Shown here one piece after another: positions 1-64,000 of a stretch of DNA of 64,000 nt. The notes beneath the pieces were generated by a model. The model was not told the origin of the DNA. It made no database searches and saw only the letters and a program-made list of their open reading frames with translations. Positions within the stretch are counted from its first letter, which is position 1, and each line of letters starts with the position of its first letter. The stretch is from Microthrixaceae bacterium (lineage in GTDB: Bacteria; Actinomycetota; Acidimicrobiia; Acidimicrobiales; Microtrichaceae), in assembly GCA_023957995.1 (NCBI GenBank), contig JAMLGK010000012.1, forward strand, positions 16,058 through 80,057, written 5' to 3'. A program made the translations under genes and the position numbers.

Positions 1-87
1 CTGGACCTTGGGGTCGGCCTTCTCGTTGAACACAGAGGAGACCTTCGCCCCCATGTACTTCCACCACTTCTTCAACGACTTGAACAT
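1..87 (-). CDS. PspA/IM30 family protein, first 29 codons only (gene runs off the left edge)
   Basis: My translation of the reverse strand from the ATG (rc of 85-87) gives MFKSLKKWWKYMGAKVSSVFNEKADPKVQ. The W-K-Y...ADPKVQ opening is typical of PspA/IM30 N-termini. AGGAG (rc of 95-99) lies 7 nt upstream. It is not in the ORF track because no stop lies inside the window. Confidence 0.55.
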   Translation of the reverse strand, partial: MFKSLKKWWKYMGAKVSSVFNEKADPKVQ

Positions 88-118
88 GCATTTACTCCTG
101 ATAGGAACCGTGGTGACA

Positions 119-1780
119 CTAGCGCCGGACGCGACCCGCCCTCCGGCGGAGACCTTCGCGGAAGGTGTCGATCGTCTCTTCGAAACCGTGCGGTCGCAAG
201 GCCCATGTGGCACCGAGGAAGACCGGCACGGCCACCGCCAGCGACAGCAGGATGCGCGCCAGCGGACCCAGCGAGGTGCTGGTGTTGATCCAGTAGGTGA
301 CCGCCCCGGTGGACAGTAGGACCAGAACGGCCACGAGGAGCCCTCGTCCGAAGATCGCGAGGCCGCGCAGGGTGAGGGTGTTGCGCACGTGCCGGTTCAA
401 CATCACCACGGCGACGACCGCGGCGACGACGTAGGCCACCGAGTACGCGATCGAGAGGCCCGGCGCATCGAACAGCGCAACGAACGGCACGACCAACGCC
501 ACGTTGAGGGTGTTCTCGAACAGGTTCATGAAGAACGGCGTTCTGGTGTTCCGTCTGGCGTGGAAGGCCCGCACGCAGAACAGGAAGATGGCGAAGAACG
601 GCAGCCCGATGCTGAAACCCAGAAGCATCCGGGCGGTGGCCGCGGTGTCCTCCGCGGTGAAGTTGCCCCGCTGCAGGAGCAGTTCCACCAGTGGTTCGCC
701 CAGGAACAGGTAGGCGCCGGCGGCCGGTAGCAGGAAGGTGAGCAGCACCGCGAGGCCCTCGCGGAATCGCTCGCGGAACACGATCGAGTCATGTGCCCGG
801 GCCGCCTCGGAGAGGTCCGGCAGGATGGCGGTCATGATCGACACCGCGATCAGGCCGTAGGGGAGCTGGAAGAAGATGAAGGCGTACTGGTAGGCCGACA
901 CGGCGCCCTCACCGGCGCCCCGGGCGAGGGTGAGCACGATCAGGAGCGCCACCTGGTTGGCCGCGGCGAAACCGACGGTCCAACCCGACAGACGCACGAC
1001 CTTGCGCACCGCTGGATGCCTTGGTTGGAAGCTCCACTTGAGCTGGATTCCTGCCCGCCTCATCGACGGGATCAGTGCCGCAGCCATCGAGGCAACACCG
1101 GCCGTGGTGCCCAGGCCCAGCAGGTAGACCGTGAGGGTCGAATCGTCAGCGGTGGTTCCGCTGGAGACCAACCACCACACGCCCAGGCCCGCTGCGGTGG
1201 TGACCAGGTTGGTGAGCACCGGGGCGAAGGCGGGGGCGGCGAAACGCCTGCGTGCGTGCAGCAGTGCGGTGACCAGGGTGGTCACCCCGTAGAAGAGGAT
1301 CTGGGGCAACAGCAGTGCCAGCAGGTCGTCGCCCAGTTCGAGTTGTTGTTGCTTCGCAGCACCTTCCAACGGGAGCGCGAAGATCTGGTTGATCAGTGGT
1401 GAGGCCAGCACGGCCAGCACCGTCAGGGCCGTGATGGCTACGAACCCGACCGTGACGATCACCGAGGCCGCATCGGGGGCAGCCTTGCCGTCGACGCTTC
1501 CGGAGCGCTTGGGGCCCCCTCGGTCGGTGTGGATGAACATCGGCACCAGGGTCGAGGAGAAGACTCCTCCGAGCACCAGTTCGTAGAGGATGTTCGGGGT
1601 GGTGTTGGCGAGGTTGTACGTGTCGGCCACCCCGGTGAGTCCGAGCGCAGCGGTCAGCGCGCTGACGCGCACCAGCCCTGAAGCGCGCGACAGCGCCGTG
1701 CCCACCGCTGGTGCGGCGCTCGCTCCGAGCAGGCTCCGGCGGGGTTGGTCTGTCACGCCCTCGCTGACGACCTCGCTCAA
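119..1780 (-). CDS. murJ: Lipid II flippase MurJ/MviN
   Basis: 553-aa polytopic membrane ORF. The N-terminal region SRASGLVRVSALTAALG...ADTYNLANTTPNILYELVLGGVFSSTLVP resembles the MurJ/MviN signature. The TTG start overlaps the stop of the upstream ORF (TTGA at 1777-1780); an alternative GTG start is at 1756. Confidence 0.85.
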   Translation of the reverse strand: MSEVVSEGVTDQPRRSLLGASAAPAVGTALSRASGLVRVSALTAALGLTGVADTYNLANTTPNILYELVLGGVFSSTLVPMFIHTDRGGPKRSGSVDGKAAPDAASVIVTVGFVAITALTVLAVLASPLINQIFALPLEGAAKQQQLELGDDLLALLLPQILFYGVTTLVTALLHARRRFAAPAFAPVLTNLVTTAAGLGVWWLVSSGTTADDSTLTVYLLGLGTTAGVASMAAALIPSMRRAGIQLKWSFQPRHPAVRKVVRLSGWTVGFAAANQVALLIVLTLARGAGEGAVSAYQYAFIFFQLPYGLIAVSIMTAILPDLSEAARAHDSIVFRERFREGLAVLLTFLLPAAGAYLFLGEPLVELLLQRGNFTAEDTAATARMLLGFSIGLPFFAIFLFCVRAFHARRNTRTPFFMNLFENTLNVALVVPFVALFDAPGLSIAYSVAYVVAAVVAVVMLNRHVRNTLTLRGLAIFGRGLLVAVLVLLSTGAVTYWINTSTSLGPLARILLSLAVAVPVFLGATWALRPHGFEETIDTFREGLRRRAGRVRR

Positions 1781-2547
1781 GCCGGCCCACCCAACTTTTG
1801 GTCACCGGATGTCGGGGCACCTGGGCTGTGGGTCTCCTCGATCGCCTGGCGCAGTGCCTCGAGATCACCCACGATCTTCGTGACGTCGGTGTCGAGGGCA
1901 CGTACCGAGTCGTCGTCTGCCTGTGAGACCGAGAGTTCGACCGCCCTCGCAACGGCCTCGTCGGTGCGTGCATCGAGCAGAACGAGTCGGTCGTAGGTGT
2001 CCGAGATCGTGGCGTCGAGGCGTGCCGCGGATGCGAGCTGGGCCTCCATGGCGGTGATCGTGGCGTCCCGACTGGCCGATGCCGGGCGCGACCGGGCGTA
2101 GCCGAGGTCGCTCTCGATGCGGGTCGTATCGATCTGTTTGCGTCCCTTGGTGAGCACGTGGCCCGCCTGGGCGATCCGCCAGGCTTCCTGCACTGCGGTG
2201 TCCAGCCGTGCTGCCACGCCGTCCAGTCGATCCTTCAGGGGTCCCTCGGCCACGGTCCGGGTCGCGGCATCGAAGTTCCTGCGGGCGTTCTGCACCTGTT
2301 CCACAGCGCCCTTCCACGGCTGGTCGAGGCTCCGTGGCGAGATCGCCGTGCTGGAGGAGGTCCTCGACGCAGGAACGGCCGCGAGCACCCGGATCGCGTA
2401 TCCCACGACGGCGAACGCCACTGCGCCCAGCACCCCGAGTCCGAACAGAATGCCGACCGCGGCGCCTGCGCCCGCTGCAACTATCGCAGAGGGCGAGGTG
2501 ACAGCGCGCGCCACCCGGGGGGTGAAGAAGCGGTCCCTGAAGCTCAT
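1777..2547 (-). CDS. Hypothetical membrane protein: two N-terminal TM helices plus a long helical/coiled-coil domain
   Basis: 256-aa ORF with an ATG start. Hydrophobic stretch AIVAAGAGAAVGILFGLGVLGAVAFAVVGYAIRVLAAV, then an Ala/Arg/Asp/Glu-rich helical region. A 4-bp overlap with murJ implies co-translation. The architecture recalls XpaC/TelA-like proteins, which is inference only. Confidence 0.6.
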   Translation of the reverse strand: MSFRDRFFTPRVARAVTSPSAIVAAGAGAAVGILFGLGVLGAVAFAVVGYAIRVLAAVPASRTSSSTAISPRSLDQPWKGAVEQVQNARRNFDAATRTVAEGPLKDRLDGVAARLDTAVQEAWRIAQAGHVLTKGRKQIDTTRIESDLGYARSRPASASRDATITAMEAQLASAARLDATISDTYDRLVLLDARTDEAVARAVELSVSQADDDSVRALDTDVTKIVGDLEALRQAIEETHSPGAPTSGDQKLGGPA

Positions 2548-2583
2548 CTTCCACCAGTGGTCGGCGGCTGGGGCACGGCCATG

Positions 2584-4482
2584 TCAGAAGTTGCTGACCA
2601 CTGCGGTGAACACGGCGCCGATGGTGGTGGCGTCCGAAGCCGCATAGGCGGTGGCGTTGGACGCCTCGGATATCTGTTCCAGGGCGCTCACATCGGCGTC
2701 GGCTCCGTAGGCGATCGTGAAGATCCGAACCGGGGTGGCGTTCTCGCCGTTGGACGAACTGGTGATCTGCTCGATCAGCGCGTCGAACTGTGAGTTGTCG
2801 TTGCCCGGTTGGCCGTCATCGTTGACCCCGTCGGTCAGCACCACCACGGCGTTGATCAGACCGGGGTCGTACTCGTCGACCATCTGGGTGTGGCTGTCTC
2901 CCACGACCTGGTACAGCGGCGTGCCGTTGAGCGGGATGAGCGAACTCACCTCGTTGCGCAGCCGTTCGCGGTTCTCGCCGATCGGGGCTATCGGAGCCAG
3001 GTCCTGGTAGGTCCCATCCGCGCTGCTGCCCGCGCCGAGGTCGTTGGTGAAGATCCTCAGGCCCACCAGGTCTTCGGCCTTGAACTCCTCGAGACCGTTC
3101 TGAACCGCCTCCACCGCCAGGTCGAGCTTGGTGCCCGCTCCCGGGTCGGAGGGGTCGGCGGGTTCTCCCATCGAACCCGATACGTCCAGCACCATCAGCA
3201 CGCGGGCCGACTTGCGCTGGGTCGCCCAGGCATCCAGCAGACCCACCAGCACCGATCCCTCCGGCACGTCCAGCAGGGTCTGGGGCTGGTCGGGGTCAAC
3301 CCCGTTGGCTGCGTCGATCGGAGGACCCAGGGGCACCTCGGGGTTGCCCGGTCGGAACCCGAACTCGAGCACCTTCTCCTGGTTGTCGACCGTCGAGACG
3401 AACTCGGTGAACAACTCGGCCCCGGCGCGCTGGTCCTCTGTGACCCAGTCGGCATCGAGGATGTAGAGCGGATTGTCGGAGTAGAGGGTGCCCTCGGTGG
3501 GATAGATGGCAACCAGTGGGATCCTGGGTGGCCGTTCCTCCTCACCGGGTTCGAGGATGCCGTCGGGGTTTCCGCGGTTGTAGTCGATCACCGACTTCTC
3601 CTCGACGGCGACGGCCGAGGCGTAGGTCAGGGCGGTTCCGCGCTGATCGGCTCTGAACCAATTGTCGAGGAACGTCATGGTGATGTCGCCGTAGTGCACG
3701 ACCGCTGATTCGATGTCGGTGCCGAACTGCTGGACCTCGGGTCGTGCCAGGTCCTCGAGGGTGAGCGCCTCGGTGTCACCGGTGGCCGCGTAGGTCTGGG
3801 CGATCAGTGCCGAGAGTCCCGAGGTGGAGAAGTTCGGGTTGGTCTTGCCCAGGCGGAACGGTCCCCACTCGGGATGACCCTTGGCCGCCCAGCCCTCGGG
3901 CGAGTTCGCGAGAGCGAGGATGTCGGCCCAGCCGATCGGGGTGTCGGGCCACCCGAGCGCCTCGGCCATCGGCTGGGGCATCGCGATCACCAACGGCGTG
4001 AGCATGAAAGGTGTCGGATCCGCTGCCGCCATCGGGGCCTCGCCGGCGTCGGAGAGCCGCTGGTTCAGGACCTGGCCCCAGGCGCTCGATGCGGGCGACC
4101 ACAGCACCGGTGCCGGCCCGCCGTCGGCCTCGTCGTCCCAGCCTTCGGCGAGGGCGGTCGCAGCGCCGCCCGAGGCCTTGGAGCGAACCGCCACCCCGAC
4201 ACAGGTTCCGTCGACCTCGGCACCCGAGTCGTTGAAGTCGTCGGCCAGCTCGGTGAGCAGCTCGATCTTCTCGGAGGACACAGCGGCGTCCACCACGATG
4301 CAATCGGGATCGATCCCGCTGCCGGGCTGGTCGCCGGAGGCGAACGGATCATCGGACCCGCCACTGCAGGCGGCCGCGAGGAGCCCGAGGGCCGACACGA
4401 CGGCCAGCACCCCGATACCCCGCGACCCACCGGAGGTGCGCTCGGGTGAAGAACGCCACGTACGGCGCATCTGTCGCCTCAT
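2584..4482 (-). CDS. Lipoprotein with a solute-binding-protein-like domain fused to a C-terminal von Willebrand factor A (vWA) domain
   Basis: Lipobox LLAAAC-SGG. The C-terminal vWA domain has a complete MIDAS set (LDVSGSMGEP; LNGTPLY; VLTDGVNDD). I chose the ATG at 4482 (MRRQMRR...) because it forms an ATGA overlap with the upstream stop and has GGGAGA 7 nt upstream. The track start at 4497 is also an ATG. Confidence 0.8.
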   Translation of the reverse strand: MRRQMRRTWRSSPERTSGGSRGIGVLAVVSALGLLAAACSGGSDDPFASGDQPGSGIDPDCIVVDAAVSSEKIELLTELADDFNDSGAEVDGTCVGVAVRSKASGGAATALAEGWDDEADGGPAPVLWSPASSAWGQVLNQRLSDAGEAPMAAADPTPFMLTPLVIAMPQPMAEALGWPDTPIGWADILALANSPEGWAAKGHPEWGPFRLGKTNPNFSTSGLSALIAQTYAATGDTEALTLEDLARPEVQQFGTDIESAVVHYGDITMTFLDNWFRADQRGTALTYASAVAVEEKSVIDYNRGNPDGILEPGEEERPPRIPLVAIYPTEGTLYSDNPLYILDADWVTEDQRAGAELFTEFVSTVDNQEKVLEFGFRPGNPEVPLGPPIDAANGVDPDQPQTLLDVPEGSVLVGLLDAWATQRKSARVLMVLDVSGSMGEPADPSDPGAGTKLDLAVEAVQNGLEEFKAEDLVGLRIFTNDLGAGSSADGTYQDLAPIAPIGENRERLRNEVSSLIPLNGTPLYQVVGDSHTQMVDEYDPGLINAVVVLTDGVNDDGQPGNDNSQFDALIEQITSSSNGENATPVRIFTIAYGADADVSALEQISEASNATAYAASDATTIGAVFTAVVSNF

Positions 4483-5552
4483 CGAATGTTCTCCCATTCC
4501 GTGTTCACTGCCGAGACCACACCGGGTGCCGGAAGCCCTGAACTCTCGGGCAGGGCTGTGTCGAAGGATCTCATGTCGGCCCCAATGCTGTCAGCATCGG
4601 ACGGGAGCCGGTATCCGCCATCCCCGTCGGGCACCCGCCAACCCGTCGCGAGCAGAGCGCCGGTCAGGTCTGCATCCTCGAGCACCGACAGCACCGAACC
4701 CAGGGCCTCATCGGAACCGGCGAAGAGGCGGACGTCAGCGGTGGCGACCGGTGACGGAGCCAGCACGGTGAGCGAAGACGCGGCCGCGGCACCGTCGAGC
4801 AGCAACACCGCCTCGGACTCCGTGGCCCCCACCACCGAGAGGCTGCCGGGACGGCGCAGGAACTCCGCCAGGGGAGTGGTGGAGGTGGCGTTGGCGTTGG
4901 ACTCCGAGGCCAGTTGGTCGAACCACGACTCCACCGCCGGATCATCGAGGTCATTGGTGGCGAACTCCGCGGTGCCCACCTCGGAGGCGACCGCCTGGTT
5001 GACCACGACCATCCCCTCTCCGTCGTCGGGCTCCGGCAGCCCCACCTCGACCCGTCCCCAGCTGGGCTCGCCGCCGATCGACTCCCAGGTCTCTCCCGCG
5101 AACCCGCCGATACAACCCCAGTCGGGCGCTGGGCAGCTGTTCTCGAGCGCGCCGAGGCGTTCCGAGCGGGCCACGATCACCGCGGGTGAGCGGGCCAGGA
5201 TCTCGCTCGAGGGGAGCTCTGGTATGTCCGCTCCACCGGCCCGGGCGTACTCGGGCCATTCGCCCGCGGCCAGCCAGGCCCAGGAGCCATCGGGCTCCAG
5301 ATCCCCCTCCGCGATGCGCCCTACGGTCGCCTGTTCGTCCTCGCTGGTCACCTTGATGTTGCGACCCTCGGCTGCCAGCTCGTTGCAGGCGGCGAGGAGT
5401 TCGGGACCACAGATCAACTGGAACCCGTCACCATCGGATGAGGCCGCGCCGCTGTCGGGTTCCGAGGGTCCGTCGCTGTCGATCAGTCCGCGTACCACCA
5501 CCGCCGCGAGCACCAGGGCGGCCGCTGCCAGCAGGGCGAGCAGGCGCTTCAC
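4479..5552 (-). CDS. Secreted/membrane-anchored protein, periplasmic-binding-protein-like (function unknown)
   Basis: 357-aa ORF. The N-terminal signal/anchor is MKRLLALLAAAALVLAAVVV. The GTG start overlaps the AAA gene stop (GTGA at 5549-5552). The mature part is acidic and contains paired Cys residues. Confidence 0.65.
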   Translation of the reverse strand: MKRLLALLAAAALVLAAVVVRGLIDSDGPSEPDSGAASSDGDGFQLICGPELLAACNELAAEGRNIKVTSEDEQATVGRIAEGDLEPDGSWAWLAAGEWPEYARAGGADIPELPSSEILARSPAVIVARSERLGALENSCPAPDWGCIGGFAGETWESIGGEPSWGRVEVGLPEPDDGEGMVVVNQAVASEVGTAEFATNDLDDPAVESWFDQLASESNANATSTTPLAEFLRRPGSLSVVGATESEAVLLLDGAAAASSLTVLAPSPVATADVRLFAGSDEALGSVLSVLEDADLTGALLATGWRVPDGDGGYRLPSDADSIGADMRSFDTALPESSGLPAPGVVSAVNTEWENIR

Positions 5553-6970
5553 GAGTGACCTCGGCGACGGGGCGGTTCGTCGATCACGGAGGGATCAGCG
5601 GGTATGTCGGCCGCCTCGAGCGTGCTCAGCTCTGACTCGCCCGGATCCTCGAGTGCCACGACCCTCGAGGCGTGACGATTGATGGCGGCCTCGAAGATGT
5701 TGCGCGCCAACCTCGCGTTGCCGAACCCCTTGCCCCGGGGCACCGAACCCAGCAGCTTCTCGACCGCTGTGTGTGCGTCGGGCGCGAGGTGGTACTGCTG
5801 CTTCTCGCCCATGAGCGAGATGATCTCCAACAGCTCCGCGGTGTCGTAGTCGGGGAACTCGATGACCGTCGGCAGTCGGGACTGGAGGCCCGGGTTGGCC
5901 GACAGGAAGTCGTCCATCTCGGTGGGGTAGCCCGCCGCCACCAACACCACCCGGTCCCGTCGGTCCTCGATCAACTTCACGATCTGGTCGATGGCCTCTC
6001 GACCGAAGTCGTTCTCGCCGCCGCGGACCAGCGTGTAGGCCTCGTCGATGAACAGCATCCCCTCGTCAGCGGCATCGAACGCCGCGGTCACCTTCGGAGC
6101 GGTCTGGCCCACGTACCCGGCCACCAGACCGGCCCGGTCGACCTCCACCAGGTGGCCGCGGTCGACGACTCCGAGGGTTCTGAAGATCTGTGCGAGCAGC
6201 CTGGCGACGGTGGTCTTGCCGGTGCCCGGATTGCCGGTGAAGACCAGGTGGTGCGAGGTGTCCACCGCGGGCAACCCGCGTTCCTCGCGCAGCTGCTGCA
6301 CCCTGAGGAAGTCGGCCACCAGGTGCACGCGGTCCTTGACCGCCTCCAGGCCCACCAGGTCGTCGAGCTCGGCCAGGAGCTCCTCCATCGAACGCTGCGG
6401 CGGGTCCTGTTCCGGTGGTGGCGCCTCGACCGCCGCGGGTGTCCTGGGCGCGAGGCTGTGCCCGTCGTTCCGTCGCCCGCGCAATCCGGCGAGCAATCTC
6501 GTGCGGAGCTCCGCGATCGCCTTCAGTTCGTCCTGGGTGGTGACCACGTCGAGGGAGGCGATGACGTGGGCCACCTCCATCGTGCGCTCGTAGTAGATCT
6601 CCGCGAGATCGGTGCCCCGCGCCTCGTCGGCGGCGACGAGCACCTTGAACAGTTCCGAGTCCGTCTCGATCCAGGCCCGGCGCCCGGCCACCAGGGACGT
6701 GTCCCGCAGATCGGCGGGAGTGGCCAGGAGCAGCTCGCTCTGGTCGGCCATCCTGGGTCCGAAGGTGTCTATCAGCGCGTTCAGCTCGTCGTCGGTGTGA
6801 CGGCCATCGGAATCGATCATCGCGACGCAGAGGTTGAACGCCTCGTTGGTGACGTCGACCTCGAAGGTGCTGGTGTCCGCTCCGTCCACATCGGAGGCCG
6901 CTTCGACGAGCGCGCCGGTCAGGTCCTCGATGTAGGACGCCACCACGGCGCCGAGCACGTTGGCGGACAC
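5549..6970 (-). CDS. AAA+ ATPase of the CbbX/SpoVK/EccA clade with a TerB-like N-terminal helical domain
   Basis: Walker A GNPGTGKTTVARLLA, Walker B MLFIDEAYTL, and the downstream RVVLVAAGYP...LQSRLP motif typical of CbbX/SpoVK ATPases. The N-terminal ~165 aa carries two D-G/x-x-x-D-E-L style helical repeats (DSDGRHTDDELNALI; VVTTQDELKAIAEL) resembling TerB. GTG start. Confidence 0.85.
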   Translation of the reverse strand: MSANVLGAVVASYIEDLTGALVEAASDVDGADTSTFEVDVTNEAFNLCVAMIDSDGRHTDDELNALIDTFGPRMADQSELLLATPADLRDTSLVAGRRAWIETDSELFKVLVAADEARGTDLAEIYYERTMEVAHVIASLDVVTTQDELKAIAELRTRLLAGLRGRRNDGHSLAPRTPAAVEAPPPEQDPPQRSMEELLAELDDLVGLEAVKDRVHLVADFLRVQQLREERGLPAVDTSHHLVFTGNPGTGKTTVARLLAQIFRTLGVVDRGHLVEVDRAGLVAGYVGQTAPKVTAAFDAADEGMLFIDEAYTLVRGGENDFGREAIDQIVKLIEDRRDRVVLVAAGYPTEMDDFLSANPGLQSRLPTVIEFPDYDTAELLEIISLMGEKQQYHLAPDAHTAVEKLLGSVPRGKGFGNARLARNIFEAAINRHASRVVALEDPGESELSTLEAADIPADPSVIDEPPRRRGHS

Positions 6971-7063
6971 CGCACCGAGGTTACCTGTAGCCCCGGCACG
7001 GCCTGGTACGCCCGGACCCGTCCACGTCCAGGTGAGCCGCTCGTCGGGTTCTATCCTCCATCG
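6971..7063. promoter_or_regulatory. Divergent promoter region; both flanking genes look leaderless
   Basis: Plus strand: TATCCT (7052-7057, fits TANNNT) ends 6 nt before the ATG at 7064. Minus strand: TAACCT (rc of 6978-6983) ends 7 nt before the GTG at 6970. No Shine-Dalgarno precedes either start. Confidence 0.3.
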
Positions 7064-7126
7064 ATGTCAGTGCCCAGTTCGATGTCAGTGCCCAGTTCGA
7101 TGTCCCTCCCCAGTTCGATGTCAGTG
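7064..7126 (+). repeat. 18-bp tandem repeat x3.5 (atgtcagtgcccagttcg), each unit beginning with an in-frame ATG
   Basis: Read directly: units start at 7064, 7082, 7100 (two substitutions) and 7118 (first 9 nt only). They encode MSVPSS-MSVPSS-MSLPSS-MSV. Confidence 0.9.
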
Positions 7127-7789
7127 GCTCCTGCACTCGTGGTGTTCGACTGTGACGGGGTGCTCGTGGACAGCGAGCGCCTGGCCGTTCGGGTCGAGGC
7201 CCGTCTGATCGGCGAACTGGGCTGGCCCATCACCGAGTCCGAGGTGCTCGAGCGATTCGTGGGGCGCACCGACAGCTACATGCACGGTGAGATCGAGCGG
7301 GTCCTCGGCCGAAGCGTTCCGGAGTGGACCGAGCGCTACACCACGGATCTGCACGAAGCGTTCGTCTCCGAACTGACCGCAGTGCCCGGTGTGGCGGCCG
7401 CGCTCGACCCGATCGAGTCGAGCGGCTTTGCGACCTGTGTGGCCTCCAGCGGCACGCACGAGAAGATGCGCCTGACGCTCGGCATCACCGGGTTGTACCG
7501 CCGCTTCGAGGGTCGGATCCACAGCGCCACCGAAGTGGAACACGGAAAGCCGGCTCCGGATCTGTTCCTGCACGCAGCCGCGGCCATGGGTTTCACGCCC
7601 GACCGGTGTGTCGTGGTGGAGGACAGCCGCTCGGGCGTGCAAGCCGCCAGGGCCGCCGGGATGCGATCGTTGGGTTTCGCCGGTGGGCTGACTCCGTCGG
7701 GCTGGCTCGAGGGGCCCGGAACCACGGTGTACGAAGACATGGCGGATCTTCCGGCGCTCGTGGAGTCACTGGTCACCGAGTGGGACTGA
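7064..7789 (+). CDS. HAD-superfamily hydrolase, subfamily IA (phosphatase/beta-phosphoglucomutase-like)
   Basis: Motif I VVFDCDGVLVDS, motif III lysine region EHGKPAPD, motif IV VVVEDSRSG. Track ORF 5672-7789 is a chimera with the antisense of the AAA gene. In-frame ATGs occur at 7064, 7082, 7100 and 7118; the -10 box favours 7064, while family N-termini favour 7118. Confidence 0.8.
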   Translation: MSVPSSMSVPSSMSLPSSMSVAPALVVFDCDGVLVDSERLAVRVEARLIGELGWPITESEVLERFVGRTDSYMHGEIERVLGRSVPEWTERYTTDLHEAFVSELTAVPGVAAALDPIESSGFATCVASSGTHEKMRLTLGITGLYRRFEGRIHSATEVEHGKPAPDLFLHAAAAMGFTPDRCVVVEDSRSGVQAARAAGMRSLGFAGGLTPSGWLEGPGTTVYEDMADLPALVESLVTEWD

Positions 7790-7881
7790 TGCCGCGGCCC
7801 GACCGGCTGTAGCTGCAGTTCGCCGAACAGGAACCACGGCGGGGATCGCCTCCCGCGCTCGGCGGTCGGTACGATTCTGCG

Positions 7882-9129
7882 ATGACCTCCACCCCGATTC
7901 CCGAGTTGGCCGCTCGTTCCAAGGTGGCATCGCGGGCCATGGCCAATGCGTCTACGGCCGTCAAGAACGAGGCTCTGCTGGCCGCCGCCGACCTGCTCGA
8001 GGTTCGCTCCGGCGAACTGCTCACGGCCAACGCACAGGACGTCTCCTCGGCCGAGGCCAACGGAATAGCTCCCGGGCTCATCGACCGTCTGCGGCTCAGC
8101 CCCGAACGCGTGACCGCGATGGCGGACGGCCTGCGGCAGGTGGCGACCCTTGCGGATCCGGTCGGCGAGGTGATGTCGAGGTGGGTGCGACCCAACGGTC
8201 TGCGGATCACCCAGGTGCGTGTGCCGCTCGGAGTCGTGGCGATCATCTACGAGAGCCGTCCCAACGTCACCTCCGATGCCGCAGGGCTGTGCCTCAAATC
8301 GGGCAATGCCGCGTTCCTGCGCGGTTCCGGGAGCGCGATCAACTCGAACCTGGCGATCGGTGAGGTGTTGCGCGAGGCGGTCACCAAGGCAGGGCTGCCG
8401 ACCGATGCCGTGATCGTCGTCGACGACGTCTCGCGCGAGGCGGCCACCGAGTTCATGCGGCAGCGTGGTTTCATCGACGTGCTGATCCCCCGGGGTGGCC
8501 ACTCGCTGATCCAGTCGATCCTCGACAACGCCACGGTTCCGTTCGTGATCGACGGCGACGGCAACTGCCACATCTACGTCGATGAGTCGGCCGATCTCGA
8601 CATGGCCCGGTCGATCGTGCTCAACGCAAAGACGCAGCGCCCGTCGGTCTGCAACGCCGCGGAGTCGCTTGTGGTCCACTCAGCCATCGCCTCGGACCTG
8701 TTGCCCGAACTCGCCGGAGCCATGCCCCAGGTCGAGTTGGTGGGCGATGCGCGGGCCCGATCCCTGGTGCCCGGCATGGGTGAGGCCAGCGAGTCGGACT
8801 ACGCCACGGAGTTCCTCGACCTGAAGATGTCGGTGAAGGTCGTCGATGATCTCGACGATGCGATCGCCCATGTCAACGCCAACTCCTCGGGCCATTCCGA
8901 GGCGATCATCACCTCCGACCACGCCGCTGCCGGACGGTTCACCCAGGAGGTCGACGCTGCTGCGGTGCTGGTGAATGCCAGCACGCGCTTCGTCGACGGG
9001 GAGGAGTTCGGATTCGGTGCGGAGATCGGGATCTCCACCCAGAAGCTCCACGCCAGGGGCCCCATGGGTCTGAGACAACTGACCACGGGCAAGTACGTGG
9101 TCGAGGGCAGCGGCCAGGTCAGGAACTGA
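7882..9129 (+). CDS. proA: Glutamate-5-semialdehyde dehydrogenase (gamma-glutamyl phosphate reductase)
   Basis: 415 aa. Full-length similarity to ProA: N-terminal AARSKVASRAMANAS..KNEALLAAADLL, catalytic Cys context RPSVCNAAESLVVH, and C-terminal GHSEAIIT...ASTRF.DG.EFG.GAE.GIST. Confidence 0.92.
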   Translation: MTSTPIPELAARSKVASRAMANASTAVKNEALLAAADLLEVRSGELLTANAQDVSSAEANGIAPGLIDRLRLSPERVTAMADGLRQVATLADPVGEVMSRWVRPNGLRITQVRVPLGVVAIIYESRPNVTSDAAGLCLKSGNAAFLRGSGSAINSNLAIGEVLREAVTKAGLPTDAVIVVDDVSREAATEFMRQRGFIDVLIPRGGHSLIQSILDNATVPFVIDGDGNCHIYVDESADLDMARSIVLNAKTQRPSVCNAAESLVVHSAIASDLLPELAGAMPQVELVGDARARSLVPGMGEASESDYATEFLDLKMSVKVVDDLDDAIAHVNANSSGHSEAIITSDHAAAGRFTQEVDAAAVLVNASTRFVDGEEFGFGAEIGISTQKLHARGPMGLRQLTTGKYVVEGSGQVRN

Positions 9130-9135
9130 GGGATC

Positions 9136-9804
9136 GTGTCGGTGCTTTCGCTCGAGGAAGCCGGTGACGGTGTCGTTGTGATCCGTTGGGATGACCACGA
9201 GAACCGGTTCAACCTCGGGTCGCTCTCGGAATGGCATGCTGCACTGGACGACCTCGAACAGCGTGAGGGACCGCTGGCGTTGGTGGTCACGGGTAGCGGC
9301 AAGTTCTTCTCCAACGGTCTCGACCTGGATCGCTTCTCGGAGGCTCCCGACGAGGCGGGCGCGATCGTCGATGGCGTCCACCGGCTCCTGGGCCGCCTCC
9401 TGGTGTTTCCGGCGTGGACGGTGATGGCAATCAACGGCCACGCGTTCGCCGGAGGCGCGATGTTGAGTGCCACCGCCGATGTGCGGCTCATGCGTACCGG
9501 CCGTGGCTACTGGTGCCTTCCGGAGGTCGACCTCGGGCTACCCCTCACGCCGCCGATGACCGCCGCGGTCACAGCGCGGCTGCCGGCGACCGCGGCCGCG
9601 GAGGCGATGCTCACCGCTCGCAGGTATGGCGCTGAGGAGGCGTTGGACCGGGGAATCGTGACCGCTGTGCATGCCGAGGACGAGCTTCTGCAGAGCGCCG
9701 TCTCCGAAGCCGCTTCGATGGCCGCCAAGGATCGGTCGGTCATCGCGGACCACAAGCACCAACTGTTCGGACGGGCTGCCGCGATCTGTCTGGAGAACCA
9801 ATGA
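9136..9804 (+). CDS. Enoyl-CoA hydratase/isomerase (crotonase) family protein
   Basis: 222 aa. Crotonase-fold motifs VVTGSGKFFSNGLDL and INGHAFAGGAMLSATADVRLM. Confidence 0.8.
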   Translation: MSVLSLEEAGDGVVVIRWDDHENRFNLGSLSEWHAALDDLEQREGPLALVVTGSGKFFSNGLDLDRFSEAPDEAGAIVDGVHRLLGRLLVFPAWTVMAINGHAFAGGAMLSATADVRLMRTGRGYWCLPEVDLGLPLTPPMTAAVTARLPATAAAEAMLTARRYGAEEALDRGIVTAVHAEDELLQSAVSEAASMAAKDRSVIADHKHQLFGRAAAICLENQ

Positions 9805-9820
9805 GACCCCGGGGGAAACG

Positions 9821-12106
9821 ATGACCGCAGTGCCCGCAGATCCGGCTCTAGACCCTCGGACACCGCCGAACATGGCGGCGACCGAGCCGACGTCGTCCGA
9901 AGCACCGTTCCGGCAGGATGCGCCGAACGTGCTCGTGATCGTGCTCGACGACCTCGGGTTCGCACACCTGGGGTGCTACGGCTCCGATCTCGACACACCC
10001 AACCTCGACCGGCTCGCCGAGCGCGGGGTGAGGATGACCAACTTCCACACCACCGCCGTGTGCTCACCCACCCGGGCCTGCCTGCTGACGGGACGCAACC
10101 ACCACCGGGTCGGGATGGGGATGCTGCCCGACCTGCCGACCAACTTCGCGGGCTACACCGGAGAGTTCCCGAGGAACGCGTCGACGATGGCCCACATCCT
10201 CTCCGAGGACGGCTACGCCACGTACTGCGTGGGCAAGTGGCACCTGGTGCCGCGGGACCAACGCGACAGCGGGCCGCACCGCATGTGGCCCCTGGGTCAG
10301 GGTTTCGAGCAGTACTACGGATTCCTCAACGGCGAGACCAACCAGTGGACGCCGAACCTCGTGCGCGACAACACCCATGTGGAGCCGCCGGCGACCCCCG
10401 AAGAGGGGTACCACCTCGATGTGGATCTGGCCGATGCCGCCATCGACTACCACCGGGAGCTCCGGATCTCGCACCCGGACCGCCCCTGGATGATGTGGTA
10501 CGCCACCGGAGCACCCCATGCGCCACATCAGGCTCCGGCCGAGTGGATCGACGCATACTCGGGGCGCTTCGACGCGGGGTGGGGGGCATGGCGGGAGCAG
10601 GTCTTCGCCCGTCAGCTCGAGTTGGGAGTGTTGCCCGAGGGAACCGAGCTCTCTGCGATACCCGACTGGGTGCCCGACTGGGACTCCCTGGCCGATGACC
10701 ACAAGAAGCTCTATGCCCGCATGATGGAGGTGTTCGCCGGGTTCGTCTCACATGCCGATGCCCAGATCGGCCGCGTGCTCGATCACCTCGAGGCATGTGG
10801 CGAACTCGATGACACGGTGGTGGTTCTCGTGTCCGACAACGGAGCCTCTGCAGAGGGAGGCCCCCACGGCACCCACAACCAGCTGGGGCACTACATATCC
10901 GACGACGAGGACGATCTCGACGAGGAGCTTGCCCGCATCGAGGACCTGGGCGGCTGGAAGTCCTCGGGGCACTACCCGTGGGGCTGGGCGCTGGCCGGAA
11001 ACACACCGTTCAGGCGCTGGAAGCGCTACACCTTCGAGGGCGGGGTGAGGGACCCGTTCATCATCTGTGGACCCGGTGTCTCCGCTGCCGGCGAACTCCG
11101 CAACCAGTACGCGCACGTGGTGGATGTGCTCCCCACGGTGCTCGACCTCGTCGGCCTCCAGGTGCCCTCGGTGGTCGACGGTGTCGAGCAGATGAGCTTC
11201 GACGGCGTGAGTTTCACCGAGGCGCTCGAACGCCCGGATGCTCCGGCCCGGACCAGCCAGTACTACGAGTGTTGGGGAAGTCGTGCGATCTACCGCGACG
11301 GCTGGAAGGCGGTCACCGATCACGTCAACCAGCTCACCGCCAACGAGCGGAACCTGGTGAAGGGCAGTCACGACTTCGCAACCGACCGTTGGGCTCTCTT
11401 CGACACCGTCGCCGATCCGTCCGAGACCAGGGACCTGGCCCTCGAGCGCCCGGAACTGCTCGCCGAACTGGTCCGCGAGTGGTTCGAACAGGCAGAGGCG
11501 AACGGCGTGTTCCCCCTCGATGATGGAGCGGCAAACCGTTTCAGCCACATGCGCGTGCCCTGGACACCGTGGCGCACCGACTTCCTGTTCCGGGCCAATG
11601 ACAAGGTCCACGAGGTGAACGGTCCCAACCTGGCGGGCGGTTTCCGCATGGTCGCCACCTTCACCGAGGGACTCGACCGCAACAGCACCGGGGTGCTCGC
11701 TGAACAGGGTGACTGGAACGCGGGTTGGGCGATGTACCTGGCCGATGGCGAGGTCCGTTGGGTGATGGCCGGCTTCGGCGGGCCCACCGAGGTGGCCGCG
11801 ACCGTTCCCGAGGGCACGCACCTCTTGTCGGTCGAGGGGATCGCCTCTCCTGACGACCTGGAGCTCGTGCTCGGCGCCGACGGGGTGGAGATCGGCCGGG
11901 GAGCGCTCGGTCGACCGGTTCCGCTCGCCTGGGCGCCCGACGGAGCGTTCCTGACCGTCGGCTATGCGCGGCCCTTCCCGGTCACCGAGCGCATCGATGT
12001 CGGCGACGAGGCACCTGGATCCTTCGCAGGCCTGTCGATCCGCACCGGAACGCCGCCACCGCTCGATCTGGACGCCGAGTTCGAACGGGTGATGCGACAC
12101 CAGTGA
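9821..12106 (+). CDS. Arylsulfatase (Cys-type, formylglycine-dependent) with a ~250-aa C-terminal extension
   Basis: Sulfatase signature LVIVLDDLGF...AVCSPTRACLLTGRNHH (C-x-P-x-R) and GKWHLV. I chose the ATG at 9821 (MTAVPADP...), preceded by GGGGGAAA. The track start at 9671 overlaps the crotonase gene. Confidence 0.88.
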   Translation: MTAVPADPALDPRTPPNMAATEPTSSEAPFRQDAPNVLVIVLDDLGFAHLGCYGSDLDTPNLDRLAERGVRMTNFHTTAVCSPTRACLLTGRNHHRVGMGMLPDLPTNFAGYTGEFPRNASTMAHILSEDGYATYCVGKWHLVPRDQRDSGPHRMWPLGQGFEQYYGFLNGETNQWTPNLVRDNTHVEPPATPEEGYHLDVDLADAAIDYHRELRISHPDRPWMMWYATGAPHAPHQAPAEWIDAYSGRFDAGWGAWREQVFARQLELGVLPEGTELSAIPDWVPDWDSLADDHKKLYARMMEVFAGFVSHADAQIGRVLDHLEACGELDDTVVVLVSDNGASAEGGPHGTHNQLGHYISDDEDDLDEELARIEDLGGWKSSGHYPWGWALAGNTPFRRWKRYTFEGGVRDPFIICGPGVSAAGELRNQYAHVVDVLPTVLDLVGLQVPSVVDGVEQMSFDGVSFTEALERPDAPARTSQYYECWGSRAIYRDGWKAVTDHVNQLTANERNLVKGSHDFATDRWALFDTVADPSETRDLALERPELLAELVREWFEQAEANGVFPLDDGAANRFSHMRVPWTPWRTDFLFRANDKVHEVNGPNLAGGFRMVATFTEGLDRNSTGVLAEQGDWNAGWAMYLADGEVRWVMAGFGGPTEVAATVPEGTHLLSVEGIASPDDLELVLGADGVEIGRGALGRPVPLAWAPDGAFLTVGYARPFPVTERIDVGDEAPGSFAGLSIRTGTPPPLDLDAEFERVMRHQ

Positions 12107-12147
12107 GCCAGGTGGATCTGTGCTGATCCGTCCGTAGCGTTGAACCC

Positions 12148-13128
12148 ATGATGCGACTCCGAAGGGCGCTCGGTGCCCTCGCACTCGGTTTGCTGGCAGC
12201 GTCGACCGGTGCCTGTGCGGGCACCGGCGGGTCCGACGTGGCCGAGAAGCTCCCACTGGGTTCGAAGGTGGCCAGCGAGTCGACGGGATCCACCACCGGG
12301 GCGACCGGCACCGAACCTCCGGCCCCGAGGGCTCCCGGCCTGCTGTACGTGGCGGAGGCAGATGCGGCCTCGGTGGCCGCCGTCGGTGACGATGGAGCGA
12401 GGTTGGTGACCCTCACGGGCACCGATGCGAGCGTGTTGTGGTTCCAGGACCGTCCCGGCCGGGCCGCTGGTGATCTGTCGATCTCCGAGTTCGTGGCCAC
12501 GTGGGACGAACTGGGATTCGTCGACGATCCACCGAACGCGGTGATCCGACACTCCGGCGGCGAGGAACCCCTGGTCGGGGACGGGCTGGGCCTGGTTGTC
12601 GAGATGACCGATCCGGTGTGGGACCAACCGTCGGCGACACTGCGGTTCACCGCCGTGCCCGCCGAGGGCGCAGGCGCGATCCCCGCGCTGATGAACGACG
12701 TGTCGCTGTTCATCGACGACGGAGGCGCCGGGACCACCTACCACCCGACGAAGGTCACGGCCACCAACGTGGCTCCTGGTCAGAAGGTCCAGATCCAGGT
12801 GTTGCCGACCGGGGGCCGGTCCGTGGTCTGGTCCATGGGTGACACCGCCCAGGACGGTGCCGGGTTCAGCCTGGCCTCGGGCCCCGGCCAGGCAGCTGTG
12901 TCGGACGTGCACCTCGACGGCCAGACCGTGAGCATCCAGACCTCCGCCGGAGCTGCCAGCGGAGCGATCACCCTGTCGCTCGACCTGTTCGTGGCGACCG
13001 ACGCCTCCAGTGGAGCGGTCCAGTTCCGCTCGGAGGCGGATCCGGGGGTGGAGGTCAGCCTGTCTCTGGGTGATTCCCCGCCGCAGACGGTCAACCCGAC
13101 CCCGACGCTGTTCTCGCTCAGCGGTTGA
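12148..13128 (+). CDS. Lipoprotein of unknown function
   Basis: Signal peptide plus lipobox MMRLRRALGALALGLLAASTGAC. The mature part is beta-rich and Gly/Ser/Thr/Val-rich. I recognise no family motif. Confidence 0.6.
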   Translation: MMRLRRALGALALGLLAASTGACAGTGGSDVAEKLPLGSKVASESTGSTTGATGTEPPAPRAPGLLYVAEADAASVAAVGDDGARLVTLTGTDASVLWFQDRPGRAAGDLSISEFVATWDELGFVDDPPNAVIRHSGGEEPLVGDGLGLVVEMTDPVWDQPSATLRFTAVPAEGAGAIPALMNDVSLFIDDGGAGTTYHPTKVTATNVAPGQKVQIQVLPTGGRSVVWSMGDTAQDGAGFSLASGPGQAAVSDVHLDGQTVSIQTSAGAASGAITLSLDLFVATDASSGAVQFRSEADPGVEVSLSLGDSPPQTVNPTPTLFSLSG

Positions 13129-13148
13129 ACAACCTTCCATCGACTACC

Positions 13149-13190
13149 TGACCGTACGGTGCTCGATAGTCGCTTGACCGTACGGTCAAG
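13149..13190. promoter_or_regulatory. Operator-like pair: TGACCGTACGGT (13149-13160) and a perfect 18-bp palindrome CTTGACCGTACGGTCAAG (13173-13190)
   Basis: Read directly. The 12-nt cores start 26 bp apart and lie 21-62 bp upstream of the MoxR ATG (13211). The second site could instead form a 7-bp hairpin terminating the upstream lipoprotein gene. Confidence 0.4.
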
Positions 13191-13210
13191 TGCCCAGATA
13201 ACCTCGGCTC

Positions 13211-14113
13211 ATGACCGATGCCCGCTTCTCCTCTGTCGACTCCGTCCGCGACCAGCTCCGGGAGGTCGACTACCTGTCCGACGAGGGAATCGCGGGCATC
13301 ATCTACCTGGCCGACCGGCTCGGCAAGCCCATATTGGTGGAGGGTCCCGCAGGAACCGGAAAGACCCAGCTCGCCAAGTCGACCGCCGAGATCCTCGGGG
13401 CACGGCTCATCAGGCTCCAGTGCTACGAGGGTCTCGATGAGTCCAAGGCGCTCTACGAGTGGAACTACAAGAAGCAGCTCCTGCGCATCCAGGCGACCAA
13501 GGCCGACAGTGACGACACCGGGTGGGCAGATGTGTCCGAGGACATCTTCTCCGACGACTTCCTGCTGACCCGACCACTGCTGGAGGCGATCACCGCCGAT
13601 GAGCCGGTGGTACTGCTCATCGACGAGGTGGACCGCGTCGAGGTGGAGACCGAGGCTCTACTGCTCGAGATCCTCTCGGACTACCAGGTCTCGATCCCGG
13701 AGCTCGGCACGATCACCGCGAAGCAGATACCGCTGGTGTTCCTCACCTCGAACAACACCCGGGAGCTCTCCGAGGCGCTCAAGCGTCGTTGCCTCTACCT
13801 CCACGTCGACTATCCCGACATGGAGCGCGAGAAGGAGATCGTGCTCACCAAGGTGCCCAACATCACCGAGTCGCTCGCCGACCAGGTCGCCCGCATCGTT
13901 CGCTCGATCCGCCAGATCGAACTGAAGAAGGCCCCCTCGGTCTCCGAGACCCTCGACTGGGCCAACACGCTGATGCTTCTCGGTGTGGAGAACGTCGACG
14001 CGGAGACCGCTGCCGACACGGTCAACATCCTGTTGAAGTACCAGAGCGACATCGCCAAAGCCCGCAAGGAGTTCGCAGCCGATTCGGCCGCGTTCGAAGC
14101 GGCAGCGACATGA
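13211..14113 (+). CDS. MoxR-class AAA+ ATPase (CoxD-like)
   Basis: Walker A VEGPAGTGKTQLAKS, Walker B VLLIDEVDR, and the MoxR-type C-terminal region LKRRCLYLHVDYP. The stop overlaps the next start (ATGA at 14110-14113). Confidence 0.88.
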   Translation: MTDARFSSVDSVRDQLREVDYLSDEGIAGIIYLADRLGKPILVEGPAGTGKTQLAKSTAEILGARLIRLQCYEGLDESKALYEWNYKKQLLRIQATKADSDDTGWADVSEDIFSDDFLLTRPLLEAITADEPVVLLIDEVDRVEVETEALLLEILSDYQVSIPELGTITAKQIPLVFLTSNNTRELSEALKRRCLYLHVDYPDMEREKEIVLTKVPNITESLADQVARIVRSIRQIELKKAPSVSETLDWANTLMLLGVENVDAETAADTVNILLKYQSDIAKARKEFAADSAAFEAAAT

Positions 14114-15636
14114 GCGAACCGGCCGTGGGCGACCCGGCCACCGCACAGGCAGAGGCGGCAGCGGGTGCCGCTGCCGGGGACGCGCTGCTCGAACTGCTGA
14201 GCGGGTTCATCGTCGAACTCCGAAGTGCCGGACTCCCGGTGAGCCTCACCGAGAACCTCGACGCCATGGCGGCGGTGGAGGAGATCCCCATGGAGGACCG
14301 CTCGGCGTTCAAGTACGCGTTGGCGGCCACCCTGGTCAAGAACCACGCGCACTGGCGGGCTTTCGAGACCGTCTTCGAGGTCTACTTCTCGCTGCGCGGC
14401 AGCGAGTACTCGGTGGGTGAGGACGGCGAGCTCGCCCCGGGCGAACTCGACGACCTGGATCAGATGGATGCCGACGGCCAGGGCGATGGTCAGGGTGACG
14501 GCCAGGGTCAGGGAGGCTCGGGCGACAACCTCACGCCGGAGGAACTCGCCCAGATGCTCTACCAGTCGTTGATGCGCGCCGACCAGGGAATGATGCGGGC
14601 GGCTGCCCGGCAGTCGGTCAAGCGCTATGCCGGCATGGAGCCCGGCCGCCCGGTTGGGGGCACCTACTACCTGTATCGCACCCTGCGGAACCTCGACCTC
14701 GACGGGATGCTCGAACAGCTGATGGAGGCCGCTCGCCAGCAGGCCCCCGACAACCTGACTCCTCTCGAGGAACGGCTCGAGCACGACGAGTACGAGAGCC
14801 GGATCGAACAGTTCAAGCAGGAGGTAGAGGCCGAGATCAGGCGTCGCCTGGTCGCCGACCGAGGGGTCGAGGCGATGGCAAAGACCCTGCGCAAGCCGCT
14901 GCCCGAAGACATCGACTTCATGCACGCGAGCCGTGAGGAGATGATCTCGCTGCGCAAGGCGCTGCAACCACTTACACGCAGGCTCGCAGTGCGCCTCGCC
15001 CGCAAGCGACGCCACGGGCGCAAGGGGTCACTGGACTTCCGCAACACGGTGCGTCACTCGCTCAGCTACGGAGGGGTTCCGGCGGAACCCAAGTTCCGCT
15101 ACCCGCGTCCCTCCAAGCCGGAGATCTTCGTGATCGCCGACATCTCGGGTTCGGTTGCGGCCTTCGCCCGCTTCACGCTGCACCTGGTGCATGCGATCGC
15201 AGGTCAGTTCTCCAAGGTCCGGAGCTTCGTGTTCATCGACGGCATCGATGAGGTCACCAGCTACTTCGAGGGCACCGAGGACATCGTGGAGGCCATCCAT
15301 CGGGTCAACACCGAGGCCGACGTGATCTGGGTCGACGGGCACTCCGACTACGGGCATGCCTTCGAGGTGTTCTGGCAGCGATACGGCCGCGACATCGGGC
15401 CCAAGACGACGGTCATGATCCTCGGTGACGCCCGCAACAACTACCACGCCTCACAGTCCTGGGTGATCAAGGAGATGCAGCACAAGGCGCGTCACGTCTA
15501 CTGGCTCAATCCCGAGCCCAGGGCCTACTGGGACACCGGCGACTCGATAGTGGGGGAGTACGGCGTGCACTGTGACGGCAGCTTCGAGTGCCGCAACCTG
15601 CGCCAGCTCGAACGGTTCGTGGATCACCTGGTGTGA
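14110..15636 (+). CDS. VWA domain-containing CoxE-like protein (MoxR partner)
   Basis: The C-terminal vWA has IFVIADISGSVAAF (MIDAS DxSxS) and ILGDARNNY, as in the CoxE family. A central DGQGDGQGDGQGQGG low-complexity tract is present. I took the ATG at 14110; the track start at 13789 lies inside moxR. Confidence 0.85.
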   Translation: MSEPAVGDPATAQAEAAAGAAAGDALLELLSGFIVELRSAGLPVSLTENLDAMAAVEEIPMEDRSAFKYALAATLVKNHAHWRAFETVFEVYFSLRGSEYSVGEDGELAPGELDDLDQMDADGQGDGQGDGQGQGGSGDNLTPEELAQMLYQSLMRADQGMMRAAARQSVKRYAGMEPGRPVGGTYYLYRTLRNLDLDGMLEQLMEAARQQAPDNLTPLEERLEHDEYESRIEQFKQEVEAEIRRRLVADRGVEAMAKTLRKPLPEDIDFMHASREEMISLRKALQPLTRRLAVRLARKRRHGRKGSLDFRNTVRHSLSYGGVPAEPKFRYPRPSKPEIFVIADISGSVAAFARFTLHLVHAIAGQFSKVRSFVFIDGIDEVTSYFEGTEDIVEAIHRVNTEADVIWVDGHSDYGHAFEVFWQRYGRDIGPKTTVMILGDARNNYHASQSWVIKEMQHKARHVYWLNPEPRAYWDTGDSIVGEYGVHCDGSFECRNLRQLERFVDHLV

Positions 15637-15710
15637 AGCGGGTCTCGGTCGATCAGCCAGGCCGGTCGACCAGGACGTCTTCGGTCTGGGACCTCGGTTG
15701 ACCGGCTACG

Positions 15711-16838
15711 TCAGTCGATCGTGACCAGGTACGAGTCGGTCTTGGCGTTGTCGTCGATCGGATCGAGTGGATCCGGTGTGTTCACGCACACCCCGCCGTC
15801 GTCGGTGACGAGGTTGAAGCTGCACACGGGGGCGGGGACGAAGGCACCGCTGGTGAACTCCCCGAGGTCCTCCACCACGTCGGTCTGCGTGTCCCAGCGG
15901 AAGGTGTGGGTGCCGGCGGTTCCCGGCAGTGGCGTGAGCTGCACGTAGCGTCCGTCCCTGCTCATGGCGACGGGTGCGGTGTCGTCGCCAGCAGCGGCCG
16001 GCGGTCTCTCGATGGCCCCCGTGTCGGTGTGGACCTGACCGGCTCCATCGAAGTCGAGCATGTTCAGGTACCTGCCGTCGTCGGAGATGGCCATCACCTG
16101 GCCGTAGGCCGGAAGGTCCTGGACGGTACCCGTGTCACGATCCCAGAGTGCGAAACCGCTCTCGGCTCCGTCGGCCGATGTCCAGCGGTTCACCACGAAC
16201 CGACCGTTGGAACTCACCGCGCCGATCTGTCCTGGGACCCGGTCGGTGCCCCCCAGTTCACAGGCATCGGAGGACCCGGTTGCGATGTCGACCACCTCGC
16301 AGTTCGGGTACCAGCTGTAGGGGCTGCTGTTGATTCCGAAGATGAGCGATGAACCGTCGGCCGACACGACCGGCATGATCGAACTGCCGTACTGGCGGAC
16401 GAAGGACCGGGTGGTACCTGTTTCACGGTCGTGGACGGTGATATCGGAACTGGGGCTGAGGGGTTCGCGCGTCACGTAGGTGACGAATCGCCCGTCGGCG
16501 CTGGGGCCGAAGTTGAAACCGCTGAGATTCACATCGCCCCCGAGTCGTGTCACCTCGCCCGTGCTCTGGTCGCGCAGGAACAGGCCGGGGCGTGGATCTC
16601 CCGGGATCACGTTGGTCGACAGGGTCGCGAATGCGATGACGTTTCCGTCCGCGCTGATGGCAGAGGTGAGTACGTCGTCGTTTCCGAGCACGTCGGCGCC
16701 GGTTGTATCGCCGGCTCCCAACGACAGAAGCGAATAGGTGAGATCAGTCGGTGGTGGCGGTGGTGGTGGCTGACACGATGACGCCCCCAGCACGATCGAA
16801 CCCACGACTGCAAAAATGCCAACAACGATCCTCTTCAT
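15711..16838 (-). CDS. Lipoprotein with TolB/PD40-like beta-propeller repeats
   Basis: Lipobox VLGASSC followed by a poly-Pro linker (QPPPPPPPT). Recurrent S-x-D-G-R-[FY] blades are present (SADGNV, SADGRF, SADGSS, SSNGRF, SDDGRY, SRDGRY). Confidence 0.65.
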   Translation of the reverse strand: MKRIVVGIFAVVGSIVLGASSCQPPPPPPPTDLTYSLLSLGAGDTTGADVLGNDDVLTSAISADGNVIAFATLSTNVIPGDPRPGLFLRDQSTGEVTRLGGDVNLSGFNFGPSADGRFVTYVTREPLSPSSDITVHDRETGTTRSFVRQYGSSIMPVVSADGSSLIFGINSSPYSWYPNCEVVDIATGSSDACELGGTDRVPGQIGAVSSNGRFVVNRWTSADGAESGFALWDRDTGTVQDLPAYGQVMAISDDGRYLNMLDFDGAGQVHTDTGAIERPPAAAGDDTAPVAMSRDGRYVQLTPLPGTAGTHTFRWDTQTDVVEDLGEFTSGAFVPAPVCSFNLVTDDGGVCVNTPDPLDPIDDNAKTDSYLVTID

Positions 16839-16944
16839 CGTTGCTCCCTTCCATCAGTTTCCCGTCGCCCTCGTCCGGCAGACTAGCCCGACCGGGTCGC
16901 CGCATGCCGAATGTGGTTCACCTACCGGGTGGTGGAGACGGGAT

Positions 16945-18045
16945 TCATGGAAGGTGTGCAATGGCGTCGTCGAAGACGCGGAACAGAGCGGGACCGGATT
17001 TCTCCGAACGGCTGAGCACCCCGAGGCGCCGACACTTGGCCAACAACTCGCGTGCCTCTCGCCCGGGCCATGGTCGCGGCAGCAGCTCGGGCGGCAGCAG
17101 CGGGTCGTGTTCGAAACAAGCGTTGAAGCGGATAGCGATGTGCAGGGCTCCCGGCAGGAAGTCGTGTTCGGACAGCTTCTCGCCCCTGTCGCGCATCTCC
17201 TGTAGGCGCTCGGGCACCTCTCTGTAGCTGGCTGTGAACCCCTCGTACAGTGCGGCCACCTCGTTGAGGTTCCACAACTCCGAGGCGATGATCCGGGGGT
17301 CCCCCACACCCCCCAGCTGGAGGTCGTCGGTGCTCCAGGTCGAGACGTGCCCCGCGATTCCCAGTCGGGCCGCGTCCGCCCGCACCTCCTCCTCCCAGGG
17401 GTGCGGCGACGCATAGATGCCCGGATGCACCTGGGCGCCGCCGAGATGCAACACGTGTTCCCTGAAGGAGTCCCTCGCAGCGCGCTGCGATTCGGGTATG
17501 GCGAAGGCGACCATGTGCCAGAGGCGGTCCCACCCCTTGCCGGCGAGGTCCTGCGCGTAGGCGAGCAGGTGCCGCTGGTGATCCACGTCCAACGCGGCGA
17601 GGCCACTCTCGGTTGCGTGGAAGATCGCATCGCGACCCTCACCTTCGCGTTCGAAGAGCCCTTCCGCGATGAGGCGCCTGATGCAGGACCGCACGGTCTC
17701 GACCGAGATCCCGCACTCGGTGGCCACCCTGTAGAGCTCGGTGCCCACGACGGTTCCGTCGGTGTGGGCCAGGCCGAGCACCATCAGGCGGGTGGTCACA
17801 CCTCCATCAGCGGTGTCGACGATGGGGACCCCGCCGTCGTCTCCGCTGGTCGAACTGCTGCCGGTCGAGTTGTACACGGTCGTTTCGCCCACGACCGTAT
17901 GATCACGCCTCGGGTCCTCCGAGTCAAAGATCGGTCGGCCGGTCCCGCTGACTACCCTGCAGAGGGGCGGGCGGTCCGTCGGGATCCCGGACGTCGCTTC
18001 TCGGGGCGTCGGTATCTCACACGTCGGTATCAAACACGGAGGCAC
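16945..18045 (-). CDS. PaaX-family transcriptional regulator (start probably over-extended)
   Basis: Winged-helix region ELYRVATECGISVETVRSCIRRLIAEGLFEREG followed by PaaX-type middle and C-terminal domains (WDRLWHMVAFAIPE...). The track GTG start at 18045 lies 5 bp from the divergent gene, so the true start is probably further downstream (for example GTG at 17892). I could not fix it. Confidence 0.7.
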   Translation of the reverse strand: MPPCLIPTCEIPTPREATSGIPTDRPPLCRVVSGTGRPIFDSEDPRRDHTVVGETTVYNSTGSSSTSGDDGGVPIVDTADGGVTTRLMVLGLAHTDGTVVGTELYRVATECGISVETVRSCIRRLIAEGLFEREGEGRDAIFHATESGLAALDVDHQRHLLAYAQDLAGKGWDRLWHMVAFAIPESQRAARDSFREHVLHLGGAQVHPGIYASPHPWEEEVRADAARLGIAGHVSTWSTDDLQLGGVGDPRIIASELWNLNEVAALYEGFTASYREVPERLQEMRDRGEKLSEHDFLPGALHIAIRFNACFEHDPLLPPELLPRPWPGREARELLAKCRRLGVLSRSEKSGPALFRVFDDAIAHLP

Positions 18046-18050
18046 AACGG

Positions 18051-18893
18051 ATGTCGGTTGTCGATCGGGTCATGTACTACAAGCCGAGGCGCACGGAGTG
18101 TGTGCTGTTCGCCCGGCCGCTGCCGTTGATAGCGGACGAGTATCCGGATCCGGGTGAGGACTTCCACTTCAAGGCCGTGTTCGACCCCGACGATCGGCAC
18201 CTTCGCGCACTCGAGGGCCCGGAGCGGTGCGAACTGATGAAGCCGTTCTTCGCCAAGGGTGGGTTCGCCATGCTGGCGGTCCATGAGCCCACCGACCAGG
18301 CCGTGTCCAAGATGTGGCTGCTCACGTTCACCCCCTCGCCGTCAGATGCCAAGCGGGGGATCCTGCCGATCAAGCTCGCACGCGACGAGGCGTTCATCCT
18401 CGACATCTGGACCCACCCCGACTTCCGCCGTCAGGCGGTGTCGTTCACGGTTGCCTACGAGATGGGTCGGGTCGTCGACCACGTCTTCCCGGAGAAGCGC
18501 TGGGTCTACGGCTATGCCCACAAGGACAACGAGGCATCACGCAATCTGATGACGCTGCTCTACGGGATGTGGCCGGTGCAGGAGTTCACAGAGATCGAGG
18601 TCGGGCGGTTCTGGGTCACCCAGGAACCGGGTTCGGATCACCCCAAGTTCGGGCCCTTCTCCAAGCACGGTCGCCACTCGGGCAGCGGGTTGCAGGTGCC
18701 CGGCAGGCCCAGGTCCGGCGACATGTACCGCGACTACCACCACAAGGAGGGGTTCGCGAAGGCCTACCTCGACGCCGAGGTGGTCGACTGGCTGGAGCCG
18801 GGTCCGGACTGGTTCGACAACGACCATCCACTCGACGCGGACGGCAACCCCGCCACGCCCGAGACGATGCCCAGGTCGCTTCCGGGTCAGTAG
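18051..18893 (+). CDS. Hypothetical protein, possibly a GNAT-like acyltransferase
   Basis: The ATG has GGAGG 9 nt upstream. The central segment FILDIWTHPDFRRQAVSFTVAYEM...GYAHKDNEASRNLM resembles the GNAT acetyl-CoA-binding core. This assignment is weak. Confidence 0.5.
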   Translation: MSVVDRVMYYKPRRTECVLFARPLPLIADEYPDPGEDFHFKAVFDPDDRHLRALEGPERCELMKPFFAKGGFAMLAVHEPTDQAVSKMWLLTFTPSPSDAKRGILPIKLARDEAFILDIWTHPDFRRQAVSFTVAYEMGRVVDHVFPEKRWVYGYAHKDNEASRNLMTLLYGMWPVQEFTEIEVGRFWVTQEPGSDHPKFGPFSKHGRHSGSGLQVPGRPRSGDMYRDYHHKEGFAKAYLDAEVVDWLEPGPDWFDNDHPLDADGNPATPETMPRSLPGQ

Positions 18894-18899
18894 TCGGCC

Positions 18900-19640
18900 C
18901 TAGGCGAGGTGCAGGCCGCACTCGGTCTTCTCGCGCCCGGCCCAGCGGCCCGAACGCGGGTCCTCGCCCTCCGCGACCGGCTTGGTGCAGGGCATGCAAC
19001 CGATCGACGGGTAGCCCCGCAACGTCAACGGGTTGACGGGTACGTCGTGTTCCTCGATGTAGCCCTGCACGTCATCGGAGGTCCATGTCGCCAGGGGATT
19101 CACCTTTACCAACCCGCGCATGTCCCGTCCCACGATGGGCGCACTGGCGCGGGTCTCGGCCTCATCGCGGCGGAGCCCCGACATCCATGCGGCCTTGCCG
19201 GCGAGAGCGCGGTCGAGCTGGCCCACCTTCACCGCTGAGCAGCAGTTCTCCGGATCCTTCTCCCAGAGAGCCTCGGCGTGGTGGGGCACCGTCATCATCC
19301 GGAGGTTGAGGCCGTAGCGGCGGCGCACGGTCTCCACGGTCTCGAGCGTCTCGGGGAAGTGGTAGCCGGTGTCGATGAAGACCACCTCGATCGCCGGGGC
19401 GACCTTCGTTGCCAGATCGATCAGTACCGCATCCGTCATCGACGCCGCGAGCGACAGCGCGGGGCCGAAGGTCTCCGCCGCCCAGGCGATCACCTGTGAT
19501 GCGGCCATGGTCTCGAACTGCTCGTTCAGTTCGGCCAGTTGGTCATCGTCGATGTGGCGGGGCTGGAAGAACCCGGGAGCGGGTTCGCCGAGCGATACGG
19601 GTTCCGAACTCACCTCGATCGTGTTCTGGGCGGCACTCAT
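18900..19640 (-). CDS. cysH: Phosphoadenosine/adenosine phosphosulfate reductase
   Basis: PAPS-reductase fold (AASMTDAVLIDL...VVFIDTGYHFPET) and the C-terminal ECGLH motif. I chose the ATG at 19640, which forms an ATGA overlap with the sulfite reductase stop. Confidence 0.9.
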   Translation of the reverse strand: MSAAQNTIEVSSEPVSLGEPAPGFFQPRHIDDDQLAELNEQFETMAASQVIAWAAETFGPALSLAASMTDAVLIDLATKVAPAIEVVFIDTGYHFPETLETVETVRRRYGLNLRMMTVPHHAEALWEKDPENCCSAVKVGQLDRALAGKAAWMSGLRRDEAETRASAPIVGRDMRGLVKVNPLATWTSDDVQGYIEEHDVPVNPLTLRGYPSIGCMPCTKPVAEGEDPRSGRWAGREKTECGLHLA

Positions 19641-21436
19641 GCTGCGCACTCCGATTCACCGACGACCGCCTCGTAGGGGCCGGTCTCTCCGTAGTCGACG
19701 TAGAAGTCGGGGTTGTCGTCGGGTGTCGGGAACTCGTCGAGGTCCGCCAGTCCCTCCGCCACGGCCTTGGCGCCACCGGCACGCTGCAGCCACTGTCCGA
19801 AGGCTTCGCCGTACTCGCGCTCGGCGGCGTACCGGGCCACGACCCGCACGACCGCCTCTGGAGCCGCCTTGGCCGGTAGCCGCAACGCCTTCTGGCCGAA
19901 CTCTGCCTGCTCGTTGCCGATGTAGCCGCCCAGCAGCATCTGGTATCCGGGGGCCGACTGGCCGTGGGCGCGCCGTTCGGCACCGAAGAACCCGATGTCG
20001 GCGGCATGGTGTTGTCCACAGGAGTTGGTGCAACCAGAGATGTTGGTCCGTACGCCGTCGACCTCGGCGAGCCCGGCGGACTCGAGCGCCTCTCCGATCG
20101 CCGAGGCGAGTCCGCGGCTCTGGGTCACTGCGAGATTGCAGGTGTCTGCTCCCGGGCAGGCGACCACGTCGCGTGCGAGTTCGGCTCCGGGCTGGGCCAT
20201 GCCCAGCTTCTCGAGGGAGTCGAAGACCTCCTGGAGCTGCGTCTCGGCCAGGTCCCGGAGCACGAAGTTCTGCCGGTTGGTGATCCTGATGGTCGCTCCG
20301 GTGGACCGCACGAGCTCAGCGATCCCGCGGAACTGGGCCGCGGTGACATCACCCAGGCGGCTCCAGGCGATGGCAGAGACGGTTCCGTTGGCCACACCGC
20401 GCACCACGTTGGCCTCGGCCCAGCGGGCATAGGCGCTGGTGCCGCTGAGCGACACGCGCACGCCCTGTCCGATGGCCGAGACCGGCCCGGTGCCGCGTCC
20501 TGCCGGCGCATCGCCGGCCTCGCGGACCTGTTCGGGTATCCCGCCGGGCCAGGTGGCCGAGGCGAGAAGGAACTTCCGCGACGCGAAGATCCGGTCCCGC
20601 ATCTCCTCGAAGCCCAGTTCGTCGACCAGCCACTTCATACGTGCGCGCAGCTTGTTGTTCCGGTTGCCCGCCTGTTCGAACACCCGCACGCAGGCTTCGA
20701 TGGTCGGCAGCAGCTCCTCGCGTGGCGTGAAGTCCTCGAGCGCCAGTGCGGGGTGCGGATTGGCACCGAGGCCGCCGGCGACGAACACCCTGAAACCTGC
20801 TTCGGTGGTGCCGTCGTCCCTGGTTCGGTTGATCGCGATCACACCAACGTCGTTGAACATCGCCTGGCCGCAGTCGGTGACGCAGCCCGAGAAGTTGATC
20901 TTGAACTTCCGGGGCAGGCGCGCCGAGATCGGGTTGCGCAGGAAATGGCGGAAAGCGGCCTCGGCCCACGGCTGGATGTCGAGGACCTCGTTGGGGCAGG
21001 CACCTGCGAGATGGCAGCCCATCACGTTGCGCACGGTGTCGGAGCAGGCCTCCCGGCTAGTCATGCCGACAGCTGCGAGGTCCCAGAGGGCCGACGGCAC
21101 CTGTTCGAGCTGCACGTAGTGGAACTGCACGTTCTGGCGGGTGGTGAGGTGTCCCCAACCCCTGCTGTAGCGCTCCGAGACATCGGCCAGGCGGTCGAGC
21201 TGGTCGGGGTTGATCGCTCCGTAGGGAGCCTTGACCCGCAGCATCTGGTTGCGGCCGCCCTGACGCTGGCCGTAGACGCCGTTCGCCAGCCTGAAGACCT
21301 TGAAGACGTCTTCCTCGATCTCACCGTCGAGGTAGCGGGCAAGGACCCGCTCGAACTTGCGGATGTCCTCGATGAGTCCGTCATCGATGGAGTCGATGTC
21401 GACCTCGCCGCGCTCGTCCAACTCTATGGTCGTCAT
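19637..21436 (-). CDS. sirA: Ferredoxin-dependent sulfite reductase (NirA/SirA type, siroheme-[4Fe-4S])
   Basis: 599 aa with a duplicated nitrite/sulfite reductase module. Cys cluster motifs ACPGADTCNLA and SGCTNSCGQHH are present, with a degenerate first copy FSGCVTDCGQ. Confidence 0.9.
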   Translation of the reverse strand: MTTIELDERGEVDIDSIDDGLIEDIRKFERVLARYLDGEIEEDVFKVFRLANGVYGQRQGGRNQMLRVKAPYGAINPDQLDRLADVSERYSRGWGHLTTRQNVQFHYVQLEQVPSALWDLAAVGMTSREACSDTVRNVMGCHLAGACPNEVLDIQPWAEAAFRHFLRNPISARLPRKFKINFSGCVTDCGQAMFNDVGVIAINRTRDDGTTEAGFRVFVAGGLGANPHPALALEDFTPREELLPTIEACVRVFEQAGNRNNKLRARMKWLVDELGFEEMRDRIFASRKFLLASATWPGGIPEQVREAGDAPAGRGTGPVSAIGQGVRVSLSGTSAYARWAEANVVRGVANGTVSAIAWSRLGDVTAAQFRGIAELVRSTGATIRITNRQNFVLRDLAETQLQEVFDSLEKLGMAQPGAELARDVVACPGADTCNLAVTQSRGLASAIGEALESAGLAEVDGVRTNISGCTNSCGQHHAADIGFFGAERRAHGQSAPGYQMLLGGYIGNEQAEFGQKALRLPAKAAPEAVVRVVARYAAEREYGEAFGQWLQRAGGAKAVAEGLADLDEFPTPDDNPDFYVDYGETGPYEAVVGESECAA

Positions 21437-21577
21437 CTGGCTGCCCCCGGTTGGTGTGGCCGTTCCGTCGGAGAATCCCGACCGAATTGGTCATGTTTAG
21501 CGAAACCCGACCACGTTGGTCAACATTCCGCTGCCGGGTCGTGTGTCACACACCGCGCAGGTGCTCGAGGCGCCGCC

Positions 21578-22954
21578 TCAGTCGCCGCGGAGCAACTCGG
21601 CGACCCTGAACGCCAGATCCACGCTCTGGCGGCCGTTCAAACGGGGGTCGCACATGGTCTCGTAGCGGAGACCGAGGTCGCCGTCGAGGATGTCCTCGGC
21701 GCCACCCAGACACTCGGTGACATCGTCACCGGTGAGTTCGACGTGCACGCCTCCGGGCCACGTTCCCTCGGACCGATGGGCCGCGAAGAAGCCGGCGATC
21801 TCGGCGAGGATGGCGTCGAAGTGCCTCGTCTTGCGGCCTGAGGGCGCGGTGAACGTGTTGCCGTGCATGGGATCGCAGGTCCAGACCACCGGATGCCCGG
21901 CAGCGCGAGCGGCGCGCAGCAGCGGTGGGAGCTTCTCCTCGATGGCCTCGGCCCCCATGCGTGTGATCAGGGTGAGCCGTCCGGGTACCCGCCCCGGGTT
22001 GAGCAGGTCGCAGAGGTCCACCAGCTCGGCTGGTGTCATCGAGGGTCCCACCTTGCAGCCCACCGGATTGGCGATTCCACGGAAGAACTCGACGTGTGCG
22101 TCCTCGAGGCCCCTGGTCCGTTCACCGATCCACACCATGTGTGCCGAGCAGTCGTACCAGTCTCCGGTCAGGGAGTCCTGGCGGGTGAGGGCTTCCTCGT
22201 AGCCGAGCACGAGCGCCTCGTGGCTGGTGTAGAAGTCCACCTCGTGGATCCCCGGAGCCGAGTCCGGGTCGATCCCACAGGCACCCATGAACCGCATTGC
22301 GCGGTCGATCTCGTCGGCGAGGCGCTCGTAGCGCCGTCCCTGCGGGCTGGCCGACACGAACTCCTGGTTCCACTGGTGGACCCGCGTGAGGTCCGCGAAA
22401 CCGCCCTTGGTGAACGCACGCAGGAGGTTGAGTGTGGATGCGGCCTGGTTGTAGGCCTGCACGAGCCGCCTGGGGTCGGGCACACGGGCCTCGGCATCGA
22501 AGTCGATGTCGTTGACCATGTGGCCCCTGAAGCTGGGCAGCTCCACGCCGTCGACGGTCTCGGTGTCCGAGGACCGGGGCTTGGCGAACTGTCCCGCTAT
22601 CCGTCCCACCTTCACCGCGGGTACTCCGGCGGAGTAGGTGAGCACCACCGCCATCTGGAGGATCACCCTCAGCCGTTCCCTGATGGAGTCGGCCGAGAAC
22701 GCATCGAAGGACTCCGCACAGTCCCCGGCCTGCAACAGGAAGGCTTCTCCCTGGGACACCCGGGCCAGATCGGCGGTGAGCGCCCGCGCCTCGCCGGCGA
22801 ACACCAGGGGCGGCACGGTGCTCAGATGCTTGAGGACCGACTCGAGTGTTCCGTCAGAGGGCCAGTTCGGTTGCTGGAGCGCGTTTCGTGAGCGCCATGA
22901 ATCGGGTGTCCAGGCGGGTCGCCCGGCGCTGGAAGTTGCGGTGGAGGGCATCAC
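21578..22954 (-). CDS. aroG: 3-deoxy-7-phosphoheptulonate (DAHP) synthase, class II
   Basis: 458 aa, which is the class II size. The opening ...WRSRNALQQPNWPD... and GDCAESF, KPRSS, DPMHGN-type motifs are present (DPMHGNTF). Confidence 0.9.
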   Translation of the reverse strand: MMPSTATSSAGRPAWTPDSWRSRNALQQPNWPSDGTLESVLKHLSTVPPLVFAGEARALTADLARVSQGEAFLLQAGDCAESFDAFSADSIRERLRVILQMAVVLTYSAGVPAVKVGRIAGQFAKPRSSDTETVDGVELPSFRGHMVNDIDFDAEARVPDPRRLVQAYNQAASTLNLLRAFTKGGFADLTRVHQWNQEFVSASPQGRRYERLADEIDRAMRFMGACGIDPDSAPGIHEVDFYTSHEALVLGYEEALTRQDSLTGDWYDCSAHMVWIGERTRGLEDAHVEFFRGIANPVGCKVGPSMTPAELVDLCDLLNPGRVPGRLTLITRMGAEAIEEKLPPLLRAARAAGHPVVWTCDPMHGNTFTAPSGRKTRHFDAILAEIAGFFAAHRSEGTWPGGVHVELTGDDVTECLGGAEDILDGDLGLRYETMCDPRLNGRQSVDLAFRVAELLRGD

Positions 22955-23023
22955 CGCGAGGCTACAAGCACCTCTGATGATCCCCGAAAGCGATTCCGGA
23001 GCGACGCCTGCAGAACAGCGATG

Positions 23024-23854
23024 TCAGTACTGTCCGGCGGGGCTGAGCGCGTTCTCCCGCACCGACTTGACGGCACGCTTGACGAGCCTGCGGGCCGCCT
23101 CTGCTGTGACCCCGAGTTCCTCTCCGACCTCGCGGTAGCTCCGACGGCGTCCGTCGGCCAGACCGAAGCGCTGCTCAACGGCGCTGCGTGCCCGGGGGTC
23201 GAGCACATCGAGAAGCCCGCGGAGCCAGTCCTCGTGCTCAGAATCGAGCAGCATCGACTCGGGACCCGGCTTGGCGTCCGCGATCAGGTCCACCAGTTCG
23301 TTCGAGTCGTCGTCACCGACCGTGCGGTCGAGGGACGTCGGGGTGGTCAGCCGATGCAGCATGGCATGGTCGTCGTCGAGCTCGTCGCCGTCGCCGGAGA
23401 CGTGGCGCAGCGCTGCGCGCAGGCTGGCCGAGCGGTCTCCGGGGATCCGGACGAGGGATGCCTTCTGGTCGAGTGCCCGGCCGATCGCCTGACGGATCCA
23501 GAAGGTGGCGTAGGTCGAGAACTTGAAGCCCTTGCGCCAGTCGAACTTGTCCACGGCGTGTTCCAGTCCGAGGTTGCCCTCCTGGATGAGGTCCAGCAGT
23601 TCCATGCCGGGGGGCAGTGGGTAGCGACGGGCCACGCTCACCACCAGGCGGAGGTTGGCGCGGATGAAACGGTCCTTGGCGGCGGCTCCCGCCGAGATGG
23701 AGCGATCCAACTGCCGACCGCGCTCGCCGGCCTCCTTGCGGCGTCGAGCGTCGATCCCGGCCTCGATCGCCTGGGCCAGTTCCTTCTCGTCCTCGGCATC
23801 GAGGAGCGGAACTGCTCCGATCTCGTTCAAGTACATGCCGACCGAGTCGCTCAT
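23024..23854 (-). CDS. RNA polymerase sigma-70 family factor (group 2/3-like; no long region 1.1)
   Basis: Region 1.2 MYLNEIGAVPLL, region 2 RLVVSVARRY...DLIQEGNLGLEHAVDKFD...FSTYATFWIRQAI, and a region 4 HTH SYREVGEELGVTAEAARRL. Confidence 0.88.
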   Translation of the reverse strand: MSDSVGMYLNEIGAVPLLDAEDEKELAQAIEAGIDARRRKEAGERGRQLDRSISAGAAAKDRFIRANLRLVVSVARRYPLPPGMELLDLIQEGNLGLEHAVDKFDWRKGFKFSTYATFWIRQAIGRALDQKASLVRIPGDRSASLRAALRHVSGDGDELDDDHAMLHRLTTPTSLDRTVGDDDSNELVDLIADAKPGPESMLLDSEHEDWLRGLLDVLDPRARSAVEQRFGLADGRRRSYREVGEELGVTAEAARRLVKRAVKSVRENALSPAGQY

Positions 23855-24062
23855 GGGGTCACCTTCCGATTGCTCCGCAGATCTCTGCGGTCCGGGTCAA
23901 TCACCCGTCAGGTTCAGGTATCGGCCCCCGTTCGCGGGAGTTGAGCACTCTGATGGGGGTGACCCGGAGGGCGGTGGTCGCCCGAGGCGCATCCGGCGGT
24001 ACCGTTGTGGGGTGGCACCGGGACCAGAACGAAGTTCCCGGCCCGCGTCCCGTTCATCCCGG

Positions 24063-24698
24063 GTGGGCATTCTCGGGGGCACCTTCGATCCCCCGCACAT
24101 CGGTCACCTGCTGGTCGCCCGGGCGGTGGGGGAGGCCCTCGCACTCGATTCCGTGGTGCTGATGGTGGCCGGGGATCCCTGGCAGAAGACCGACCTGGGC
24201 GAGATCACTCCGGCGGAGGACCGCCTCGCGATGGTCCGGGCCACGGTTCTGGACGGAACGGTTTCGGCTACCTCGACCGGGAACGCGGCCGGCACCACCA
24301 CCGCCCAGACCTCGCTCGAGGTCTCCGATCTCGAGCTGCGGCGAGGTGGGCGCACCTACACCGTCGACACGCTCGAGCAGCTCCGTGCCGAAGACCCCGA
24401 CCGTGAGCTGTTCCTGATCCTCGGAGCCGATGCAGCAGCGGGACTGGACACCTGGCACCGCCACGACGAGCTGTCGGGACTGTGCCAGCTGGCTGTGGTC
24501 GAACGGCCGGGCTCGCCGGTGGAGGTCGCCGGAGAGGTGGAGCATCTGCTGGTGGAGGCGCCGCTGGTCGACATCTCCTCCAGCGAGTTGCGGAAGATGG
24601 TGGCGCGGGGCGAGTCGGTCGAAGGTCTCGTCACCCCCGGTGCTATCTCGGTCATCGAGGAGCGCGGACTCTACGCTGGCGGCGATGACGGCTACTGA
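24063..24698 (+). CDS. nadD: Nicotinate-nucleotide adenylyltransferase
   Basis: GILGGTFDPPHIGH nucleotidyltransferase motif right at the N-terminus and ISSSELR near the C-terminus. I chose the GTG at 24063; the track start at 23655 adds 136 non-homologous residues. Confidence 0.88.
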   Translation: MGILGGTFDPPHIGHLLVARAVGEALALDSVVLMVAGDPWQKTDLGEITPAEDRLAMVRATVLDGTVSATSTGNAAGTTTAQTSLEVSDLELRRGGRTYTVDTLEQLRAEDPDRELFLILGADAAAGLDTWHRHDELSGLCQLAVVERPGSPVEVAGEVEHLLVEAPLVDISSSELRKMVARGESVEGLVTPGAISVIEERGLYAGGDDGY

Positions 24699-25983
24699 GC
24701 CACCGCGCGCAGACCAGGGCCCCGAGGTGGTCATAGGTCCGCCGGCAGGCACCAACGAGACCTCGCTGCCTCCGCGCGCCGAGGCTGTCGTGCGTCGCCG
24801 TCGGGTCGAGTCCCGCCAGCGACGGCTGACCGGCTGGCAGGTCGCGATCACGGCGGTGTCGGTGTTGTTGCTCCTGGGGCTGTCCTGGGTCGGCTACCAA
24901 TCGGCACTGAAGGTCGGCGGCGGCACCGATGACCGGGTGACCGACCCCACCCAACCGGGATACCTGGCCGAACCGCGTCCCACCCCGGCGGATGCCTACG
25001 TCGTCACCGATGCCGAGGGTCAGTTCGCGTCGGCGCTGATGGTGGTGCCCGACTCGTCGGGCCAGGGCGGGACCCTGGTGCCGCTGCCCCCGTCGTTCAT
25101 CGTGCCCGAGTACGAGGATTCTCCACCGGAGTTCCTCAGCACGTTGTACAACGAAGGTGGCCCCGACGGGTTCCGTGACCGTCTGGGCGTGGCTCTCGGA
25201 GTGACGATCGATTCCGTCCGGGAGGTACCCGAGGCGGCCATCGAGGAACTGGCCGGGGGTGTCCCGTTGGAGGTCGAGAACGTCGATGACCTCGCGGTGC
25301 GAAATCCCGACGGCACCACCGAACTCCGGTATCCAGCAGGTCCGCTCACCCTCGAGCCCTCCGCCATCGTCGAGTTCCTGGCCTTCGAGGGAGCCGACGA
25401 CCCCGCGCCCAACCAGGCGATCCGCGCCACGGCGGTGTGGGAGCAGCTCTTCGCCAATGCCGTCGATTCGACCCATGAGGACCTGACCGAGGGAGCCGCT
25501 TCGGAGGGAGCCGCCAGTCCGCCATTCGGAGCTGCCGTCGACGACCTGACCGCCGGCGAGGTTCGATACGACAGCGTGCCGATGGCCAAGGTGCCGGTTC
25601 CCGACAGCTACTTCGTCGCCTGGATGCCGGACCCGGCCTCTCTGAACAAGTTCGTGGCCCGGGTGGTACCCCTGCCGCGTTCTCCGGCACCGGGGATCCG
25701 GCCCTCCGCTGCCGTCCTCAACGGCACCACCAGCAGCGATGCGCTCACCGCCATGGTTCCGGTGGTCGTCGAGGCCGGTGGCGCTGTGTCCCTGGTCGGC
25801 AACGCCGACAGTTTCGATGTGGCGACCACGACCGTGCAGTGGCTCTCGCCCGACGGTCGGGCGGTGGCGGAGTCGATCGCCGGCCAACTCGGCCTGACCG
25901 CCACCGAGGCCTCCGACGAGGTGGCGGGTGAACTGGGGGGCACGAGCGTGCTCGTGGTCCTCGGCTCGGATCGCACGACGTGA
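24685..25983 (+). CDS. Membrane protein with a C-terminal LytR_C-like domain
   Basis: The ATG at 24685 (MTATEPP...) overlaps the nadD end. One TM helix (WQVAITAVSVLLLLGLSWVGY). The C-terminal AAVLNGTTSSDALTAM...LVGNADSF resembles LytR_C. The position between nadD and rsfS is conserved in actinobacteria. Confidence 0.6.
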   Translation: MTATEPPRADQGPEVVIGPPAGTNETSLPPRAEAVVRRRRVESRQRRLTGWQVAITAVSVLLLLGLSWVGYQSALKVGGGTDDRVTDPTQPGYLAEPRPTPADAYVVTDAEGQFASALMVVPDSSGQGGTLVPLPPSFIVPEYEDSPPEFLSTLYNEGGPDGFRDRLGVALGVTIDSVREVPEAAIEELAGGVPLEVENVDDLAVRNPDGTTELRYPAGPLTLEPSAIVEFLAFEGADDPAPNQAIRATAVWEQLFANAVDSTHEDLTEGAASEGAASPPFGAAVDDLTAGEVRYDSVPMAKVPVPDSYFVAWMPDPASLNKFVARVVPLPRSPAPGIRPSAAVLNGTTSSDALTAMVPVVVEAGGAVSLVGNADSFDVATTTVQWLSPDGRAVAESIAGQLGLTATEASDEVAGELGGTSVLVVLGSDRTT

Positions 25984-26381
25984 GCGCGGACGGCGAAGGA
26001 CGGGAGTCCATGGTGGGAACTGGCGCTGCAGCCGCTACTCGTCTCGCGGTAGTCGCCGCCCGGGCGGCGGACGACAAGTTGGCGAGCGACATCGTCGTGC
26101 TCGACGTGGCTGATGCCATCGGCATCTGTGACCACTTCGTGTTGGCCACCGCCTCGAACGAACGCCAGGTGAAGGCGATCGTCGACGGCGTCGAGGAGCG
26201 GGTCCGCCTCGAACTCGACGAGCGGCCGATCGCGGACGAGGGCCGAGGGGCCCGTCGCTGGGTCGTGCTCGACTACGGCGACGTGGTCGTGCACGTGTTC
26301 CACTCCGACGAACGTGCCTACTACCGCCTCGATCGGCTCTACGGAGACTGCTCGCGCACCGATTGGACCCAGACGGGCTGA
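25980..26381 (+). CDS. rsfS: Ribosome silencing factor RsfS (Iojap)
   Basis: KLASDIVVLDV...CDHFVLATASNERQVKAIVDGVEE...WVVLDYGDVVVHVF matches the RsfS family. The GTG start overlaps the upstream stop (GTGA). Confidence 0.88.
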   Translation: MSADGEGRESMVGTGAAAATRLAVVAARAADDKLASDIVVLDVADAIGICDHFVLATASNERQVKAIVDGVEERVRLELDERPIADEGRGARRWVVLDYGDVVVHVFHSDERAYYRLDRLYGDCSRTDWTQTG

Positions 26382-26514
26382 ACATCGGGGCGCGATCTGG
26401 CGCAGGCCGATCCAGCGGTACCCGGTCTCGCCATTTCGATCTCACCCGGTGCCGATCCCACCCGCTGATGGACGCTTCCCGGGTGGCGTCACCCCCGGGT
26501 AGCGCCATCCTCGC

Positions 26515-26546
26515 TGTGGTGCAGTTCCGGTGTGGTGCAGCTGTCG
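26515..26546. repeat. 16-bp imperfect tandem repeat x2 (tgtggtgcagttccgg / tgtggtgcagctgtcg)
   Basis: Read directly in the rsfS-HNH intergenic region; 12 of 16 positions are identical. Confidence 0.6.
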
Positions 26547-26589
26547 CGCGCGCCCGTGACTCGGTCACGAGAGTGCCGAGAATGAGTCC

Positions 26590-26619
26590 TTGACTCGAAC
26601 ATGCGTTCGATGATACCGT
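26590..26619 (+). promoter_or_regulatory. Candidate promoter giving a leaderless HNH mRNA
   Basis: TTGACT (26590-26595), an 18-nt spacer containing the inverted repeat CGAAC-atgc-GTTCG, TACCGT (26614-26619, fits TANNNT), then 7 nt to the ATG at 26627. No SD is present. Confidence 0.3.
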
Positions 26620-26626
26620 TCCGTTC

Positions 26627-28219
26627 ATGGGACAGGATTCGAAGGTGACCGTTGGAGGCAGCGCACCTGACCCGGCTCGGAACCCGGATGGCGACACACC
26701 GGCTGAGCCCGCACCACATGGGCGGCCGAATGCAGGAGTGGCGATGCGGGAGCGTCGACACGTGAACCGCAACGAGACCCCCAGCGCTGAGAGCCCCGGG
26801 ATGTCAGGGCTGCGGAGCGAGATCCGGGAACTCGCGGCATCGATCCACGCCGCGGAGGCCGAACTCAACCGAAAGCTCGTCGCCCTCGACGACGGAGACG
26901 GCTGGTGCGGCGCGGGGATCCGTTCGATGGCCCACTGGCTGACCCTCACCTGTGGGTTCACCCGTTCTGAGGCGCGGCGCCGGGCAGAGCTGGTGCGCTG
27001 TCGTGAGGAGTTCCCCTCGCTGTTCGGTGCCTTCGACGAGGGCAGGCTCTCGGTGGGGTTCACACACTGCGCACAGAAGGTGGCCACACCTGCGACCGAT
27101 GCCGAGATCGCCCGGGTGTCCACAACGTGCACCCACACCCAGGCGGTTCGCACGTTCGCATCGTTCCGAAGCACGGCGGAGGCCATCGACGAACAGTCCC
27201 GCAAGCGATCCGGGTCGACCGAGGAGGCCGCCGGGCCCGAGCCGCAGAGTCCCGGAGCCGACGACCCCGACGGCTACGACCCGATCGATCGGGGTGTCTG
27301 GTTCAATTCCTGGTGGGACGACCAGGAGCATCTGCGGGTCGACGCGCGGCTGGATGCCACCGACGGCGCCACCTTGCGTGAGTTGTTGGGCCACCTCCGA
27401 AATCACGGTCTACCCGGTGCCGGATGCGCTGGGTCCGAGACTCCTGCTGCAGGTGCCAGCGGCGGCTCCTCCGGGGCTCCGGTCGGGGATGCCCGAAGCG
27501 GTGAACGCGACAATGCCCGCGGACGCTGGCTGAGCCAGCCCGAGGCTTTCGCTGCCGCTCTGCGGCTCGCCGGCGATGCGCTGGCAGACGCGAGGGTCCA
27601 CGGCCGTTGGATCGATCGTTTCGCGATCACCGTGACCATCGACGCCGAGGCCCTCGCCGGCCTGAGGCCTGGGTCCGGTCTACTGGCCGATGGCACCACG
27701 GTCGCTGCGGAGCAGGTTCGCTCCTGGATCGAACAGGCCACGCTCGAACCGCTGCTCATGCGAGGCGGCAGGCCGCTTTATCTCGGCCGGTCGGTGCGGC
27801 TCGCAACACCGGCACAACGTCGGGCCTTGCGTGCCCGGGACGGTGGATGTGCTTTCCCAGGATGCGGTTGCTCAGAAGGAATCGAGGCACACCACCTCCT
27901 CGAGTGGAGCGATGGCGGTCTCACCGACATCGATCAGATGGTGTTGTTGTGTCGAAGACACCATCGATTGCTGCATTCCGGAGAGTTCAGCATCACGATG
28001 CAGGACGGCCTTCCCCGCATTCACTCCCAGGTGCTCGGTGCAGTTGCCGATCGCCCCCACGGCCAGCCGTTGAAGGACCACCCCGGCTCTGATCCGCCGC
28101 CGTGCAACGCAACGAGTCGCTACTGCGAACCCCTCACCACCTATGCACTCGACGTGCTGGTCGGATCGTTGCTCACGGCCAGGGAATCAGCCGATTCGCC
28201 CCAACCGGTAGCCGCCTGA
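26627..28219 (+). CDS. DUF222/HNH endonuclease family protein (REP13E12-like)
   Basis: The N-terminal two-thirds look like actinobacterial DUF222 proteins (...DGWCGAGIRSMAHWLT...). The C-terminal HNH is CAFPGC...IEAHHLLEWSDGG.TD...VLLCRRHHRLLH. Confidence 0.85.
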   Translation: MGQDSKVTVGGSAPDPARNPDGDTPAEPAPHGRPNAGVAMRERRHVNRNETPSAESPGMSGLRSEIRELAASIHAAEAELNRKLVALDDGDGWCGAGIRSMAHWLTLTCGFTRSEARRRAELVRCREEFPSLFGAFDEGRLSVGFTHCAQKVATPATDAEIARVSTTCTHTQAVRTFASFRSTAEAIDEQSRKRSGSTEEAAGPEPQSPGADDPDGYDPIDRGVWFNSWWDDQEHLRVDARLDATDGATLRELLGHLRNHGLPGAGCAGSETPAAGASGGSSGAPVGDARSGERDNARGRWLSQPEAFAAALRLAGDALADARVHGRWIDRFAITVTIDAEALAGLRPGSGLLADGTTVAAEQVRSWIEQATLEPLLMRGGRPLYLGRSVRLATPAQRRALRARDGGCAFPGCGCSEGIEAHHLLEWSDGGLTDIDQMVLLCRRHHRLLHSGEFSITMQDGLPRIHSQVLGAVADRPHGQPLKDHPGSDPPPCNATSRYCEPLTTYALDVLVGSLLTARESADSPQPVAA

Positions 28220-28243
28220 GCGACGTTGTGGTGCACTCGTTTG

Positions 28244-28316
28244 TGGAGCCGATGGGAATCGAACCCACGACCTCTTCCATGCCATGGAAGCGCTCTCCCA
28301 ACTGAGCTACGGCCCC
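28244..28316 (-). tRNA. tRNA-Ala (anticodon GGC)
   Basis: The reverse complement folds as a cloverleaf: GGGGCCG TA GCTC AGTTGGGA GAGC G CTTCC ATGGCAT GGAAG AGGTC GTGGG TTCGATT CCCAT CGGCTCC A. It has the G3:U70 alanine identity pair, T33 and A37. CCA is not encoded. Confidence 0.93.
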
Positions 28317-28434
28317 GAGAAGGGAAGGTGCACCATATCGCAGCGTTCGCTGTGGCGGGAAACCACGATCGAACTCCCGCGAGGCGCCTCGAAGTGTCGG
28401 CTCGGGTGCCGGGTCCGGGTGACCGGCCGGAGAC

Positions 28435-28462
28435 GTCGGCCTGACACAGTCGGCCTGACACA
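28435..28462. repeat. 14-bp perfect tandem repeat x2 (gtcggcctgacaca)
   Basis: Read directly, upstream of leuS. Confidence 0.8.
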
Positions 28463-28541
28463 GCGGTGCACCGTGGAAGCGCCTTCGCTTCATCGGCCAA
28501 TGGGTTCGGGGCACCGAGGGGCCCGTCGGTAGCATCCGAGG

Positions 28542-31100
28542 ATGCCCAGCGACACCTCCCCTTCGGTCGACTCGGCGGACGATGCCGAGGCCCAGCCAGA
28601 CCTCTACCGCCCCTCCGAGATCGAGCCCCGCTGGCAGCAGTACTGGGTCGACAACGCGAGCTACGAGGTCGACAACGACGACCCGAGGCCCCGCGGCTAC
28701 GTGCTGTGCATGTATCCCTACCCATCGGGCGCTGCCCACATGGGTCACGTTCGCAACTACACCTTCGGTGACCTGCTCACCCGCTACCGCACGATGCAGG
28801 GCGAGGCCGTGCTCTCGCCGATGGGCTTCGACTCCTTCGGCTTGCCGGCCGAGAACGCCGCGATCCGCACTGGTGTGCATCCCCGCGAGTTCACCGATGC
28901 GCGCATAGCGGAGCTCACGAGCTCACTGGTGCGTATCGGCGGGGCCTACGACTGGCGCCGGGAGGTCCGGAGCCACGATCCGTCCTACATGCGTTGGACC
29001 CAGTGGATCTTCCTCAAACTGCTCGAGGCTGGCCTGGCCTACCGCAAGAAGGCTGCGGTCAACTGGTGCCCGGGCTGCCAGACCGTGCTCGCCAACGAGC
29101 AGGTGGTGGATGGGCGCTGCGAACGCTCAGGTGACCTGGTCGAACGCCGCGACCTCGACCAGTGGTACTTCAGGATCACCGACTACGCCGATCAGCTCCT
29201 GGACGACCTCGAGGGCCTGGACTGGCCCGAGCGGGTCGTCACCCAGCAGCGCAACTGGATCGGACGTTCCGAGGGCGTCGAGTTCGAGATGCCGATCTGT
29301 GACGAGAACGGAACCGCGCATCCCGATGGACTGACCATGCGGGTCTTCACGACCCGACCCGACACCTCCTACGGGATGACGTTCTGCGTCGTCGCCCCCG
29401 AGGCTCCGTTGGTCGCACAGATCACCACTGCGGACCGGGCCGCTGAGGTCGAGGAGTTCGTCGCCCGGGTCCGCAACACCTCCGAGATCGACCGGCTCAG
29501 CACCGAGGGCTCGCTCGACAAGCGTGGTTCCTTCACCGGTGCCTATGCGCTCAACCCGTTCACCGGCGATCCGGTCCCGGTCTATCTGGCCGACTACGTG
29601 CTCGCGACCTATGGCACCGGCGCGGTGATGGCGGTGCCGGGGGAGGACCAGCGCGATTGGGATTTCGCCACCGCGTTCGGGCTGCCGATCATCGAAACGG
29701 TCCAACGTCCCGACGGTTTCGAGGGCGGGGCGTACACGGGTGACGGCGGATCGGTGAACAGTCCGCCGGCGGACCGCCAGGGGCTTCCGGGCCCGGTGCT
29801 CAACGGCATGGACATGGTCGCTGCCAAAGCAGCGGCGATCGAGTGGATAGAGGCACAGGGCCTGGGCGAGGGAACCGTCAATTTCCGGCTCCGTGACTGG
29901 TTGGTGAGCCGCCAGCGGTTCTGGGGTTGTCCGATCCCGGTCGTGTACTGCGACGCCTGCGGTATCAGGCCCGTTCCGCTCGACCAGCTTCCGGTGCTGG
30001 CACCCGACGACGTCGAGTTCCGACCCACGGGGCAGTCCCCACTCCAGTCCCACGAAGGGTTCCTGCACACCACCTGTCCCGACTGCGGGGGACCGGCCCG
30101 ACGCGAGACCGACACGATGGACACCTTCGTCGATTCGTCCTGGTACTTCCTGCGGTTCTGCGACCCCTGGAACGACGAGCTTCCGTTCGATCAGGAGGCG
30201 GTCGATGCCTGGATGCCGGTCGACCAGTACATAGGCGGCGCCGAACACGCCGTGCTCCACCTCATGTACGCGAGGTTCTTCACCAAGGCCCTCTCCGATC
30301 TGGGAGTCGCACCCGAGGGATTGCGCGAACCGTTCCACCGCCTGTTCACCCAGGGCATGATCCGCCTCGATGGGGCGAAGATGTCCAAGTCGAAGGGCAA
30401 CCTGGTCGCACCCGAGGAGATCATCGACACCCTCGGCGCCGATTCCCTGCGCCTCGCTCACCTCGCGGTGAAGCCGCCCGAGGAGGACGTGGACTGGGAG
30501 GACTTCGGCCTCGAGGGCTGTAGCCGCTTCCTGCAGCGCCTGTGGCGGGTGGCGGTACCCGGATCTGTGCTCGTGGCCGATGCGCCAGTGCGTACGGGTG
30601 AGCCGACCGAGGTCGATCTCGGGATCCTGCGCACGACCAACCGCCTGATAGAGGACGTGACCCGCGACTACGACCGCTGGGCCTACAACGTCGCGGTGGC
30701 GCACTGCATGGCGCACCTCAACGAGCTCTACCGCTACGTCCAGGGAGAATCGGGCGTTCACGAACCGACGCTCGAGTTCGCGACCGACACCTTGATCACG
30801 GTGTTGGCCCCCGCCACGCCGCACATCACTGCAGAGTTGTGGGCCCGTCGTCATGACTCTGGCCACGTCCACGAGCGCCCCTGGCCCGTCGCGGATGAGT
30901 CGATGCTGGTCGAGGAGACCGCCACGATGGTGGTGCAGGTCAACGGCAAGGTGCGCGACCGTGTCGAGGTGCCCGCGGACGCCGACGAGGCCAGCTGCAT
31001 CGCTGCTGCACTGGCTTCCACGAAGGTTTCGGCGCACCTCGATGGTGACCCCCGGAAGGTCATCGCCCGTCCACCCAAGATCGTGAACTTCGTCACCTGA
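28542..31100 (+). CDS. leuS: Leucyl-tRNA synthetase
   Basis: 852 aa. HIGH-type motif PYPSGAAHMGHVRNY, KMSKS motif, and the CP1 editing region. Confidence 0.95.
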   Translation: MPSDTSPSVDSADDAEAQPDLYRPSEIEPRWQQYWVDNASYEVDNDDPRPRGYVLCMYPYPSGAAHMGHVRNYTFGDLLTRYRTMQGEAVLSPMGFDSFGLPAENAAIRTGVHPREFTDARIAELTSSLVRIGGAYDWRREVRSHDPSYMRWTQWIFLKLLEAGLAYRKKAAVNWCPGCQTVLANEQVVDGRCERSGDLVERRDLDQWYFRITDYADQLLDDLEGLDWPERVVTQQRNWIGRSEGVEFEMPICDENGTAHPDGLTMRVFTTRPDTSYGMTFCVVAPEAPLVAQITTADRAAEVEEFVARVRNTSEIDRLSTEGSLDKRGSFTGAYALNPFTGDPVPVYLADYVLATYGTGAVMAVPGEDQRDWDFATAFGLPIIETVQRPDGFEGGAYTGDGGSVNSPPADRQGLPGPVLNGMDMVAAKAAAIEWIEAQGLGEGTVNFRLRDWLVSRQRFWGCPIPVVYCDACGIRPVPLDQLPVLAPDDVEFRPTGQSPLQSHEGFLHTTCPDCGGPARRETDTMDTFVDSSWYFLRFCDPWNDELPFDQEAVDAWMPVDQYIGGAEHAVLHLMYARFFTKALSDLGVAPEGLREPFHRLFTQGMIRLDGAKMSKSKGNLVAPEEIIDTLGADSLRLAHLAVKPPEEDVDWEDFGLEGCSRFLQRLWRVAVPGSVLVADAPVRTGEPTEVDLGILRTTNRLIEDVTRDYDRWAYNVAVAHCMAHLNELYRYVQGESGVHEPTLEFATDTLITVLAPATPHITAELWARRHDSGHVHERPWPVADESMLVEETATMVVQVNGKVRDRVEVPADADEASCIAAALASTKVSAHLDGDPRKVIARPPKIVNFVT

Positions 31101-31176
31101 GCGCCACCTTCGCCGTCGGCCGCGGCGACGCGGGTAACGTTCGCGGAGTTCGACCAAAACGAGGACCATCACAATC

Positions 31177-32835
31177 GTGCAGTCACTGATCGACCGGATA
31201 GAGAACGTCGCGGAGTATTCCGGGCGCACAATCACCTTCATCTCGGGCGACGACCACGAGACGGTCTCCTGGGCCGACCTTCACGTGCAGGCACGTGCTG
31301 CCGCCGCCGGCCTCCAGGCCCGGGGGGTGGGCCCCGGCGATCACGTCGCCCTGCTGGGCCCCACGACCCGAGAACTCATCACCGCCATACAGGCGGTCTG
31401 GATCACGGGCGCCACTCTCGTCACCATGCCCCTTCCCATGCGGATGGGAGCACTCGAACAGTTCATCGAGCAGACCCGCAACCGGATCCACCGCTCCGAT
31501 TCGACGATGGTCCTTATCGATCCCGAACTGGTCGCGTTCGTCGAGCGCATCGAGGGCGACCCGCCCTTCCTGTCGCTCGATGAGCTCTGTGGACCCTCCG
31601 GCCCCAGCAGCGACGACTACAAGCGACCGAAGTCGGATCCCGATGCGATCGCAGTCCTGCAGTTCACTTCTGGTTCGACCTCTGAACCCAAGGGTGTGAT
31701 GCTGCCGCACTCCAACATCTGCGCCAACCTCGATGGCGCGTGGGAAGCGGCACAGATCACCGAGCACGACCGGATCGTGTCGTGGCTGCCGCTCTACCAC
31801 GACATGGGACTCATCGGCCTGCTCACCATCCCGATGACCCGGGGTACCGATCTGGTCCAGGGTGCCCCGCAGGACTTCCTCGCCCGTCCGCTGCGTTGGA
31901 TGCGTTGGCTGTCGGACTTCAAGGCCACGGCATCCGCCGGACCCAACTTCGCCTACGCGCTCGCAGCGCGCACCCTCCGGCGTTGTGAGGAGCCCCTGGA
32001 CCTGTCCAACGTGCGTGTGCTGCTGAACGGCGCAGAACCGGTCGATCCGGTCACCTTCAGGAAGTTCTTCGAGGCGGGCGAACGCTTCGGACTGGATCCA
32101 TCGGTGGCGTTCCCGGCGTTCGGCATGGCCGAGGTCTGTATCGCCGGGACGTTTCCCGATCCCGGCAAAGGGCTTCGGACCGACTGGGTCGACAAGCGCT
32201 CGCTCGAGCTCGACCAACGCGCCGAACCTGCCGAGCCCGACGCCGATGGAGCGGTCGAACTGGCCCTGCTCGGACGGCCCATACCCGGCATGGAGATGAG
32301 GATCGTCGATCCCACCAGCGGTGAGGAACTGCCCGACCGGAGCGTCGGGGAACTGCAGCTCAGCGGGGATTCTGTGACCACCGGCTACTACAAGCGACCG
32401 GATGCCACAGAGGAACTGCTCGCTGGCGGTTGGCTACGAACCGGCGATCTCTCCTACACCGTCGACGGTGAACTCATCGTCTGCGGGCGTTCCAAGGACG
32501 TGATCATCGTCGGGGGTCGCAACGTCTACCCCCAGGACATCGAGAAGGTCGTCGGCGAGCTCGAAGGGGTACGCACCGGCAATGTGATCGCATTCGGGAT
32601 CGAGGGGCGCCACGGTGCTCAGAACATCGTGGTGGTGGCAGAGTCCCGAGGCGGGGATCTGAACGAGATCCGCCGCAGCGTCACCAACTGTGTCACCCAG
32701 GCGGAGGGGATTCCGCCGAAGGAAGTCGTTCTGGTCGAGCCCGGAACCGTGCCGAAGACCTCGTCGGGCAAGCTCCAGCGTTCGGCCGCCAAGGCCTCCT
32801 ACGAAGCAGGGGAACTGATCGTCCTGGAGGACTGA
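31177..32835 (+). CDS. AMP-dependent synthetase/ligase, fatty-acyl-AMP ligase-like
   Basis: AMP-binding core LQFTSGSTSEPKGVMLPH, later GWLRTGDL and GRSKDVIIVGGRNVYPQDIE, and terminal PKTSSGKLQR. Confidence 0.8.
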   Translation: MQSLIDRIENVAEYSGRTITFISGDDHETVSWADLHVQARAAAAGLQARGVGPGDHVALLGPTTRELITAIQAVWITGATLVTMPLPMRMGALEQFIEQTRNRIHRSDSTMVLIDPELVAFVERIEGDPPFLSLDELCGPSGPSSDDYKRPKSDPDAIAVLQFTSGSTSEPKGVMLPHSNICANLDGAWEAAQITEHDRIVSWLPLYHDMGLIGLLTIPMTRGTDLVQGAPQDFLARPLRWMRWLSDFKATASAGPNFAYALAARTLRRCEEPLDLSNVRVLLNGAEPVDPVTFRKFFEAGERFGLDPSVAFPAFGMAEVCIAGTFPDPGKGLRTDWVDKRSLELDQRAEPAEPDADGAVELALLGRPIPGMEMRIVDPTSGEELPDRSVGELQLSGDSVTTGYYKRPDATEELLAGGWLRTGDLSYTVDGELIVCGRSKDVIIVGGRNVYPQDIEKVVGELEGVRTGNVIAFGIEGRHGAQNIVVVAESRGGDLNEIRRSVTNCVTQAEGIPPKEVVLVEPGTVPKTSSGKLQRSAAKASYEAGELIVLED

Positions 32836-32841
32836 CCGTCG

Positions 32842-32889
32842 GGGCACAGCAGTTCTGGGCACAGCAGTTCTGGGCACAGCAGTTCTGGG
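32842..32889. repeat. 15-bp perfect tandem repeat x3 (gggcacagcagttct) plus a partial unit
   Basis: Read directly: units at 32842, 32857 and 32872. It lies in a convergent intergenic region. Confidence 0.9.
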
Positions 32890-32922
32890 TGGTCGCGCTC
32901 AGTTGGTTCAGGGTCGGCGAAC

Positions 32923-33819
32923 TCAGTCCTCGTCGGGGCCTTGCTCGCGTTCCAGGAAGCGCTGGAACTCCTCGGCCAACTCGTCTCCGCTCGGGATCTC
33001 CCCGATCGTCAGCGGGGTCTGGATCTCGTCGGTGGGCCCGGCCGTGTCGACGACGTTCTCCAACTGCCGCACCATCTCGAGGTGCTCGGGATTCTCCGCC
33101 ACCAGACGGTCGAGGCGGTCCCGCGTCTCAGCGACCTCACCGGCGAGCTCCTTCACGTCGAAGCTGAGGTCGGCCAGGTCGTGCAGTCCCTCGAGCAGGG
33201 CCAGGCTGGCCGCCGGATAGGGCATCGAGGAGATGTAGTGCGGGATCTGCGCCCACAGCCCGAGAGTCGGCACCCCCATCTTGTTCGCTTCCACGTCGAG
33301 CACGGTGTGGATTCCCGCAGGGACGTCGAGGGATCCCCGCACGTAACCCCGCAGCTGCTCGGAGAGCTCCACCGACGAGGTGGTGAGCGCCAGGTTCACC
33401 GGCCGCGTGTGAGGCACCGGGGCGGGGTATGCGCCCAGGTACACCACCCGCGAGCACTCGTAGTCCTCGATCAGCTCCAGAACCGCACCAGTGAACGCGG
33501 ACCACTCGAAGTCGGGTTCGGCGCCGTGCAGCAGCAACACGTCGCGACCGTTGGAGTCCACGCCTGCGTGCAGTTCGGTGCCGGGCCAGTCGAGTCCGGT
33601 GATCAGCCCGTTGACGAGGTGCATGATCGGTCGGCGTGCGCGGTGGTCCAGCAGTCGGTCGGCATCGAACGATGCGATGTTGGCAGCGGAGGTGGAGCGG
33701 ATCAGGCTCACCATCGCCGAGGCCGCAGCCACTCCCGCGTCGATCCAGCCCTCGAGGGAGACGATCAGAACGGGGTCGGTGAGTTCCGGGTGCTCGTGGT
33801 ACTCGACTAGTTCGGTCAT
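32923..33819 (-). CDS. PAC2 (proteasome assembly chaperone 2-like) family protein
   Basis: The opening LTDPVLIVSLEGWIDAGVAAASAM and overall size match actinobacterial PAC2-family proteins. It has a 4-bp overlap with the upstream gene. Confidence 0.8.
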   Translation of the reverse strand: MTELVEYHEHPELTDPVLIVSLEGWIDAGVAAASAMVSLIRSTSAANIASFDADRLLDHRARRPIMHLVNGLITGLDWPGTELHAGVDSNGRDVLLLHGAEPDFEWSAFTGAVLELIEDYECSRVVYLGAYPAPVPHTRPVNLALTTSSVELSEQLRGYVRGSLDVPAGIHTVLDVEANKMGVPTLGLWAQIPHYISSMPYPAASLALLEGLHDLADLSFDVKELAGEVAETRDRLDRLVAENPEHLEMVRQLENVVDTAGPTDEIQTPLTIGEIPSGDELAEEFQRFLEREQGPDED

Positions 33820-34898
33820 CGCAGGCCGTCCACGGCTTCGGTGGTGTGATCCGAGAGGGTGTCGAGCATCTGTTTGAAGCCTGCCACCTGTTCCTCGGGA
33901 ACATCACCCATGGCCCCACCGGCATAGCGGGCGTAGACCCCGGCGATGATGCACGTGAGCTTCCAGTAGCCGAAGGCGATGTAGTAGTCGATGTCAGAGC
34001 AGTCCCGACCGGAGCGTTCGGCGTAGCGAGTGACCAGTTCTGCCTTGGTCGGAAATCCCTCCAGCGCTGTAGGCGAAGCCTGGGGCAGCACCGCGTCGTC
34101 GCCGGGGTCCGTCCAGTACACCGAGAGCAGACCGATGTCGGCCATCGGGTCACCGAGGGTGCAGATCTCCCAGTCCAGAACCGCAACCACCGAGCCGTCG
34201 GGGCCCAGCATGCAGTTGTCGAGCCGGTAGTCGCCGTGCACGATCGAGGCGCCGTGCTGGGCCGGGATGAGCTGGCTGAGACGGTCATGGGCCCTGGTGA
34301 CGGCCGGCAGGTCCAATCCGCCGGGCACCTGCTCATCGGACTTCTCGAACTGTCCGTTCCAACGCTTGAGCTGGCGGGCCAGGTAGTCGGCCTTGCGTCC
34401 GAGCTCTCCCAGGCCGACCGCGTCCACGTCGACCGCGTGGATGTCGGCCATCACGTCCACCAGCGACTCGCCGGCGCGTCGGCGTTGGGAAGCATCGAGT
34501 GTTTCGGCATCCGCCTGGGTGCGCACCACGGTTCCGTCGACGAAATCCATGACGTAGAACGGCGCGCCGTTCACCGAATCGTCCTCGCAGAGTCCGTGGG
34601 TGTGTGGCACCGGCACCGCCGTGGGGCCCAGGGCCGAGATGATCCGGTGCTCACGGCTCATGTCGTGTGCAGAGGCCAGCACCTGTCCCAGCGGTGGGCG
34701 ACGCAGCACCCAGCGCGAACCGGCCGAATCGGTCACCGAGAACGTGAGATTGGAGTGTCCACCCGCTATCAGGGCGAATTCCAGAGGCGCAACGGCCTCG
34801 GGCACATGAGCCCCGAACCAGGCCGTCACCCCCGACGAATCGATGCCCGCCGGGGACGGGTCGGTGCCGTTGTGACCGCTGGTGGATGTTCCGCTCAT
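33816..34898 (-). CDS. Phosphotransferase (APH/choline-kinase fold) family protein
   Basis: HSNLTF...WVLRRPP nucleotide-binding region, catalytic loop IVHGDYRLDNCML and DWE motif. Confidence 0.8.
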   Translation of the reverse strand: MSGTSTSGHNGTDPSPAGIDSSGVTAWFGAHVPEAVAPLEFALIAGGHSNLTFSVTDSAGSRWVLRRPPLGQVLASAHDMSREHRIISALGPTAVPVPHTHGLCEDDSVNGAPFYVMDFVDGTVVRTQADAETLDASQRRRAGESLVDVMADIHAVDVDAVGLGELGRKADYLARQLKRWNGQFEKSDEQVPGGLDLPAVTRAHDRLSQLIPAQHGASIVHGDYRLDNCMLGPDGSVVAVLDWEICTLGDPMADIGLLSVYWTDPGDDAVLPQASPTALEGFPTKAELVTRYAERSGRDCSDIDYYIAFGYWKLTCIIAGVYARYAGGAMGDVPEEQVAGFKQMLDTLSDHTTEAVDGLR

Positions 34899-34990
34899 GG
34901 CCGCTCCACGCTAGTGCGGTTGCCCGCGGGCCGTTGATCGGTTCGGGCCTCGCGCCGGGGGTCCCCGGACGGCACCGTACGATTGCACTC

Positions 34991-35698
34991 ATGGCAGACG
35001 TGACTGACGCAACCTTCCAGACCCAGGTGATCGAGAGGTCCGCCACCGTTCCCGTGGTTGTGGATCTCTGGGCGGACTGGTGTGGGCCGTGCAAGACGCT
35101 CGGACCGATCCTGGAGTCGGTGGTGGCGGCGACCAACGGCCGGGTCGAACTCGCCAAGGTGGACATCGAGGCCAACCCCCAGATCGCGCGGGCGTTCCAG
35201 GCGCAGTCCATCCCGGCGGTCCATGCGATGGTCGATGGAAAGGTGGTCGACAGTTTTCTGGGTGCCCAGCCCGAAGCGGTGGTGCGCGAGTTCGTGAACA
35301 AGCTCGTGATGAGTCCCCAGGAACAACAGGTCGAGGCACTGCTGGCGGCCGGCGACGAGCAGTCCCTGCGAGCGGCTGTGGAGCTGGCGCCGTCGAGCAC
35401 CGATGCCCGGGTGGCCTTGGCGAACCTCCTCATCGACAGCGGTGATCTCGACGAGGTGCTGACATTGCTCGATGGCCAGCCGGAGACCGCTGAGGTGCGA
35501 CACCTGCTGGCCCTGGCCCGCTCCGGTGGTCGGCCCGAAGGTGGCGACGGAGCCGTGGAAGCGGAACTGGACTCGCTTCTGGCGACGGTGAAGACAGATG
35601 ACGAGGCGCGCGCCCGGTTCGTCGACCTGCTCGAGGTTCTCGGCGACGAGGAGACCCGATCGGCCTGGCGACGGAAGTTGTCTGCTCACCTGTTCTGA
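34991..35698 (+). CDS. Thioredoxin-domain protein with a TPR-like C-terminal domain (YbbN/CnoX-like)
   Basis: VVVDLWADWCGPCKTLGP (CGPC active site) and a helical C-terminal half. I chose the ATG at 34991 (MADVTDATF). Confidence 0.8.
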   Translation: MADVTDATFQTQVIERSATVPVVVDLWADWCGPCKTLGPILESVVAATNGRVELAKVDIEANPQIARAFQAQSIPAVHAMVDGKVVDSFLGAQPEAVVREFVNKLVMSPQEQQVEALLAAGDEQSLRAAVELAPSSTDARVALANLLIDSGDLDEVLTLLDGQPETAEVRHLLALARSGGRPEGGDGAVEAELDSLLATVKTDDEARARFVDLLEVLGDEETRSAWRRKLSAHLF

Positions 35699-35721
35699 AC
35701 GCTCGAGTTCTGAACGCGCTG
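35692..35721. repeat. 15-bp tandem repeat x2 (gttctgaacgctcga / gttctgaacgcgctg) spanning the stop codon
   Basis: Read directly; the TGA at 35696-35698 lies inside unit 1. Confidence 0.7.
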
Positions 35722-35795
35722 GCCCGGGAGATCGGGGCCCAGGGTTCGGTGCCCATGGATCGATGCTCTGACGGATCGTTGCGAGGGGGATCAGC

Positions 35796-35852
35796 GCCCC
35801 TGGAGATCGGTGCCCCTGGAGATCGGTGCCCCTGGAGATGAGCGCCCCGGGA
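35796..35852. repeat. 16-bp tandem repeat x3.5 (gcccctggagatcggt)
   Basis: Read directly: units at 35796, 35812 and 35828 (the last diverging). Intergenic, upstream of comEA. Confidence 0.85.
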
Positions 35853-35953
35853 TATTGACGGCCCCGGGTCCGCAGGGTTCGTGGCACTCGATCGGCCGGC
35901 AGCGGGCCGTCCGACCCGCTGCGCCTGAACCGGACCAGCCCTAGCTTCGCCAT

Positions 35954-36928
35954 GTGGGCGAGGAACCTTCCGAGAGATCCGACGTCGAGGGCCTTCACGC
36001 CTTGGACGACACGTTGGAGCCCACTGCTGCGCTCGACGCGCTGGTCAGGCGGGTGAGGCGCCCACGGCGCAACTACCTGCGTGACCCAACAGCAGGCGAG
36101 CCAACGACAGGCGAGCCACTGACAGGCGAGCCAATGACAGGCGACCCAACAGCAGGCGAGCGGGAGGTGGGGGAGCGGGAAGCGGGTCGCATGCCCGCTT
36201 GGCTCTCGGTCGCTGTGATGGTGGTGGCCCTCGCAGGCGGCTTCGGTGGATGGTGGTTCCTGGCTCGCCCGGCCCCGATCGAGTCGCGGATGCCGGTTGC
36301 CGGTTCTGGACCAGACAGCTCGGGATCGGACGGCTCGGGTTCGGACGGCTCGGGTTCGGACGGCTCGGGTTCGGACGGCTCCCTCTCCGACGGCTCCGTC
36401 TCCGATGGGGCGAACGACTCGGATCCGGGCGGGAGCACCGGCAGTGGGAACGCAGGAGGTGAGGGCACAGGCAGGGCCACCGTGACCGTGCATGTGGCAG
36501 GCGCCGTGTTCGAACCGGGGCTCGTCACACTGGACGATGGCACCCGCGTGGCCGATGCGGCTGTTGCTGCGGGGGGACTCACCGAGACCGCAGACCTGGA
36601 TCGCATCAATCTGGCTGCACAGGTGAGCGACGGAACCCGGATCTACATCCCGGTCAAGGGCCAGGACGTGCCCCCGCAGGTGGTCGCTGCCGGGTCTCCA
36701 GCGGGTGGTGCTGGCGGCGAGCCGACGGTGACCGAACCGTTGGACCTCAACTCGGCCGATGCGGCAGCGCTGGAGTCGCTCCCGGGGGTCGGCCCCACGA
36801 CCGCGGCGGCGATCGTGTCTCACCGGGACTCCGAAGGGCCGTTCCGGTCGGTAGACGCGCTCGTCGAGGTGCGGGGGATCGGAGAGGCGAAGCTCGAGGC
36901 GATCCGCGATCTCGTCTCTGTCGGCTGA
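35954..36928 (+). CDS. comEA: ComEA family DNA-binding competence protein
   Basis: TM helix WLSVAVMVVALAGGFGGWWFL. SLBB-like VHVAGAVFEPGLVTL..GTRVADAV..AGG. C-terminal tandem helix-hairpin-helix LNSADAAALESLPGVGPTTAAAIV...VRGIGEAKLE. The GTG start is uncertain. Confidence 0.85.
   Translation: MGEEPSERSDVEGLHALDDTLEPTAALDALVRRVRRPRRNYLRDPTAGEPTTGEPLTGEPMTGDPTAGEREVGEREAGRMPAWLSVAVMVVALAGGFGGWWFLARPAPIESRMPVAGSGPDSSGSDGSGSDGSGSDGSGSDGSLSDGSVSDGANDSDPGGSTGSGNAGGEGTGRATVTVHVAGAVFEPGLVTLDDGTRVADAAVAAGGLTETADLDRINLAAQVSDGTRIYIPVKGQDVPPQVVAAGSPAGGAGGEPTVTEPLDLNSADAAALESLPGVGPTTAAAIVSHRDSEGPFRSVDALVEVRGIGEAKLEAIRDLVSVG
36086..36160 (+). repeat. 15-bp in-frame tandem repeat x5 inside comEA (ccaacagcaggcgag consensus)
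   Basis: Encodes PTAGE-PTTGE-PLTGE-PMTGD-PTAGE; read directly. Confidence 0.9.
36317..36406 (+). repeat. 15-bp in-frame tandem repeat x6 inside comEA (ggctcgggttcggac consensus)
   Basis: Encodes SSGSDGSGSDGSGSDGSGSDGSLSDGSVSD. The three central units are identical. Confidence 0.9.
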
Positions 36929-36942
36929 TCTGGCGTCTGACC

Positions 36943-38727
36943 GTGCGGCCACGCAGTGAGGACGCACCGGTGCTCGTCGCCGCTGTGGTTGCTGTTGCCG
37001 CGTCGCTCGGGGCACAACGGACCCCGGGCTGGCTTCCGGTGCTGTTGTGCGTGGTGGGTGGCTTGGGGGTATCGGCGTCGTTCGCCGTCGACAGGGTCTC
37101 CGTGGTCCTCGGCGGCACCGGAGCACTCCCGGGTGGGAGCGGTTCGCCCGTTGGTCGAATCGTGCTGGCGGTCGGTGGCATATGTCTCGTCGCCGCGCTC
37201 GTGGGCATGCGGGCGAGACAGGACCTGGATGGGCTCGTGGTTCCGCTGCCCCAACGTCTTGCGGGTACCGCGGAACTGGGCAGCGATCCGGTGACCGGGC
37301 CGTTCGGAACGAGTGCTGAGGTCGTGCTGGACGGGCGCCGCTGGTACGCGATGGCCGACAGAACCTCCGAAGCGGTGTTGCTGGCGGCGCGTGCCGGGGA
37401 GCGCCTGGTGGTGCAGGGGAGGGTCTCGGAGATCGATGGTGCACCTCAGGGTTGGGTGCGTGCGCGGCACCTGGCCGGGAGGCTCAGCCTCTCGAGCGTG
37501 ACGCCCTTGGACCCGGGCCGCCCGTGGTTCGCGGCTGCCAACTGGGTCCACGAGTTGCTGGAGCGCGGAGCGGCGTCGATGGAGGGCCAACACCGCGCGC
37601 TCTATCTCGGGCTCGTCGTGGGCGACGACCGCCGTCAGGACGATCTGACCGAGTTCCGATTCAGGGCCTCCGGGCTGACCCATCTGTTGGCCGTGTCAGG
37701 TCAGAACCTCGCGTTCGTACTGGTGGCTCTCTCGCCTTTGTTGCGCCGTCTGCCTATACGGGCGCGCTGGATGCTGGGGGTTGTCGCGATCTCCTGGTTC
37801 GTGTTGATCACGCGGGCCGAGCCATCGGTGCTGCGTGCCGGGGTCATGGCAGTTCTCGCCCTCACCGCCGCTGCAACGGGGCGTCCGACCCCGGCGCTGC
37901 GGGTGGTGGCACTCACCGTGTGCCTGTTGCTGGTCGGTGATCCGATGCTCGTCCACTCGGTGGGATTTCGACTCTCGGTCGCCGCCACCAGTTCGCTCGT
38001 GATGTTCTCCAGCCCTCTCGCCCGGAGACTTCCCGGACCGGATGTGCTCACCCGACCCTTGGCGGTGACGTTGGCAGCACAGCTGGGCGCGGTTCCGGTG
38101 ATGGCAGCGACGTTCGGACCGGCCTCGGTGCTGACGATCGTGGCGAACCTGCTGGCTGAACCCGCGGCGGGACTGGTGATGACCCTGGGGATGACCACCG
38201 GGCTGCTCAGCGGTCTCGTTCGCGAGGAGGTGGCCTGGGTGCTGCAGTCGCCGGTCCGGTTGGCGGTGTGGTGGATCGACGTCGTTGCAGATCGGGTTTC
38301 AGCTCTTGGCGCGCCTCCGGTGGGGTTGCTCGGTTGGGGTGCTCTCACAGCCGGTGCGATCAGCTGCGTGTGGACCTTCAGGCGTAGCCGGGGCGCAGCA
38401 CCGGGCAGTGCAATCGTGCTTCTGGTGGCACCGATGCTGGTGTTGTTGCGCCCACCCTCCGCGGTCGGGCAACAGATCCGGATCGATCCCGGTGCGGTGC
38501 TGCGGTCAGATTGCGGATCCTGGGTGGTCGAGCTGGAGCCGGGGGATCCGCACCGCACGCTGACCGCTGCGCGCACCGCGGAGATCCTGGAACAACTCTG
38601 GATCCGGGGGGTCACCCGGGTCACCTCGGTCTCCGGTGCAGGCGCAGCTTCGCTGGCACCGCTGCTCCATGCAGCCGTGGCCACGGGTCCGGAACCGGCG
38701 GCCCGCGGTTCGCCGTGCGGTCGGTGA
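36943..38727 (+). CDS. comEC: ComEC/Rec2 DNA internalisation channel protein (no recognisable metallo-beta-lactamase active site)
   Basis: N-terminal OB/DUF4131-like region and the competence-domain core FRASGLTHLLAVSGQNLAF with many TM helices. The C-terminal ~120 aa lacks any HxHxDH motif. Confidence 0.85.
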   Translation: MRPRSEDAPVLVAAVVAVAASLGAQRTPGWLPVLLCVVGGLGVSASFAVDRVSVVLGGTGALPGGSGSPVGRIVLAVGGICLVAALVGMRARQDLDGLVVPLPQRLAGTAELGSDPVTGPFGTSAEVVLDGRRWYAMADRTSEAVLLAARAGERLVVQGRVSEIDGAPQGWVRARHLAGRLSLSSVTPLDPGRPWFAAANWVHELLERGAASMEGQHRALYLGLVVGDDRRQDDLTEFRFRASGLTHLLAVSGQNLAFVLVALSPLLRRLPIRARWMLGVVAISWFVLITRAEPSVLRAGVMAVLALTAAATGRPTPALRVVALTVCLLLVGDPMLVHSVGFRLSVAATSSLVMFSSPLARRLPGPDVLTRPLAVTLAAQLGAVPVMAATFGPASVLTIVANLLAEPAAGLVMTLGMTTGLLSGLVREEVAWVLQSPVRLAVWWIDVVADRVSALGAPPVGLLGWGALTAGAISCVWTFRRSRGAAPGSAIVLLVAPMLVLLRPPSAVGQQIRIDPGAVLRSDCGSWVVELEPGDPHRTLTAARTAEILEQLWIRGVTRVTSVSGAGAASLAPLLHAAVATGPEPAARGSPCGR

Positions 38728-38769
38728 TTCCCCAAGCGGGTCCGCCGATCGCGGAACAGCCCCGCGGAG

Positions 38770-39408
38770 ATGGACGACCATCTGGTGATGGGCCATGCTC
38801 GGGGGATGGGCCAAGCTCAGGGGATGCACCGAACCGACCAGCAGGCAGTGCCTGACGCGGCCCGGGTCGTGGTGCGCCTACCGGACGTCTGCCTAGCCGG
38901 CGAGGCCGAGCAGTACCGCTGCCGGGGCGCCGCGGCGGTTGAGACCTCAGAGACCCCCGGGGTGGGCATCGAAGGTGCCGGGGCAACAACACACGCCCGC
39001 ATGGCTGAACCACGGGGAGCCGCTCCGGATACGGCCGTTTCCGAGGAGCTCGTGGTGTCATTCGCGCAGTGCTCGGATGCTCCCCGCGGACGCCTCGAGG
39101 CCATGGTCGTTCGGGGACACATCGAGGGGGTGCGGAATCTGGTGGTGGCGGGGCTGCCGGAAGCTTCCGAGAGGAGCGCCCGGGTACGGGCTGAGATTGC
39201 GGAGTTGGTCCGTCTGCTGCGACGCAGCGCCGACCTCACCGTGCAGTTCGCGGTGGCGGGGAGGTCTCGGGTCGGGGGACCGTTCGGCGCTGCACCTCAG
39301 CTCGAGGGTCCGGGAGGATCCGGGGTCGAACCCGTGGCGAGCGTCGATCACGTGGCGAGCATCGATCACGTGGCGAGCATTGCCTCGTCGACAGGAGCGT
39401 CCGAGTGA
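38770..39408 (+). CDS. Hypothetical protein (uncertain gene)
   Basis: 212-codon ORF whose TGA overlaps the holA GTG (GTGA at 39405-39408). Third-position G+C bias is similar to neighbouring genes. The C-terminal half looks protein-like (EELVVSFAQC...IAELVRLLRR). I recognise no family motif, and the start is uncertain. Confidence 0.4.
   Translation: MDDHLVMGHARGMGQAQGMHRTDQQAVPDAARVVVRLPDVCLAGEAEQYRCRGAAAVETSETPGVGIEGAGATTHARMAEPRGAAPDTAVSEELVVSFAQCSDAPRGRLEAMVVRGHIEGVRNLVVAGLPEASERSARVRAEIAELVRLLRRSADLTVQFAVAGRSRVGGPFGAAPQLEGPGGSGVEPVASVDHVASIDHVASIASSTGASE
38787..38827 (+). repeat. 18-bp tandem repeat x2.3 (gatgggccatgctcgggg)
   Basis: Read directly at the 5' end of ORF 38770-39408; encodes MGHARG-MGQAQG-MH. 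Confidence 0.75.
39334..39387 (+). repeat. 18-bp tandem repeat x3 (gtggcgagcgtcgatcac)
   Basis: Read directly: units at 39334, 39352 and 39370 (the last diverging). It encodes VASVDH-VASIDH-VASIAS, immediately before the holA start. Confidence 0.85.
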
Positions 39409-40391
39409 AGGTCCACCTCCTGAAGGGTTCGGATCCCGTGTTGCTCGAGGACGCAGCCATGGAAGTGATCCGCGAGGTGCTGGGCGACCGGGATCGCTCC
39501 GAGGTCCTCGAGGAGTTCCGTGGCGAGGACTACGAGATCGGTGAGGTGGTCCTGGCGGCATCGACGATCTCGATGTTCGACGAACGGGTCGTGGTCGCGC
39601 GGAACATGGGTCGCTTCGCATCCGCGGAGTTGGCACCGGTGCTCGAGCTGTTGGCCGACCCACCAGCGGAGGTTGCGGTCGTCTTCGTATGGGACCGACC
39701 CACCACCGCCGGTGCGCGCGCCAACCCGGTGCCCAAGAAGCTCTCCGATGCGATCAAGTCCGCCGGTGGAACGGTGGTCGACACCTCGGCGCCCTCGGGC
39801 AAGGGCCGCGACGGTTGGTACCGCGACCAGTTCGCCGGAGCGGATGTGGAACTGGATGCGCGTGCCAAGGCCCTGGTGCGCGAGACCCTCGGCGACGACG
39901 TGGGTCGGCTACCTGCCCTGTTGAACCTGCTGGGGGCTGCCAACCCGTCGGGATCCACACTCGGCGTGGATGACGTGTTGCCACACCTGGGCGAGAGCGG
40001 TGGGGTTCCACCGTGGGACCTGACCGATGCCATCGACAGCGCGAACGCGACCAAGGCAGTGGGTCTGGTCAGGAGAATGACCGGTGGGGGTGGTCGTCAC
40101 CCGTTGCAGGTGATGGTCACACTCCAGAACCATTTCGAGCGGATGCTGCGTCTCGACGGCGCCGGGGTTCGCTCGGACAAGGACGCGGCGGCCCTGCTGG
40201 GAATGAAGGGCTCCACCTATCCGGCGAAGAAGGCGCTGCAACAGGGCTCGAAGTTGGGCACCGAACGGCTCAACCGTGCCACGCAGTTGCTTGCGACGGC
40301 CGACGTGGAGCTGCGCGGCTCCACCGGGACACCGGCAGAGGCGGTGCTGGAACTACTGGTAGCTCGACTGGCGAGGCTCAGCCGGCGTTGA
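39405..40391 (+). CDS. holA: DNA polymerase III subunit delta
   Basis: 328 aa. N-terminal VHLLKGSDPVLLEDA and overall delta-subunit pattern. Its position between comEC and rpsT is the conserved actinobacterial holA locus. Confidence 0.82.
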   Translation: MKVHLLKGSDPVLLEDAAMEVIREVLGDRDRSEVLEEFRGEDYEIGEVVLAASTISMFDERVVVARNMGRFASAELAPVLELLADPPAEVAVVFVWDRPTTAGARANPVPKKLSDAIKSAGGTVVDTSAPSGKGRDGWYRDQFAGADVELDARAKALVRETLGDDVGRLPALLNLLGAANPSGSTLGVDDVLPHLGESGGVPPWDLTDAIDSANATKAVGLVRRMTGGGGRHPLQVMVTLQNHFERMLRLDGAGVRSDKDAAALLGMKGSTYPAKKALQQGSKLGTERLNRATQLLATADVELRGSTGTPAEAVLELLVARLARLSRR

Positions 40392-40629
40392 GGCGCCGCA
40401 TGAGGCGTGACTTCTGACGTGCGGCCGCATTGCGGTGCAGCACGCCCTTCTGTGCAGCCTTGTCGATGCGACGAACGGCGACAGCCACAGCGGTAGCAGC
40501 CTGTTCGGTTCCGAACGCCTCTTCAGCGGCCTTGACCGACGTACGCAGCTCGCTGCGGACGGCCCGGTTGCGGGCGCGTTCCTTCTCGTTCTGGCGGTTG
40601 CGCTTGATCTGGCTCTTGATATTGGCCAT
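40378..40629 (-). CDS. rpsT: 30S ribosomal protein S20
   Basis: MANIKSQIKRNRQNEKERARNRAVRSELRT... is the canonical S20 N-terminus; 83 aa. Confidence 0.93.
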   Translation of the reverse strand: MANIKSQIKRNRQNEKERARNRAVRSELRTSVKAAEEAFGTEQAATAVAVAVRRIDKAAQKGVLHRNAAARQKSRLMRRLNAG

Positions 40630-40849
40630 GGGCCGTGAATTCCTCGTGGGGGTCTGCTACGAACGGACCGCGAAGCGTAGCCAATGCCCGGCCCCTTTGG
40701 CCAGACGGCGGACTCGCGGGCGCCGCTGGAGCAGTGGCTGCCGGTGAGGTATCCGCCGGATGCCCCCGCTGGTGTTCCGTCGCGCCACACTTGGGAGCGA
40801 CCCGCCCGGTGTCGGCCCGAACAACCCGTCGAATGAGCCCACGAATACC

Positions 40850-42637
40850 GTGACCGATCTCTCCCACATCCGAAACCTGTCGATCATCGCCCACATCGAC
40901 CACGGCAAGTCCACACTCGCGGACAGGCTGCTGGAGATCTGTGGGGCGGTGGACGCCCGCGACATGCGTGAGCAGTACCTCGACACCATGGACCTCGAGC
41001 GCGAGCGAGGCATCACGATCAAGCTGCAGTCGGTGCGGCTCGGCTGGGACGACCACGTGATCAACCTCATCGACACACCGGGTCACGTCGACTTCGGCTA
41101 CGAGGTGAGCCGCAGCCTGGCTGCCTGTGAGGGCGTGATCCTGGTGGTGGACGCCTCCCAGGGGATCGAGGCGCAGACCCTGGCCAACTGCTATCTGGCG
41201 CTCGAGAGTGACCTCGAGATCGTGGCGGTGCTCAACAAGATCGACCTGCCCGCGGCTGATCCCGATACCTATGCAGCCGAGATCGAGTCGGTGCTGGGGA
41301 TTCCCGCCGATGACATCCTGCGCATCTCGGCCAAGACGGGCGAGGGGGTGGCCGATGTGCTCGATGCCGTGGTGGAGCGCATACCGCCGCCGGTCGGTGA
41401 CGCCGATGCCGCCACCCAGGCTCTCATCTTCGACTCGCACTTCGATCAGTACCGCGGGGTGGTCAGCTCCATCCGGGTCTTCAACGGCCACCTGCGCACG
41501 GGGGCCAAGCTGCGCTTCATGCAGGCGGGTGCGACCCACGAAGCGATCGAGGTCGGATCCAGGACCCCCGACAACAGTCCGGTGCCCGAACTGGGACCCG
41601 GCGAGGTCGGCTACCTCATCGCGGGGATCAAGGACGTCGGCGAGGCACGCTCGGGTGAGACCGTGACCGAGGCGTCCAACCCTGCCGAGGAACCGCTGGA
41701 CGGCTACCGGGAGCCCAAACCCATGGTCTTCTGCGGGCTCTACCCGGTGGAGGGCGACGATTTCGAGGACCTCCGCGACTCGCTGCTGAAGATGCGCCTC
41801 AACGACAGCTCGTTCAGCTACGAACCGGAGACCTCCGGTGCGCTGGGGTTCGGTTTCCGTTGCGGCTTCCTCGGTCTGTTGCACATGGAGATCATCCGTG
41901 AACGACTCGAGCGCGAGTTCGACCTCTCGCTGATCGCCACGGCTCCATCGGTGGAGTACGAGGTGACCACCACCGCAGGAGTCGACCTGCGGGTCGACAA
42001 CCCCGCCGACCTTCCCGACCCGGCTTCGGTGGAGGAGATCCGCGAGCCGATGCTGGCATGTTCGATCATCACCCCCAGCGACTACGTGGGCACCCTGATG
42101 GAGCTGTGCCAGGGCCGACGCGGTGAGTTGACCCGGATGGAGTACCTGTCTCCCGAACGCGTCGACCTCCACTACCGGCTTCCCCTCGCGGAGGTGGTGA
42201 TCGACTTCTTCGACCAGATGAAGAGCCGCACCCAGGGCTACGCCAGCCTCGACTACGAACAGGTCGGCTATGTGGCGGGCGACCTCGTGAAGGTCGAGAT
42301 CCTCCTGCAGGGAGAGGCCGTGGACGCGTTCTGCACCATCGTGCACCGCGAACACGCGGAGGAGTACGGCAAGAAGATGTGCGAGAAGCTGCGCGAGATC
42401 ATTCCCCGCCAACAGTTCGACGTGCCGATCCAGGCCGCGATCGGCAGCAAGATCATCAGTCGACAGACGGTCAAGGCGTTCCGCAAGGACGTGACCGCAA
42501 AGCTCTACGGCGGCGACATCACCCGTAAGAAGAAGTTGCTCGAGAAGCAGAAGCAGGGCAAGAAGCGCATGAAGAGTCTCGGCTCGGTGGAGATCCCCTC
42601 CGACGCCTTCATCCGTGCGCTTCGCCTGGAGGACTGA
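40850..42637 (+). CDS. lepA: Translation elongation factor 4 (LepA)
   Basis: [23 protein letters not shown]1 motif, DTPGH, NKID, and the LepA-specific C-terminal domain. I chose the GTG at 40850 to match the usual short N-terminus; the track ATG at 40760 is possible. Confidence 0.95.
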
Positions 42638-42672
42638 GCTGTCCGGGGACTTGGCCGCGTACCCGCCGCGGC

Positions 42673-42699
42673 TTGGCACTCGCGTACACTGAGTGCCAG
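42673..42699. promoter_or_regulatory. CIRCE operator (HrcA binding site)
   Basis: TTGGCACTC-N9-GAGTGCCAG versus the consensus TTAGCACTC-N9-GAGTGCTAA. The arms are 8/9 self-complementary. It lies 40 bp upstream of the hrcA ATG. Confidence 0.75.
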
Positions 42700-42738
42700 T
42701 TGGCGGGTGATCGCCGTCGACGGACGATCGAGGAAGCA

Positions 42739-43791
42739 ATGGGTCTCGGAGACGCAGAAGCAGGTGACACAGGTCTGGACGCCCGCAAGTCTGCGATCCT
42801 GCGCGCCGTCGTGCAGCAGTACATAGAGACCGCGCAGCCCGTCGGTTCGAACGCGATCGCCAAGCGTGAGGATGTCACGGTCTCCTCGGCGACGGTCCGC
42901 AACGAGATGCACGACCTCGAGGACGAGGGGTACCTCGTCCAGCCCCACACCAGCGCCGGCCGCGTGCCCACCGAGAAGGGCTACCGGTTCTTCGTCGACG
43001 GCATGGGTGTGGACGCAATGGACGCCGACGGTTCGCTCAACCCGGGTGCGGTGGCGAAGGTGTCGGGGTTCTTCGCCGCAGCACATGGCGAACTCGAGCA
43101 GCTCCTCGGCGAGACCAGCCACCTGCTCAGCTCGCTGACCGACTCCGCTGCGGTGGTTACCGGCACCCAGACCGAGGCCGCGACCATTCGTTCGGTGCAG
43201 CTCGTCGACCTCAACGCAACGGTTGTGATGGTGGTCGCGGTGACCTCCACGGGTGCTGTCCTGAAGCGGACGATGGACCTTCCGGGGTCCAGCACCGAAG
43301 CTGGCGAGCTGGAAGATGCCCAGTCGCTGTTGATGCGCGAGCTCACGGGTAGCTCCATATCGAAGCTCGGGAAGACCTCCTTCCCCGAAGGGGCGCGGGG
43401 GAGTCGACTCGCAACCCGCGCGGTGTCAGCCCTGGCCGAGGGCGTGGCTGCCGACAGCGACCTTCTGTACGTGGACGGAACCAGCAGGATCGCGGGCGTG
43501 TTCGATGCGCGCGAGACACTGGAATCGGTCCTGACGGTGCTCGAGAAGCAGTTCGTGGTGGTGGGTCTGCTGCGGGAGATGATCGATGGTGGCATCACGG
43601 TGGCAATAGGTTCCGAGACCGGAATGGCTCCACTGTCGGAGTGTTCCCTGGTGGTGGCCCCGTACGAGGCGGAGTCAGGTCCCGCCGGAGCCATCGCGGT
43701 CCTCGGTCCCACGCGCATGGACTACACCCGCACCATGTCTGCGGTGGCAGCGGTCTCCGAGCGCCTGAGCCGTCTGCTCAAAGAAGGCTGA
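42739..43791 (+). CDS. hrcA: Heat-inducible transcription repressor HrcA
   Basis: RKSAILRAVVQQYIETAQPVGSNAIA...SSATVRNEMHDLEDEGYL is the HrcA winged-helix signature. I chose the ATG at 42739 so that the CIRCE site is upstream. Confidence 0.92.
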   Translation: MGLGDAEAGDTGLDARKSAILRAVVQQYIETAQPVGSNAIAKREDVTVSSATVRNEMHDLEDEGYLVQPHTSAGRVPTEKGYRFFVDGMGVDAMDADGSLNPGAVAKVSGFFAAAHGELEQLLGETSHLLSSLTDSAAVVTGTQTEAATIRSVQLVDLNATVVMVVAVTSTGAVLKRTMDLPGSSTEAGELEDAQSLLMRELTGSSISKLGKTSFPEGARGSRLATRAVSALAEGVAADSDLLYVDGTSRIAGVFDARETLESVLTVLEKQFVVVGLLREMIDGGITVAIGSETGMAPLSECSLVVAPYEAESGPAGAIAVLGPTRMDYTRTMSAVAAVSERLSRLLKEG

Positions 43792-43871
43792 GCACCATCT
43801 GATGATCGAGCTCGCGAGAATTGGACATCCGATGAGTAACGACCCCCTGACAACAGAGAGGACCGTTGGCC

Positions 43872-44987
43872 GTGGCTGACTTCTACGAGATCCTGGGCGT
43901 GAACCGGGACGCCTCGGCCGAGGAGATCAAGAAGGCCTACCGGCGAGCGGCCCGGGACTCACACCCCGACGCCAACCTCGGTGATGCAGAGGCAGAGACG
44001 CGCTTCAAGGAACTGGCGGCTGCCTACGAGGTGCTGTCCGATCCCGAGAAGCGGGCTCGCTATGACCGCTTCGGCAGTGCCGATGGCTTCGACATGGGCG
44101 ACCCGTTCGGTTCCGGTGAGGGTTTCGGTGACCTCTTCGACGCCTTCTTCGGTGGTGGCTCCCCGTTCGGCGGCGCCCGCTCCCGCGGTCCGCGCGCACC
44201 CAGTCGCGGTCCCGACCTGGAGGTGACCGCGTCGATCGAGTTCATCGACGCGCTCTTCGGGGTCGAGACCGAGGTGCAGGTGCGCACCGCTGTGTCCTGT
44301 GAGGTGTGTGAGGCGACCGGCGCAGCACCCGGAACGTCTGCCACGACCTGTGCTGAGTGTGGCGGTGCCGGCGAGGTGCGGGCGGTGAGGAACACCGTGT
44401 TGGGCCAGATCGTCTCGGCGTCTCCGTGCCGGACCTGCGAGGGTTCGGGCCAGGTGATACCCACGCCGTGCGAGTCCTGCAACGGCGAGGGCCGCATCGT
44501 GACCGACCGCAGCTACACCGTGGAGGTACCCGCGGGCGTCGATGACGGATCGACGCTCAGGCTGACCGGCCGCGGAGCGGTCGGGCCTCGTGGCGCGGGC
44601 GCCGGGGATCTCTATGTGCGCCTGCGGGTGCAGCCAGATGTCCGCTTCGAACGGGAGGGCGACAACCTGGTGCACCGCCTGAGGCTGCCCCTCACCCAGG
44701 CCGTTCTGGGTTCGGAGCTCCCGATCGAGACACCCGAGGGAGTGGTGCCGCTGGAGGTTCCGCGCGGCACCCAACCGGGCCGGGTGTTCAAGTTGAAGGG
44801 CCATGGGGTGCCGCACCTCAACGGTCGTGGCCGCGGCGACCTTCTCGTGGTGGCCGACGTCGAGGTACCCACATCGCTCGACGAGGATTCCGAACGTCTC
44901 CTGCGAGAACTCGCCGAGCATCGTGGCGAAGAGGTGGCTGCCCCCTCGGAGGGGTTCGTCTCGCGCATCCGTTCAGCGTTCTCCTGA
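43872..44987 (+). CDS. dnaJ: Molecular chaperone DnaJ
   Basis: J domain DFYEILGV...[13 protein letters not shown], a G/F region, and four CxxCxGxG zinc motifs ([32 protein letters not shown]). The GTG at 43872 lies 9 nt after GAGAGGA; an in-frame TTG at 43866 is the alternative. Confidence 0.93.
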
Positions 44988-44988
44988 C

Positions 44989-45022
44989 ACCGGCCACCCG
45001 TTTACCGGCCACCCACCCGTTC
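44989..45022. repeat. Imperfect tandem repeat x2 (accggccacccgttt / accggccacccacccgttc)
   Basis: Read directly in the dnaJ-rsmE spacer. Confidence 0.6.
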
Positions 45023-45062
45023 ACCAGCAACCCCTTGACCAGCACCACACGTCGGGACCGTC

Positions 45063-45773
45063 ATGACCGCTGAATCCCACGAAGATCGCAGCGGTGACGA
45101 GACGCCGTGGCGCCGCGCCCGTGCCCAGGCGCTGGTCGAGGACCTGGCCAACCCGACTCTCGACGACGATGTGGAGCACCACCTGAGGCGGGTTCTGCGT
45201 CTCGAGAAGGGCGCCGCGGTGTGCGCCTACGACGGTGCAGGCTCCTGGTCCCTGGGCACGCTCGGTGACGGGCCGGAACTGGAGGATCCATCCCCACCAC
45301 AGTTCACGTCGGCCCCGTCGGCGAGGCTGACCGTCGGCTTCGCTGCGCTCAAGGGCAGCCGGACCGAGCTGGTGGTTCAGAAACTCACCGAGCTGGGCGT
45401 CGATCGGATCTGGATCCTCCGGACGCGCCGAGGGGTGGTCAGGTGGGATGCGGATCGCAGCGAACGACAGGTGGCTCGCCTCGGGCGTGTCGCCTCGGAG
45501 TCGTGCGCCCAGTGCCGGCGTCTGCGGATACCCGATGTGCAGGTGATGTCGTTCGCCGATGCGGTGGCCGCAGGTGCTGTGCTGGCCGACGCCGGAGGAA
45601 GGCCACTGCGTCGCGAGGACCGGACGGTGCTCGTGGGGCCCGAGGGTGGATGGGACGACGAGGAGCGCATGGCCGCCGACTCGGTCGTCCTCGGAGAGAA
45701 CGTGTTGCGGGCCGAGACAGCAGCGATCGTGGCCGGCTCGTCGATGGCCCAACTTCGTCTTGGCCTCAGGTGA
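45063..45773 (+). CDS. rsmE: 16S rRNA (uracil1498-N3)-methyltransferase RsmE
   Basis: PUA-like N-terminus with HHLRRVLRL, and the SPOUT C-terminal motif VLVGPEGGWDDEE...LGENVLRAETAA. Confidence 0.85.
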   Translation: MTAESHEDRSGDETPWRRARAQALVEDLANPTLDDDVEHHLRRVLRLEKGAAVCAYDGAGSWSLGTLGDGPELEDPSPPQFTSAPSARLTVGFAALKGSRTELVVQKLTELGVDRIWILRTRRGVVRWDADRSERQVARLGRVASESCAQCRRLRIPDVQVMSFADAVAAGAVLADAGGRPLRREDRTVLVGPEGGWDDEERMAADSVVLGENVLRAETAAIVAGSSMAQLRLGLR

Positions 45774-45860
45774 CTCGGTCTGTCAACATGGTCACCCTGA
45801 GTAGTGGAAATGTTCTCCGAGCCACGCAGAGTAGCCGGTGTGACATTTGTTCCAAGGGCG

Positions 45861-46397
45861 ATGGTGAGGGTGAGGGGACCAGTGAAAGACGACACGGCAG
45901 GTAGGGCAGGCGGCGAGCAGCAGGACTCGTTCGGACGGGCTGTGGGCGAACGCCTGCGGCGGATCCGGCGTCAGAAACGCCTGTCGCTCCAGGAGGTCGA
46001 AGCCGACTCACTCGAGGAGTTCAAGGCCTCTGTGCTCGGAGCCTACGAGCGGGGCGAACGGGCGATCTCGGTGCCGCGTCTCGCCCGGCTGGCCGCCTTC
46101 TACAAGGTGCCGGTGGATCAGCTGTTGCCCTCGAGTGACGGGGAGGCGGAGGAACCCGAGCGCGAGCTCGACGGGATCGGGGCCAAGATCGACCTGACCC
46201 GCCTGGAGGACCTGTCCGGTGCCGAGGCCGACATGCTCACGCGCTACCTGCGCATGATCCAGGTGCAGCGCCAGGACTTCAACGGACGGATGCTGACCAT
46301 CCGGCGCGATGACATGCGTGCGATCGCGTGCATCCTCGGAGTGGGCTTCGATGCAGCGGAGTCCAGGCTGGTCGAACTCGGTCTCAGGATGGGCTGA
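45861..46397 (+). CDS. XRE-family helix-turn-helix transcriptional regulator with an uncharacterised C-terminal domain
   Basis: HTH GERLRRIRRQKRLSLQEVE...VLGAYERGERAISVPRLARLAAFYKV. The start is uncertain: ATG 45861, GTG 45882 (purine-rich GGTGAGGGGA upstream) or the track GTG at 45804. Confidence 0.65.
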   Translation: MVRVRGPVKDDTAGRAGGEQQDSFGRAVGERLRRIRRQKRLSLQEVEADSLEEFKASVLGAYERGERAISVPRLARLAAFYKVPVDQLLPSSDGEAEEPERELDGIGAKIDLTRLEDLSGAEADMLTRYLRMIQVQRQDFNGRMLTIRRDDMRAIACILGVGFDAAESRLVELGLRMG

Positions 46398-46411
46398 CCC
46401 GGCCGAACCGC

Positions 46412-47302
46412 TCAGGCGGGCAACCGAAGGGTCTGGCCCGGTAGCAACAGATCAGGGTTGCCGGGTTCCACGAGCCGTGATTCGTTGATGGCCACGAGCT
46501 CCAACCAGTAGTCGCGAACCTGCTCCTCGCTGGGCTCGGCGCCAACTGCGAGACGAACCCTCCTGCGGGCCACCTCCCAGAAGTTGTCTCCGGGGCGAAC
46601 CGTGTACTCGATTCGCTGGATCGCCTCATCCTCGGCCTCGGACCCCGCCCGAGGGTCCATGGCTCCCGATCGTGCAGCGGTGTTGGGTGGGATCGGTGTG
46701 GTGGGCCCTCCTGTCGCCCCAGCGGCGCCGGTCGTCGTCATGGCGCTGGTCGTGGCCGTGGTCGTGGAGGGGCTGGTCGCGGTCGTGGTCGTGGGGCCGC
46801 TGCTGGTGCTGGTCGTGGTGACCGGCTCGGTGATCGGCGCGGTGCTGGCGGGCGGCGGGGAGTGGGAATCGTCGTCGTCATCGATCATTCGCATCACCGG
46901 GGGTGCGGCCGGGCGAGGCTGAGGCGGGTCCGAGAGGCCGGGGGAGTGGCTCGAAGAGGCGCCGGCGACCGGGGTGCTGCCCAGCACTGCCGCCACGGCC
47001 AGCGCGGCAACAGGAGCGGGGCTGAGGTGTGAGGTGACTCGGCCGAGGGCCTCATTGCGTGAGATCAGGGCGGCTACGTGGATCAGGGTCGCCGCGACGA
47101 GGTAGCCCAGTGCGACCGTTGCGACCAGGCGTCCACACGATGCGACAGCGTCAATGGCCTCGCGGGAGCTCCACCAGCTCTGCCACAGGCCGGGGTCGAC
47201 AGGCGGTGGGTCGAGGCGGTCATCTCGGACGCTCCACATGGCCGCGAGCGCAACCACGCAACTCGCCAGGAACGTGGACAGAGGAAGCACGCGGCGGATC
47301 AC
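46412..47302 (-). CDS. Membrane protein with a Thr-rich linker and a C-terminal LysM-like peptidoglycan-binding domain
   Basis: About three N-terminal hydrophobic helices, a Pro-rich tract, a DDDDD tract and a T/S-rich linker. The C-terminus YTVRPGDNFWEVARR...NPDLLLPGQTLRLP is LysM-like. I chose the GTG at 47302 (GTGA overlap with the upstream stop, in frame). Confidence 0.7.
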   Translation of the reverse strand: MIRRVLPLSTFLASCVVALAAMWSVRDDRLDPPPVDPGLWQSWWSSREAIDAVASCGRLVATVALGYLVAATLIHVAALISRNEALGRVTSHLSPAPVAALAVAAVLGSTPVAGASSSHSPGLSDPPQPRPAAPPVMRMIDDDDDSHSPPPASTAPITEPVTTTSTSSGPTTTTATSPSTTTATTSAMTTTGAAGATGGPTTPIPPNTAARSGAMDPRAGSEAEDEAIQRIEYTVRPGDNFWEVARRRVRLAVGAEPSEEQVRDYWLELVAINESRLVEPGNPDLLLPGQTLRLPA

Positions 47303-48594
47303 CGGTCCTGCTCCAACACGACCTCCGGGTAGACACAACCGCCGGGGGCTGCCTCGGCCAGTCCCGCTGCCCCTTCGAAAGAGCCCACCAGTTCCGGAGC
47401 TACCTCTGTCGTCTCGGTCGGCCAGTCGGTGAACTCATACAGATCGCCGGTGTCGACCTCCAGCAGGAGCACGGAGGCCGTTCCGTCGCAGTTCCAGTCG
47501 CCGACCGCCACATGGTCGCCGTGGTCTCCCACCTCGAATCTGGCGCCACCGACCGCAACGAGGTTGTCCGAGACCACGATCTCGTCACAGCTCACCGCTC
47601 GGCCGAGGGGAGCGACGCTGCAGCTCGGAGGTGTCGGCCGGGTCAGAGCGATGAGCAGCTGCGCCAGCACCGCACCGAGAACCAACGCCAGCAGCGCGGC
47701 AACGAACAACGAACGACGCGTCCGTGTCCGGTCGCGCCTCGGGTTCGCCGGAACCGTCCCGGGCACGCGCGCGTCTCTCAACAGCTCTGCGGTAGCGGCA
47801 CCGTCGAGCAGCCCCCGTTTGGCTGACATCGACGAAAGGGCTCGTCGCGCCGACCGATCCCAGTTGCGCCGCTCGGAACGCGATCCGAACGCTCCGGGAG
47901 TCTCCAGGGTCGACCGGACGATCGCGCTGAGCGCCTCGCGGTCGTCAGCAACGGCGTCGGCGTCGCCCTCGACCAGTAGCTCCACCGCCTCGCCGAATGA
48001 ACACAGCCGCACGGATCCCTCGTCGTCCACCAGCACATGTGCAGGCTCGAGAGCTCCGTGACTCCACCCCGCGAGGTGGATGCCATCTACCGCCGAACAG
48101 AGCGAGAGCAGAGCGCGTCCGCGTCGGTGACCTTCCAGCAGACCCGCTTCGGCAAGGGTGAGTGTGCCGTGGCGCACGGTGGTGAGTTCGGTGTGGTCCG
48201 CCCCCTCGCCCAGATCCGCAACCCGGACGACCCCTTGTTGCCGCAGACGGGCGAGCACCTCGGCTTCTCGACGCAACGCAGCGCGCCCAGAGTCCGAAGC
48301 GGACTTCACCACGACGGCCTGATCGCCGAGCACCGCGCTGTGGACCTCCGGTCGCCCTCCCGGTGGAGCCGGTCCCAACTGACCCTTCGAGCGCTGCGCC
48401 GGTGTGATCGTGAGGTCTCCGGAGCGGGCCGGAGTGACCTCGGCAGGTTCGTCGGTGACGCAGGAGTTGTCCGAGCTCGGGGTACCTGAATGTGCGGCGT
48501 TCGGAATCGTCGTGTCATCGCCAGCGGCACTCGGATCCGGGAGGTCCGCGCTCGAGGTGCCTGCGGTCGGAACGTGCGGCGATCGAGCGCTCAC
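47299..48594 (-). CDS. Bitopic membrane pseudokinase (degenerate Ser/Thr kinase fold) with a Cys-containing FG-GAP/VCBS-like ectodomain
   Basis: AVVVKSA (beta3 Lys) and REAEVLARL (alphaC Glu) are retained. The catalytic loop reads HGALEPAHVLV instead of HRDLKPxN, and DFG is SFG. TM helix SLFVAALLALVLGAVLAQLLIAL, then ~110 aa with 4 Cys and VGDWNCDG. The GTG start overlaps the upstream stop (GTGA). Confidence 0.65.
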   Translation of the reverse strand: MSARSPHVPTAGTSSADLPDPSAAGDDTTIPNAAHSGTPSSDNSCVTDEPAEVTPARSGDLTITPAQRSKGQLGPAPPGGRPEVHSAVLGDQAVVVKSASDSGRAALRREAEVLARLRQQGVVRVADLGEGADHTELTTVRHGTLTLAEAGLLEGHRRGRALLSLCSAVDGIHLAGWSHGALEPAHVLVDDEGSVRLCSFGEAVELLVEGDADAVADDREALSAIVRSTLETPGAFGSRSERRNWDRSARRALSSMSAKRGLLDGAATAELLRDARVPGTVPANPRRDRTRTRRSLFVAALLALVLGAVLAQLLIALTRPTPPSCSVAPLGRAVSCDEIVVSDNLVAVGGARFEVGDHGDHVAVGDWNCDGTASVLLLEVDTGDLYEFTDWPTETTEVAPELVGSFEGAAGLAEAAPGGCVYPEVVLEQDR

Positions 48595-49073
48595 AGCATC
48601 CGCCCCCGGACCACGACTCTGATGAGGCTGGCCTCCTCGAGCCCCGGCACCGCGGGACCGAGCACGTGCGGAACCTCCACCACGGCGTCGATCTGCACAG
48701 TTCCGGCAGACGGGTCCGTGGTCACGTCAGCCGACACGACCCGGAACGCCGGTGCAGCGAATCCCTCCGGAGGATCACCATCGAACAATCCGAGGTGGGC
48801 CCGCACGACGCGATCAGCCGCGTCCGGATCGATCCAGACGCGGCCGGTCCGCTGGAACTCTTCGGAGTCGACCATCGCGGCAGCGTCGTCTGCTGCAGCG
48901 GAGAGGCTGCGGTAGGCGGACCGGCGCGCTGTGTGGACCAACGACAGATCGACCGCAATGGCCCCGAGAACGAGCACGATGAGTACCAGGGCCGGGGCGA
49001 GCATGAGGGCGGTAGCGCGTTCCTCTCCCACCCGTCGTTGCACACGCGTCGATCTTCTCGGAGACTCACTCAT
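48591..49073 (-). CDS. TadE/TadG-like pseudopilin (third copy)
   Basis: N-terminal GEERATALMLAPALVLIVLVLGAIAVDL hydrophobic helix, as in Flp pilus-assembly TadE/G-like proteins. I chose the ATG at 49073, which has an 8-nt overlap with the upstream gene. Confidence 0.6.
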   Translation of the reverse strand: MSESPRRSTRVQRRVGEERATALMLAPALVLIVLVLGAIAVDLSLVHTARRSAYRSLSAAADDAAAMVDSEEFQRTGRVWIDPDAADRVVRAHLGLFDGDPPEGFAAPAFRVVSADVTTDPSAGTVQIDAVVEVPHVLGPAVPGLEEASLIRVVVRGRML

Positions 49074-49554
49074 GACAGGCAGTGCGTCGTGGGTCGTGGT
49101 CGACTCCCGGTTCCATCTCGCGATGGGCATCGATGAGCTCCACCGCAGAGACCGTGACCGTGTGCTCGCCCCAGCGCGCCCCGGTGAGCGGAACGTGGAT
49201 CGCCGGTACCCGCGAGGTCAGTCGCACCGCTGCCGCTTCGCAGGGACCGAACCGCTCGGGCTGAGGTGCTTCGAGAAGCAGTCGCTCGAGCATCGCCGGC
49301 CGGTCCTCCAGAACGTCATCCACCGCTCGTCTTCCGGCGGTCGCTGCGGATGCAGGGTCCTCCGACTCGGTGTACACACGCAGGTACTCGCGTGCTGCGG
49401 ACTCCAGTGCGGTACGGGTGTCGACCACCGCCCAGGCGTTCACCACGAGGATCAGTCCGGCGAGCACGATCAGCGTCCCCACCGCGAGGGCTTCTGCGCC
49501 GGCCACCATCGCCCGTTCCCCATGCCCACGCGTATGCCGGCGCGAGCACGTCAT
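49066..49554 (-). CDS. TadE-like pseudopilin (second copy)
   Basis: GERAMVAGAEALAVGTLIVLAGLILVVNAW N-terminal helix, and an ATGA overlap with the upstream gene. Confidence 0.6.
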   Translation of the reverse strand: MTCSRRHTRGHGERAMVAGAEALAVGTLIVLAGLILVVNAWAVVDTRTALESAAREYLRVYTESEDPASAATAGRRAVDDVLEDRPAMLERLLLEAPQPERFGPCEAAAVRLTSRVPAIHVPLTGARWGEHTVTVSAVELIDAHREMEPGVDHDPRRTACHE

Positions 49555-49958
49555 GGCTTCTCGCGGTGGATGCGGATGGTGCGCTCCAACCCACCCACCA
49601 CCGGTCCGTGTCGAGCGATCATGCGGGGCAGCAGAGCAATGCCCGGGGCGGAGACATGGAGCTGAACCATCGGGTCGCCAGTGGTGTGCGTGAACCGCAT
49701 GCTCACCTCAGCGCAGCGGTCTCCGAGCTGGTCACAGGCCCGTTCCAGTGCCAGGGACCGCACAACCGATTGGTCGGCCGAAGGGTCAGATGTGGCCACC
49801 TCGCGTGCAGCGTCGTACGCGAGGGACTCGATGCTGCTGCGGTCCCAGAGGCCTATTGCCACATTGGAGGCGAGCCCGACCGTTCCCAGGAGCACGCCAA
49901 GACCCAGGACAGTTGGAAGCAGCCCGGTGCCGCGCTCGGAGCGCCAGCGGTTTTCCAT
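49551..49958 (-). CDS. TadE-like pseudopilin (first copy)
   Basis: SERGTGLLPTVLGLGVLLGTVGLASNVAIG N-terminal helix. It starts 3 nt after the pilin stop. Confidence 0.6.
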   Translation of the reverse strand: MENRWRSERGTGLLPTVLGLGVLLGTVGLASNVAIGLWDRSSIESLAYDAAREVATSDPSADQSVVRSLALERACDQLGDRCAEVSMRFTHTTGDPMVQLHVSAPGIALLPRMIARHGPVVGGLERTIRIHREKP

Positions 49959-49961
49959 CGC

Positions 49962-50171
49962 TCAGGGGCTGCCGTCGATGCTCTGGATCTGCTCGCTCGT
50001 CCGTGCTGTGGCGTCATCCATGATGACGCTGAAGCCAGCCCACAGCGCGACGCCCAGCAAGGCGACGATCAGCACAGCTATCGCGGTGGAGATCACGCCT
50101 TCGCCGGCCTCACCCCGGCCGCTCGGGCCCGGCTTGGACCTGGTGCGACCCCTTTCTCGGTGTTCGAACAT
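49962..50171 (-). CDS. flp: Flp/DUF4244-like type IVb pilin candidate (69 aa)
   Basis: The ATG at 50171 has GGAGGAAG 6 nt upstream. The sequence MFEHRERGRTRSKPGPSGRGEAGEG-VISTAIAVLIVALLGVALWAGFSVI... has a charged leader ending in Gly followed by a hydrophobic helix. The track start at 50261 is over-extended. Confidence 0.5.
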   Translation of the reverse strand: MFEHRERGRTRSKPGPSGRGEAGEGVISTAIAVLIVALLGVALWAGFSVIMDDATARTSEQIQSIDGSP

Positions 50172-50202
50172 GTCTCTTCCTCCATCTCTGTCGACTGGTT
50201 CT

Positions 50203-50240
50203 CTGTGACGGTCCTGCGGTGCTGTGACCGTTCTGCGGTA
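50203..50240. repeat. 19-bp tandem repeat x2 (ctgtgacggtcctgcggtg / ctgtgaccgttctgcggta) in the tadC-flp spacer
   Basis: Read directly; 16 of 19 positions identical. It lies 32-69 nt upstream of the pilin ATG on the coding strand. Confidence 0.75.
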
Positions 50241-50266
50241 GGGATTCGATGACTGCTCCACCGGGC

Positions 50267-51178
50267 TCAGCCTGTGATCCGTGTCATTGCGTTGACGAAG
50301 GGAACTCCGATGAGGATCAGACCCGGAACCAGCGTTGCGACGGTCACCGGAATCCAGACCAGTTGGGCGCGACGTTCGATCGATTCGATCGTGCGGCGAT
50401 GTGCCGCTGCCCGAATTCCCCTCGCCTCGGTCGCGAGCAGTGCCCCGAGGTCGGCCGCGTCGCGATGCATGCTCAGCACGCCGACGAGACGATCGACGCC
50501 CTCGCAGCGGACACGATCGGCCCAGGCCCGAAGCGCCTCCACCTCGGATGTGCCCTGCCGAACTGCCATCTGGACCGCTCGCAGGTCCTCTGCGACCGCG
50601 CCGCTGCTGCGACGGCAGATGCGATCCAACGCGCTCCCGAGCGACAGGCCGGACGCGAGGAGCACAGCGATCTGTTCGCTGACCACCGGGAGTTCGGCTT
50701 CCAGACGTTCGGTGCGCCGAGCCGCCGCGCTCTCGAGTCGGTGCTCCGCGCTCAGCGCCACGAGCGTGGGTGTTCCCAGGGTCAGAAGGATGACGACTGC
50801 CGGACCCGGTCGGATCCAGAGTGCCAGAGCGCAGGCAACGGCCTCTGTGAGGAGCACGGCCACGAACTGCTCCAGACGGAACTCCGAAGGTGACCTGGGG
50901 GACCCAGCACGCTTGATGCGAGCCGCCAGATCGGTTCGGATGCCGCTCAGGCGACCGAGTCGCTCGCCGAAGCTCTCCGCTATCGGCAGGAGAACGGCCC
51001 TCAGTGATCCAACGATGCTGGGAGTGCCGGGCTCGGCGGACCGGTCCTCGGTCCGGTTGGGGGCATAGGGGGCCAGCCGGGTCGGCATGCCACTGCGGCA
51101 GAAGAATCGGTTGCAGCCCAGGATCAACGACAACCCGACGAAGCCGCAGCAGGCCGAGAGCAGGATCAGGCCATTCAT
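50267..51178 (-). CDS. tadC: Type II secretion system F-family protein (TadC-like)
   Basis: 303 aa. N-terminal TM, cytoplasmic helical T2SS-F domain, and C-terminal TM pair (LVWIPVTVATLVPGLILIGVPFV). The ATG at 51178 forms an ATGA overlap with tadB; the track start at 51838 is over-extended. Confidence 0.75.
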   Translation of the reverse strand: MNGLILLSACCGFVGLSLILGCNRFFCRSGMPTRLAPYAPNRTEDRSAEPGTPSIVGSLRAVLLPIAESFGERLGRLSGIRTDLAARIKRAGSPRSPSEFRLEQFVAVLLTEAVACALALWIRPGPAVVILLTLGTPTLVALSAEHRLESAAARRTERLEAELPVVSEQIAVLLASGLSLGSALDRICRRSSGAVAEDLRAVQMAVRQGTSEVEALRAWADRVRCEGVDRLVGVLSMHRDAADLGALLATEARGIRAAAHRRTIESIERRAQLVWIPVTVATLVPGLILIGVPFVNAMTRITG

Positions 51179-52047
51179 CGCTCGAAGACCCGTTGTTCGA
51201 CCGGAACTTCCATGATCCTGCCCGCCCACCACCAGCAAAGGGCGATGAGCCCGATGGCGGCTACCGAGGCGACCTGTCCGCCCGTGCTGCGGTAGGCATC
51301 CGCTCCTTCGCCGAGACTCATGCCTGCAAGGGCCATCCCCGCGGGGACCACGATCACGAACCAACGCGCCACCCGTGCGCCGGCCTGTCGGGCAGCCGCT
51401 TCGCGACGGTCGCGCTGGGCTGTTCGACGGTCGCTCGCCAGGGAGTCGAGGCGCTCGTCGAGATCTCCCCCCACCTCGTGGACGACCAACAGCGTCTCGC
51501 AGACGGCATCCGCGGTCGGGTCCGCCAGGCTCTCCTTGAGTGTCGACACGGTCCGTCTGAAGTCGGTAGTCAGCGCCCACTCGCGGCGTGCGGCATCGAA
51601 GCTCCCTCGCAGCGACTCTGGGGCAGTTGACCCGCATTCCAGAAGCGCCTGCGGGATCGACTGTCCCAATGCTCCGACCCTGACACGGATCTCCTCGATC
51701 AGACGGGGCCACGCCTCTGCCACCGCCTCGCGTCGGCGGATGCCGCGGCGCCGCCAGAGCGCCGCCGGGGTGCATGCGACCACGAGTCCGATGGCGACCA
51801 TCGGGAGACCGGGTCCCATCGACAAACCAGCGATACACGCTGCAAGACTTCCGACGCCCACCGAGACCAGTACGAAATGGCGAGGGCTCACCGCTGTCAG
51901 GCCCGCGGAAGCCAGATAGCGCTGGACGAGGGCTGTCGATCGACCGATGACTCCACGGCTCGTCCCGGTGGTCCTACCTGTCACCGAGTCGGGCAACAAC
52001 AAGTACACCCCGACAGCCGCTGCGCCTGCGAACACGATCGTCAGCAC
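51175..52047 (-). CDS. tadB: Type II secretion system F-family protein (TadB-like)
   Basis: 290 aa with the same TM/helical/TM layout. The GTG start overlaps the tadA stop by 7 nt. Confidence 0.75.
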   Translation of the reverse strand: MLTIVFAGAAAVGVYLLLPDSVTGRTTGTSRGVIGRSTALVQRYLASAGLTAVSPRHFVLVSVGVGSLAACIAGLSMGPGLPMVAIGLVVACTPAALWRRRGIRRREAVAEAWPRLIEEIRVRVGALGQSIPQALLECGSTAPESLRGSFDAARREWALTTDFRRTVSTLKESLADPTADAVCETLLVVHEVGGDLDERLDSLASDRRTAQRDRREAAARQAGARVARWFVIVVPAGMALAGMSLGEGADAYRSTGGQVASVAAIGLIALCWWWAGRIMEVPVEQRVFER

Positions 52048-53363
52048 CGCCCTGCTCCGTCCCCGGTCGCGTTTGCGTCGGCGGGTGAGCCCTTGAGGTG
52101 CTCGACGAGATCGACGCCGCGCCCTGCCATGCGGTCCCGCAGCCGTGATGGCATCACTCCTGACCAGACCAGTGCGCCGTGCTCATCGCGGTGGTACACC
52201 TCTGTCGTGGTCATGTTCACCGCGTCGGTTCCGGCGGCGAGATCCTCAACCGCGAGAACGGAGGTGACCGCCGGCCCCGAGTCCTCACGTTGCGTGTGCA
52301 CGACGAGGTCGATGGAATCGGCAACGAGCGAGTTGAGCGCGTCCAGCGGAAGTCCTCTCGCCGTCTCCGAGAGCTGTGCGATGAATCGCAGCCGGGTGAG
52401 AGCCTGGCGAGCCGACCCTGCGTGAATCGTCGTGTAGCCCGTAACGCCACTCGAGAGTGTCAGCAGCAACGGCAGCGCCTCGCGGTCGCGGACCTCGCCA
52501 ACTATTGCGACGTCTGGTGCCATTCGGAGAAACCCGGCGACCAGGCGTCTGAGGTCGATCTCTGGGCGGTCGCTGCGCGCAGACCGGGTCTGGAGCCCGG
52601 CAAGGTTCGCAACAGGAATGTCTGCTTCGAACACCTCCTCGGCCACGACCACGCGAAGCGAGGGGTCGAGCTCTGCGGCGCAGCACGACAACAGCGTCGT
52701 CTTGCCGGACCCCGGCGCACCTGCGAACACGATCGACATACGACAACGCACGGCCAGGGACAGGAACTCCGCGGCTGATGGGGACAGCGAACCTCTTTCG
52801 ACCAGTTCGGACAACTCGGTGATTGCCACGCCGGTGAACTTTCGGATGTTCACCACGAGGTGTCCGCCACGGGTGAGGTCGCCGTGAACGATGTGCACGC
52901 GGGCACCATCGTCGAGCTGGGCGTCCTGAAGCCCCTCCGCCGGATCCAACTTGCGGTGCGACGTCGTGGAGTCGTCGAGCAGCTTGGTGATGGTGCGCAG
53001 GACGTGCTCGTCGTCGTGGAAGACCTCGGGGTGCAGTCCGCTCGGTCCCCGGTGGCGCCTTGCGAAGACCGACGTGGGGGAGTTGATCATCACCTCCCAG
53101 ACATCGGGGTCCTCGAGAAGTTCGGTGAGCGGTCCGTATCTGGCGAGGTTCCTGAACGCCCGCCGGGTCACCCCATCAGGGTCCGGCAGGCCATGACTAC
53201 GGGTCCCCCTCCGGTGTTCGTCCTCCCAGCGACAGACCTCGTGGTCGATGAGTTGCATCAACACCGATTCGCCTTCGGCGTTGCTCGTGTCGAGCTGCCG
53301 GCTGTTCGCCGCTCTGCGAACGGATTCCTCTATCTCCCTCAGTGGCCCGACGGCGTCGTTCAT
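52041..53363 (-). CDS. tadA: CpaF/TadA family secretion ATPase
   Basis: Walker A FAGAPGSGKTTLLS, Asp box/Walker B VVVAEEVFE, His box GVTGYTTIHAGSA. Size and motifs are typical of the T2SS-E/CpaF family. Confidence 0.92.
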   Translation of the reverse strand: MNDAVGPLREIEESVRRAANSRQLDTSNAEGESVLMQLIDHEVCRWEDEHRRGTRSHGLPDPDGVTRRAFRNLARYGPLTELLEDPDVWEVMINSPTSVFARRHRGPSGLHPEVFHDDEHVLRTITKLLDDSTTSHRKLDPAEGLQDAQLDDGARVHIVHGDLTRGGHLVVNIRKFTGVAITELSELVERGSLSPSAAEFLSLAVRCRMSIVFAGAPGSGKTTLLSCCAAELDPSLRVVVAEEVFEADIPVANLAGLQTRSARSDRPEIDLRRLVAGFLRMAPDVAIVGEVRDREALPLLLTLSSGVTGYTTIHAGSARQALTRLRFIAQLSETARGLPLDALNSLVADSIDLVVHTQREDSGPAVTSVLAVEDLAAGTDAVNMTTTEVYHRDEHGALVWSGVMPSRLRDRMAGRGVDLVEHLKGSPADANATGDGAGRC

Positions 53364-54562
53364 CCGACTGCCTCGATCAGGGTCGGTCCGATCGGGGCAC
53401 GTGCGACCGTTCCCTGGTCCGCCAGAACCTGTCTGACTGCGGTCGCGACCGGGTCCACCAGTGAGCGCGGAAATGGGACCGCGTCCCTGTGAACCCCCTC
53501 GAGGCGGACCCGGGGCAGGAACACCACTTGCGCCGGGTTGTGTTCGGCGCCGAGCAACGCCCTGAGTTGGGATCTGAGCGTCGCACGGCTGGGATCGGAC
53601 CGCCTGGTGCGATTGCAGACGAGCAGCACGCGTTCGGCGGGGACGCCCGCATCGAGGGCCTCGGCTGTGAACCGTGCACCATCGTGAACTCCCTTGATCC
53701 CTGCATCGATCGCCACCACCCAGACCGAAGCCCTGTCGATCAGAGACGTACTCAGGGGTCCCGAGACCAGGTCACCGTCGTGGTCAACCACCAGGACCTC
53801 GGCATAGCGACGAATGACATCGAGTGCTTCGGCGGTCGCCGCCTGCGGAAGCGAGTGTGATTCCCGAACAGACGTGGCGCCCAGAATCAGCCTGTATCCG
53901 CGGCGGGTTGCGAAGTCGAGGTCGTTCAGTTCGGCTGGATCGATGGTGGAGCGACGAGACCTGGCCACCAGGTCTCCGAGACCGGGAATCACATCCCCGA
54001 CGTCGTGGTACATGGCGAGATGCCCGCGGACTGCTCCGTCGAGCAGGACCACACTGCCGGCATCCTGTGCCATCCCCTGTGCAAGAGCCATGGCGACCAC
54101 CGAGGTGCCGGCTCCGCCCGGTCCGCAGACCGAGATGGTCGTTGCAGCGGTCTCGTCCTGGTCGAGTGAGGCACGGATGAGTCGCCGGGAGCCGACCGCC
54201 CTCTGATCACAGATACGGCCGAGCAACGACGTGAGCTCGGCCGCGTCGAAATCCGCACCGAGAACTCCGGTCACACCGAGTGCCTCCCAGTCGGTGACCA
54301 CCGAAGCTGCCTCGACCCCCACTGGAACCGAACCGTGTCGGGCGATGGAGCCGACCAGGTCGCGGTCGACCTGCACCGATGCTCCATCGAGGAGCACGGC
54401 ATCGATGTCCCGTCCAGAGGCAAGCGCTGCTGTGAGTTCGGTCGCCGAGAGGCACGTCAACAGGTCCAACCCCAGAGCACCGGACGTCGACCAGCGAGCG
54501 ATAGCCGTCGGCCAGTTCGAGCGCGGGTGGGCGAGGGCCGCCAGCAGCTGCGGATTGCTCAC
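53360..54562 (-). CDS. tadZ: CpaE/TadZ/Ssd-like ParA/MinD-family ATPase with an N-terminal receiver-like domain
   Basis: Deviant Walker A SVCGPGGAGTSVVAMALA. The N-terminal ~130 aa is a CheY-like pseudo-receiver. It overlaps its neighbours by GTGA and ATGA. Confidence 0.8.
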   Translation of the reverse strand: MSNPQLLAALAHPRSNWPTAIARWSTSGALGLDLLTCLSATELTAALASGRDIDAVLLDGASVQVDRDLVGSIARHGSVPVGVEAASVVTDWEALGVTGVLGADFDAAELTSLLGRICDQRAVGSRRLIRASLDQDETAATTISVCGPGGAGTSVVAMALAQGMAQDAGSVVLLDGAVRGHLAMYHDVGDVIPGLGDLVARSRRSTIDPAELNDLDFATRRGYRLILGATSVRESHSLPQAATAEALDVIRRYAEVLVVDHDGDLVSGPLSTSLIDRASVWVVAIDAGIKGVHDGARFTAEALDAGVPAERVLLVCNRTRRSDPSRATLRSQLRALLGAEHNPAQVVFLPRVRLEGVHRDAVPFPRSLVDPVATAVRQVLADQGTVARAPIGPTLIEAVG

Positions 54563-55197
54563 GGTTGATCCTGAGCGTCCATGGTCCCGGGAGCCCCGAC
54601 CGCGACCGAGAGCTCCTCTGTCACGGCGGCATCCACGATCCCTGTGGCACTGTCCATGTCGGGCACCGCGAGCGTGACTCGAAGCCCTGCGGCGGAGCCG
54701 ATGCTGCCGGTTGAGTCCTCGGTGTCGACCGTGGTGATTCGGGCCGAAGGCGATACGACGCGCGTCCCGGAGTCCGACGTGGCGAGGATGGCGACCCAGT
54801 CTCCGGCGGCCAGTTCGGAGACCGGGGTCCGTTCAGGGTCGAGGCTCACGGTCACCTCCGTCTCTCCGCTGTTCTCGAAGCGGCGACCATCAACGAGGTC
54901 GCCGTCGGTCAGGAGCGTCGAGGGTTGAAGGGCGTGAGAGGCCAGTCGTCCGACCGCCTCGTCAGCCTGTTCCTCGCTCATGGCGCCGACCGACGAAGGC
55001 AGGTCGATCGCCACGGTTCCGAGCGACTCAGATGTGAGCCGTTCTCCGGTCTCCACGTGGCTGGTGATGACCAGGTAGCGGTCACGCGGCGGATCGCCGG
55101 CCGCCCGGTAGGCAAAGAGCACGCCGAACGCCGCAGTTGTCACCAGCGCTGCACCCAACAGGGCGCGCCATTTAATGACGGGCGGTTCCCCAGCCAC
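54559..55197 (-). CDS. cpaB: CpaB/RcpC-like (SAF domain) Flp pilus assembly protein
   Basis: N-terminal TM (WRALLGAALVTTAAFGVLFAY) followed by a SAF-like beta domain (YLVITSHVETGERLTSESL). The GTG start has a purine-rich GGGAGAG 4-5 nt upstream. Confidence 0.65.
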   Translation of the reverse strand: MAGEPPVIKWRALLGAALVTTAAFGVLFAYRAAGDPPRDRYLVITSHVETGERLTSESLGTVAIDLPSSVGAMSEEQADEAVGRLASHALQPSTLLTDGDLVDGRRFENSGETEVTVSLDPERTPVSELAAGDWVAILATSDSGTRVVSPSARITTVDTEDSTGSIGSAAGLRVTLAVPDMDSATGIVDAAVTEELSVAVGAPGTMDAQDQP

Positions 55198-55223
55198 CGT
55201 CTCTCCCTTCCTCTCCGCCGGAG

Positions 55224-55252
55224 ACCTTGCCCGCCGGATCGAAAGATGTCAA
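55224..55252 (-). promoter_or_regulatory. Candidate promoter of the tad operon
   Basis: Minus strand: TTGACA (rc of 55247-55252), a 17-nt spacer, then CAAGGT (rc of 55224-55229). This predicts a ~20-nt leader to the GTG at 55197. The -10 is weak. Confidence 0.3.
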
Positions 55253-55448
55253 GGGTTCGGTGATCCATTGACATCGCGTGAAGGTGCGGGAAAGGGGAGT
55301 AGGTCTCCGCGATCGCGGTTCTGGCCGTTGCAGCCTCAGGAGACCGCGAGCGCAACTCGGGCGGCGTGACACCGGCAACTGCGGCCTGCGGAAATCGTCT
55401 CGTCACGCATCCGCAAGGTGCGTCGGTGGGCCAGCTAGTCTCCGTTCA

Positions 55449-55697
55449 GTGAGCGCTGACGAGATCGACTGGTTGAACACAGCGAAGGCAGCTGAGCGTC
55501 TGGGGGTCACCCCGCGCACCCTCTACCGGTTCATCGACGATGGCCAGCTGCCCGCGTACCGCTTCGGACGGGTGATCCGTCTCAAGTCACATGAGGTCGA
55601 CGACTTCATCGAACGATGCCGCATCGCGCCGGGCACACTCGACCTGACCACTCCGCAGCCCACCCACGACCTGCGCGAGTCCGCCGAGAACCCCTAG
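55449..55697 (+). CDS. Excisionase/MerR-type HTH_17 DNA-binding protein
   Basis: LNTAKAAERLGVTPRTLYRFIDDGQLPAYRFGRVIRLKSHEVDDFI is the excisionase-family HTH. I chose the GTG at 55449. It is divergent from the tad operon. Confidence 0.75.
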   Translation: MSADEIDWLNTAKAAERLGVTPRTLYRFIDDGQLPAYRFGRVIRLKSHEVDDFIERCRIAPGTLDLTTPQPTHDLRESAENP

Positions 55698-55734
55698 GGC
55701 CACGGCGACCGCCCAGCGGTACACTCTGGGCCAC

Positions 55735-56694
55735 ATGAGTGACACGGCAACCCGGGTGCAGGTGCCGGGCAATCATCTGATGACCGACCTGCTCGGCACA
55801 GCGGATGACCACCTGCGACTGATAGAAGCCTCCTTCCCGAGTACCGACATCACGGTGCGCGGCACCGAGGTAGCAGCCTCTGGACAGGACGCGGCCACGG
55901 TGGGCCGGCTCTTCTCCGAACTGGTGACGCTGCTCGAGTCCGGCCATCGCCTCACCGACGGGGTGTTGGAGCGGACCATCGACATGGTGCGTGCCGACGA
56001 GCGACCCTCGGAGGTGCTGACCACCGAGATCATGCGCACCTCCCGCGGCGGGCGCGTGCGCGCCAAGACCGCGGGACAGAAGCGCTACATCGAGGCGATC
56101 GCAGACAACACGGTCACCTTCGGCATCGGTCCCGCGGGCACTGGCAAGTCCTGGCTGGCGGTGGCGATGGCGGTCCAGGCCCTGCTCGACAAGTCGGTGG
56201 AGCGCATCGTGCTGACCCGACCTGCGGTCGAAGCGGGGGAGCGCCTCGGCTACCTGCCCGGTGATCTGATGGCCAAGGTCGACCCCTACCTGCGCCCGCT
56301 CTACGACGCACTCCACGACATGGTCGGCCCCGAGGGTGCACAACGGCACCTCGAGAAGGGCTCGGTGGAGGTGGCGCCCCTGGCGTTCATGCGCGGCCGA
56401 ACGCTCAACTCCAGCTTCATCATCCTCGACGAGGCCCAGAACACGACTCCCGAGCAGATGAAGATGTTCCTGACCCGCATCGGCTTCGGTTCGCGCGCGG
56501 TCATCACCGGAGACACCACACAGGTGGACGTTCCCGGAGGTCGTTCCGGACTGGAACGGCTCGAGGAGATCCTCGGAGGCATCGACGGGGTGGGGTTCGT
56601 GCGTCTGACCGCACGTGACGTCGTGCGTCACCGCATCGTGGCCGACATCGTTGACGCCTACGCCCGCGCCGAGGAGCCCGGGCGCCGAGGGTGA
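55735..56694 (+). CDS. phoH: PhoH-like ATPase
   Basis: Walker A GIGPAGTGKSWLAVAMA, Walker B FIILDEAQN, and ITGDTTQVD. Confidence 0.92.
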   Translation: MSDTATRVQVPGNHLMTDLLGTADDHLRLIEASFPSTDITVRGTEVAASGQDAATVGRLFSELVTLLESGHRLTDGVLERTIDMVRADERPSEVLTTEIMRTSRGGRVRAKTAGQKRYIEAIADNTVTFGIGPAGTGKSWLAVAMAVQALLDKSVERIVLTRPAVEAGERLGYLPGDLMAKVDPYLRPLYDALHDMVGPEGAQRHLEKGSVEVAPLAFMRGRTLNSSFIILDEAQNTTPEQMKMFLTRIGFGSRAVITGDTTQVDVPGGRSGLERLEEILGGIDGVGFVRLTARDVVRHRIVADIVDAYARAEEPGRRG

Positions 56695-57209
56695 GTTCAC
56701 CAACGCTCGAGCGACCCGGCCGCCCGACGGTCCACATCTCGATCGGATCCGGTGTGGTGGGCACCGACGACCTGGCGGGTCAGCTGGCAGGACTGTTGGG
56801 CGATGTCCTGGATCTCGAGGGGGTCGCCGGGCGTGCAGAGGTAGGCCTGCACCTGGTGGGAACCGGGGAGATCCAGCAGCTCAACGCCGAACACATGGGA
56901 GTCGATGCTCCGACCGATGTGCTGAGCTTCCCCGTCGACGGTTCCGGCGGAGCGGATTCAGACGGTGACACTCCGCCGCCGTTGGTCGGCGACGTGGTGC
57001 TCTGCGCCGAGGTGGCGCGTCGCAACGCCGCCTCACACGCCGGTACGGAACTCGATGAGTGCCGACTGCTGGTGGTGCACGGTGCGCTTCACCTCTGCGG
57101 TTGGGACCACTCCGATTCGCAGGAGCGGGCCGCGATGTGGGCCCGAGAACGTCAGGTGATGGAGCTGCTCGGCGTGACGCCCCCGAAGGATCCATGGGGT
57201 GCGCCTTGA
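56691..57209 (+). CDS. ybeY: rRNA maturation RNase YbeY
   Basis: The zinc motif HGALHLCGWDH is present, and the GTG start overlaps the phoH stop. Confidence 0.9.
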   Translation: MSSPTLERPGRPTVHISIGSGVVGTDDLAGQLAGLLGDVLDLEGVAGRAEVGLHLVGTGEIQQLNAEHMGVDAPTDVLSFPVDGSGGADSDGDTPPPLVGDVVLCAEVARRNAASHAGTELDECRLLVVHGALHLCGWDHSDSQERAAMWARERQVMELLGVTPPKDPWGAP

Positions 57210-58477
57210 GCGCGAGAGACATCTGGTTGCTGGCCATCGCTCTGGTGCTGGTGCTCGTCGCCGCAGTCCTCGCGGTGGCAGAGACCGCGATCACGCGCAC
57301 CAGCCGCTCCCGGGCTGCGGCCCTGGTCGACCAGGAACGCCGCGGTGCGCCGCGTCTGCAACGGGTGGTGGAGAACCTCGAGCGGGACCTGAACGCGCTC
57401 TACCTGGCGGTCAACGTGATCCAGGTGATCCAGGCCGCTCTGGTGGGTGTGCTCGCCGGGCGCCTCTTCGGCGCCCTGGGAGTGGCCGCGGGCATCGTGT
57501 TGAACGTGGTCGTGCTGTTCACCGTGGCAGAGGCGGCCCCCAAGACCTGGGCGCTGCAGCATCCGGACCGGGCGGCGTTGATGACAGCGGGGCTGGTCGA
57601 GTGGATCGGTCGCGTCATGCGCTGGCCGGCCAAGGGACTCATCGGTGTCGCCAACATCCTCCTGCCGGGCAAGGGACTGCGCCGCGGACCGTTCGTCACC
57701 GAGGAGGAGATCCTCGCGCTGGCCGAAGAGGCCGCCGAGGCCGCGGTGATCGAGGAGTCCGAACGCGAGCTGATCGAGTCGATCATCGACTTCGGCGACA
57801 CCGTCGCCCGCGAGGTCATGGTGCCGCGACCCGACATCGTGGCTGTGGATCGCACCACCAGCGTCAGTGACACCGTGGAACTGGCGATCCAGCGCGGCTT
57901 CACGCGCCTGCCGGTCTACGGCGAGGGAGCCGACGACGTGGTGGGTGTCACCAACGTGAAGGACGCCGTGAGGACAGAGCGTGCCGGCAGGGGTGATGAA
58001 GAGGTGGGCCAGATCATGCAACCCGCGTACTTCGTGCCCGAGACCAAGGCCGTGTCGGACCTGCTGGCGGAGATGCAGGCGGGCTCGGTGCACATAGCGA
58101 TAGTGGTCGACGAGTACGGCGGAACCGCCGGTCTGGTCACCTTGGAGGACCTCCTCGAGGAGCTGGTCGGCGAGATCTACGACGAGTTCGACACCGACAC
58201 CCACCCGCTGCAGAAGCTCCCGGGTGGTCAGGTGCTCGTCGATGCCAGCTTCAACGTCGGCGACCTCAACGAGGAACTCGATCTCGATCTGCCCGAGGAC
58301 GGGTGGGACTCACTGGGCGGACTGGTGTTCTCGATGCTCGGCCGGGTCCCGGTGCAGGGCGACATAGTGGAAGTGGACGGAGTGCGCATGCGTGTGCAGC
58401 GGGTTGATGGTCGCAGGGTGGCACGGGTGCGGCTCACGCTCCCCACCGGCGAATCGGTGAAACGAGGTGCCCAATGA
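57194..58477 (+). CDS. Hemolysin/CorC-family membrane protein (DUF21 + CBS pair + CorC_HlyC)
   Basis: N-terminal TM DUF21 region ([15 protein letters not shown]), a CBS pair ([11 protein letters not shown]...; [23 protein letters not shown]) and a C-terminal transporter-associated domain. The start is ATG 57194 or TTG 57206. Confidence 0.88.
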
Positions 58478-59403
58478 GTGATCCACTCGCAGAGATGATG
58501 GCCGAGGCCGGTCTGTCGCCCGACTCCGACGACCAGGATCTGCCCGCCGGGCACCGCTCGGGATTCGTAGCCCTGGTGGGGCGCCCCAACGTCGGCAAGT
58601 CCACGCTGTTGAACCAGATCCTCGGCGAGAAGGTGTCGATCACCTCCGCCCGGCCCCAGACCACACGGCATGCCATACGGGGAATCCTCCAGCGTCCGGA
58701 TGCCCAGGTCGTGTTCGTCGACACCCCCGGCATCCACAAGCCGCGCACACCGATGGGGGAGCGACTCAACGACACGGCCCGCTCGGCGCTCAGCGGTGTG
58801 GACGTGGTCTGTCTCCTCGTCGATGCCGCGGCCGGGTTCGGCACCGGCGACCGGCTGCTCGCCGAACAACTGGGTGAGGGTGCGGTGCTCGTGCTCAACA
58901 AGTGTGACCGAGCCCGTCCGGCAAGGGTCGCCGAACAGCTGGCGGCCGCCTCCGAGATCGGATTCGCCGAGTTCTTCCCGATCTCCGCACGCACCGGCGA
59001 GGGAGTCGACGAGCTCGTCGAGTACCTGTTGTCTCGCCTCGGTGAGGGTCCGCGCTGGTACCCGGCCGGGACCACCTCGGACGTGACCGAACGCTTCAGG
59101 GTCGCGGAGCTCGTCCGCGAGCAGTTGCTGGCGGTGACCCACGACGAACTGCCCCACTCGATCGCCACCACGGTGACCGAGTGGGAATGGCCGAGGATCC
59201 GGGTCGAGATCAGCGTCGAACGCGACTCGCAGAAGCCGATCGTGATCGGCAAGGGGGGCGCGGTCCTCAAGGAGGTGGGCACCAGAGTCCGCCGGCAGCT
59301 TCCCGAGGGTGCCTACCTGGAACTCCACGTGTCGGTCGACCGTGACTGGCAGCGCAACCCGCGTGCGCTGGATCGTCACGGATACGGGACCACACAGGAG
59401 TAG
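58474..59403 (+). CDS. era: GTPase Era
   Basis: G1 GRPNVGKSTLLN, G3 DTPG, G4 NKCD, and a C-terminal KH domain (VERDSQKPIVIGKGG). It has an ATGA overlap with the upstream gene. Confidence 0.95.
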   Translation: MSDPLAEMMAEAGLSPDSDDQDLPAGHRSGFVALVGRPNVGKSTLLNQILGEKVSITSARPQTTRHAIRGILQRPDAQVVFVDTPGIHKPRTPMGERLNDTARSALSGVDVVCLLVDAAAGFGTGDRLLAEQLGEGAVLVLNKCDRARPARVAEQLAAASEIGFAEFFPISARTGEGVDELVEYLLSRLGEGPRWYPAGTTSDVTERFRVAELVREQLLAVTHDELPHSIATTVTEWEWPRIRVEISVERDSQKPIVIGKGGAVLKEVGTRVRRQLPEGAYLELHVSVDRDWQRNPRALDRHGYGTTQE

Positions 59404-59412
59404 GTTTCGTCG

Positions 59413-60138
59413 GTGGACCTGGACCAGCTCGATCCCGACCGTATCCCCACCCACGTGGCTCTGGTGATGGACGGAAACGGCCGTTGGGCGCAACGGCGCG
59501 GGCTCCCGCGCACCGATGGTCACGCCGCCGGTGAGGAAGCCCTGCTCGACACCGTCCGCGGAGCCCTCGACGCCGGCATCCGCTGGATCACCGTGTACGC
59601 GTTCTCGACCGAGAACTGGAAGCGCCCCGCCGAAGAGGTGCGGTTCCTGATGGGCTTCAACGAACGGCTCCTGCTCGGGCGCCGCGACGAGCTGCACGAG
59701 AAGGGCGTGAAGGTGCAGTTCATCGGTCGACGCGATTGGCGGGTGCCCCGACGGGTGCTTCGTCACATCACCGAGACCGAGGAGATGACCAAGGACAACA
59801 AGGTCATGACACTCTCGCTCGCGTTCAACTACGGCGGCCGCGCCGAACTGGTCGACGCGGTCAACTCGATCCTCGAGGACGGCGTGAAGCCCGGCAAGGT
59901 GACCGAGCGGACGATCCGCAAACACCTCTATGACCCCTCGATGCCCGATCCCGAGCTGATGGTGCGCACCTCCGGGGAGTACCGGATCTCGAACTACCTG
60001 CTCTGGCAACTGGCGTATTCGGAGCTGGTGTTCACCGATGTGTTGTGGCCCGATTTCAGGCGCGAGGACCTCTTCGACGCGATCGGACAGTACCAGCAGC
60101 GTGAGCGCCGCTTCGGTGGCATAGAGAACACCGGATAG
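59413..60138 (+). CDS. uppS: Isoprenyl transferase (undecaprenyl/decaprenyl diphosphate synthase family)
   Basis: VALVMDGNGRWA, FSTENWKRP and RTSGEYRISNYLLWQ motifs. Confidence 0.93.
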   Translation: MDLDQLDPDRIPTHVALVMDGNGRWAQRRGLPRTDGHAAGEEALLDTVRGALDAGIRWITVYAFSTENWKRPAEEVRFLMGFNERLLLGRRDELHEKGVKVQFIGRRDWRVPRRVLRHITETEEMTKDNKVMTLSLAFNYGGRAELVDAVNSILEDGVKPGKVTERTIRKHLYDPSMPDPELMVRTSGEYRISNYLLWQLAYSELVFTDVLWPDFRREDLFDAIGQYQQRERRFGGIENTG

Positions 60139-60141
60139 CCC

Positions 60142-60861
60142 ATGGCCCTCTACCGGGACTCCGCGGTGGTGCTGCGCACCTACAAGCTGCGCGAGGCCGA
60201 CCGGATCGTGGTCCTGATGACCAGGGGCCACGGCAAGGTGCGCGCTGTCGCGAAGGGCGTGAGAAAGACCGGATCCAAGTTCGGTTCTCGCCTGGAGCCG
60301 GGATCCGCGATAGCGGTGCAGCTCTACGAGGGCCGCGGAGACCTCGACGGGGTCTCCCAGACCGAGACCACCGAGTCGCATCCGCTCACCCGGGGTGACC
60401 TGTCCCGCATGGGTCACGCCGCCGCCATCCTCGAAGCTGTGGACCAGGTGGCACAGGAAGGCGAACCCGACGTGCGGCTCCACGACATGTTGGTGGGCGG
60501 CCTCGGAGTGATCGAGAGGTCCAACCCACCCGCGGTGGTGGCAGGTTTCTACCTCAAGCTGCTCGGAGCCGAGGGCGTGGCTCCGGATCTGAACTCGTGT
60601 TCCTCGTGCGGGGAGTCACCCGATCGGCTGTTCTGGGCACCCGAGGTGGGTGCGCTCCACTGCGGTTCCTGCGGCGGGGGTCGGCCGCTTTCGCCCGAGA
60701 CGCTCACCCTCGCCAGGGCCGTGCTGGGCGGAGGGTTGAACGCAGTGCTCGACCTGCCTGCTGGCCCTGTCGTGCACGATCTCGAGGACTTCGCCTCGGC
60801 GCTGCTCGAGAACCACATCGAGCGGCGGCTGCGGGCGATACGGGTGCTGCACGACGGCTGA
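60142..60861 (+). CDS. recO: DNA repair protein RecO
   Basis: N-terminal OB region (DSAVVLRTYKLREADRIV) and the zinc motif CSSCG...CGSCG. Confidence 0.88.
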   Translation: MALYRDSAVVLRTYKLREADRIVVLMTRGHGKVRAVAKGVRKTGSKFGSRLEPGSAIAVQLYEGRGDLDGVSQTETTESHPLTRGDLSRMGHAAAILEAVDQVAQEGEPDVRLHDMLVGGLGVIERSNPPAVVAGFYLKLLGAEGVAPDLNSCSSCGESPDRLFWAPEVGALHCGSCGGGRPLSPETLTLARAVLGGGLNAVLDLPAGPVVHDLEDFASALLENHIERRLRAIRVLHDG

Positions 60862-60905
60862 GTGGTGCTCCGGAGCTGAGCCTGTGCCGGCCCGGAAACT
60901 CGAAC

Positions 60906-60956
60906 GTGTGGTGCTACGACGCGGGGGTGTGGTGCCACGACGCGGGCGTGCGGTCC
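60906..60956. repeat. 21-bp tandem repeat x2.4 (gtgtggtgctacgacgcgggg)
   Basis: Read directly: units at 60906 and 60927 (2 mismatches) and a partial unit at 60948. Convergent intergenic region. Confidence 0.8.
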
Positions 60957-61022
60957 GCTCAACTGTGCCCGGACGCGAAAGCGGGGGCCCGAAGGCCCCC
61001 GCAGTTCGGAAAGCTCTGTCAA

Positions 61023-61853
61023 CTAGGGAGCGACTGGCTCGCCGTTGATGACCCGGTAGGTCCAGCACACTGCGATGAGTGCCACGGGGATCGAGACCAG
61101 GAGTCCGATTCCGCAGAGCAGCGCTCCTGCGATGTACACGAGGTAGGACACGAGCAGGATCACGAACACCTGTCCGAGGTTGTTCTTGACCATGTCGATG
61201 GATCCCTTGATCGCATCGCCGGGACCTTCACCCTTGTCGAGCGCCCGCAGCGGAGCGAACGTGGTGAAGAACAACCAGATGATGCCCGGGATGAAGCACA
61301 GCAGGTAGCCGACCATGGCACCCAACGCCACCACGATGGCGGTGAGGATGTAGGGGCCGATGTTGGTGCTCTCGGTGAACATCGAGAACGAAGGCGTCCT
61401 GCCCTGGGTCACACCGAGGCCTGCCCGGTAGATGCCGGCCTGCACGATCACTGCTACCGCAACCTGCAGGAACATGGCGACGGAGAAGCCGATCATCGCG
61501 AGCACGAACGAGCCGTTGTCGCCGTTGATGGCCGGAATCAGTGCCAGCTGGGCGATCAACGAGACGACGAAGATCGCCACGAAGACGCCGATGACCAACA
61601 TGATGAACGGGCCGACGTTCTCGGAGAACTTGTTCCAGCCATAGGAGATGGCCGTGCCTACGTCGAGACGCTGGCCTCCGCCACCGCCCTGGTAGGGCTG
61701 GGCCGGGGGTGGGTTGTAGCCACCGCCGCCGCCTCCTCCGGGAGGTGGGGGCATTCCGCCACCTGGGGGCCCTGGCGGGGGAGCAGCTGGAGGTTGGCCA
61801 CCCGGGGGCGGGGGCATTCCACCCGGGGGTGGGGGAACATTGGGGTCACTCAT
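61023..61853 (-). CDS. Integral membrane protein with a Pro/Gly-rich N-terminus (function unknown)
   Basis: The ATG at 61853 has GGAGG 5 nt upstream. MSDPNVPPPPGGMPPPPGG... is followed by about six TM helices. The track start at 62063 is over-extended into the glyQS gene on the other strand. Confidence 0.6.
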   Translation of the reverse strand: MSDPNVPPPPGGMPPPPGGQPPAAPPPGPPGGGMPPPPGGGGGGGYNPPPAQPYQGGGGGQRLDVGTAISYGWNKFSENVGPFIMLVIGVFVAIFVVSLIAQLALIPAINGDNGSFVLAMIGFSVAMFLQVAVAVIVQAGIYRAGLGVTQGRTPSFSMFTESTNIGPYILTAIVVALGAMVGYLLCFIPGIIWLFFTTFAPLRALDKGEGPGDAIKGSIDMVKNNLGQVFVILLVSYLVYIAGALLCGIGLLVSIPVALIAVCWTYRVINGEPVAP

Positions 61854-61980
61854 GGATCCTCCGTGTGGTGGATTCGTAGTTGGGTCATCGACTGACGCAA
61901 AGGACGCTATCGGCGCAGCCCGGCGAATCGGTGGATTCCACGTTCCGGCGGCTTCCCGGGGGCCGGTAGCCTGAGCCTCC

Positions 61981-63330
61981 ATGTCAGATCCATCGCCTGA
62001 GTCGGACGCTCCCGTGGAGCGCTCCGATCCCGAACTGTTCGACAAGATCGTCAACCTCACCAAGCGCCGCGGGTTCGTTTATCCGTCCGCAGAGATCTAC
62101 GGCGGGTTCCGGTCCACCTACGACTACGGACCCCTCGGGGTGCTGCTGCTGCGCAACGTGAAGGATGCGTGGTGGCGTTCGATGGTCCAGGAGCGAGGCG
62201 ATGTGGTGGGGCTCGACGCCTCGATACTCTCGCCGCCCGCAGTCTGGGAGGCCTCGGGCCATCTGTCCAACTTCACCGACCCTCTGGTGGACTGCACCAA
62301 CTGCAAGAACCGGTTCCGCCTCGACAAGCTGGAGGACCCCGAACAGTGCCCGAGCTGCGGCCAACGGGGCACCTTCACCGAACCGCGCCAGTTCAACCTG
62401 ATGTTCGAGACCCAGGCAGGTCCGGTCAAGGATGCATCCGCGACTGCCTACCTGAGGCCCGAGACCGCCCAGGGCATGTTCATCAACTTCAAGAACGTGA
62501 TCGACACGACCAGGGTGCGTCCACCGTTCGGGATAGCCCAGATCGGCAAGTCGTTCCGCAACGAGATCACCCCTGGGCAGTTCGTGTTCCGCACCCGCGA
62601 GTTCGAGCAGATGGAGATGGAGTACTTCTGCCATCCCGACGACGCGCAGAAGTACTACGAGTACTGGTGCGAGCACCGCTACCGCTGGTACATCGACCAC
62701 GGGATGCCCGAGGACCGACTGCGGCTCAGGCCCCACGACGACGACGAGCTCTCGCACTACAGCTCGGGCACCTCCGACGTGGAGTACCTGTTCCCCTGGG
62801 GCTGGGACGAACTCGAGGGCATCGCCAACCGCGGTGACTTCGACCTCCGCCAGCACGCGGAGCACTCCGGGGAGAAGTTGGAGTGGTACGACCAGGCGGC
62901 CAACGAGCGCTGGACACCCCACGTGATCGAACCGGCCGCTGGTGCCACCCGCACCGCGATGGCCTTCCTGATGGCCGCCTACGACGAGGAGGAGGTGCGT
63001 GGCGAGACCCGTGTGGTGCTGCGTTTCCACCCCACGATCGCGCCCTACAAGGTCGCCGTGCTGCCGTTGTCGAAGAAGCCCGAGTTGTCCGGACCGGCCA
63101 ACGAACTGGCTTCGGAGCTCAGAAAGCGCTTCATGTGCGACTACGACGAGACCCAGTCCATCGGCCGTCGCTACCGGCGTCAGGACGAACTCGGCACCCC
63201 GTTCTGTGTCACCTACGACTTCGACAGCCTCGAGGATTCGGCGGTCACCGTCCGCGATCGCGATTCGATGGAACAGCAGCGGATTCCTCTCGAAGGTGTC
63301 GCCGCGTACCTGGCGGAGAGGCTCCACTGA
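61981..63330 (+). CDS. glyQS: Glycyl-tRNA synthetase (alpha2 dimeric type)
   Basis: The opening FDKIVNLTKRRGFVYPSAEIYGG and class II motifs (FRNEITPG..., ...GIDR-type region) match dimeric GlyRS. 449 aa. Confidence 0.95.
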   Translation: MSDPSPESDAPVERSDPELFDKIVNLTKRRGFVYPSAEIYGGFRSTYDYGPLGVLLLRNVKDAWWRSMVQERGDVVGLDASILSPPAVWEASGHLSNFTDPLVDCTNCKNRFRLDKLEDPEQCPSCGQRGTFTEPRQFNLMFETQAGPVKDASATAYLRPETAQGMFINFKNVIDTTRVRPPFGIAQIGKSFRNEITPGQFVFRTREFEQMEMEYFCHPDDAQKYYEYWCEHRYRWYIDHGMPEDRLRLRPHDDDELSHYSSGTSDVEYLFPWGWDELEGIANRGDFDLRQHAEHSGEKLEWYDQAANERWTPHVIEPAAGATRTAMAFLMAAYDEEEVRGETRVVLRFHPTIAPYKVAVLPLSKKPELSGPANELASELRKRFMCDYDETQSIGRRYRRQDELGTPFCVTYDFDSLEDSAVTVRDRDSMEQQRIPLEGVAAYLAERLH

Positions 63331-63384
63331 GAGCTCCGAGATGTGAGCAACTGAAGGACTGCAGCCGATGACGGGCCTGGCACC

Positions 63385-64000
63385 ATGGGGATAGTCGACG
63401 AGGACATCGGCCGGGTACGTGAGGCGACCGACATGGTGGCCCTGGTCACCCAGTACACACAGCTGCGCAAGGTGGGTCAGCGCTGGTCCGGACTTTGTCC
63501 GTTCCACGCGGAGAAGTCCCCCTCGTTCTCGGTGAACCCCACCGAGGGCCTCTATCACTGCTTCGGTTGCAAGGCCTCGGGCGATGCGATCACGTTCGTC
63601 CGCGAGATCGAGCACCTCGACTTCGTGGACGCGGTCGAGCACCTCGCGTCCAAGGCCAACATCGCCCTGCGCTACACCGAGGCCGGTGGCGGTGAGGACC
63701 GCAAGAGGCGTGCCCACCTGCACGACGTGATGGAGCGGGCGGTCGACTGGTACCACGACCGGCTCAAGACCTCACCCGGAGCGGCCCACGCCCGTTCGTA
63801 TCTCCGCTCGAGGGGGTTCGACGCCGAGGAGGTCGCACGGTTCCGTGTCGGCTGGGCACCCGACTCCTGGGACGAGATGACCAAGGCGCTGCGGCTCTCG
63901 AGGGCCGACCTGGAAGCGACCGGGCTGGGCATGTTGAACCGGCGCAACCGGTTGCAGGACTTCTTCAGGGCGCGGGTGCTGTTCCCGATCTTCGATGAGC
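63385..64000 (+). CDS. dnaG: DNA primase, N-terminal 205 codons (gene runs off the right edge)
   Basis: My translation from the ATG at 63385 gives MGIVDEDIGRVREATDMVALVTQYTQLRKVGQRWSGLCPFHAEKSPSFSVNPTEGLYHCFGCKASGDAITFV..., the DnaG CHC2 zinc finger. It is not in the ORF track because no stop lies inside the window. Confidence 0.9.
   Translation, partial: MGIVDEDIGRVREATDMVALVTQYTQLRKVGQRWSGLCPFHAEKSPSFSVNPTEGLYHCFGCKASGDAITFVREIEHLDFVDAVEHLASKANIALRYTEAGGGEDRKRRAHLHDVMERAVDWYHDRLKTSPGAAHARSYLRSRGFDAEEVARFRVGWAPDSWDEMTKALRLSRADLEATGLGMLNRRNRLQDFFRARVLFPIFDE

Follow-up and report, generated by a model that had tools for sequence, protein, structure and literature searches.

How the Tad pili of monoderm bacteria cross the peptidoglycan and are anchored in it, and what holds their assembly complex together, are open questions (PMC6916266). 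The window, i.e., the whole 64,000-nucleotide stretch of DNA analysed here, contains at positions 46412 to 55197 a secretin-less Tad/Flp (type IVc) pilus operon from a Microthrixaceae-type member of the Acidimicrobiia. The two genes at its distal end, for a predicted pseudokinase and a LysM protein, may reveal how Gram-positive-type Tad pili are secured in a thick wall.

As listed in Table 1, the operon comprises genes for CpaB/RcpC, a TadZ-like protein, TadA, TadB, TadC, a Flp-like pilin, three TadE/G-like minor pilins, the pseudokinase, and the LysM protein, and it is flanked by dnaJ-rsmE-BldD on one side and by phoH-ybeY-corC on the other. All eleven minus-strand ORFs are present at the coordinates given in an earlier sequence-only reading, and every junction reads as reported there: GTGA at cpaB/tadZ (54559-54562), ATGA at tadZ/tadA (53360-53363), a 7-nt overlap of tadA and tadB, ATGA at tadB/tadC (51175-51178), a 3-nt gap from flp to tadE1, ATGA at tadE1/tadE2 (49551-49554), an 8-nt overlap of tadE2 and the tadG-like gene, and GTGA at both tadG-like/pseudokinase (48591-48594) and pseudokinase/LysM (47299-47302). 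The overlaps are beyond chance, because the same NTGA overlap recurs in relatives, at 26 of 31 tadE1/tadE2 junctions, 32 of 53 pseudokinase/LysM junctions (with a 1-nt overlap at 5 more), and 11 of 40 tadG/pseudokinase junctions, where a gap of 10-85 nt is often found instead. No promoter-like site was found in a scan of the operon, and the two terminator-like sites (against 2.9 expected from shuffles) both lie within the pseudokinase coding sequence. A terminator or transcription start separating the tadG-like gene from the distal pair would speak against their joint production; the scan found no such signal there, and the junctions are 4-nt overlaps. The intergenic region upstream of cpaB gave no match to a sigma-70 consensus. 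Beyond it, the HTH_17 gene, which is 81% identical to its positional counterpart in locus L001 and is called divergently in L001, L004, and a JGI contig, is a candidate local regulator of the tad operon.

Table 1. Features of the tad operon and its upstream region, in window coordinates.
Feature	Coordinates	Strand	Remarks
Polytopic membrane protein with LysM-like domain	46412..47302	-	Three hydrophobic helices (hydropathy)
Bitopic pseudokinase (predicted)	47299..48594	-	Kinase fold, one TM helix, small ectodomain
TadG-like minor pilin	48591..49073	-	N-terminus aligns with minor pilin 1 profile
TadE-like minor pilin 2, conserved Cys pair	49066..49554	-	C110 invariant
TadE-like minor pilin 1	49551..49958	-	N-terminal ERG motif, then hydrophobic helix
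Flp-like prepilin, 69 aa	49962..50171	-	ATG at 50171 preceded by GGAGGA; hydrophobic segment GVISTAIAVLIVALLGVAL
TadC platform protein	50267..51178	-	Pfam T2SSF E 8.7e-09
TadB platform protein	51175..52047	-	Pfam T2SSF E 6.1e-08, above gathering score
TadA/CpaF secretion ATPase	52041..53363	-	Pfam T2SSE E 3.4e-26
TadZ/CpaE-like P-loop protein, ParA/MinD class	53360..54562	-	P-loop matches of window protein only weak
CpaB/RcpC-like SAF-domain protein	54559..55197	-	One N-terminal TM helix, residues 12-30
Divergent intergenic region	55198..55448	.	Presumed promoters of tad operon and HTH_17 gene, by position only
HTH_17 (MerR/excisionase-type) regulator gene	55449..55697	+	Divergent from tad operon; Pfam HTH_17 E 2.7e-14

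The nine upstream genes are the Tad set, as had been proposed; TadA, TadB, and TadC alone pass Pfam thresholds in the window, and the others were assigned through scans of their orthologues. TadA scores 169.5 bits against NCBIfam TIGR03819 (TadA family), under the 373-bit cut-off. The SAF and RcpC matches of the CpaB/RcpC-like protein are weak in the window, whereas RcpC is matched by 10 of 10 orthologues (best E 3.9e-10) and SAF by 9 of 10. CbiA/MinD/ParA matches occur in 6 of 10 TadZ-like orthologues, and every syntenic locus has the gene between cpaB and tadA. The Flp-like orthologues match DUF6133 (7/11) and Flp_Fap (1/11). With its start at 50171 the prepilin fits the genes of 68-74 aa called in relatives and lies 95 nt from tadC; the GTG at 50261, which opened a longer ORF in the sequence-only reading, is probably wrong as the start, the ATG having a Shine-Dalgarno sequence. 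Minor pilin 1 is matched by Pfam TadE in 7 of 13 orthologues (best E 7e-4). Direct Pfam support for minor pilin 2 is weak (1/12 orthologues), and a profile-profile comparison relates it to the minor pilin 1 family (E 1.8e-6, probability 90%). The 12 orthologues of the TadG-like protein match Pfam Tad_C (3), Tad (TadE/G-like; 2, best E 6.7e-4), and DUF7262 (4).

The product of the first distal gene is predicted from its sequence and structural model to be a single-pass membrane pseudokinase with a kinase fold. It consists of a disordered Ser/Thr/Pro-rich tail (residues 1 to 62), a kinase-like domain (approximately 63 to 280), an Arg-rich stretch, a TM helix (297 to 315), and an FG-GAP-like, Cys-containing beta ectodomain (approximately 325 to 431). 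Because the Arg-rich stretch precedes the TM helix, the kinase-like domain is probably cytoplasmic and the disulfide-type ectodomain faces outward. The window protein matches Pfam Pkinase at E 2e-5, under the gathering score, and the Pfam scan listed only Pkinase and Kdo for it, with no EssB/YukC or TraF membership. The kinase fold proposed earlier is borne out by the AlphaFold2 model (mean pLDDT 81, with blocks over residues 70 to 280 mostly >90), by Foldseek matches to >1,900 protein-kinase chains in the PDB, and by the match of the family profile to PknB of Mycobacterium tuberculosis (2e-21). In sequence, the solved structures nearest to the protein are those of PknB-type Hanks kinases. The catalytic motifs are dead, as expected from the same reading: of the 72 family members, 10 have the catalytic Asp and 5 the DFG Asp, and at the Asn position 3 have Asn and 67 have His. 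The beta3 Lys is present in 64 of them and the alphaC Glu in 70. The small ectodomain has a nearly invariant GDW(D/N)CDG motif and C369/C420 pair, and 7 of 20 ectodomains match FG-GAP_3.

The second distal gene likewise encodes the polytopic protein with a Thr-rich stalk and a LysM domain that had been described, as judged by hydropathy, linker composition, and the structural model. The membrane helices are followed by a disordered Thr/Pro/Ser/Ala-rich stalk (residues 113 to 229) and a C-terminal LysM-like domain (approximately 230 to 296), modelled by AlphaFold2 as a beta-alpha-alpha-beta fold with pLDDT >90. The Pfam LysM match of the window protein (18.6 bits) is under the gathering score of 20.9, and 13 of 18 homologues match (best E 1.2e-5). 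The domain is an extended variant of approximately 65 aa with an EPGNPDLL motif. The same variant also occurs fused to an HTH_17 domain in other membrane proteins (e.g., L126, P0016, and P0023).

Both distal genes are start/stop-coupled to the Tad set, and each recurs at Tad operons throughout the class Acidimicrobiia. In a survey of LysM family genes seeded independently from metagenomes, the gene lies directly 3' of the pseudokinase gene (approximately 16 loci) or the tadG-like gene (8 loci) in approximately 24 of 25 informative loci, with one exception among full-length matches with a visible upstream region. In GTDB species genomes, 50 pseudokinase loci had at least 7 kb of upstream sequence, and tad genes are present at 30 of these: tadA, pseudopilin genes, and LysM in 23, pseudopilin genes and LysM in 4, and tad genes without LysM in 3. 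The gene order is kept in relatives down to 27% identity. In a split-operon clade, tadE2-tadG-pseudokinase-LysM remain contiguous with cpaB, tadZ, and tadA on the opposite strand, and the pseudokinase-LysM pair is undisturbed by a 3.7-kb insertion in Actinomarinicola tropica. On the other hand, either gene is absent from some otherwise intact tad operons; eight LysM-seeded loci lack the pseudokinase and three Poriferisodalaceae loci lack LysM. Both proteins therefore appear to be accessory rather than core.

The likeliest role of the two proteins, at about even chances, is that of an accessory envelope scaffold and peptidoglycan anchor for the Tad machine, by analogy with EssB/YukC and TraF and with FimV and TsaP. 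Probably together with TadE2 and the TadG-like minor pilin, they would make up an accessory sub-complex in which the pseudokinase acts as a non-catalytic hub between cytoplasmic parts (TadZ, TadA, or the TadB/TadC platform) and the extracytoplasmic minor-pilin complex. The LysM protein would bind the machine to peptidoglycan or set its position there, and make up for the outer components (secretin, RcpB, and TadD) that monoderms lack.

A regulatory or sensory module, in which the ectodomain (possibly Ca2+-binding via a DxDxDG-like loop) and LysM sense the cell wall, surface contact, or muropeptides and modulate Tad activity or expression allosterically, is possible, though we regard it as rather unlikely. 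The family descends from active Hanks kinases, and in one relative (L047) the same ectodomain is joined to a kinase scoring 135 bits against Pkinase; the retained beta3 Lys and alphaC Glu could permit nucleotide binding. TadZ or TadA could relay the signal, as could the divergent HTH_17 regulator, whose conservation upstream of the operon and the fusion of the LysM variant to HTH_17 would fit, although the fusion genes adjoin gidB rather than tad genes. Alternatively, an active kinase could phosphorylate the Ser/Thr/Pro-rich disordered tail and an FHA protein be recruited, as for the MviN pseudokinase, a known phospho-dependent scaffold in Actinobacteria (PMC12599244), but FHA, phosphatase, and active kinase genes are all absent from the operon. 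Moreover, a distal position with start/stop coupling to structural genes is more usual for stoichiometric components than for regulators.

It is improbable that the pseudokinase, and perhaps LysM, is a general Acidimicrobiia envelope protein of the dnaJ-phoH interval, transcribed by read-through from tad and without a role in the pilus. Every occurrence is in the same chromosomal interval, dnaJ-rsmE-BldD to phoH, in one class, so that synteny and function are partly confounded and conserved synteny may overstate functional linkage; moreover, L004 has the pseudokinase gene on the other strand, upstream of the operon. The 17 of 50 loci without tad genes belong to one clade, largely of sponge-associated MAGs, in which the gene sits beside dnaJ-hrcA-lepA and no tad or LysM gene was found within 10 kb, so the pseudokinase can persist without an adjacent Tad system; sponge-associated Acidimicrobiia reportedly lack some Tad genes (PMC12008989). 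This clade is derived and sister to a tad-linked clade, however, which fits secondary loss. Furthermore, LysM genes with full-length matches were never found away from tad minor-pilin genes, the HTH-fusion architecture aside, 4-nt overlaps persist at 27-40% protein identity, and the tadE2-tadG-pseudokinase-LysM block outlasts both the operon split and an inversion.

Similar to the monoderm Tad loci of Bifidobacterium breve (tad2003), Micrococcus luteus (tad), and M. tuberculosis (Rv3654c-Rv3660c), with which it shares TadZ, TadA, TadB, TadC, a small Flp pilin, and TadE-like minor pilins in one operon, the locus lacks a secretin and contains no prepilin peptidase gene (PMC6916266). Additional to these are its CpaB/RcpC gene, the TadG-like protein as a third minor pilin, and the two distal genes, which the sequence-only reading could place in no known Tad system and which do not appear in the published monoderm gene set (PMC6916266). 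Bitopic pseudokinases serve as hubs in envelope machines of Gram-positive bacteria, EssB/YukC in T7SSb and TraF in the pIP501 T4SS (PMC9600267, PMC13037476, PMC11217815), and the protein here resembles these two in its predicted N-terminal cytoplasmic pseudokinase domain, single TM helix, and extracellular domain (PMC9600267, PMC13037476), as well as in the location of its gene inside the operon of such an envelope-spanning machine. In contrast to them, it is nearest to PknB-type kinases and has a small FG-GAP-like beta domain as its ectodomain; the best reading of the resemblance is that a kinase fold was recruited independently. The MviN (MurJ)-pseudokinase of M. tuberculosis and the ActPs families are likewise actinobacterial membrane-linked pseudokinases with a shortened activation segment and a cell-wall link; the family here keeps the beta3 Lys and alphaC Glu, both of which ActPs3 has reportedly lost (PMC12599244). 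Its ectodomain and gene context also differ from those of the MviN and ActPs pseudokinases. FimV and TsaP, the LysM proteins of diderm type IVa pilus machines, are membrane-associated accessory proteins with a LysM peptidoglycan-binding domain that act with the secretin in the periplasm. The operon described here has no secretin, and a three-helix membrane anchor with a Thr/Pro-rich stalk bears its LysM variant.

Eleven minus-strand open reading frames (ORFs), which encode CpaB, TadZ, TadA, TadB, TadC, Flp, TadE1, TadE2, a TadG-like protein, a pseudokinase, and a LysM protein in this order, are present at positions 46412 to 55197 of the window (G+C content, ~67%), and every junction described in the sequence-only reading was found again when the sequence was reread. 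The most similar protein in the databases belongs to a Microthrixaceae MAG (class Acidimicrobiia). Six gene pairs (cpaB/tadZ, tadZ/tadA, tadB/tadC, tadE1/tadE2, tadG-like/pseudokinase, and pseudokinase/LysM) share 4-nt NTGA overlaps, the tadA/tadB and tadE2/tadG-like overlaps measure 7 and 8 nt, respectively, and the remaining two junctions are gaps of a few bases each with flp as first read. The flp gene itself stands, but its start does not: the ATG at 50171, with GGAGGA ahead of it and a 69-aa prepilin as its product, is likelier and leaves a 95-nt gap behind tadC; the genes at this position in relatives encode 68 to 74 aa. A consensus scan of the operon region gave no promoter-like site, and the two terminator-like hairpins found, both within the pseudokinase coding sequence, compare with 2.9 predicted from shuffled sequences; i.e., no promoter or terminator signal in the region exceeds the shuffle expectation. 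The sole Rfam match in the whole window is a tRNA gene, with no riboswitch upstream of the operon and nothing in the operon region. One flank of the operon carries hrcA-dnaJ-rsmE and a BldD-like regulator gene, the stop codon of which lies 14 nt from that of the LysM gene, with no terminator hairpin detected between them. In Streptomyces, BldD acts as an effector of c-di-GMP. The other flank carries an HTH_17 regulator gene followed by phoH-ybeY-corC; a divergent HTH_17 gene is likewise found in the homologous loci L001, L004, and L083 and in one JGI contig, and it is a candidate regulator of the tad operon.

Positions of the features discussed, in window coordinates or, where a locus number is given, in those of the homologous locus
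Feature	Positions	Strand	Remark
MurJ lipid II flippase gene	119-1780	-	elsewhere in the window
Gene for a LytR_C-domain (cell-envelope) protein	24430-25983	+	elsewhere in the window
tRNA gene	28244-28316	-	Rfam
BldD-like regulator gene	45804-46397	+	HTH_3 and BldD C-terminal domain; convergent with LysM gene
LysM gene	46412-47302	-	
Pseudokinase gene	47299-48594	-	
tadG-like gene (minor pilin 3)	48591-49073	-	(E/D)RG site reads ERA
tadE2 (minor pilin 2)	49066-49554	-	(E/D)RG site reads ERA
tadE1 (minor pilin 1)	49551-49958	-	(E/D)RG site reads ERG
flp (pilin)	49962-50171	-	(E/D)RG site reads EAG
HTH_17 (MerR/excisionase-type) small regulator gene	55449-55697	+	divergent from tad operon
Opposite-strand insertion	L003:4845-8569		Actinomarinicola tropica CP045851
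Locus of split-operon clade	L083:5109-8932		
Family member with intact kinase motifs	L047:5034-6377		
HTH_17-LysM fusion gene	L126:3995-5086		
Pseudokinase in tad-less-clade loci	~10000-11400		L023, L025, L026, L032, L034, L035, L037, L042, L044, L050, L052, L058, L064, L073

The first nine genes had been taken to be the known actinobacterial Tad set. Only TadA (Pfam T2SSE, E = 3.4e-26) and the adjacent T2SSF proteins TadB and TadC (E = 6e-8 and 9e-9, both over the gathering score) pass curated Pfam thresholds in the window; the best NCBIfam match of TadA, TIGR03819 (169.5 bits), is under its equivalog cut-off. Orthologs of the weakly scoring genes were taken from 80 related loci and scanned with the profiles. 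The CpaB/RcpC orthologs match RcpC (10/10) and SAF (9/10). The TadZ/CpaE-like protein of the window gives only weak P-loop matches, and 6 of 10 orthologs match CbiA/MinD/ParA (best E = 6e-4), which suggests a ParA/MinD-like protein, as TadZ/CpaE should be. The position of this gene is conserved. The pilin (69 aa) has a single hydrophobic helix behind a Gly-containing basic leader, and its orthologs match DUF6133 (7/11) and Flp_Fap (1/11). None of the three minor pilins of the window reaches a Pfam threshold; TadE matches 7 of 13 orthologs of minor pilin 1, minor pilin 2 is a paralog of minor pilin 1 (hhalign profile-profile comparison, E = 1.8e-6), and orthologs of minor pilin 3 show weak Tad and Tad_C matches. 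No secretin is found among the eleven genes, as would be expected of a monoderm. From these gene identities and the missing secretin, the assignment to the actinobacterial Tad set therefore holds, and by its ATPase, two platform proteins, and TadE-type minor pilins the operon is assigned to the Tad/type IVc family. The operon has a CpaB/RcpC gene, in contrast to the literature account of monoderm tad loci, in which RcpC is missing (PMC6916266).

The Flp motif of the operon is not the usual one of Tad/type IVc systems. The pilin family reads (E/D)(R/A)GEGVIS(T/A)AIAVLI and lacks the canonical G/XXXXEY, and in relatives the pilin and each of the three minor pilins have (E/D)RG directly ahead of their hydrophobic helix. 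This is probably a common prepilin peptidase site unlike the classical Flp one, and its presence in all four pilins fits processing by one peptidase. A prepilin peptidase gene (TadV/CpaA) was found neither among the eleven genes nor among the window ORFs tested, i.e., two further multi-TM ORFs, of which one encodes MurJ and the other a protein without a match. The gene may be elsewhere in the genome, by analogy with Bifidobacterium breve, in which it lies outside the tad locus (PMC6916266).

The first of the two distal genes had been read as a kinase-fold protein with dead catalytic motifs, which is borne out by structure prediction, Foldseek, the family profile, and a motif census. Pfam Pkinase matches the window protein at E = 2e-5, under the gathering score; a profile built from 39 members of the family finds Mycobacterium tuberculosis PknB at 2e-21 together with thousands of other kinases. 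The AlphaFold2 model (mean pLDDT 81, with residues 70 to 280 mostly >90) retrieves more than 1,900 PDB kinase chains at E <=1e-3. The protein thus has the kinase fold but not the catalytic motifs of active Hanks-type Ser/Thr kinases: the catalytic, metal-binding, and DFG positions read H-G-A...H...C-S-F, the Gly-rich loop is absent, and the activation segment is short. Among 72 family members, the catalytic HRD Asp is kept in 10 (otherwise Arg, Ser, Ala, or Asn), the metal-binding Asn in 3 (His in 67), and the DFG Asp in 5, being replaced by Gly or Ser behind a near-invariant Cys; the β3 Lys and the αC Glu are kept in 64 and 70 members, respectively. By these motifs and profile matches, the family is assigned to pseudokinases derived from Hanks kinases. 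In one relative (L047), which has the same GDWDCD ectodomain, HGD, Asn, and DFG are intact and Pkinase scores 135 bits, and this protein appears to be an active kinase within the family or to represent its ancestral type. The L047 gene adjoins a 1,740-aa ORF.

Residues 1 to 62 of the pseudokinase are a disordered Ser/Thr/Pro-rich tail, after which come the kinase-like domain, a single TM helix (residues 297 to 315) preceded by RRDRTRTRR, and a β ectodomain of ~105 residues. The protein is thereby predicted to be bitopic, with a cytoplasmic kinase-like domain and an extracellular β ectodomain. In the ectodomain the motif GDW(D/N)CDG is almost invariant, a second motif (DVDGDGC) occurs in many relatives, and the Cys pair C369/C420 is conserved. 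FG-GAP_3 and FG-GAP match 7 and 4 of 20 ectodomains, respectively, all weakly (best E = 0.008 for FG-GAP_3), and no FG-GAP profile matches the window ectodomain itself; a genuine 14-repeat FG-GAP protein (P0156) matches its core motif. The ectodomain profile has no meaningful relative among PDB sequences (best E = 0.1). A HMMER search with the ectodomain against the full set of 1.84 billion representatives gave 1,148 clusters (50% identity) at E <=1e-3. The best 150 matches include 100 proteins with a length of 340 aa or more, and 97 of these have the kinase-like domain of the family as well. Judged from these matches, the two domains make up one coherent and abundant family that is large in environmental data. 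Its members, where named in the databases, are called "hypothetical protein" or "serine/threonine protein kinase," and 7 of 8 full-length sampled members with the ectodomain match no Pfam family at E <=0.01.

The LysM fold ascribed to the last gene product is confirmed by an AlphaFold2 domain and by Pfam in homologs (13/18, best E = 1.2e-5), with the window protein slightly under the threshold (18.6 bits vs a gathering score of 20.9). Hydropathy and the model indicate three N-terminal hydrophobic helices, followed by a disordered linker (residues 113 to 229; 20% Thr, 16% Pro, 15% Ala, and 14% Ser) and a C-terminal β-α-α-β domain of ~65 residues with pLDDT 88 to 95 (strand 232-234, helices 241-253 and 259-272, and strand 291-293). 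Judging from the basic N-terminus and the count of three helices, the N-terminus would be inside and the stalk and LysM domain outside the membrane. Foldseek with the whole model gave no significant match, only a weak one (9g8s_S, probability 0.97, E = 0.38), probably because ~40% of the model is disordered linker. The domain is an extended LysM variant with the signature YW..L...N...L.EPGNPDLL.PGQ.L.LP. One or two copies of this variant occur in secreted proteins on termite-gut contigs (L132, L135, L137, and L138; YTVR.W...D.LW.IAG..W.YNDP..W..LYEAN...MPEPGNP.LI.PGM.L.IPS) with no tad context, so the subtype is wider than Acidimicrobiia; such C-terminal-only matches are unrelated secreted proteins and were dropped from the co-occurrence counts. 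The same variant is also fused to an N-terminal HTH_17 domain through one TM helix (L126; P0016 in L142 and L143; P0023 in L144), an architecture that would suit a regulator tethered to the membrane, its LysM domain being outside. These fusions were rejected as a sign of a Tad-linked sensor, since the P0016 and P0023 genes lie just upstream of gidB/rsmG, away from tad genes.

Both distal genes were surveyed in other genomes. The pseudokinase-seeded scan used one genome per GTDB species and the four closest sequences as the query, a seven-sequence alignment having lacked a sufficiently conserved stretch; it gave 117 relatives, of which 80 loci were kept. Nearly all are titled Acidimicrobiia or unclassified Actinomycetota, with a few titled only "bacterium." Two are titled "Bifidobacterium breve" MAGs yet have the Acidimicrobiia-type gene order, one as a full locus (L011) and the other (L074) as pseudokinase, LysM, BldD, and rsmE on a contig truncated upstream; these titles are taken as mislabels, with no evidence for the module in bifidobacteria. 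At 27 to 40% identity, homologs retain this gene order, from SAF through LysM, in the interval bounded by phoH and BldD. Gene content was counted by iterated HMM searches of the ORFs in the 50 loci that have no less than 7 kb of upstream and 2.5 kb of downstream sequence. The pseudokinase is accompanied by tadA, minor pilins, and LysM in 23, by minor pilins and LysM with tadA past the flank or on the opposite strand in 4, by tad genes without LysM in 3 (Poriferisodalaceae, with a convergent radical-SAM gene next), and by LysM only in 2; it stands alone in 17, and 1 locus has other content. An independent LysM-seeded scan of metagenome contigs gave 25 full-length matches for which the upstream region could be read. 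In ~16 of these, LysM directly follows the pseudokinase, and in 8, which have no pseudokinase, it directly follows the tadG-like gene; the sole exception is a protein of different architecture, HTH_17-TM-LysM. Both scans support the linkage of the two genes to tad that the sequence-only reading had proposed.

The pair is co-oriented and start/stop coupled, and it is deeply conserved with the Tad minor-pilin genes. Among relatives, the pseudokinase and LysM genes overlap by NTGA at 32 of 53 loci and by 1 nt at 5, and the tadG/pseudokinase junction is an NTGA overlap in 11 of 40, with gaps of 4 to 85 nt in most others. In A. tropica an opposite-strand insertion separates the tadG-like gene from an intact pseudokinase-LysM pair; it contains a two-component system (HisKA_3 sensor and GerE-type response regulator) and a DEAD-box helicase, an arrangement that brings to mind the name "helicase/secretion neighbourhood" of the actinobacterial TadA model TIGR03819. 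In L004, LysM lies directly behind the tadG-like gene, and a pseudokinase homolog is found on the opposite strand, immediately upstream of the operon. A split-operon clade of nine loci (L083, L054, L056, L062, L065, L066, L067, L070, and L071) has cpaB, tadZ, and tadA, where within the flank, on one strand and phoH, ybeY, corC, tadE2, tadG, pseudokinase, and LysM co-directional on the opposite strand, with the tadE2 start overlapping the corC stop in L083; in this arrangement the four genes from tadE2 to LysM behave as a unit.

The 17 loci with the pseudokinase alone form a single clade, sister to the Poriferisodalaceae clade in a neighbor-joining tree, in which the pseudokinase gene is convergent to dnaJ-hrcA-lepA and so keeps its side of the ancestral interval. 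Within 10 kb of it, no tad, LysM, rsmE, or BldD gene was found. A GC3-based gene caller, which fails inside the tad operon, was applied to the tad-less loci only. Five members (L026, L031, L032, L036, and L044) retain the HRD Asp. The clade looks largely composed of sponge-associated Acidimicrobiales MAGs, several isolate names resembling those of sponge-microbiome bins; sponge-associated Acidimicrobiia of another order have been reported without cpaE (PMC12008989). Read most simply, tad and LysM would have been lost secondarily or relocated, and the pseudokinase retained.

The finding is real, and its earlier interpretation holds for annotation and linkage. As to function, the pseudokinase and the LysM protein would be accessory envelope components. 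The pseudokinase would act as a non-catalytic hub between the cytoplasmic face of the machine and the extracytoplasmic minor-pilin complex, and the long flexible stalk of the LysM protein would serve to tether or position the machine in peptidoglycan. It is possible, if doubtful, that these two proteins together with TadE2 and the TadG-like protein are structural parts of the monoderm Tad machine itself, in which they would make up a trans-envelope alignment and wall-anchoring sub-complex. The main rival is a sensory or regulatory role of the pair, which would suit the descent of the family from an active receptor-type kinase, the retained β3 Lys-αC Glu pair, a DxDxDG-like loop in the ectodomain, the conserved divergent HTH_17 regulator upstream of the operon, and a Ser/Thr-rich tail that resembles phospho-acceptor tails, e.g., that of MviN (PMC12599244). 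A positional hitch-hiker in a shared chromosomal interval would agree with the tad-less clade and the single common chromosomal context, but is the weaker rival given the strict LysM-tad linkage and a block that persists through rearrangements. The finding is limited by the dispensability of each gene in some lineages and by shared synteny, which is a confounder.

Neither distal gene is part of the monoderm Tad gene sets found, as the sequence-only reading had held, and full-text searches for Tad pili together with a pseudokinase or LysM turned up no account of a module of this kind. FimV and TsaP are LysM proteins that support type IVa pilus machines in diderms. The review by Pelicic (PMC6916266) presents monoderm Tad pili as the simplest type IV filament machines and names two open questions: by what means the type IV pili of monoderms pass through thick peptidoglycan or are anchored to it, and what keeps the parts of the Tfpc assembly complex in place. 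The class-wide Tad-linked pair offers concrete, testable candidates for both, i.e., a cytoplasmic scaffold fold and a predicted peptidoglycan-binding domain, and the wall-anchoring sub-complex, if that reading is true, would give Tad pili their first described anchor dedicated to peptidoglycan. In keeping β3 Lys and αC Glu, the pseudokinase family departs from ActPs3 as published (PMC12599244). EssB/YukC of T7SSb and TraF of the pIP501 T4SS are bitopic pseudokinases of Gram-positive machines, in which each is a hub for interactions (PMC9600267, PMC13037476, PMC11217815), and the window pseudokinase resembles them in being bitopic and in the operon context of an envelope machine. Membership in the YukC/EssB family was rejected, since Pfam lists only Pkinase and Kdo; the best 60 PDB sequence matches and the best 50 Foldseek matches are Hanks or eukaryotic kinases, and the nearest relatives are PknB-type kinases, not EssB, YukC, or TraF. 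The operon represents a class-specific extension of the Tad machine and possibly a third instance of a pseudokinase hub; if true, this would be a third, independently evolved bitopic pseudokinase assembly hub after EssB/YukC and TraF, and the recruitment of dead kinases as hubs in Gram-positive envelope machines would extend to a third machine type.
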